Assembly: GCA_964566325.1 (NCBI GenBank)
Contig: CAZMIS010000002.1
Span: forward strand, 1 to 34,233
Direction: 5' to 3'
From: an uncultured Anaerolineales bacterium
GTDB lineage: Bacteria; Chloroflexota; Anaerolineae; CG2-30-64-16
Length of the DNA stretch: 34,233 nt
Part shown: positions 1 to 34,233 of the stretch, in pieces
Position numbering within the stretch: position 1 is the stretch's first letter
Layout of the letters: every line of letters starts with the position of its first letter
Position numbers and translations under genes: made by a program
The notes under the pieces: model-generated
What the model saw: the letters and a program-made list of their open reading frames with translations, nothing else
Databases searched by the model: none
Told to the model about the DNA's origin: nothing

Positions 1-242
1 CATAAGTGTACCTCATGTGCCAGTCGTCATTTGTTAAAGTGTCCGGTATTCAAATATTTAAAACAATGGCCGGTTCGGGAAAGATATTCATGATACTTGG
101 ATTTATTTATATGGGACTGTATGTTCTGATGGACCTTGTGCCCTGAGTCATGTCTCTATGGTTCTGAAGAGAAAACGTCAGGCAGATGAACCACAGGTCT
201 GTTCATATTCCGGCTGTCTCAAACCACCTTTAACCGGATATA

Positions 243-1148
243 ATGAGATATGAGACTTCACCCCGATTTGATGGAAGCTGGCGGATGGTGAGCATGAAAA
301 ATCAATTTCATCAGGCGGCAATATTTCTCGCCCTTATTTTGCTGATGGGGATGGGCCTGGCTGCCTGCCAGGAGGCAGCGCCAGCCGTCACGCCTGCTGG
401 CGAGGATGCGCCAGAAACCGAATCCGCGCCGCCTAAAAAATCCGCCTCCCACGAGACCTTGAAATATGCCATTTTTCCGGCGCCGCCTTATATGATTGGC
501 GCTGGCGAAGATGCCGGCCCGGTCAGCGGCATTGACGTGGATATTGTGCAGGAAATGGCCCGGCGCATGGATCTGAAAGTCACTTTCATCCGCTGCACCT
601 GGACCCGCTGCCTGGAGTTGATGAAAAATGGCGAGGTGGACCTGTTGAGCAGCGCCTATAAGAAGCCTGACCGCGAAGAATATATGCTTTATTTTCAGCA
701 GCCCTTTCTGTCGCAGCTGCCCATTGCCTTTTACTATCCTGGCGATAAACCCTACAAGATTGAAAAATATGAGGATATTTACCAGTTTGAGCGCATTGGC
801 GTATTGAGCGGAGCGTCTTATTTTGAGCGTTTTGATCAGGACAGCCAGGCGAAAAAGGTCGAGGTTCCCTCGCAGGATCAGCTCTTTCCCATGCTGATGG
901 CCGGACGTCTGGATATTATGGCGGGTTACATTCCAACCGAAAATTACCGCCTCAGCGTGGAAGGTTACAGCGGAAAAATTGTGCATTCGACCTACGTGTA
1001 TCAGGAGCAGGCTCTGGTGTACATGGCGGTCAGCAAAAAGTCGCCTTTCGCTGACCGGATGGCCGCTTTTGACGAGATCAACAAGCAGCTTCTGGACGAA
1101 GGTTTCATTCAAAAGACCATCCAGGCTTACTACGAAAAATACAAATAA
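243..1148 (+). CDS. Family-3 periplasmic solute-binding protein (amino-acid ABC-type SBP fold), probable lipoprotein
   Basis: 301-aa ORF. A hydrophobic N-terminal segment ends in a lipobox-like GLAAC. The body resembles SBP_bac_3 proteins (GIDVDIVQEMARRMDLKV, YKKPDREEY, IGVLSGASY). The true start is probably internal (ATG 294, MKNQF...). Confidence 0.7.
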   Translation: MRYETSPRFDGSWRMVSMKNQFHQAAIFLALILLMGMGLAACQEAAPAVTPAGEDAPETESAPPKKSASHETLKYAIFPAPPYMIGAGEDAGPVSGIDVDIVQEMARRMDLKVTFIRCTWTRCLELMKNGEVDLLSSAYKKPDREEYMLYFQQPFLSQLPIAFYYPGDKPYKIEKYEDIYQFERIGVLSGASYFERFDQDSQAKKVEVPSQDQLFPMLMAGRLDIMAGYIPTENYRLSVEGYSGKIVHSTYVYQEQALVYMAVSKKSPFADRMAAFDEINKQLLDEGFIQKTIQAYYEKYK

Positions 1149-1298
1149 ACTATCCCTCCTGCCTGTAATTTGTTATCGGGTTTTGAACCATACCGGAGGA
1201 AATTAGTACATTTTACATGATGGAAGTTATCATCGTATTCAGTATAATCAATTCAGACAAGGTTAATTTTGCCAGATGTTTTACCAATAGGAGGATCT

Positions 1299-3998
1299 AT
1301 GAGTACTGATTTTTCGGCCAAGAAATCAGGGGGGCAGATCCCGTTTTTCCAGTCCTTGCGCTGGCGATTCATCCTGATTTTTACCGCAGTTGCCATGGTT
1401 CCCTTGTTGGGGGTGGGGATATTTTCATTAATTGAGGCAGAACAGGTCATGCGGGAACGCATTCAAGACGATATGAAGCTGATTGTGCACCAACAGCAGC
1501 AGGCTGTGCTAAATTGGGAAAACGAGCGGCAGCAAAATATGGCTTCACTGGCGACGCTGGCGGATATTCAATCCTTATCTGAGGAGAGAATTAAATCCGT
1601 TCTGGATCCCTTTCAAAAGCTGAACCCTCAATTTGAAAATGTCTTTGTTGCCGGTGCTGACGGCATGATCATATATAACACCTTACAGGCAAAGGTGAGC
1701 CTGGCAGACCGGGCCTATTTTAAGGCAGCCATTCAGGGACAGGTGAATATTTCGGATGTTCTCCTGTCGAAGACCACAGGGAACATCATCGTGGTTCCGG
1801 CAGCGCCAATCCGATCAGCGGATGGCAAGATTATCGGCGTGGTCGCAGGCTCTGTGAAAACGGATGTGATTCTGGATCTATTGAAACAGGCGCAGATTGG
1901 AGAAACCGGCGATGCTTACCTGGTGAACCGGCAGGGTTTGCTTGTATCGCCTTCACGCTTTAACAAGGTATATAAAGAACGCAAGCTGATCGATGGTGAA
2001 ACCACAGCCATGGCTTTGAACGTTGGACCTGATAATAAGATGGGAACCCAGACCCAGGCCGGGTTGGATATTGCGGGTGGAAAGATGGCGGCTGGCGAGG
2101 TGAAGGCGGGTGAGTATCGCAACGCCCTGGGCAACCAGGTGGTGGGGGCCTATATGGATATTGAAGGCACCAATATGGGACTGGTAGTGGAACAGGACCA
2201 GAGTGAAGCCTTCGAGAAAGTATATGCGCTGCGAATGGTGCTGGTTTTTGTTATTGTCATTGCCGCTGCAGCCGTGATTGGCTTGGTTGCGCTTGTTGCT
2301 GTCAATATCACCCGCCCCATTATTGCCATGACGCGATCAGCTCAGGTGATTGCCACCGGGGATATTGATGTGGAGGTGACACACCAGAGCAAGGATGAAA
2401 TTGGCTCATTAGCCAATGCATTCAGACAGGTGATTGCATATCAACAGGAAATGGTAGCAGCGGCGTTATCGTTGGCGCAGAATGACCTGCGCGTGGATAT
2501 AAAACCACAGTCGGAGCGGGATCGACTCGGAGTGGCTTTCAGCAAGATGACCGAATCGCTACGGGGGACCATCCGCCAGGTGACGCAGAACGCCAATAAT
2601 CTGGAAGCGACATCAACCCAACTGGCCCATGCAGCCAGTCAGACCAGCGCGGCCGTGAGCCAGATTACCCTGACCATGCAGCAGGTGGCCTCAGGCATCA
2701 ATCAGGAAACGAACTCCATCAACACCACCACCGCCTCAATGGATATGCTCTCACGAGCGATTCAAGGTGTGGCCAAGGGTGCCCAGGAACAGGCCAGCTC
2801 CATTTCACAGGCAGCCCATTTGATGCAGCGGCTGAATGACGCTTCGAATGGCATTCGTTCTGGCTCCAATCAACAGATCGACACCATTGCCCAGACTCGT
2901 GATGTGGTGCGGAAGCTCGCCCAGGCCGTGGATGGCATTCGCAACGGTGCACAGGAGCAATCCAAAGGGTTGGGGCAGGCGATGGCAGCGGGGGAAAATC
3001 TGTCAGCAGCGTTGAATGATGTGACTGAGGCCGCCAATCAGGTGGCCGGGGATTCAGCCAGAGCAGCAAAGGAAGCCGCGAGTGGTGTTGAGATTGTGAG
3101 CCGGTCAAGCAAAGGGATGGATCGGGTGCGAAAGACAAACGAACAGCTGGCGCTGAGAATTTCAGAACTGGGAACGAGAACAGGGCAAATTGGCGCGATT
3201 ATCGAAACCATTGATGATATTGCCGCCCAAACCAACCTGCTGGCATTAAACGCGGCGATTGAAGCGGCCCGTGCTGGAGAACATGGGCGCGGCTTTGCCG
3301 TGGTGGCCGATGAAGTGAGAAAATTGGCCGAAAAGAGCGCCCTGGCAACCAAAGAGATAGCCGATATGATTAAGGCTATTCAGACTGGTGCAGATGAGGC
3401 GGTGAAGGCCATGGAGCAGGCGGTCACAGAGGTGACCGCGGCCGCAGAATTGACCGGGCAGGCCAGAGAATCCTTCGATAGTATTGCCACAGCCACAACC
3501 CAGGCAGCTCACCGTTTGGAGGGCATCACCAAAGCCATCAATGGGATGGAAAAAGCGCGGGATGCCTTAAACCAGGCGGTGTTCCATGCGAATGAAATTG
3601 CCGGCCGCAACCTGGCTGCTGCCTCAGAAATGGCGAGCCTGAACCAGACTGTGGTTGAGGCCACCACTAAAGTAGATACGGTGTCAACGCAAACCGCCGC
3701 TTCAATTGAAGCCATGACTGCCCTGAACAGCAATATGTCGGCCAGCCTGGATACGGTTTCGGCGGTGGTGGAAGAAAATTCGGCGGCGACAGAAGAGATG
3801 GCTGCTTCCGCCAATGAGGTTTCGCAGGCGTTTGAAAATATCGCGTCGGTGAGTGAAGAGAATTCGGCGGCAGTGGAAGAAGTTTCGGCTTCGACAGAAG
3901 AAATGAATGCGCAGGTGGAAGAATTAACCGCCTCAGCCGCAAGTCTTTCGAGCATGGCTGTATCATTAAAGGAACTGGTCGCGACATTCAAGCTCTGA
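1299..3998 (+). CDS. Methyl-accepting chemotaxis protein with Cache-like sensor and HAMP domain
   Basis: AGGAGG (1289-1294) lies 4 nt upstream of ATG 1299. The protein has two TM segments flanking a periplasmic Cache-like domain, then HAMP. It carries the canonical MCP signalling hairpin motif [38 protein letters not shown] and a long coiled-coil C-terminus. Confidence 0.9.
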
Positions 3999-4020
3999 TA
4001 AAAAAAATTTCATCTTTGCA

Positions 4021-4060
4021 CCTGCAGGGCCAGAAGGAACTGGTCCTGCAGGTTTACTTT
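4021..4060 (+). terminator. Rho-independent terminator after the MCP gene
   Basis: CCTGCAGGGCCAG-N6-CTGGTCCTGCAGG forms a 13-bp stem with one G:T pair and is followed by TTTACTTT. Confidence 0.7.
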
Positions 4061-4390
4061 AGTCAATTTGATCAAGACGAAAATATTGTTTGGTGAGGTT
4101 TGCGAATCGAGAGGAAGGTGGGCTGTTATCTTCTTATTGTGCTGCTTCGGCAGTCCCCGCCCAATCAATCTTAGGGAGAACACGGCATTCTATCAAAGAG
4201 GTAGCATACCTGCTTGAGACAATGTTTTTTGCAATATTAGATTCTTCCAGACTGATTTGAAGCATTGGCGGACGCACATAAATTCGGGTAGGGTCAAGGA
4301 CTGAAGCGTCTGGTATTCAAACCCGGAATATATGCGAAAAACCCGTTTCCGCCTCTTTCCGGGCATCTGGTAGTGAGGAGCTTTTTCATA

Positions 4391-5890
4391 ATGGGCCCTG
4401 TCAATCCAATGCACTGGATGCGCCTGATGCTGGGGCTGAGCATGCTGCTCAGCCTGGCCTTTGCCGGCACGGTGAACTCTGCGGCGGTCAGCCCGGAGCG
4501 GGATGCGCCGGAGTGGGGCGGCGGCGGAGAAGCCCCGCTGCCGCAGACTGAGGACTTGAGCGAAACCCAACGCCATGAAATTCAGACCACCGTGGAGCAA
4601 AATATTCAGCGTCTGGGGTTGCAGCGGCCCGCGGCACCTTTCACCACGGTCCTGGCCTGGCCGGTGCGGGCGGCTGGCGGCCTGAGCGACCCCGGTTACC
4701 ACGGCTTGAGCGCCTTTGTAGATCACAACCTGGCCTATCCTGACCAGCTGCAGGATTATGCCTGCGGCACCCGCACCTATGACCTGGCCTCAGGGGTCAA
4801 CCACGAAGGAACAGATATCTTTTCCTGGCCGTTTGGCTGGTACAAAATGGATCACAACGAGGTGGAGGTGGTGGCAGCCGCGCCGGGGACCATCGTTTAC
4901 CGGCAGGATGGCAATTTTGACCGCAGCTGCGGCATCAACAGCAACCCGGCCAATGCCGTTGCCATCCTGCATGCCGATGGTTCGACTGCCTGGTATCTTC
5001 ACTTGAAGAAGGATTCAGTGACTGCAAAGCCGGTGGGCGCGGCGGTCGTCAGCGGAGAATACCTGGGGGTGATGGGCAGTTCGGGTGCTTCCACCGGCCC
5101 GCACCTGCATTTTGCCCTCTATGATTCCGGCGGGAATTGGGTGGATCCTTTTAACGGTCCCTGCAATGCCATTCCTTCCTGGTGGGCGGCGCAGAAGCCT
5201 TATTATGATTCTGCCATCAACAAGCTGACCACCGGCCTTGCGCCGCCGGTTTTTCCAGACTGCCCGGTTCAGGAAACCAGCAATGCACGGCGTTATTTTA
5301 ACCCCGGCGAGAAGATTTATTACACGGTTTACTACCGCGACCAGCTGGCGGGTCAATCTAGCAGTTTCACCGTATTCCGGCCGGATGGGACGGTGTCTTT
5401 AAGCTGGTCGCATGCCTCATCCGCCGCACACTATGCGGCAGCCTACTGGTACTGGTATGCCACCCTGGCGGCTGATGCACAGCCAGGCCTCTGGACTTTC
5501 AGAGCCGTTTATAACGGGAGAACGTATTTCCACCGTTTCAGCGTCGGCGACCCGGTGACCCTTAGCGTGCAGCCGGTCAGCGGGACGGCCAACCTGGCCT
5601 GGGAGGTTTATGCCGACCTGCCCGCCACCAGCACCTGGCAGATCACTTACAGCGGACCGGCGGGCAGTCAGCCTTCGCCCATCACCGGCATCAGCCATGC
5701 CGTGCGGAACTTCAGCCTTTCGGGCCTGACCAACGGCGCCATGTATACCATCACCCTGAATGCGGTGGTGAATGCGCAGGCGGTGACCACGGATACGGTA
5801 TCGGTGATGCCTTCTGACAAACTGATTTTTTTGCCAGTGGTGGCCAAAAATGCCCCGGCAGCGGGCATGGATGGTGAAAATGGGCCTTGA
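4391..5890 (+). CDS. Secreted M23 (LytM-type) metallopeptidase with C-terminal Ig/FN3-like beta-rich region
   Basis: Signal-peptide-like N-terminus (LMLGLSMLLSLAFAGTVNSAAV). M23 motifs are present: HEGTDI and GSSGASTGPHLHFALY. The start is uncertain (GTG 4373, ATG 4391, or a later ATG); GAGGAG at 4375-4380 favours 4391. Confidence 0.8.
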   Translation: MGPVNPMHWMRLMLGLSMLLSLAFAGTVNSAAVSPERDAPEWGGGGEAPLPQTEDLSETQRHEIQTTVEQNIQRLGLQRPAAPFTTVLAWPVRAAGGLSDPGYHGLSAFVDHNLAYPDQLQDYACGTRTYDLASGVNHEGTDIFSWPFGWYKMDHNEVEVVAAAPGTIVYRQDGNFDRSCGINSNPANAVAILHADGSTAWYLHLKKDSVTAKPVGAAVVSGEYLGVMGSSGASTGPHLHFALYDSGGNWVDPFNGPCNAIPSWWAAQKPYYDSAINKLTTGLAPPVFPDCPVQETSNARRYFNPGEKIYYTVYYRDQLAGQSSSFTVFRPDGTVSLSWSHASSAAHYAAAYWYWYATLAADAQPGLWTFRAVYNGRTYFHRFSVGDPVTLSVQPVSGTANLAWEVYADLPATSTWQITYSGPAGSQPSPITGISHAVRNFSLSGLTNGAMYTITLNAVVNAQAVTTDTVSVMPSDKLIFLPVVAKNAPAAGMDGENGP

Positions 5891-5952
5891 CCGCAGCCGG
5901 CTCCTTTTTTGCAGCCCGACGCAGATGATGTGGTTTCGTGAAACACGGCGCT

Positions 5953-6120
5953 GTGGTATAACAGGGGCCCTTATCCTGCTTGAATTGGGGGTCTTTTTCT
6001 ATGATGGCAAGAAAAGAAACGGACGGCTTTCCCTCAAAGGCGTTTTAAGCTATCGCAGCCCAATCCTGGTCTGACTGTACTGCCCCTGAGTGCCGGCGGT
6101 GGCCGTCAGCGGCATTTTCT
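5953..6120 (+). pseudogene. Truncated, diverged copy of a segment of the CPBP protease gene found at 26011-26739
   Basis: 5967-6120 aligns by eye at roughly three-quarters identity to 26171-26324. The peptide ALILLELGVFFYDGKKRNGRLSLKGVLSYRSPILV matches ALIPFELGVLLYVGKKKNGRLSLKGVLSYCSPIPV. The 11-mer GTGGTATAACA (5953-5963) recurs at 25968-25978, upstream of the intact gene. The reading frame is lost after 6074, and there is no start or catalytic motif. Confidence 0.6.
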
Positions 6121-6184
6121 TGATAAAGCATCTAAAAAATTCGACTTTCAATGACAATTTGTTGCAGTACTTACAACAGGCTGC

Positions 6185-6193
6185 TGCTATAAT
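6185..6193 (+). promoter_or_regulatory. Candidate extended -10 promoter (TGcTATAAT) upstream of the psi-array and cas3
   Basis: Exact TGnTATAAT match. The nearest -35-like hexamer, TTGCAG (6162-6167), sits at a non-optimal 20-bp spacing. Sequence prediction only. Confidence 0.35.
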
Positions 6194-6263
6194 TTTCTTA
6201 TGCATTCAACATGAAGGAATCATTTTTTTTGGCGACTTGAAATCGCACTGCAGCAGATATGGG

Positions 6264-6522
6264 ATTGTCCTCACACACGCAGGGTGGACTGCACAAGGGC
6301 GTTAGCAGACCTGGCACGCGATAAATTGTCTCCACGCATGTGGGGGTGAACCGCCCTGGTGAACTTACGCTGAATGATTGAGCACATCCCAAAGGAGATA
6401 AAAACATGAAACCCTCCGAAACAAAAGCTGAACGCCTGATTCAAATTGAGGCCTCGCTCCCGTCGCATCCTGAAGGTATAACACAAAGTGAAACTTCTCC
6501 CCACGCACGTGAGGGTGAACCG
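6264..6522 (+). CRISPR. Decayed CRISPR remnant (psi-repeats) upstream of and overlapping the cas3 5' end
   Basis: Identities are to the 29-nt array repeat. 6325-6353 ATTGTCTCCACGCATGTGGGGGTGAACCG matches 27/29. 6494-6522 CTTCTCCCCACGCACGTGAGGGTGAACCG matches 25/29. 6264-6291 ATTGTCCTCACACACGCAGGGTGGACTG matches about 20/29 with a 1-nt gap. The first two starts are 61 nt apart, which is the array period. A possible further relic lies near 6383-6405. Confidence 0.65.
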
Positions 6523-9228
6523 AGAAAAATGAACGCGCAACAACCCGATTGGATGATCTTCATTGGAAAGTGGGGAGATGCTGTTGATGGGCATCCCCTG
6601 GCTTACCACTTAATTGACAGCGCTGCCGTGGCCGGCCTGCTCTGGGAGCAGGCGCTGACACCGGGCGCGCGGCAGCAGTTTTGCCGCTGGCTGCAGCTGC
6701 CCGAAGTGGAATGCGGTCGGTTTCTGGCTTTCTGGACCTGTTTGCATGACCTGGGTAAGGCCACCCCGGCCTTTCAGAACAAACACGCGCCCACGCAGGA
6801 TAAGCTGGTTAAAGCCGGCTTTGATTTTCCTCCGCTCTCCAAAGGCGATACCCGCCATCACAGCCTGTTAAGCCAGTGGATTTTGAAGGATTTGAAAGAC
6901 GATCTGGGGGTTCAGCCATGGAGGATTCTTCATCAATTCCGCTTTGCCATTGGCGGGCATCACGGCTGCTTCCATGTTGAGGAAGATGAGCAAAGAGTCA
7001 ATTCTCTGGGAAATTTAGGCGGAGAAAAATGGACTGCCGCCCGCCGCGATCTTTTTAACCACCTGGTTGATCTGTTGCGGCCGCCAACTCTGCCTCAATT
7101 GGAAATGTCCCGCACAGATCGCAATGCGTTCTTCAATTTGCTCACCGGATTCTTTATCACCGCTGATTGGATTTCCTCGCAGGATGACCTCTTCAAGTAT
7201 CATGAGCCAACTTTGAGCCTGGCTGGCTATCGGGAGGAGTCACAGCGGCGCGCTGTGGAAGCGCTTCAAAAAACCGGCTGGATCGGCTGGCAGCCCGATG
7301 ACCGCCATCCGGGTTTTTCAGAGCTGTTCCCCTACCCGCCCTTGCCGCTGCAAAACCTGGCCGTTCAGGCGGCTGACGGGCTGCAAAATCCATTTTTGAT
7401 GATCATTGAAGCCCCAACTGGCTGTGGAAAAACGGAAACGGCCCTGCTGGTGGCCGACCGGGCGATTCAGCAGCAAAAATTGCGCGGCTGTTATATTGCC
7501 ATGCCCACCCAGGCCACCAGCAACCAGATGTTTGAACGGGTGAAGCATTTCCTGCAGAAACGGTACAGCAATCAGGATTGGATTAATTTGCAGTTGGTTC
7601 ATGGTAATGCATGGCTGAATAAAGATTTTCAGAACCTGCGCTTCAATGGAATCAAAGATGAAGACCAGGATCAACCTGAAAATGCCGGGAATGTGGCCGC
7701 CATGGATTGGTTTTTACCGCGCAAGCGCAGCCTGCTGGCATCTTTTGGCGTGGGCACCGTGGATCAGGCCTTTCTCAGTGTGCTGTGCATTAAACATCAG
7801 GTCCTCCGCCTTTTTGGCCTGCACCGCAAGGTGGTTATTTTTGACGAAGTGCATGCCTATGATGTGTATATGGTTGAAATATTCTGCCAGCTGCTGGCCT
7901 GGCTGCGGGCAATTGGCACTTCGGTGGTCATTCTTTCTGCCACCCTGCCTGAAAGCACGCGGCAGCAGCTGCTTAAGGCTTATCAGGTTAGTGCCGTTGA
8001 TGGAACAATCGCAACAGCTTACCCGCGGTTGAGCCTGAATGACGGTCAAAAAATGTCCTCCGTGTTCCTGGGTAAATTTGATAACCGCGCCATTTATTTG
8101 AAACCGGCGCCGCGTGATGCAAAGGATTGGCTGAACACGCTGCGCCAGCTTTTGGCGGATGGGGGCTGCGCTGCGGTGGTATGCAATACAGTGGACCGCG
8201 CTCAGGAGGTGTATCAGGCCATTCAAAAAGAAAACCTGGTTGCGCCGGAGGACCTTTTCTGCTTGCACGCCCGCCTGCCATTCTGCTGGCGCAAAGCGCG
8301 GGAAGAAGAGATTCTCAGCCGCTTTGGCAAATTGACTCAAGCCCCTGCTGCCCCTCGGCGCGGTATTGTGGTGGCCACCCAGATCATCGAGCAGAGCCTG
8401 GACCTGGATTTTGATTTGCTCATCACCGACCTGGCGCCGGTGGATTTGCTGATTCAGCGCATGGGCCGTCTGCACCGCCATGCTCATCAAGAATTTCCGC
8501 CGCTCAGGCCGGCCGCCCTGCAGGAGCCGTGCTGCCTGGTGTGCCAGCCTGGCCTTCAGGAAGGGCAGACCCTGCCGGATTTTGAAAAGGATCAATATGT
8601 TTATGATCCGGTGTTTTTAAACCGCACCTATTTCGCCCTCTTAAACCGGAATTTTCTGTCCTTGCCTGAAATGTCTGATGAATTGATTAATCTGGTCTAT
8701 TCTGAAGCCCCTCTGCCCGGCTGCACGCCTGCCCAGATGGCGGCTATTTCAGAACGGCACACACAAATGGCAAACAAATCGGGGCGATTATCTTCAGCCG
8801 CGCAAAACCGCCTGATTGGCGATGTGGATTGCGCGAATGCGTTTGGGAAAAATGCCTTGCCCGCCAGAGATAGCGATGCGGATGATATGGCCGGGCTGAC
8901 CCGCGGTTCTGTGCTGCCCACGGTGCAACTGGTGTGCCTGGTGCGCCGTGAAGGGCGCACGGTTTTGCTGGATGAAGGGTTTGAGCTGGATGTGGAGGCG
9001 CCGCCTGAGCCGCAGGCATTAAGCCACCTGCATGCTTCAATGGTGAAAATCAGCAAGCGCGATGTGGTGCAGCATTTTGCCCAGCAGCCGCCGCATGCCG
9101 CCTGGAAAACGCAGCCATCTCTGCGAGAGGCCTTTCCGGTGGTGTTCGAGGATGTCGAATGCGCTCTGGGCAGCGGCCTGACCCTGGTTCTGGATGAAAA
9201 AACCGGCATTCACATAAAAACAGAATGA
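6406..9228 (+). CDS. cas3: Cas3 HD nuclease/SF2 helicase, type I-E
   Basis: HD motifs (LHDLGKATPAFQ, GGHHG), Walker A APTGCGKTE, DEVH box, and a helicase C-terminal region. ATG 6406 has a strong SD (AAGGAG at 6392-6397, 8 nt upstream). ATG 6529 (MNAQQPDW...GKWGD) gives a more typical Cas3 N-terminus, so the start is ambiguous. Confidence 0.95.
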   Translation: MKPSETKAERLIQIEASLPSHPEGITQSETSPHAREGEPRKMNAQQPDWMIFIGKWGDAVDGHPLAYHLIDSAAVAGLLWEQALTPGARQQFCRWLQLPEVECGRFLAFWTCLHDLGKATPAFQNKHAPTQDKLVKAGFDFPPLSKGDTRHHSLLSQWILKDLKDDLGVQPWRILHQFRFAIGGHHGCFHVEEDEQRVNSLGNLGGEKWTAARRDLFNHLVDLLRPPTLPQLEMSRTDRNAFFNLLTGFFITADWISSQDDLFKYHEPTLSLAGYREESQRRAVEALQKTGWIGWQPDDRHPGFSELFPYPPLPLQNLAVQAADGLQNPFLMIIEAPTGCGKTETALLVADRAIQQQKLRGCYIAMPTQATSNQMFERVKHFLQKRYSNQDWINLQLVHGNAWLNKDFQNLRFNGIKDEDQDQPENAGNVAAMDWFLPRKRSLLASFGVGTVDQAFLSVLCIKHQVLRLFGLHRKVVIFDEVHAYDVYMVEIFCQLLAWLRAIGTSVVILSATLPESTRQQLLKAYQVSAVDGTIATAYPRLSLNDGQKMSSVFLGKFDNRAIYLKPAPRDAKDWLNTLRQLLADGGCAAVVCNTVDRAQEVYQAIQKENLVAPEDLFCLHARLPFCWRKAREEEILSRFGKLTQAPAAPRRGIVVATQIIEQSLDLDFDLLITDLAPVDLLIQRMGRLHRHAHQEFPPLRPAALQEPCCLVCQPGLQEGQTLPDFEKDQYVYDPVFLNRTYFALLNRNFLSLPEMSDELINLVYSEAPLPGCTPAQMAAISERHTQMANKSGRLSSAAQNRLIGDVDCANAFGKNALPARDSDADDMAGLTRGSVLPTVQLVCLVRREGRTVLLDEGFELDVEAPPEPQALSHLHASMVKISKRDVVQHFAQQPPHAAWKTQPSLREAFPVVFEDVECALGSGLTLVLDEKTGIHIKTE

Positions 9229-9254
9229 ACACAGCGCAACCCTTTAAATTTGTG

Positions 9255-9260
9255 TATAAT
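9255..9260 (+). promoter_or_regulatory. Candidate -10 box (TATAAT) driving the psi mini-array
   Basis: Perfect TATAAT 8 nt upstream of psiR1. There is no good -35 hexamer. Read-through from cas3 is an alternative transcript source. Confidence 0.45.
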
Positions 9261-9268
9261 CGAAGGAG

Positions 9269-9358
9269 AGGTCCCATGTCCCTGTGGGGGTGGCCCCACG
9301 GTTATTATGTATTTTGCCCAAACCGGCAAAACATCCCCACCAGAATGGGGATAAAACC
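9269..9358 (+). ncRNA. Candidate crRNA-like regulatory RNA gene (psiR1 - 32-nt psiS - psiR2), CreR/CreA-like
   Basis: psiR1 (9269-9297) matches the repeat in its 3' half (TGTGGGGGTG..CC). psiS is 9298-9329. psiR2 (9330-9358) keeps TCCCCAC-N5-TGGGG plus ATAAAACC. Start-to-start spacing is 61 nt, the same as the array period. See the first finding. Confidence 0.6.
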
Positions 9359-9384
9359 CGTCACAATGGCGGGTTTTATCATTT
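9353..9384 (+). terminator. Rho-independent terminator for cas3 and the psi mini-array
   Basis: AAAACCCG (9353-9360), a 9-nt loop, CGGGTTTT (9370-9377), then a T-rich tail TTTTATCATTT. The 5' arm overlaps the end of psiR2. Confidence 0.7.
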
Positions 9385-9419
9385 CAGCCACGTGGTACAA
9401 AAAATGGCAAAATTGCCTG

Positions 9420-9448
9420 TTGACAAAATCAAAAAACGAAAGTATTAT
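9420..9448 (+). promoter_or_regulatory. Near-consensus sigma70-type promoter for the cas8e-cas2 operon
   Basis: TTGACA (9420-9425), a 17-bp spacer, then TATTAT (9443-9448). It lies about 100 nt upstream of the cas8e start. Confidence 0.6.
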
Positions 9449-9449
9449 A

Positions 9450-9469
9450 AATACGGTAATTATATATTT
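9450..9469 (+). promoter_or_regulatory. Predicted Cascade/psi-crRNA operator (AAT PAM plus 17-nt partial protospacer) over the predicted operon TSS
   Basis: AAT (9450-9452) is followed by ACGGTAATTATATATTT (9453-9469). This matches psiS positions 1-5, 7-11 and 13-17. Confidence 0.55.
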
Positions 9470-9554
9470 AAAAAAGGAGGGTTAAATAAAGAGCAACCAT
9501 CTTTGCAAGCCGTTCAACATCGTCATCAAATCAGATTTGACGAAAGGAGGAAAT

Positions 9555-11132
9555 TTGTCAAAACAATATTCGTTCAATTTGCTGGCTGAACCCTGGATCC
9601 CGGTAGTGGATCATGGCGGCGCCGCCCGGCTTATCTCTTTGCGCGAAGCACTGGTGAATGCCCCAGCCTACCGCACCCTGAGCGCCAGCCTGCCCCATGC
9701 CAGCGCGGCAGTTTTACGCCTGCTGCTGGCGGTGCTGCACCGCAACTTCGGCCCGGCCGACACCCCAGATTGGGAAAAAATCTGGAATGCTGGCTGCTTC
9801 AACCCGGCTGCGCTGGAGGCTTATTTCACCCGCTGGCAGGATCGCTTTGATCTGTTCGATGAAACGCACCCGTTTTTCCAGCAGCGCCACCCACTGGTGG
9901 AAGAAAAACCCGCTCAGGCGCTGCTTCAGGCCGTTGGCGGCGGCGACACCTTCACCCTGTTTGACCACGTGATGGATGCCACCCCCTTCAGCCTGACCCC
10001 CGCGGAGGCCGCCCTGCTGCTGGTGACCACCCAGGCTTTCGCCCTGGCCGGCCTCTGCCATCCTCAGCTCAAGCTGGTGTATACCGATGCGCCCTGCAGC
10101 CGGGCAGTGGTGTTCTTTGTGGAGGGGAAAAACCTCTTTGAAACCCTCATGTACAACCTGGTGCGCTATAACCGGGCGGAACCCTTCCCCTGGAATGCTC
10201 AAACTGGCGACCGCGCTTTTTGGGAAGCAGAGGGTGATCCTTATAAGCCGGACCGCACCATTCCGCTGGGATACCTCGATTACCTGACCTGGCCCAACCG
10301 CCGCCTCAGGCTGATCCCTGAAGAACACAATGGTCAGGTGCGGGTCACCCGCATCACCACCGCCCCCGGGTTGCTGCTCGATGCCGCCCTGCATAACCCG
10401 ATGCACCATTACCGCATTGATCCGGGTAAAAAGGCTGGCGAGGAAATCTATAAGGTCCTGCGCTTCAGTGAAGGCCGCGCCCTCTGGCGCGACAGCAATG
10501 CCCTGCTCGATTTACGCGGACAGAACCGTGAAATTCCTCGCGCCATTCGCTGGGTGGGCGAGCTGGTCAATGAGGGCATTCTCCCATCTGGCGGCAGAAT
10601 GCAGTTGGCCGCCTACGGCATGTGCACCGAACCCGGCAAACAGAAGGTCTATTTTTACCGCCGCGAAGGTTTTGAAATTGCCCCGGCTTTGCTAAAAGAC
10701 GAACTGTTGATCGAAAAACTGGATACGGCTTTAAAGCATGCCAGGGACCTGGGCGACTCTTTGCGTTTCGTGATCAGAGAATTGGCTGCCTGGATTGTCG
10801 CATTAGATGCAAATCAGGAAACAATTCAAAAAAGCGCTGCCAAAAAAGATGACGATGTATCCAAGTTGATGGCGCACTGGAATGCAGAGGGTCTCTTTTG
10901 GAACAACCTTGAAGTGCCTTTCTACAGTTTTCTGCACCGCCTTCCGGATGATTCCCGCGGAGCTGAGGATAACTGGAACGAGGCCTTGGAACGTGCCTTT
11001 AGAGGCGCTTATAACCAGACTGTAGAGAACCTGGGTGATGATCTCAAAGCTTTAAAAGCGGCGGCTTACACCCGGGGCCGGCTCAATTACAGCCTCAAAA
11101 AAGTGCTGGGTGAAAAACCCGTGGAGGATTAG
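9555..11132 (+). CDS. cas8e: Cas8e/Cse1 (CasA), Cascade large subunit
   Basis: The N-terminus SKQYSFNLLAEPWIPV matches the conserved Cse1 start (FNLL.EPWIPV). AGGAGG (9545-9550) lies 4 nt before TTG 9555. The TTG 9537 in the ORF track would place that SD inside the gene. Confidence 0.9.
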   Translation: MSKQYSFNLLAEPWIPVVDHGGAARLISLREALVNAPAYRTLSASLPHASAAVLRLLLAVLHRNFGPADTPDWEKIWNAGCFNPAALEAYFTRWQDRFDLFDETHPFFQQRHPLVEEKPAQALLQAVGGGDTFTLFDHVMDATPFSLTPAEAALLLVTTQAFALAGLCHPQLKLVYTDAPCSRAVVFFVEGKNLFETLMYNLVRYNRAEPFPWNAQTGDRAFWEAEGDPYKPDRTIPLGYLDYLTWPNRRLRLIPEEHNGQVRVTRITTAPGLLLDAALHNPMHHYRIDPGKKAGEEIYKVLRFSEGRALWRDSNALLDLRGQNREIPRAIRWVGELVNEGILPSGGRMQLAAYGMCTEPGKQKVYFYRREGFEIAPALLKDELLIEKLDTALKHARDLGDSLRFVIRELAAWIVALDANQETIQKSAAKKDDDVSKLMAHWNAEGLFWNNLEVPFYSFLHRLPDDSRGAEDNWNEALERAFRGAYNQTVENLGDDLKALKAAAYTRGRLNYSLKKVLGEKPVED

Positions 11133-11133
11133 A

Positions 11134-11700
11134 ATGGCTTTACTCTCTAACGAACAAAATGCGTTTATCAGTTACCTGACCAGCCTGGCCAGGGCTGATG
11201 ACCGCGGCGCGCTGGCGGTTTTGCGGCGCGGGCTTTCGGGCAACCCGGCTGATGATCTCAACCTTTGCCGGTTTGTGTCTCCCCGCCTGCCTGATGAAGA
11301 CCGCGCAGCCGGCTGCGAGCCCATCTATTACCTGACGGCAGCGTTGTTTGCTCTGCACCCTTCAGAAAACCAGCAGGGCAATTTGGGCGCTCATCTGAAA
11401 CAGGCGGCCGGCCAGCGCAACGACTCTGACGCCGCCGAGCGGCGCTTCACGGCTCTGTTGAACACCCGCCGCGATGATCTCGACAAACCCCTGCGCCGTG
11501 CGGTGATGATGTTAAAACAGCAGGAAATTCCCGTGAACTGGCGTCAGTTGTTTTCTGACCTGCTGCTTTGGGATCACCCCAAAAAGCTCACCCAGCGCGC
11601 CTGGGCCAACAGTTTTTGGAGCTACGAACGCCCCATAGATACCTCAACTGCTGGCCAGCCTGGCCAGACCGAAGAAACCTTCCCTGAAGAAAACCAATAG
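11134..11700 (+). CDS. cse2: Cse2/Cas11 (CasB), Cascade small subunit
   Basis: Position between cse1 and cas7e, about 188 aa, with a LAVLRRGL-type motif. GGAGGA lies upstream of ATG 11134, which sits 1 nt after the cas8e stop. Confidence 0.85.
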   Translation: MALLSNEQNAFISYLTSLARADDRGALAVLRRGLSGNPADDLNLCRFVSPRLPDEDRAAGCEPIYYLTAALFALHPSENQQGNLGAHLKQAAGQRNDSDAAERRFTALLNTRRDDLDKPLRRAVMMLKQQEIPVNWRQLFSDLLLWDHPKKLTQRAWANSFWSYERPIDTSTAGQPGQTEETFPEENQ

Positions 11701-11711
11701 GAGAAAATACC

Positions 11712-12809
11712 ATGTTTATTGAACTGCATATCATCCAGAATTTCGCCCCTTCCAACTTGAACCGCGATGACACCAACACCCCCAAGGACTGTGAATTTGG
11801 CGGCGTGCGCCGCGCGCGCATTTCATCGCAGTGCTTTAAACGCGCTGTGCGCCATCACCCGGTTTTTGCCGCCACCACCGGCGTGCCGCTCAGCCACCGT
11901 TCCAACATGATGAAAGCCGAGCTGGTCCGGCGCCTGACGGCCGGCGGACTGGGCGAGGCCGAAGCGGCCGCGCGGGCTGAAGAATTCGCCAAGTGGTACA
12001 GCAGCAAAGCAGGAAAGATGGATAAGAATAAAACGCTGACCCTGATTTTTCTGAGCGAGGCGGAATTCCAGAGCGCCTTTGATTTCCTGCGCGAACATGA
12101 AGCAGCGGCCGAAATCAAGGCTTTTGCCGAAGAGATGGCCAAAACCACCAAAAACCGCCCCGGTGCGCCGGATATCGCCCTCTTTGGGCGTATGCTGGCC
12201 GACCGCCCCGAAACCAATATTGACGCCGCCTGCCAGGTGGCCCACGCCATTTCTACCCACGCCGTGAACATGGATATGGATTTCTTCACTGCCGTGGATG
12301 ATTTGCAGCAAAAACAGGAAAACCCCGAAACCGGTGCCGGCATGATGGGCCTGGGCGGGTTCAATTCAGCCTGTTTCTACCGCTATGCCTGCATTGATTT
12401 TGATCAGCTTTTGACCAGCCTGAAGGGCGATACCGCTCTGGCGGTTCGCACGGTGGAGGCCTTTTTGCGCGCCAGCGTGAAAGCCGTGCCCACCGGCAAA
12501 CAGAACAGCAGTGCGGCTCAAAACCCGCCCTCTTTCCTGATGACCGTGGTGCGCCGCGATGGCAGCGCCTGGTCGCTGGCCAACGCCTTCGAAAAACCGG
12601 TTTCCCCCAACGGGCAGGGTCTGGTCCATTCATCCGTGAAAGCCCTGGATGCCTATTGGGGCCGCCTGACCAGTTTCTACGGCGGCGATGCGCAGCCGGT
12701 GGTGGCGGTTCTCGATGACGATGCGCCGCTGACGGCCCTGAAGCCTGCCTGTGTGGCCTCTCTGGAAGACTGGATCAAGGAGACTTTGAATCTGGTTTCA
12801 CAAGGGTGA
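11712..12809 (+). CDS. cas7: Cas7e (CasC), Cascade backbone subunit
   Basis: The N-terminus MFIELHIIQNFAPSNLNRDDTNTPK...FGGVRRARISSQ is characteristic of Cas7e. A GGAGA SD is present. Confidence 0.93.
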   Translation: MFIELHIIQNFAPSNLNRDDTNTPKDCEFGGVRRARISSQCFKRAVRHHPVFAATTGVPLSHRSNMMKAELVRRLTAGGLGEAEAAARAEEFAKWYSSKAGKMDKNKTLTLIFLSEAEFQSAFDFLREHEAAAEIKAFAEEMAKTTKNRPGAPDIALFGRMLADRPETNIDAACQVAHAISTHAVNMDMDFFTAVDDLQQKQENPETGAGMMGLGGFNSACFYRYACIDFDQLLTSLKGDTALAVRTVEAFLRASVKAVPTGKQNSSAAQNPPSFLMTVVRRDGSAWSLANAFEKPVSPNGQGLVHSSVKALDAYWGRLTSFYGGDAQPVVAVLDDDAPLTALKPACVASLEDWIKETLNLVSQG

Positions 12810-12813
12810 TGCC

Positions 12814-13479
12814 ATGGATACACTGCTTTTACGCCTGATTGCTCCCCAGCAATCATGGGGAGTGCAGAGCCACTATACCATTCGCGACAGCGGCAAAGAG
12901 CCTTCCAAAAGCGGGGTCATTGGCCTGCTTTGCGCCGCCCTGGGGCGGCCGCGGGAGGCTGATGTGGCGGATCTGGCTGCCCTGCGCATGGGGGTGCGGG
13001 TGGACCGTGAGGGGACTCTGCGCAGCGACTACCACATTGCCCAAAATGTGCTTGACTCAGACGGCAAGGGAACCCGCGATAGCATTGTGACCAACCGCTA
13101 TTACCTGGCTGATGCCGCCTTCCTGGTGGGGCTGCAGGGTGATTTTGCCCTGCTCCAGCTGCTGCAGGAGGCGCTGCGCCATCCCGTCTGGGCCATTTAC
13201 CTGGGGCGCAAAGCCTTCACCCCGGCGGCCCCGGTCTGGCTGCCAGACGGTCTGCAAGCCGGGCTGGGCCTTGAAGATGCGCTGTGCCGTTATGGATGGA
13301 TCACACGGCGCCATGCCGCAGCTGATCCTGCCGGGGTGCGGGTGGTGCTGGAAATGGACGACGGTATGCAGGTGCGCCAGGATGTCCCCATCTCGTTTGC
13401 GGCGCGCCGTTTTTCCAGCCGGCGCGTCAGCACACGGCTGGTGCCTGCCCCATCAGCCCTGGCCATGGAGGTGATCTGA
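12814..13479 (+). CDS. cas5: Cas5e (CasD)
   Basis: The N-terminus LLLRLIAPQQSWG is typical of Cas5e. Gene order and size also fit. Confidence 0.9.
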   Translation: MDTLLLRLIAPQQSWGVQSHYTIRDSGKEPSKSGVIGLLCAALGRPREADVADLAALRMGVRVDREGTLRSDYHIAQNVLDSDGKGTRDSIVTNRYYLADAAFLVGLQGDFALLQLLQEALRHPVWAIYLGRKAFTPAAPVWLPDGLQAGLGLEDALCRYGWITRRHAAADPAGVRVVLEMDDGMQVRQDVPISFAARRFSSRRVSTRLVPAPSALAMEVI

Positions 13480-14114
13480 TGTACCTTTCACAACTCATCT
13501 TAAACCCGGGCAACAGGCTGGTGCTGGCAGACCTTTCCAACCCTTACCAGATGCACCGCACGGTGATGAGCGGCTTTCCGCAGAACCTGCCGCAAGATGA
13601 ACGCGTGCTGTTCAGGGTTGAATTGCAGCGTCAGGCGCCGGTGGCCCGGGTGCTGGTGCAATCTCATACCTCCCCCCGCTGGGATCACCTGCTTGAAAAA
13701 GGCTATTTGCAGCTTGCGGCTGAAGTCAAAGAAATCGCTTTCAGCCCCGCTGAAGGGCAGGTGTTCCGCTTCAGGCTGCTGGCCAACCCCACCAAACGCC
13801 TGCGCGCCGATGGCAAGGAAGACGGCCCGCGGGTGGGCCTGTTTCGTGAGCACGATCAGCAGGCCTGGCTTCAGCGCAAAGGTGAATTGCACGGCTTCAA
13901 GGTTCTGGAGGTCACGATTAGCAAAACGGTCCAGCCAGACGGCTGGAAGGTGACCGGCAGCGGGCAAAAGCACCGCCTGCGCCAGGTTGGGGCGCGTTTT
14001 GACGGCCGGCTGCAGGTGACGGACGCGCAGGCCTTCCTGCGGGCCTGGCTGGATGGCATTGGCAGCGGCAAAGGGCTGGGGTTTGGCCTGCTTTCGCTGG
14101 CGCCCGGCGCATAA
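13479..14114 (+). CDS. cas6e: Cas6e (CasE), pre-crRNA endoribonuclease
   Basis: MYLSQLILNP start and a glycine-rich C-terminus GIGSGKGLGFGLLSLAP. A TGATG overlap couples it to cas5. Confidence 0.9.
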   Translation: MYLSQLILNPGNRLVLADLSNPYQMHRTVMSGFPQNLPQDERVLFRVELQRQAPVARVLVQSHTSPRWDHLLEKGYLQLAAEVKEIAFSPAEGQVFRFRLLANPTKRLRADGKEDGPRVGLFREHDQQAWLQRKGELHGFKVLEVTISKTVQPDGWKVTGSGQKHRLRQVGARFDGRLQVTDAQAFLRAWLDGIGSGKGLGFGLLSLAPGA

Positions 14115-14185
14115 ATCAATTTCAAACCGGCGCGGGTGTTTTTCGCGCCTGCGCCGGTGCGTTCAATTAAATAAGGGGTGAAAAA

Positions 14186-15070
14186 ATGTCTTCAGAACTT
14201 TACGAATTGCCGCTGCTGCGCGACAGCCTTTCTTACTGCTATGTGGAACACGCCATTATTGACCGCAAAGACAGCGCCATCGAATACATCCGTCAGGATG
14301 GCCGGGTGCTGGTGCCGGTGGCGGCGCTCAGTGTGCTGATGCTGGGGCCTGGCACCAGCATTTCGCACGCAGCTATCAAGGTGCTGGCCGAAAACGGCTG
14401 CACGGTGCTGTGGGCAGGCGAAGGCGTCACGCACTGCTATGCTCAGGGACTCGGCGAAACCCGCAAAGCCTATCATCTGCTGCGCCAGGCTGAACTGCTG
14501 TGCCATCCAGAAACCCATGAAAAGGTGGTGCGGCGCATGTATCTGCGCCGTTTTCCTGAGGGTGTGCCCGAAGGCTGCAGCCTGATTCAGCTGCGGGGGC
14601 TGGAAGGCGCGCGTGTCAAGGCGGCCTATGCAGAAACGGCGCACAAATTCGGCGTGCGCTGGAGCGGCCGCCAGTATAACCGCGGCGATTGGAACGACGC
14701 CGACCCGCTGAACCGGGCCCTTTCAGCTGCCAATGCCCTTCTCAACGGCATCTGCCATGCGGCCATCATTTCGGGCGGTTATTCGCCTGCCCTGGGCTTC
14801 ATCCACACCGGCCGCCAGCTTTCCTTTGTATATGATATTGCCGACCTTTACAAGGCTGAATTCACCATTCCGGCGGCGTTTGAAGCTTTTGCCGCGGGCG
14901 AAAAAGGCGCCGAAAGCCGTACCCGCGCGCTGTGCCGCGAGCGCTTCAGGGAGGGCAAATTGCTGCAGCGCATTTTGCCCGATATTGACCAGATTCTTGA
15001 AATCAGCGTTCCCTCAGAAAGCATGCAGGGAGAAGACCCGGCCTCTGAACTGTGGGAAGAGCTTAACTGA
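14186..15070 (+). CDS. cas1: Cas1, type I-E integrase
   Basis: 294 aa, with a Cas1e-like N-terminus (LPLLRDSLSYCYVEHAIIDRKDSAI) and a position upstream of cas2. Confidence 0.93.
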   Translation: MSSELYELPLLRDSLSYCYVEHAIIDRKDSAIEYIRQDGRVLVPVAALSVLMLGPGTSISHAAIKVLAENGCTVLWAGEGVTHCYAQGLGETRKAYHLLRQAELLCHPETHEKVVRRMYLRRFPEGVPEGCSLIQLRGLEGARVKAAYAETAHKFGVRWSGRQYNRGDWNDADPLNRALSAANALLNGICHAAIISGGYSPALGFIHTGRQLSFVYDIADLYKAEFTIPAAFEAFAAGEKGAESRTRALCRERFREGKLLQRILPDIDQILEISVPSESMQGEDPASELWEELN

Positions 15071-15082
15071 AAGGGGGGCAGA

Positions 15083-15409
15083 ATGGTGGTGATCATTCTT
15101 GAAAACATTCCGGTTTCACTGCGCGGAGAATTGACCCGCTGGATGATTGAACCGCGCACGGGGGTTTTTGTGGGGCATCTTTCGGCGCGGGTGCGCGATA
15201 AATTGTGGGAAAAATGCCTGGCGCGCTGCCAGGATGGCGGGGTGGTGCAGCTTTGGAGCACCAACACCGAGCAGCATTTTGCCCTGCGTATGGCTGGTGA
15301 TACCAGCCGGCTGCTTGAACTGAACGAGGGTTTGCAGCTGATTAAAATTCCCGGTGAAAATCCTAAAGCGGCGCGGTTGAAAAGAAGCCGCGCCGGCCGG
15401 CCAGAATGA
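15083..15409 (+). CDS. cas2: Cas2, type I-E
   Basis: 108 aa. MVVIILENIPVSLRGELTRWMIEPRTGVFVG matches the Cas2e pattern. It lies directly upstream of the leader. Confidence 0.9.
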   Translation: MVVIILENIPVSLRGELTRWMIEPRTGVFVGHLSARVRDKLWEKCLARCQDGGVVQLWSTNTEQHFALRMAGDTSRLLELNEGLQLIKIPGENPKAARLKRSRAGRPE

Positions 15410-15497
15410 AGGTATAATTAACGGCAGAGCGAGGCTGGCCCCCATTACCCCCCCCACCGGTGGGGGAATGGGGGCTGAAAAAACCGGCAGATATAGT
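15410..15497 (+). promoter_or_regulatory. CRISPR leader with candidate -10 box and a G/C palindrome
   Basis: 88 bp between the cas2 stop and repeat 1. TATAAT sits at 15413-15418. An imperfect palindrome, CCCCCATTACCCCCCCCACCGGTGGGGGAATGGGGG, sits at 15439-15474. Confidence 0.7.
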
Positions 15498-18400
15498 GTT
15501 GTCCCCACGCATGTGGGGGTGAACCGCACATCTCCCCACCTTGTGAAACGCGCGTTTAGTTGTCCCCACGCATGTGGGGGTGAACCGGTAGAGTGCCTCG
15601 CCCGTTGCGCCGTGGTCGAGTTGTCCCCACGCATGTGGGGGTGAACCTAAAGCTGGATGACCTGGGTACACCTGACGATAGTTGTCCCCACGCATGTGGG
15701 GGTGAACCTCCACACGCTCAGAGTGTTGTCATAAATCAGCAGTTGTCCCCACGCATGTGGGGGTGAACCTGAGGCAAAAGGTCTGGGCGCGATCCTAAAA
15801 ACGTTGTCCCCACGCATGTGGGGGTGAACCTAACATAGTTGGCTTTGAGACTGAGGCCAATCCGTTGTCCCCACGCATGTGGGGGTGAACCTTCAGATAG
15901 CCATTACAATCTTTCTGAATACGCGTTGTCCCCACGCATGTGGGGGTGAACCCGTAAGCTCGCCCGCCTGTAAGCCGCCCGTGACGTTGTCCCCACGCAT
16001 GTGGGGGTGAACCTGCCACCGTCTGCGGCGGTTCCTTCCACCCACGGTTGTCCCCACGCATGTGGGGGTGAACCTGTTATGGCTCAAACAGCTAAACATC
16101 GACCTCAGTTGTCCCCACGCATGTGGGGGTGAACCTCAAACCCGTGCCTTCGTTGGCGCACCGGCTCAGTTGTCCCCACGCATGTGGGGGTGAACCGATA
16201 CGCATACCCCAGTTTTCAGCGAAAGCCATGTTGTCCCCACGCATGTGGGGGTGAACCTTTGGCTTCTCGTCTATCCCACCGGCGATCAAGCGTTGTCCCC
16301 ACGCATGTGGGGGTGAACCGATTGGCCGCTTCGTTGTGAAAGCGAGGCGCAACCGTTGTCCCCACGCATGTGGGGGTGAACCTATGGCGGCTTCACGGTT
16401 GAGAAGTGGCCGGCAGTTGTCCCCACGCATGTGGGGGTGAACCGTGTTGGAGCAGGAAAGGGATACCCTTTTGGACCGTTGTCCCCACGCATGTGGGGGT
16501 GAACCGTCCCAATGGCCAGCGGGTGATGGTTTTGCGTCCGTTGTCCCCACGCATGTGGGGGTGAACCGTTTCACCGTGACATTCTGCCAGTTCATTTCTC
16601 GTTGTCCCCACGCATGTGGGGGTGAACCGCACGCCTGCCATCCGCCGCAACCTCAAGGCATTCGTTGTCCCCACGCATGTGGGGGTGAACCTGGTATGGA
16701 ACGAAAAACTCCACGCGCAACCAAGTTGTCCCCACGCATGTGGGGGTGAACCGGAGTACCTGCCCGTCCGCCCCTGCCGTGATGGTGTTGTCCCCACGCA
16801 TGTGGGGGTGAACCTCACGCCTCCAGCAAAAAGCACCGGGATACCCGTTGTCCCCACGCATGTGGGGGTGAACCGATGACAGAACGTAATCAGAGCCGCT
16901 TGTGGTGGTTGTCCCCACGCATGTGGGGGTGAACCGCGCCCCCATGATGGCGCGGCCCTGGATCGCCCGTTGTCCCCACGCATGTGGGGGTGAACCGTCG
17001 TAAGCCCACAGGTGAAAGCCCGCCATGCTGTTGTCCCCACGCATGTGGGGGTGAACCGTCCGACCCGTTCGCTCTCTCCTGATACACAGGGTTGTCCCCA
17101 CGCATGTGGGGGTGAACCGAACCGCGGTGCGCTTCAGGTTTGTTTTGCCGCGTTGTCCCCACGCATGTGGGGGTGAACCTGACCCTGTGACCGTTGCGGA
17201 GCTGCTTTCGTTGTTGTCCCCACGCATGTGGGGGTGAACCTCACTTTGAGCAGGATTTCAGGCATGACGGTCTGTTGTCCCCACGCATGTGGGGGTGAAC
17301 CGATGATGGCGTTGAAATTATGGTCTGTGAGCCTGTTGTCCCCACGCATGTGGGGGTGAACCGAGCGCAACCGGTGGAACTGACCAGACTGACCAGTTGT
17401 CCCCACGCATGTGGGGGTGAACCTAGAGGACATGGGCGACCGCCTGACCCGCTTTGAGTTGTCCCCACGCATGTGGGGGTGAACCTCCATCGTTGTCGAG
17501 GACAGCGCCCCGCTCGATGTTGTCCCCACGCATGTGGGGGTGAACCTGGCGCTGTCCTCTTCCGTGTGCGTGGTGTCTAGTTGTCCCCACGCATGTGGGG
17601 GTGAACCTAAAAACAGCCCTGCTTTCTGTTGCATCGTGGCGTTGTCCCCACGCATGTGGGGGTGAACCGGGTGGAACCCCATGCGACAAATCGCGGCATC
17701 GTTGTCCCCACGCATGTGGGGGTGAACCTCGCAGGGCGGCCTGCCTGAAATCGTGGCAACCGTTGTCCCCACGCATGTGGGGGTGAACCGTACAATTTCT
17801 GTCGATGAACCGGCAATCATCAGTTGTCCCCACGCATGTGGGGGTGAACCTATGCGTGTGACAACCACATAAAAAATCTTGCAGTTGTCCCCACGCATGT
17901 GGGGGTGAACCTCACACCCGACACATCCGCACCCGCAAACACGGGTTGTCCCCACGCATGTGGGGGTGAACCTAAGCGTTAGCTAGAGCGCTCATGTCAG
18001 GATCAGTTGTCCCCACGCATGTGGGGGTGAACCTGTCACCAAACCTTGAGCTTCTTTGCTGGTGGCGTTGTCCCCACGCATGTGGGGGTGAACCTACTTT
18101 GAGCGCCCTTGTGTAGAAAGGTCTAACAGTTGTCCCCACGCATGTGGGGGTGAACCGCATCAAGGAACTGCCAGACGATGACGAGATAGGTTGTCCCCAC
18201 GCATGTGGGGGTGAACCGGGGATGGTTCTGGAACGGACAAAACAAACCTCGTTGTCCCCACGCATGTGGGGGTGAACCGCGCGTGATAATAACGAGAAAT
18301 GGCGGCTGGCGGTTGTCCCCACGCATGTGGGGGTGAACCTTCGTGACCGGAACCGGCGACGGCGACCCTGACGTTGTCCCCACGCATGTGGGGGTGAACC

Positions 18401-21400
18401 TCGTTTTCACCAGAAGAATGCTATTTTGTAGCCGTTGTCCCCACGCATGTGGGGGTGAACCTGGCTGAGGATATGAAAAAATGGCAAAGAAAAGCGTTGT
18501 CCCCACGCATGTGGGGGTGAACCTACTTGTTGACATGATTTTAGCGCGGGATTTAGGTTGTCCCCACGCATGTGGGGGTGAACCGTATATGACGGTCATC
18601 AGCGGTTATCTGTTTTGGTTGTCCCCACGCATGTGGGGGTGAACCTATGACTGGAAAAGCAGCGTATACAGCAACTTAGTTGTCCCCACGCATGTGGGGG
18701 TGAACCGACAAACGGCGGATGTCCAGTTTGACGCCGCCGGTTGTCCCCACGCATGTGGGGGTGAACCTAGCGCCGGCCACAAACCAATCAAACAACCACC
18801 CGTTGTCCCCACGCATGTGGGGGTGAACCGTTTATCGCAGACAACGCGGAAGCGGCATGGGATAGTTGTCCCCACGCATGTGGGGGTGAACCCATATGTT
18901 TGGCTTGACAGATGACCACGCGCACCGTTGTCCCCACGCATGTGGGGGTGAACCTTTTAGCACGCTGTCCGATGTGTGGAAGCACACGTTGTCCCCACGC
19001 ATGTGGGGGTGAACCGGAGAAACCAATGACGAAACTTGATGCACATCCGTTGTCCCCACGCATGTGGGGGTGAACCTATATCCTTTTGATGCGAGATTAA
19101 TTTATTATAGTTGTCCCCACGCATGTGGGGGTGAACCTGCTTGCCCAGGCAGGCGAGGCCGTGTACAACGGTTGTCCCCACGCATGTGGGGGTGAACCGG
19201 ACACCGATGCGGCAGATGCTCATGGTTTCGCCGTTGTCCCCACGCATGTGGGGGTGAACCTACTGGCGTGGCCACTGGTGATTATACATACACCGTTGTC
19301 CCCACGCATGTGGGGGTGAACCGAGTAACCGTTTAGGAGGTACAGCATGGCAGGTAGTTGTCCCCACGCATGTGGGGGTGAACCTAACGAAGTACAGCGC
19401 GAACTTATCAAGCAAATCGTTGTCCCCACGCATGTGGGGGTGAACCGTCTCACCGTCTGCAAAATGCACGCCTGCTTGAGTTGTCCCCACGCATGTGGGG
19501 GTGAACCGAAAAGCGGCGGCATCGTTGCGCTTCACATGCTGTTGTCCCCACGCATGTGGGGGTGAACCTCTACCCTGAAATCGTGCAAGGCAACCCCCTC
19601 AGTTGTCCCCACGCATGTGGGGGTGAACCTGAAATGCCCGACCTCTTTGAAGTGGGTGGCCGCCGTTGTCCCCACGCATGTGGGGGTGAACCTCGCTCAT
19701 GAGGAGGTTCAATCAGGCGGCAGCCCGTTGTCCCCACGCATGTGGGGGTGAACCTAAAAGCCCGCTGTAGCTGCGGGTTTTTGCTGGGTTGTCCCCACGC
19801 ATGTGGGGGTGAACCCGGAAGCCGATTGTTTGCACCTCGCCCCATGCCAGTTGTCCCCACGCATGTGGGGGTGAACCTCAGCCGCCGGCGGTCGTAGGGG
19901 ATACGGCTTCAGTTGTCCCCACGCATGTGGGGGTGAACCTAAAAGCGGCCCTGCTTTCTGTTGCATCGTGGCGTTGTCCCCACGCATGTGGGGGTGAACC
20001 GTTTTCACCATGTACTCATACGGCGTTTGCGGTGTTGTCCCCACGCATGTGGGGGTGAACCTTCAGGCGCAACCTGAAAATCGAGGTGGAAGCAGTTGTC
20101 CCCACGCATGTGGGGGTGAACCTGTGTGCTCCACCCTGATATGCAATCCGTAACCGGTTGTCCCCACGCATGTGGGGGTGAACCTGAGATGAGCGCGGAA
20201 TGCGTCTGCGCTCGCAGTTGTCCCCACGCATGTGGGGGTGAACCTTTCCGTGATGATCTCGAATTCCTCTTCAACCCGTTGTCCCCACGCATGTGGGGGT
20301 GAACCTGGGGCGGATGGTTGTGCCGTCAATCAGGTCCAGTTGTCCCCACGCATGTGGGGGTGAACCTGTGAAAGGCTCAGTCCACACCTCACAAGTATTA
20401 GTTGTCCCCACGCATGTGGGGGTGAACCTGTAGGCCTGAATTGTTTTACCTCGGAAATCTTGTTGTCCCCACGCATGTGGGGGTGAACCGGACACAGGCC
20501 CGCACCGGGGCGTATGGATCAGTTGTCCCCACGCATGTGGGGGTGAACCTCAATTTGCCCTGCCCGGCAAGAGCCTGTTGCCGTTGTCCCCACGCATGTG
20601 GGGGTGAACCTGCTGCTGGAGAATGGGCAGGTTATCGCCGTAAGTTGTCCCCACGCATGTGGGGGTGAACCTGGCGCAACCAGTGGACTGAGTGCGTCTG
20701 CAACTGTTGTCCCCACGCATGTGGGGGTGAACCGGGTGGCAGCCTGGCTGAATGGGCTGGCTTTATCGTTGTCCCCACGCATGTGGGGGTGAACCGGGCG
20801 CTGTAAGGGGCCGCCTGGGTCAAGTCTTGTTGTCCCCACGCATGTGGGGGTGAACCGTTACCTGGACAATCACAGTTTGGACAACAATTGTTGTCCCCAC
20901 GCATGTGGGGGTGAACCGGATTGGGAAGGTGAAGAATTTGTGATTGGATCGTTGTCCCCACGCATGTGGGGGTGAACCTGAAATTTCAGGAAGAGGCTGA
21001 TTGCCATCAGCAGTTGTCCCCACGCATGTGGGGGTGAACCGTGTCAACCGGCGGTAAAGCCGGGATGACCGCGGTTGTCCCCACGCATGTGGGGGTGAAC
21101 CTTCTGCACCCTGTACTCAGGCCGCAGCGCGTCCGTTGTCCCCACGCATGTGGGGGTGAACCTTTTGATAATATAGGCGCCGTTCATAAGGGCTTGTTGT
21201 CCCCACGCATGTGGGGGTGAACCTGGCCCAACTGGAGGCTAACAGGCTCGCGCATATGTTGTCCCCACGCATGTGGGGGTGAACCTTGATTTTGCCGGTA
21301 ACGGAAAGATAACCCCCGTTGTCCCCACGCATGTGGGGGTGAACCTCTTCGGGCATGGTTTCACCTCCCGGCTAAAACGTTGTCCCCACGCATGTGGGGG

Positions 21401-24400
21401 TGAACCTAAAAAATAAACTGATTAACTTTTTTGGAAATAGTTGTCCCCACGCATGTGGGGGTGAACCGGACACCGCTAAAGGGTGGCATCAAGGGCGACA
21501 TGTTGTCCCCACGCATGTGGGGGTGAACCTGTTTTATGTTTTGGACGTTAAGCGCGGACAATGTTGTCCCCACGCATGTGGGGGTGAACCTGGGACATCA
21601 GCTGCCAGGCATTGATTACGTAAGTTGTCCCCACGCATGTGGGGGTGAACCGGATCATGCCAGCTTGACTTGCCCACCCTGTTGGTTGTCCCCACGCATG
21701 TGGGGGTGAACCTAATCATTAACCCTGTTTTTCAACAGAACCACAGTTGTCCCCACGCATGTGGGGGTGAACCTACTATGCCCATGATCTGGATTGATGA
21801 CGAAAGGTTGTCCCCACGCATGTGGGGGTGAACCTTTCAGGGCCGAGTTTATCAGCCAAAGCGGGCAGTTGTCCCCACGCATGTGGGGGTGAACCGTGGC
21901 GGGGCATTGACAAGCTTACGCCGCCTTTCGTTGTCCCCACGCATGTGGGGGTGAACCTTTCCAGTTTCTTGCTGACCACCTTCAGCCAACCGTTGTCCCC
22001 ACGCATGTGGGGGTGAACCTACAACCGTATCCCGGGTTGAGAAACGTACACGGTTGTCCCCACGCATGTGGGGGTGAACCAATAGGCCCGGCTTACGGCA
22101 GAACGATAAGAACCGTTGTCCCCACGCATGTGGGGGTGAACCTAGCACGGGACCGCATTTACACTTTGAGGTCAGAGTTGTCCCCACGCATGTGGGGGTG
22201 AACCTACTTTTGTGTCTTGCCGTGTGACCTCAGAGACCGTTGTCCCCACGCATGTGGGGGTGAACCTCGTCTTCATCTTCATCGTTTTCTGAAAAGGCGG
22301 TTGTCCCCACGCATGTGGGGGTGAACCTGAGCCGATTTACCCCGAGTATAAAATTTGTAAGTTGTCCCCACGCATGTGGGGGTGAACCGACCTGACCATA
22401 CCTACCCCCCGGACGCAAATCGTTGTCCCCACGCATGTGGGGGTGAACCTTTTTCATAGCCGCGGGGATTGCCCCTTTTTCACGTTGTCCCCACGCATGT
22501 GGGGGTGAACCAAATACCGGCACCGAAGAATTAACCGTGAGTTCGTTGTCCCCACGCATGTGGGGGTGAACCTCGAATTGCGTACATCCTCAAAGGCCAC
22601 GCCGCGTTGTCCCCACGCATGTGGGGGTGAACCGCCTGAAAGCCTGAAGCTCTGTTTGCATGGAGAGTTGTCCCCACGCATGTGGGGGTGAACCTATGGA
22701 AAAAGATAAATTTTCAAACATTGCAGGTGTTGTCCCCACGCATGTGGGGGTGAACCTAAAAAAAAGGTGGCCGATCAAGCCACCCAGGAGTTGTCCCCAC
22801 GCATGTGGGGGTGAACCTTAAACGAGGAGATGCCGATTACGTGAGATGCAGTTGTCCCCACGCATGTGGGGGTGAACCTGATTGTCTGTCCACAGTGCGG
22901 CGCATTCGTCAGTTGTCCCCACGCATGTGGGGGTGAACCTGTGGCTGCATTTTCTTTAACTACAAGGGGTAAAGTTGTCCCCACGCATGTGGGGGTGAAC
23001 CTGGTTCCATAATTTTTTAATACCCTTTGCTATCGTTGTCCCCACGCATGTGGGGGTGAACCTTTCGCTTTCCTGACGCGCTAATGGAAGGCGTTAGTTG
23101 TCCCCACGCATGTGGGGGTGAACCTTAGCACCAGAACGGCCACCACCTCGGAAGGCGGTTGTCCCCACGCATGTGGGGGTGAACCTGCTGTGCCAGCCCT
23201 GCTGGATTGGATCATCCGTTGTCCCCACGCATGTGGGGGTGAACCTGGTGAGCCTAAAACATAATCTGCTTTTTCGTGGTTGTCCCCACGCATGTGGGGG
23301 TGAACCGATAACAAGAGGAGAGGATCTGCCAAATAAGCGGTTGTCCCCACGCATGTGGGGGTGAACCTGTCCTCTTCTATACTGAGGAGATACTGGCTCC
23401 GTTGTCCCCACGCATGTGGGGGTGAACCTGATCCTGGCTGGAGAAGAGCTAAACAGCCAAAGTTGTCCCCACGCATGTGGGGGTGAACCGGAGGAGATAC
23501 TGGAGCCGTTATAGTGGATTAGTTGTCCCCACGCATGTGGGGGTGAACCTAATGCGGCAACCTGTTTTATTTTCTCTTTTTTGGTTGTCCCCACGCATGT
23601 GGGGGTGAACCTCCCTCCATGAGCGATCGTCCAACCGCATGCCAGTTGTCCCCACGCATGCGGGGGTGAACCGCGAGGCGATCAAATCGCTGACCATGAA
23701 AGAGGGTTGTCCCCACGCATGTGGGGGTGAACCTTCGGGCAGCCGGCGGTCATTACGGCGCTTTACGTTGTCCCCACGCATGTGGGGGTGAACCTACGGC
23801 ACGCTAAACTTGCGAGTAAGCGCGGGCGTTGTCCCCACGCATGTGGGGGTGAACCGCACAGCGGCGCATCCACGATTCAAAAGCACGTGTTGTCCCCACG
23901 CATGTGGGGGTGAACCTGACCAACCATGCGTATCTTCTTCGCCATGCAATCGTTGTCCCCACGCATGTGGGGGTGAACCTATGTCGATTTGTCAGAAGAT
24001 GAAGAAAAGATCGTTGTCCCCACGCATGTGGGGGTGAACCGGTTGATGCTGTGATAACCGACCCGCCTTATGGGTTGTCCCCACGCATGTGGGGGTGAAC
24101 CGTACAGGCCGCCATTGATGAGGCGCGGGAGGTTGTTGTCCCCACGCATGTGGGGGTGAACCTAAACCTTCTCGGAATCGGCGGCGCGGCAGGCGGTTGT
24201 CCCCACGCATGTGGGGGTGAACCTTTTAGATGGTGATATTACGGCAATCATATTTAGTTGTCCCCACGCATGTGGGGGTGAACCGGAAGCGAGCAAGGCC
24301 TCCCGCCGTGTCTCCAAGTTGTCCCCACGCATGTGGGGGTGAACCGAACCTATCAAAGACACCGAAACAGAGCGGGCTGTTGTCCCCACGCATGTGGGGG

Positions 24401-25940
24401 TGAACCTGATAATCCATATATCGAACGGGAAGAAATCGAAGTTGTCCCCACGCATGTGGGGGTGAACCTATCTCACCCCGTTCTGGCAGGCGTGGAACTC
24501 GGTTGTCCCCACGCATGTGGGGGTGAACCTCGGCCTGCGCAGCGGGTCAGAGCCAAACCTCGGTTGTCCCCACGCATGTGGGGGTGAACCTGATTGCCGT
24601 GCAATTGTCACCCGTTGCGATAAGTTGTCCCCACGCATGTGGGGGTGAACCTAATAAAAAGATGTTTTGCGAGATGCGATCATCCAGTTGTCCCCACGCA
24701 TGTGGGGGTGAACCGGTGGAACGATTAGTGGCGAAAAAACTAGTCGTCGTTGTCCCCACGCATGTGGGGGTGAACCTAACACGACCTGTATTTTTGTTGA
24801 TGGTTACCGGTTGTCCCCACGCATGTGGGGGTGAACCTGGACAAAACATTTTTCGTTTCAGCGCGCCTAGTTGTCCCCACGCATGTGGGGGTGAACCGGA
24901 TACGGAAACTGAAAAAGCTTTTTTGGGCGCGTTGTCCCCACGCATGTGGGGGTGAACCTGCACGAAGCCTCGTTTATGCGCGCGGCTGGCGCGTTGTCCC
25001 CACGCATGTGGGGGTGAACCTAAAAAACGACAATACGCCATTTGATCCAACGCGTTGTCCCCACGCATGTGGGGGTGAACCTATGTCATTTCAGCCCTCA
25101 CAGAAGCGATTGAAGTTGTCCCCACGCATGTGGGGGTGAACCGGTGAAATCGACGGACTGCGATTGATGATTGAAGTTGTCCCCACGCATGTGGGGGTGA
25201 ACCTTTCATCAACAGAAAGCTCGCCTGTTCCAATCAGTTGTCCCCACGCATGTGGGGGTGAACCTACACTCGATGAACAAAGTCGGAATGCGCGCCAGTT
25301 GTCCCCACGCATGTGGGGGTGAACCGTATGTTGCCGGCGTTGATCTTGCTATGACCACAGTTGTCCCCACGCATGTGGGGGTGAACCGCTGTTTTGCTCG
25401 GTGGCCCATTCTTGCAAACGGTTGTCCCCACGCATGTGGGGGTGAACCGTTGAAGCCGCCCTCACCACCACATGATTGATAGTTGTCCCCACGCATGTGG
25501 GGGTGAACCTCCACTGTCTGAGTTGGCGGCTCCGGCGGGCACGTTGTCCCCACGCATGTGGGGGTGAACCGACTTAAAAACCCGTTCCGGCTCCTTCCCA
25601 CTTCGTTGTCCCCACGCATGTGGGGGTGAACCTGGTAAAACGGGCTGATGTGCCTCATTTTGTGACAGTTGTCCCCACGCATGTGGGGGTGAACCTTAGC
25701 TGCCCCCGCCGTAATTGACCCATAATTCGTTGTCCCCACGCATGTGGGGGTGAAGTATTGAGCAGCTCATCAATGCGGCCCGCACGCTCGTTGTCCCCAC
25801 GCATGTGGGGGTGAACCTGAGGATTACTGGACGATGCGCGTTCCACTGACGTTGTCCCCACGCATGTGGGGGTGAACCGAAAACAAAGCTAAGAAAACTT
25901 TATCAAAAGCGGTTGTCCCCACGCATGTGGGGGTGAACCT
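15498..25940 (+). CRISPR. Type I-E CRISPR array, 171 repeats and 170 spacers (hand count)
   Basis: The 28-nt core GTTGTCCCCACGCATGTGGGGGTGAACC is followed by a variable 29th nt. Repeat-to-repeat period is 60-63 nt, mostly 61. The stem is CCCCAC/GTGGGG with a GCAT loop. Orientation is the same as the cas genes and the array is adjacent to the leader. Only two variant repeats were seen, at 23645 and 25729. Confidence 0.99.
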
Positions 25941-26010
25941 GAATGGGGTGTTGTAAATCGCAGAGCCGTGGTATAACAAGAAATCATTCTGACGTTCTGA
26001 GAGAAAAAAT

Positions 26011-26739
26011 ATGGACTCATCACCTGTTGAACAACACTCTGTATGGAAGTCGCTTTTGCTGCATTTGCTGCCTGGCCTGTTGATCACCTTCGTTTACCTC
26101 GCGGCAATGCAACCTTTGAAGCAGATGGGATATCCCTCCTTTGCGGCGTTGATGCTGGCGATTGTGCTGGCTCTGATCCCGTTTGAGCTGGGAGTCCTTT
26201 TATACGTAGGAAAGAAAAAGAACGGGCGGCTTTCTCTGAAAGGCGTTTTAAGTTATTGCAGCCCGATCCCGGTCTGGCAGTATTTCCTCTGGGTGCCGGC
26301 GGTTTTTGTGGTGACGGGACTGATCTTTACCTTCCTCAAGCCTGTGGATGTCTTTCTGCAGCAGAACGTATTCGGCGCCTGGCCCGTGCTGGATGCCGGT
26401 CTGAGCGGCGGCTATTCAAAGTCTGTTCTTGTTGTCACTTATGTTCTGGTGGGATTGCTGAGCACGGTGGCGGGGCCGGTGGTGGAAGAACTGTATTTCC
26501 GCGGCTATTTGCTGCCGCGCATGGGCTATGCCGGCAAATGGGCGCCCCTGCTGCACAGCTTTTTGTTTGCCCTGTATCACTTCTTTACCCCGTGGATGAT
26601 GGTCACACGGACGGCAGCCATGCTGCCGATGATTTTTGCCGTGCAGAAGAAAAACCTCAATATCAGCATCATCGTGCATATTTTGGGAAATCTGATGGAC
26701 CTGGCGGCCGGGGTGGCTTTTATCGCTGCGATGACCTGA
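26011..26739 (+). CDS. CPBP-family (CAAX-type) intramembrane glutamic endopeptidase
   Basis: Polytopic membrane protein with the motifs VVEELYFRGYLLPR, FLFALYHF and VHILGNL. Confidence 0.85.
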   Translation: MDSSPVEQHSVWKSLLLHLLPGLLITFVYLAAMQPLKQMGYPSFAALMLAIVLALIPFELGVLLYVGKKKNGRLSLKGVLSYCSPIPVWQYFLWVPAVFVVTGLIFTFLKPVDVFLQQNVFGAWPVLDAGLSGGYSKSVLVVTYVLVGLLSTVAGPVVEELYFRGYLLPRMGYAGKWAPLLHSFLFALYHFFTPWMMVTRTAAMLPMIFAVQKKNLNISIIVHILGNLMDLAAGVAFIAAMT

Positions 26740-26751
26740 TGAAGGTGTTTT

Positions 26752-27699
26752 GTGGAAGTCGTCACTTTTACCCCTGATCTCATTCCTGCGGCAGCGCAGA
26801 TGTTTGCCGCCAGTGCCGCTGCCCAGCGGCAGGCCGTTCCGGCTTTTTCGCCTGACTGGGAAGATCCGGCGCGGACTGAAGCCGCTTTGCGGCGGCTGCT
26901 GGAGCACGGCAGCGCGCTGGCCGCGCTGGAAGACGGCCATCTGGCGGGATACCTGGGCTGGTTCCATGTGAATGGGTTTCGCCATACGGCGCGGCGGGCA
27001 GCTTATTGCCCGGCATGGGCGCATGTTGCGCCTGCAGGCCTGTACCGCCAGCTCTATTCGGCGGCCTCCGGCCTGTGGGCGGCGGCCGGCTGCGACACCC
27101 ATGCCATCACCCTGCTGGCGCAGGCTGACGCGGCGCGCGAGGTGTGGTTTTGGCAGGGCTTTGGCCTGCTGGTGGTGGATGGGGTGCGCCCGCTGGCGCC
27201 CCTGGCAAAGTTGCCGCGCACCCGCCTGACCATCCGGCGGGCCACGCTGGCGGATGCTGGCTGCCTGGCCGAGCTGGACGCCGAGCATGTGCTGTACTAC
27301 ACCCGTCCACCCATCCAAATGCCCCTGCCGCAGAGCGAAGACGCGGCAGCTTTTGAGGCGTTTTTATCCGATCCGGCCAACAGCATCTGGCTGGCGGAGG
27401 ATGAACAGGGCCGCCTGGCGGGTTTCATGCGTTTTGACGGCCGGGATTACGGCGGCGCGGATGTGGCTTCGGCGGAGCAGTCGCTGTATATTTCCGGCGC
27501 CTATCTGAAACCCGAACACCGCGGTTCGGGTGCGGGCGCGGCCATGCTGGATGCAGGGCTGCGCCACGGCATGGCGTTGGGCTATGCACGCTGCGGAGTG
27601 GATTTTGAATCCTTCAATCCCGATGCGGCGGTGTTCTGGATGAAGCATTTCCAGCCGGTGTGTTATTCGCTGCTGCGGGTGCCGGAAACAATGGGATAA
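26752..27699 (+). CDS. GNAT-family N-acetyltransferase (probable two-lobed)
   Basis: GTG start after GAAGGTG. The C-terminal half carries an acetyl-CoA-site-like motif (HRGSGAGAAMLDAGL). The gene is visibly more GC-rich than its neighbours. Confidence 0.6.
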   Translation: MEVVTFTPDLIPAAAQMFAASAAAQRQAVPAFSPDWEDPARTEAALRRLLEHGSALAALEDGHLAGYLGWFHVNGFRHTARRAAYCPAWAHVAPAGLYRQLYSAASGLWAAAGCDTHAITLLAQADAAREVWFWQGFGLLVVDGVRPLAPLAKLPRTRLTIRRATLADAGCLAELDAEHVLYYTRPPIQMPLPQSEDAAAFEAFLSDPANSIWLAEDEQGRLAGFMRFDGRDYGGADVASAEQSLYISGAYLKPEHRGSGAGAAMLDAGLRHGMALGYARCGVDFESFNPDAAVFWMKHFQPVCYSLLRVPETMG

Positions 27700-27700
27700 C

Positions 27701-27732
27701 AAAAAAGCCTCCCCACACGGGGAGGCTTTTTT
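27701..27732. terminator. Bidirectional rho-independent terminator between convergent genes
   Basis: AAAAAA-GCCTCCCC-ACAC-GGGGAGGC-TTTTTT: a perfect 8-bp GC-rich stem flanked by an A-tract and a T-tract. Confidence 0.8.
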
Positions 27733-27750
27733 GTGGCGGCGGAGGCGCCG

Positions 27751-28704
27751 CTATTTGAACAGCAGGGAGCCTGAATCCATTTTGATCAGCAACACCAGGG
27801 TGTTTGCCTGGCTGTCAAAAATGAAACTGCTTGTTTCAATCAGCTTTTCCAGATATTCGCTTTCCTGCGAGTCCTGGCAGGCCATTTTGGTGGAGGCAGG
27901 CGGACCGAAGGTGATCTGCTGCCCTTCCAGTTGATACTGGCCGAAATAATTGTTGCAATCGGTTGTGCCTGAATAGGTGCCGTCGGCGGCCAGGGTGAGG
28001 GTGAAAGCATCCGCCTTCTTCGGCGCGGTCAGCGTGCCGTCGTTCATCTGGGTGTGAACCCAGGTCCAGGGGCGGTTGAGAATGGGGGATGTATACTTGA
28101 TTTCCACCAGCCGGCCGGAGGCCAGCTGCAGGTTCTTGGATACCCCCACCGAAGGCTGCACCGAAAAATCTTCGCCAGCTTTGCGATCCGCGTAGGAGAC
28201 CGTGATCAGGCCATCTTTGATGGACAGGCTTTGTGGGGCGATGCGGTCGCCGAGGAGAACGGCATTGGCGCCCTGAACTCCGTCAGCAGTATGCAGCGCG
28301 ATCACCACATAGAAGAATGTGCCGCTGCCGCCGCTGTTCTGGGTGAGGATGAAGGCTGCATCTTCCTGGCCATCTCCGTTCAGATCGCCGTAGACCTCAT
28401 TGCCAAAATAGCGGGTGACGATTTTTGCGGTGGAATTGGGCGCAGCTTCAATTTCGGAAAGGCCGTCCACCAGGGTGATTTGAATGCCTTCAATTTCATA
28501 AGCGCTGTTTTTAAAATCCGGGTGGTTTTCTGCCGGGGCAGTGGGGGTGGGCGACGGCGGTTGGGTGGGGGTGACGGGGACTGCGGTGGACGGTAATGGC
28601 GTTGGCAGGGCAGCGGAGGGGGTGTTTGACGGTAAGGGCCTGGCGGTTGCGCATCCGCTGACAATAAGGGCGGCAGCCAGGAGAGAGATAAGAAGCTTTT
28701 TCAT
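27751..28704 (-). CDS. Lipoprotein with C-terminal META (HslJ-like) domain
   Basis: Signal peptide with lipobox (LLAAALIVSGC), then a Pro/Thr-rich linker. The C-terminal motif TDCNNYFGQYQLEGQQITFGPPASTKMAC is typical of META domains. Confidence 0.65.
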   Translation of the reverse strand: MKKLLISLLAAALIVSGCATARPLPSNTPSAALPTPLPSTAVPVTPTQPPSPTPTAPAENHPDFKNSAYEIEGIQITLVDGLSEIEAAPNSTAKIVTRYFGNEVYGDLNGDGQEDAAFILTQNSGGSGTFFYVVIALHTADGVQGANAVLLGDRIAPQSLSIKDGLITVSYADRKAGEDFSVQPSVGVSKNLQLASGRLVEIKYTSPILNRPWTWVHTQMNDGTLTAPKKADAFTLTLAADGTYSGTTDCNNYFGQYQLEGQQITFGPPASTKMACQDSQESEYLEKLIETSSFIFDSQANTLVLLIKMDSGSLLFK

Positions 28705-28778
28705 AAACAGTAAATCTTTTCCTTTTCAAATTTTGACCAGCATCAGGTCGGCCAGTTGCATCAGGGCATAAGACGCCG

Positions 28779-28807
28779 CATGTCCCTGGAAAGTTCCCAG
28801 GGACATG
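28779..28807 (-). terminator. Stem-loop downstream of the minus-strand GNAT operon (possible terminator)
   Basis: CATGTCCCTGG, a 7-nt loop, then CCAGGGACATG: a perfect 11-bp stem. The U-tract on the minus strand is weak. Confidence 0.35.
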
Positions 28808-28863
28808 GCAGAAGCGATGAAATCAATTGAGCCTGACGGCAAACCGCCGCCAGCGAACGGGGA

Positions 28864-29319
28864 TCAGGGCGCCGGGGTGAAATCTTTGCGCATCCAATAA
28901 TAAGCAGAGCCAGGCGGGTAATCTTCCAGCGTGCCCACCACCTTGAAGCCATGCTTTTCGTAGAAAATGCGGGCCTGAAATTCATAGGTGGTGAGAAAGC
29001 AGCTCTTGCAGCCGCGCGCCGCCGCGGCAGCCTGGGCTTTTTCGAGCAATTGCGAACCCAGACCGTGTTTCCGCAGCGCCTCAGGCAGGTAGAAACAGTC
29101 TATCTCCAGCCAGGTCCAGTATGTTTTGCCGGTGATGCCGCCCAGAAAGGCGCCAGTTTCATCGTTCAAAATGACATGCAGGGGCACAACGCCACCGGGT
29201 TTGCGGCTCTCACGGTGAAAGGGCGACACCTGGTTGTTGAAAGCCCTGAGCTGGCCGTGTAAAAAACTGGCAAAGGCCTCTTCTTCTCCTTCGGAGAGGG
29301 TGATGTTCCAATGAGTCAT
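28864..29319 (-). CDS. GNAT-family N-acetyltransferase
   Basis: 151 aa. Motif A-like region LRKHGLGSQLLEKAQAAAAARGC...FYEKHGF. Confidence 0.85.
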   Translation of the reverse strand: MTHWNITLSEGEEEAFASFLHGQLRAFNNQVSPFHRESRKPGGVVPLHVILNDETGAFLGGITGKTYWTWLEIDCFYLPEALRKHGLGSQLLEKAQAAAAARGCKSCFLTTYEFQARIFYEKHGFKVVGTLEDYPPGSAYYWMRKDFTPAP

Positions 29320-29882
29320 GATGGGTTTTCCTTCCCTTGCGCTTCGAGGGTGCGTTCCAACAGCGCTTTAATTTTTTCAGGATCATTTCTGGGGATGGCG
29401 ATGAAAAGGAGCGGCAGCCCCACCCCCAGCAGCAGCCCGATCAATGGCAAAAACAAAAGCAGCGCCGGCATGGCCAGCAGGGAATAGAATTGATCGATGC
29501 CCAGTTCCTGTTGATAGGGCCAGAGGATTCTCAACATAAAAATCATAAACACCTCGGCCACTGCAGTCAGCCCGCAGGGCGCCAACACCATCATCGTGCC
29601 CCACACCCAGATCGCCGCTCTGGCCCATTCGGGCGTTTTAAATTCACCCGCCAATTCCGTTCCGCCGGGAATTTGCCGGATGACGCCGTAGAAATGAGGG
29701 GTCAGCGGGTTGCGCAGCCCGGAAGCCATGCGCAGAGTCACCCGGTCTTCGCGGATTTCTCCGTAAAGCGGCCGGTAATCCATGCCAAACGTGACATGCT
29801 CCCGCATCTGTTTGCGGAGGCGGTCTTTGCACGTCTCCAGATCGAGCGGGCTTTCCAGGCGATATTGGGCCGGCTGCTTCAT
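29316..29882 (-). CDS. Hypothetical membrane protein
   Basis: 188-aa ORF with three predicted hydrophobic helices in the C-terminal half. A 4-nt overlap couples it to the downstream GNAT gene. Confidence 0.5.
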   Translation of the reverse strand: MKQPAQYRLESPLDLETCKDRLRKQMREHVTFGMDYRPLYGEIREDRVTLRMASGLRNPLTPHFYGVIRQIPGGTELAGEFKTPEWARAAIWVWGTMMVLAPCGLTAVAEVFMIFMLRILWPYQQELGIDQFYSLLAMPALLLFLPLIGLLLGVGLPLLFIAIPRNDPEKIKALLERTLEAQGKENPS

Positions 29883-29897
29883 GCTTTTGGGCGCCGC

Positions 29898-30335
29898 TCA
29901 GGCCTGATCCAGCAGCTGGAGGGAGGGGCTGTAATTGATTTCCCAATCGGCTGAACTGGCCAAAATGCCGCAGGCGGTGCAGCGGTGGCCGATGGTCACC
30001 CACTTAATATCTTCTTCGTCTTCACGGAAAGAAAAACCCACCCCAACTTCAAAAGTGTCGTTTTTACAGGGGCAGCGCACTTTGCGCGGCGAGGCGTCTT
30101 CCCAATAATCTTCGCTGTCACAGATCAATGTTTTTTTCTTGCAGACGGTGCAAATCCGCTGCGCGCCGCCCTCATCAGGGTCGGTGCGCAGGGTGAAGGT
30201 GGTGTTGCCGCAGGTGCACACCGATTGAGCCACTTTTCCGACGGGGTAACTATCTTCCATGTAAAGACGAAGATATTCTGCCACATCTTCAAAACTGCTG
30301 CCCTTCCACCACTTGCCACTGGTATCAATCGCCAT
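29898..30335 (-). CDS. Hypothetical Cys-rich (tandem zinc-ribbon-like) protein
   Basis: 145 aa with two similar modules (CTCGNTTF...CTVC and CPCKNDTF...CTAC). A GGAGGA SD lies upstream of ATG 30335. Confidence 0.5.
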   Translation of the reverse strand: MAIDTSGKWWKGSSFEDVAEYLRLYMEDSYPVGKVAQSVCTCGNTTFTLRTDPDEGGAQRICTVCKKKTLICDSEDYWEDASPRKVRCPCKNDTFEVGVGFSFREDEEDIKWVTIGHRCTACGILASSADWEINYSPSLQLLDQA

Positions 30336-30608
30336 GTTTTAATCCTCCTTGGTTTCAATGTTGTTAATGGAATGATTTATTTTACTTCAAAACGGATTAT
30401 GAAATACAATTAGCCTTGTAAAGACTCCCGCTGAACCGAGCTGGTTTTCGGCCATCTGTTTGCTGAAAAAAATTTGCTGCGCAAGAATCGGTTAAACGGC
30501 CGCCATAAAGGGCAGGGTGCGGCGAGAAAAAATAACGGCTGTGGTTGGACGGCGGTCAGGGAGCCAAATCTGGCTGAAAAGAGTTGTTTGCACTGGAAGG
30601 AAAAGGAG

Positions 30609-31031
30609 ATGGAAAAAGAGATTCAAGATGTTTTTCTGGGCCGGCTGACCTATGACGAGTCGCTGGACTGGTATGAGGGGACGGCGGGTGATGGTGTGAC
30701 CATTTACATCTATACAGACGAAGACAGCCGGCCTGATCCAGCCCTGGCCTATGCGCGCCAGGTGCTTGCCGATTTGCCCGGCCTGGACCGGCGCGCCCGG
30801 CAGATAGCGGCAGACGCCCTGCTTGAGAACAAGAACGAAACCTGGCTGGAGGAAGATGAACCTCCGGTCAGCGCAGATGAATTTCAGGTCCGGCTAACCC
30901 TGGAAAGCATTACATTCTATCCCGATGAGACGGCCGAGGTATTCTATGCAGATGGCGACCTGTTCTGGGGACACACCATTTTGCTCAACCTGGAAGGGAA
31001 TACCCTCACTGGCGCGCATCTGGCAGGGTAG
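30609..31031 (+). CDS. Hypothetical protein (possibly DUF2262-like)
   Basis: ATG 30609 follows GGAAGG. The longer ORF starting at 30474 has a basic, low-complexity extension and no SD. The family guess rests on the LENKNETWLEEDE and DGDLFWGH motifs and is weak. Confidence 0.5.
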   Translation: MEKEIQDVFLGRLTYDESLDWYEGTAGDGVTIYIYTDEDSRPDPALAYARQVLADLPGLDRRARQIAADALLENKNETWLEEDEPPVSADEFQVRLTLESITFYPDETAEVFYADGDLFWGHTILLNLEGNTLTGAHLAG

Positions 31032-31036
31032 GGACG

Positions 31037-32059
31037 ATGCTGGAAAAACCGGACCTGCCTGAAGAACGTATCTCCGCCTGCCTGATGGAACAGTATGATT
31101 TAAAGGCAGTTGACCTGGCTTTTCTGCCGCTGGGCGCCGATGTGAACACGGCGGTTTACCGCGCGCTGGATGCCGGCGGCCGGGCCTGGTTTGTCAAACT
31201 GCGGCGCGGCAATTTCGCTGAAATATCCGTCACCCTTCCGCGCTGGCTCTGCGACCAGGGCATCCGGCAGATCATCCCGCCGCTGCCTACCCGCAGTGGG
31301 CGGTTGTGGGTTGAAATGGGCGCTTACCGGGTGATCCTTTATCCCTTTTTGGAAGGGCAGGATGGTTATGCGGCAGCCTGCACAGAGGCGCAGTGGGCTG
31401 AGCTGGGCCGGGCGCTGCGGTGCATTCACACGGCAGCCGTGCCGCCGGAATTATGGGCGAGTATTCCGCGTGAGACCTATGACCCGCGCTGGCGGGCGGC
31501 CGTGAACGGCTTTTTGGCGCGGGCGGACGAAGCTTTTGCCGAACCGGTGGCGGCGGAATGTGCAGCCCTGCTGCGCGAGCAGCGGGAGATGATTCTGAAT
31601 CTGGTGGAGCGGGCCGACTGCCTGGCGCAGCGGCTGCAGGCGCAGCCGCTGCCCGAGGTGGTGTGCCATTCGGACATCCACGCGGGGAACATTCTGATGA
31701 CGGCGGAAGGGTCGCTTTTTATAGTGGATTGGGATAACCCCATCCGCGCACCCAAAGAGCGCGACCTGATGTATGTTGGCGGGGCGCAGGGGTTTAAGGA
31801 TATGACCCCACAGATGGAAGAAATGCTCTTTTACCGCGGCTATGGCCCCACACCGGTCAACCCGGCAGCCCTGGCATATTACCGTTACGAGCGTATTGTG
31901 GAGGATATCGCTGCTTTTTGCGAACAGCTTTTATTGAGTAATGATGGCGGCGCCGACAGGCCGTTGGGTTTGCATTATTTGAAGTCCAATTTTCAACCCG
32001 GCAACACCATTGAAGCGGCATATCAGGCGGATATTTTTGTTTACCGAGGATTATTTTGA
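31037..32059 (+). CDS. Phosphotransferase of the APH/choline-kinase family
   Basis: Catalytic loop VCHSDIHAGNILM and metal-binding motif FIVDWDN. About 340 aa. The substrate cannot be inferred. Confidence 0.8.
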   Translation: MLEKPDLPEERISACLMEQYDLKAVDLAFLPLGADVNTAVYRALDAGGRAWFVKLRRGNFAEISVTLPRWLCDQGIRQIIPPLPTRSGRLWVEMGAYRVILYPFLEGQDGYAAACTEAQWAELGRALRCIHTAAVPPELWASIPRETYDPRWRAAVNGFLARADEAFAEPVAAECAALLREQREMILNLVERADCLAQRLQAQPLPEVVCHSDIHAGNILMTAEGSLFIVDWDNPIRAPKERDLMYVGGAQGFKDMTPQMEEMLFYRGYGPTPVNPAALAYYRYERIVEDIAAFCEQLLLSNDGGADRPLGLHYLKSNFQPGNTIEAAYQADIFVYRGLF

Positions 32060-32175
32060 GAGCTATGCTGATAAAAAACTGCTATACTTATACCATATGT
32101 TGAAATAGCTTGTTCGGGTGACTCCTTCAAACATCGAAATGGCGTTACGGATGTTGAAGAAAAGGAGGGTTCATA

Positions 32176-34182
32176 ATGTTTTTCTCTGGTGATTCGCTTC
32201 CAGCAGTGGATGATCTGCTGTTGCGCCGGCTTGCTGAAAAACAAACCGAAATTTCCCTTCTTGATCCGGAAGCAGAACGAAATGAAGCGCTGAAGATCAC
32301 TCTTCACACGATGATGCAGCTGGAAGGCGTGGATTGCGGGGCTATTTGCGCTGCCAGTCAAGATGAAAATCTCCTTTTGATTGAAGCGCCTGGATTTTCA
32401 ACGGAATTTGCCAGACAGATTCCCCATTTTAAAGAAATAAAAGAATTTTTATTGCTCCGGCGTTCCAGCCGTTCAACCCCTCTGACCGCGATTTTGGAAA
32501 AGGAAAATTTGCAGGGGCTGGTGGTGATTCCCATTGTTCACGATAGGAAAAAACTGGCTCTGATGGTCCTTGGCTCGCATGCTCACGGAATTGACCGGAT
32601 CCCTGTTCAGGGGCAAACCATGATGAAGCTGGTGTCTCACCTGGCAGGACAGCTTCTGGCCCGTTTGCAAGCAGCGGTGACCCTGAAAGACAGGGAAGCC
32701 CGCCTTCTGGCGGTGGTGGCGCAGTCTTTTGACGGCATTCTGGTGGTGGACCGGGATTATCGCATTATTGAATGGAATGCGGCCCAGACAAATCTCACCG
32801 GATATTCAGAAGAAGAAATGCTCGGGCAGAAGGTGTGGGATTATTTTTATCAGATCATTCCGGATGAAAATAAAAATCCTGAGCTTTTTGAGCTCATCAA
32901 AAGCCGGGTTCAAGATCCGCCTGCGTTTATGATCAACACGCGGAACACATTTCCTCTCCAATGCAAGGATGGCAGCCGGAAAACAATGGAGGTGTCCTGG
33001 TCTGAAGTGGAGACACGGGGAAAAAAACTGTACTGCGTCATCATGCGGGACGTCACCCAACGCCAGACAGCAGAGCAAAACTACCAGATGCTGTTCCGTG
33101 AGATGCGAAATGGGTTTGCTTTGCATGAGATCATTCTGGATGAAAAAGGCACGCCGGTCAATTACCGCTTTTTAGCCATCAATCCAGCTTTTGAAAGGAT
33201 GACCGGGCTTAAGGCTGGTGATATTGTTGGCAAAACGGTATTGGAAGTGATGCCGAACTTGGAGGGATATTGGATTGAAACTTATGGACGGGTTGCCCTG
33301 ACGGGAGAGCCCGTTGTTTTTGAAAACTATTCACATGAATTGAACCAGCATTTTAATATTTCAGCTTTTCAGCCCCAAACAGGGCAATTTGCCTGCATCA
33401 TTGAGGATATCACCGAACGTAAACGGGCGGAAACTGAGCTGCGGGATGCCCATGATAAACTGGAAACACTTTGGAACATCGCTTCGATGGAAGATGCGGA
33501 TACAAAAACCATTTCCGAAACTGTTCTGGAAACCATAACCCACATCACCGGCAGCCAGGTTGGTTTTTACGGCTATGTCACGGATGACGAGACGGCAATG
33601 GAGATTGCCGCCTGGTCGCGTGGTGTTCTGGAGCGTTGTTCGGTGGGAGAGGAAACCCTGAAATTATGTATGAGTGATTCCGGGGTGTGGGCTGAGGGCA
33701 TCCGCCAGAGAAAACCGCTCATTATCAACGATTATAATGACGACATTCCGGGGAAAAAAGGGCTGCCAGAGGGTCACATTCCGATAAAAAACCTGATGGT
33801 GGTGCCCCATTTTTTACATCATAAAATCATCTCCATTGCAGCAGTGGCCAATCGTGAGACCGGTTACAACGAGGATGATGCGGAGCAAATCTCAACATTT
33901 TTAACCAGCATTGAGGCTATCGTTGATAGAAAACGAGCTGAAGAAGCCCTGCGAAAGAGTGAGGAGCGTTATCATCTGATTGATGAAGCCAGCCAGGATT
34001 TAATTTACAGCTATGATCTTGAGGGTCGCCTGACACATGCCAATACAAAACTGTGCCTGCTCTTAGGCCGGCGCAGCGAGGAGATCATTGGGAAAACAAA
34101 TGAAGAGCTTGGAATTTCACCTGAGCAAGGCAAGGCGCTGGCGCGAGAGGTTCAGAAGGTTCTCCAGACCAAACAATCTTGA
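32176..34182 (+). CDS. Multi-domain PAS/GAF sensor protein with no output domain in the ORF
   Basis: AAGGAGGG SD before ATG 32176. Domain order is GAF-like, PAS (FDGILVVDRDYRIIEWNAAQTNLTGYSEEEMLG), PAS (NGFALHEIILDEKG...INPAFERMTGL), GAF, then the start of a third PAS (SEERYHLIDEASQDLIYSYD). Confidence 0.8.
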   Translation: MFFSGDSLPAVDDLLLRRLAEKQTEISLLDPEAERNEALKITLHTMMQLEGVDCGAICAASQDENLLLIEAPGFSTEFARQIPHFKEIKEFLLLRRSSRSTPLTAILEKENLQGLVVIPIVHDRKKLALMVLGSHAHGIDRIPVQGQTMMKLVSHLAGQLLARLQAAVTLKDREARLLAVVAQSFDGILVVDRDYRIIEWNAAQTNLTGYSEEEMLGQKVWDYFYQIIPDENKNPELFELIKSRVQDPPAFMINTRNTFPLQCKDGSRKTMEVSWSEVETRGKKLYCVIMRDVTQRQTAEQNYQMLFREMRNGFALHEIILDEKGTPVNYRFLAINPAFERMTGLKAGDIVGKTVLEVMPNLEGYWIETYGRVALTGEPVVFENYSHELNQHFNISAFQPQTGQFACIIEDITERKRAETELRDAHDKLETLWNIASMEDADTKTISETVLETITHITGSQVGFYGYVTDDETAMEIAAWSRGVLERCSVGEETLKLCMSDSGVWAEGIRQRKPLIINDYNDDIPGKKGLPEGHIPIKNLMVVPHFLHHKIISIAAVANRETGYNEDDAEQISTFLTSIEAIVDRKRAEEALRKSEERYHLIDEASQDLIYSYDLEGRLTHANTKLCLLLGRRSEEIIGKTNEELGISPEQGKALAREVQKVLQTKQS

Positions 34183-34233
34183 CTCCACTGCAAAAAGGTA
34201 AGAAACCTACCCAAAAGCAGGAAAGTTTAATAC

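Follow-up and report, generated by a model that had tools for sequence, protein, structure and literature searches.

A putative CreR-type Cas-regulating mini-CRISPR between cas3 and cas8e in the type I-E locus of an Anaerolineaceae bacterium

[quoted passage not shown] With a probability of about 85%, we consider this element to be a CreR-type Cas-regulating mini-CRISPR. Its identification as a putative autorepressor of the cas8e–cas2 operon relies on the published Salmonella CreR circuit and on a survey of mini-arrays, both discussed below. Here, the window is the whole stretch of DNA analyzed, 34,233 nt in length, and positions are counted from its first letter.

A complete type I-E locus was encoded in the window, with every cas gene on the + strand. 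The 3' end of cas3 was at position 9228, and the most likely start of cas8e was the TTG codon at 9555, preceded by AGGAGG; the gap between the two genes was 326 nt in length. Cas7 was identical to a protein of a metagenome-assembled genome (MAG) named Anaerolineaceae by NCBI, and the nearest relatives of Cas8e were encoded in MAGs of Anaerolineae/Chloroflexota. The operon and the array that follows it were delimited as follows:

9555..15409, + strand: cas8e (TTG 9555)–cse2–cas7–cas5e–cas6e (13479-14114)–cas1e–cas2e, the operon proposed to be regulated (NCBIfam equivalog hits)
15498..25940 (end approximate), + strand: main CRISPR array, 171 repeats and 170 spacers (sequence reading)

The array repeat consisted of GTTGTCCCCACGCATGTGGGGGTGAACC and one variable 29th base, and the modal array period was 61 nt (117 of 172 intervals). 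Both the 170 spacers of the initial annotation and its statement that T is the commonest nucleotide at the PAM-derived 29th position were borne out by counting: the 29th base was T in 108, G in 56, C in 3, and A in 2 of the 169 repeats with an exact core (G reaches 59 when two copies upstream of cas3 and near-matches are included). These two copies were located at 6325 and 6494. The gene body of a WYL regulator was gone from the window, and CRISPR repeats were found in its place upstream of cas3. A second regulatory mini-array at this site was considered and rejected, as no seed-type target in the window was found for the sequence that follows either of these repeats (6325 and 6494). A candidate third repeat (6264) was also rejected, its identity to the array repeat (17/29) being within the chance range and its spacer having no target. 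An Rfam scan of positions 5800-9800 in E-value mode returned sub-threshold chance hits only.

The mini-array comprised the following features, all of which had the coordinates and sequences of the initial annotation when they were read again, from the TATAAT box to the terminator:

9255..9260, + strand: TATAAT, -10 box of the predicted mini-array promoter
9269..9297, + strand: psiR1, degenerate first repeat, AGGTCCCATGTCCCTGTGGGGGTGGCCCC, with the 3' stem arm GTGGGG kept
9290..9297, + strand: equivalent of the 8-nt 5' handle within psiR1, GTGGCCCC
9298..9329, + strand: psiS, 32-nt pseudo-spacer, ACGGTTATTATGTATTTTGCCCAAACCGGCAA; targeting part, positions 1-17 (9298-9314)
9330..9358, + strand: psiR2, degenerate second repeat, AACATCCCCACCAGAATGGGGATAAAACC, with the Cas6e-type hairpin CCCCA-CCAGAA-TGGGG at the repeat register
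about 9350..9384, + strand: intrinsic-terminator-like hairpin of 14 bp followed by a U-rich tail (sequence and fold)

The mini-array promoter had a perfect -10 box and no recognizable -35 box. [quoted passage not shown] A gene-finder call of a 69-aa open reading frame over the element (9276-9485) was rejected: the start codon was lost in the closest related locus, L001, the changes between the two loci were mostly non-synonymous, and no Pfam hit was obtained.

Both repeats were heavily altered. Ungapped identity to the array repeat was 15/29 for psiR1 and 16/29 for psiR2, which is within the chance range for the window, and on identity alone they are therefore too diverged to be called repeats. 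Their proposed origin from repeats rests on the register, a contiguous 10-nt block, the hairpin, the 61-nt spacing, and a graded series in relatives. The match of psiR1 to the array repeat was limited to TGTGGGGGTG..CC, the psiR2 hairpin had the same register as that of the array repeat and was kept in six of the seven loci found to carry such mini-arrays, and the distance from psiR1 to psiR2 was 61 nt, equal to the modal array period, as originally noted. In the graded series, near-intact repeats occupied the same positions in two related loci: L011 had two near-intact repeats, and L088 had an intact handle and hairpin. These two loci link the very degenerate psiR1 and psiR2 of the window to genuine repeats.

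Two positions of the handle GTGGCCCC deviated from the array handle GTGAACCN, so that five of the seven specified handle positions matched. Array handles of related systems varied at exactly these two positions (GTG-AA/AT/TT-CC), and the deviations are therefore probably tolerated. A competing hairpin, GUGGGG-GUGG-CCCCAC at 9282-9301, pairs the handle and spacer nucleotides 1-2 with the stem arm of psiR1; as free RNA it had a predicted energy of -16.0 kcal/mol, compared with -6.5 kcal/mol for the weak Cas6e-type hairpin of psiR1 at the repeat register, and it could, according to this folding, hinder processing or loading. The isolated minimum free energy fold of the whole transcript paired psiR1 with psiR2; this was not counted as evidence because any pre-crRNA would do likewise.

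The site matched by the pseudo-spacer lies in the same gap, and the following features were found there:

9420..9448, + strand: sigma-70-like promoter of cas8e–cse2–cas7–cas5–cas6e–cas1–cas2, TTGACA-N17-TATTAT, with 11 of 12 consensus positions
9450..9452, + strand: AAT, PAM of the target, matching the PAM deduced from viral protospacers
9453..9469, + strand: target (protospacer strand), ACGGTAATTATATATTT, across the expected transcription start

The promoter was the sole sigma-70-like site on the + strand found within 5800-9700, and the target began 5 nt after its -10 box, in agreement with the original placement of the target at the promoter of the operon. The pseudo-spacer and the target were identical at positions 1-5, 7-11, and 13-17 and differed at positions 6, 12, and 18; this pattern, first described in the initial annotation, was confirmed, and the similarity of psiS positions 18-32 to the target was at the chance level. 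The thumbs of Cas7 flip out each sixth nucleotide of the guide in type I-E Cascade. The repeats of the mini-array are not intact and pairing ends at position 17; it is thus not a canonical array with an interference-competent spacer.

The pattern ACGGTNATTATNTATTT occurred at just two places in the 34-kb window, with none expected from 100 shuffles. When the base composition of the region was taken into account, a match at all 15 specified positions anywhere on either strand of the 326-nt gap had a probability of about 1.5e-6; the match is thus non-random, as had been claimed, and the value of 4^-15 given for it was slightly too optimistic. None of the other 32-mers of the gap had an equally good seed-type match there, except for the reciprocal one, and no second seed-type partner of psiS with at least 8 positions was found anywhere in the window.

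The PAM of the system was determined from the array itself. All 170 array spacers were mapped to the examined part of the IMG/VR contig IMGVR_UViG_3300020036_005345. The leader-proximal spacers 3, 4, and 6 matched it perfectly, and each of the three protospacers was flanked by AAT on the 5' side. Protospacers with up to 3 mismatches were flanked by AAT twice, by AAG once, and by GAT once; the spacer corresponding to the AAG protospacer follows a repeat ending in G. The last PAM base is the 29th repeat base, and in nearly all arrays of the related clade this base was T, then G. AAT is the canonical PAM of the system, and AAG is the second one. The site at the cas8e promoter therefore bears a proper PAM, and the earlier reading of the AAT preceding the target as a PAM is confirmed by direct mapping.

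No protospacers were found in cultured phages or plasmids, the single plasmid match being a similar CRISPR array in Acaryochloris, and a further scan of viral sequences with the array spacers gave no match. A viral mimic of psiS of the Cracr kind was also considered; the two matches to handle plus seed represented the same coding sequence without a repeat hairpin and were attributed to chance. No repeat-like or seed-like site was present in the fragment of the targeted virus.

About 170 related loci were collected. A search of the genome collection with Cas8e alone recovered no relatives, and an alignment-based scan did recover them. In most of the related loci cas3 adjoins cas8e; in a minority of the closer clade, the cas3–cas8e gap was 230-345 nt in length. 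The same architecture as in the window was found in six loci of Anaerolineae, namely, L001, L078, L002, L088, L005, and L011, with Cas8e identities to the window of 93, 64, 59, 58, 57, and 50%, respectively. The shared order is a TATAAT box, a first repeat reduced to the 3' stem arm and the handle, a 32-nt spacer, and a second repeat keeping the hairpin, usually followed by a terminator hairpin and then by a sigma-70-like promoter before cas8e. In each of the seven loci with a mini-array (the window and these six), the TATAAT box was located 26-38 nt ahead of the start of the spacer, and a hairpin equivalent to the terminator followed psiR2 in L001, L078, L002, L088, and L005. In L005, position 5 of the seed was mismatched and psiR2 was decayed; this locus may thus be non-functional.

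Most relatives without a mini-array had cas3 abutting cas8e or a gap without a recognizable promoter. In L080/L081 and L007, a promoter and a target-like site were present and no mini-array was found in the DNA examined, which indicates that the promoter can exist without the guide. The mini-array was also absent from the further relatives L158-L163 and L173-L177. As a candidate for a mini-array upstream of cas3 in loci where cas3 abuts cas8e, a repeat-like match in L004/L082 was rejected, since it represented only the part of the WYL regulator gene that encodes the HTH. Four near-identical contigs from other samples (99.9-100% identity) had zero differences in the spacer region between cas3 and cas8e. 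The exact strain of the window is present in the JGI samples 3300025871 and 3300009783 and in the studies from which SRR21285879 and SRR28789609 derive.

The collection of homologous I-E loci, proposed in the initial annotation as a check for co-variation of psiS with the promoter site, gave a clear result. L001 was 94% identical to the window across the gap, and in it AC was replaced by GT at psiS positions 1-2 and, identically, at target positions 1-2. In all seven loci, the target started at spacer position 1 and was flanked by AAT. The best sigma-70-like promoter upstream of cas8e in each gap had its -10 box next to the target or overlapping it. The agreement of spacer and target in the seven loci, counted in cells of one position in one locus, was as follows:

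Cascade-paired positions 1-5, 7-11, and 13-15: spacer equal to target in 90 of 91 cells
flipped-out positions 6 and 12: 1 of 14 cells
positions 16-20: 6 of 35 cells

At 10 of the 13 paired positions the spacers of the loci differed from one another, and the target followed each time; the spacers matched their own targets at 12-13 of 13 positions, compared with 5-11 for the targets of the other loci. The target was on the coding strand in the window, L001, L088, and L011 and on the opposite strand in L078, L002, and L005. This covariation indicates that guide–target complementarity is kept by selection. Spacer positions 8, 13, and 15 were invariant, so the mini-arrays may share ancestry, and fully independent origins are not claimed. 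The agreement at positions 6 and 12 was below the expected value of about a quarter; this deficit could itself have been selected, for example, against recombination or primed adaptation.

The same data bear on the proposal that the element is a functionless relic, i.e., a decayed array fragment or an old promoter-derived self-targeting spacer, with hairpins that are merely the terminator of cas3. The high degeneracy of psiR1 and psiR2, the decayed appearance of L005, and the absence of the element from most relatives speak in its favor. However, neutral decay cannot give 90/91 agreement at paired positions and 1/14 at flipped positions with spacers differing at 10 of 13 positions, and it leaves unexplained why AC became GT in spacer and target alike in L001, why AAT adjoins 7/7 targets, and why the match always starts at spacer position 1. 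We regard a relic as very improbable.

It is still harder to believe that the two similar 17-mers are duplicate operators that bind a DNA-binding protein, such as a WYL-domain regulator, rather than an RNA guide and its target. A WYL/WCX regulator gene is indeed located upstream of cas3, or fused to it, in many relatives, and would provide a candidate protein; the window, however, keeps both sites despite the loss of the WYL gene body. The similarity always starts exactly one 8-nt handle after the repeat stem, AAT is present on the target side only, matching has a 5+1 periodicity, and the strand switches between lineages, none of which is predicted by a protein operator.

For the CreR-type element, the following course of events is proposed. 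The part of psiR1 corresponding to the crRNA 5' handle is kept except at two positions, and the psiR2 hairpin to which Cas6e would bind is kept. The unit would be transcribed from the TATAAT box and cut by Cas6e at psiR1 and psiR2, yielding a crRNA-like RNA that would assemble into Cascade. Cascade would then recognize AAT and form a short three-segment R-loop over the -10/start-site region. Recruitment of Cas3 requires a completed, locked R-loop. Since pairing would halt at about 17 nt, the R-loop should stay unlocked, Cas3 should not be recruited, and the DNA should remain uncut. The bound complex would block RNA polymerase, and Cascade would thereby repress its own operon. On the model of the published CreR, titration of Cascade by crRNAs of the 170-spacer array or by anti-CRISPR proteins should relieve the repression. 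Matching that starts at position 1 and proceeds in blocks of 5 nt, the lack of constraint at each sixth position, the stop after three blocks, the PAM, and the location at the promoter would all follow if a guide of Cascade has to bind without licensing Cas3. The PAM, the covariation, and the promoter geometry support the original reading of the element as the source of a crRNA-like repressor of the Cascade operon; its expression, processing, and repressive effect are predictions from sequence.

The distance from the target to the cas8e start was about 100 nt in the window. This leader contained an SD-like sequence, AAGGAGGG, at 9474-9481, which was conserved in L001; no canonical start codon follows it. 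The leader is relevant to another explanation, according to which the element is an addiction module of the CreTA type: the guide would repress a promoter driving a small toxin (a CreT-like RNA or peptide) in the leader of about 100 nt, and loss of Cascade would kill the cell. CreA elements resemble CreR elements, and small toxins are readily overlooked; the strong SD-like sequence and an 18-codon upstream open reading frame in the leader of L002 would also be compatible with such a module. Nevertheless, no SD-led open reading frame of at least 8 codons was found between the target and cas8e in the window, a search that is blind to an RNA toxin without an open reading frame. Furthermore, no leader element was conserved across the seven loci, and in L088 and L011 only about 45 nt separated the target from the cas8e start. 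An addiction module is, in our opinion, improbable, and repression of the cas operon itself remains the preferred interpretation of the element.

Several known systems resemble the element. The I-E CreR of Salmonella enterica lies upstream of casA, and its match of 15 nt is next to an AAG PAM (Liu et al., bioRxiv 10.1101/2023.03.10.532045); it repressed P_casA 8.6-fold in E. coli, an effect that was lost on mutation and relieved by excess crRNA and by AcrIE8 (10.1101/2023.03.10.532045). CreR autorepression has been published for type I-E, I-B, and V-A systems. The window element, like Salmonella CreR, is a degenerate mini-CRISPR upstream of casA/cas8e without an evident toxin, and in both cases about 15 nt match the promoter region of the Cascade operon beside a PAM; autorepression was measured in Salmonella and is proposed here. 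Salmonella CreR retains the nucleotides of the 5' handle (psiR1) as well as the 3' hairpin (psiR2), whereas in the window the hairpin is kept and the handle matches at 5/7 positions. The two also differ in the PAM (AAT in the window, AAG in Salmonella), in the match (interrupted at 6, 12, and 18 in the window, 15 consecutive nt in Salmonella), and in the location of the target (-10/start site, about 100 nt before cas8e, in the window; about 140 bp upstream of casA in Salmonella). Their sequences are unrelated, and the host of the window element belongs to Chloroflexota.

According to the text of a survey by Shmakov et al. (bioRxiv 10.1101/2023.03.03.530964/PMC10120712), mini-arrays between cas3 and cas8 occur in about 19% of bacterial I-E loci. 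As described there, the I-E and I-F1 mini-arrays resemble the window element in their position in the locus, in having two repeat-like units with one degraded, and in a partial seed-proximal match in the cas8 promoter beside the cognate PAM; sixth-position mismatches were noted for the I-F1 mini-arrays (PMC10120712). The repeat upstream of the spacer is reported in the text of the survey to be the better conserved one, whereas both repeats were heavily degraded in the window. Neither an Anaerolineae example nor an AAT PAM was found in the cited passages of the survey.

The I-B CreTA of Haloarcula hispanica (described in 10.1101/2023.03.10.532045) likewise involves a crRNA-like RNA from a degenerate mini-CRISPR, and its Cascade binds a promoter by partial complementarity without cleavage, as proposed for the window; the partner of CreA, however, is a toxin gene under the repressed promoter, which was not detectable in the window, and the subtype is I-B rather than I-E. 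The tracr-L of the II-A system of Streptococcus pyogenes (cited in 10.1101/2023.03.10.532045) is also a natural guide of short complementarity by which the effector represses its own promoter, but it is a long tracrRNA isoform acting with a class 2 single-protein effector, without a mini-array or Cas6 processing. Cracr mimics of phages (bioRxiv 10.1101/2024.10.29.618823) have the same psiR–psiS–psiR organization, with seeds equal to those of host CreR; these are encoded by viruses and silence the host system, whereas the window element belongs to a host locus. The taxa named for such elements in the cited passages of that study are Pseudomonadota, Bacillota, and Actinomycetota (10.1101/2024.10.29.618823).

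The mechanism is thus not new; it is the known, experimentally validated CreR kind of Cas autoregulation. What is new, relative to the portions of these sources cited here, is the Chloroflexota host, the AAT PAM, the strictly interrupted match, and the comparative series for selection on pairing. A further suggestion, to which we assign a low probability, is that the mini-array is a re-programmable regulator, with the guide re-aimed between lineages within the same promoter window, even to the opposite strand. In every case the guide has a 32-nt spacer, AAT is retained as the acquisition PAM, and pairing ends after 15-17 nt. Such re-aiming would fit repeated capture of promoter self-spacers by Cas1–Cas2, with shortened pairing selected afterwards. 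The RNA circuit may now be the only regulator of the system in the window, since the WYL-domain regulator gene upstream of cas3 has given way to CRISPR repeats.

For genome annotation, the locus demonstrates that gene callers put a spurious 69-aa gene over a mini-array. With the putative CreR-type element, Cas autorepression by an RNA guide would be extended to the Chloroflexota (Anaerolineaceae) and, among type I-E systems, to one with an AAT PAM. The seven-locus series represents an unusually clean natural experiment; it provides evolutionary evidence that the 5+1 pairing rule holds in vivo and that the regulatory interaction is under selection.

The main CRISPR array of the window (15498–25940) contained spacers of 32 nt (117), 33 nt (38), 31 nt (8), and 34 nt (7). 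Its only degenerate repeat was the last one (…GTGAAGT); because degeneracy is confined to this repeat, a leader at the cas2-proximal end of the array fits. The viral contig L164 (IMGVR_UViG_3300020036_005345) was matched by at least eight spacers of the array with no more than three mismatches:

15649–17883, + strand: array spacers 3, 4, 6, 10, 22, 23, 24, and 39, matching L164

Three leader-proximal spacers matched L164 perfectly, with protospacers located within ~600 bp and on both strands. Among the PAMs of the L164 protospacers, AAT ranked first and AAG second. These matches look like recent and possibly primed adaptation against that virus.

A second target-like copy was found in the related locus L011 (3745–3763), inside the promoter region of its own mini-array, where AAT precedes a stretch that matches the L011 spacer at 11 seed positions. 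Judging by this pairing, the L011 guide might also repress its own transcription. Unlike L011, the window had no second target-like site in the mini-array promoter region. In three other related loci, L080 (4000–4030), L081 (1725–1755), and L007 (3805–3835), TATAAT was followed by a homologue of the target site of L002 and L078, two loci with the mini-array; the sites of L080 and L081 also retained ATT (AAT on the other strand). Neither a mini-array nor a matching guide was found in these three loci within the 9–10 kb searched.

The cas8e leader contained a strong Shine–Dalgarno-like sequence, AAGGAGGG (9474–9481), ~75 nt upstream of the real cas8e ribosome-binding site and conserved in the closest locus, L001 (4919–4926). 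No canonical start codon followed it in the leader: TAA and then ATA, in frame with cas8e, were present. Public gene calls (contigs L165–L168) place a 69-aa hypothetical protein across the mini-array and promoter (9276–9485); this gene is probably an annotation artefact, since its start codon is lost in L001 and the protein has no family match.

A few distant relatives had, instead of a mini-array, coding-looking cas3–cas8e gaps of 400–560 nt, some on the opposite strand, which may hold inserted cargo genes:

L015, 3440–4000
L147, 2680–3147
L019, 3592–3986
L065, 3520–3986

In many relatives, a WYL/WCX regulator was fused to the N-terminus of Cas3 in one protein of ~1250 aa (e.g., L162, 4075–7833), and Cas3 of 1220–1270 aa occurred in many of the related loci. 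In other relatives (L001, L158, L160, and L177), the regulator had its own gene, which overlapped the start of cas3.

The following features were found upstream of cas3 in the window (+ strand):

6264–6292: repeat-like match (17/29, within chance range), exactly 61 nt upstream of the next repeat
6325–6353: near-intact CRISPR repeat (27/29)
6354–6493: WYL/HTH regulator gene remnant (140 nt)
6494–6522: near-intact CRISPR repeat (25/29), immediately 5′ of cas3

The remnant, flanked by repeats on both sides, comprised the 5′ UTR and the initial ~29 codons, the rest of the gene body being absent; in L001, this gene was still intact upstream of cas3. GGGTGAACCG, native to the WYL gene (coding ..GVNR..), represents microhomology to the 3′ end of the CRISPR repeat. 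The sequence at 6264–6292 shares its first six bases, ATTGTC, with the repeat at 6325 and is possibly a third, very degenerate repeat; for the 32 nt between them, no target was found within the window. AGAAAAATG, directly 3′ of the repeat at 6494–6522, is likely the true cas3 start (6529), and therefore the annotated ORF beginning at 6406 would be a fusion artefact. If the 6325–6522 region is transcribed within the cas3 mRNA, Cas6e could cleave the cas3 leader.
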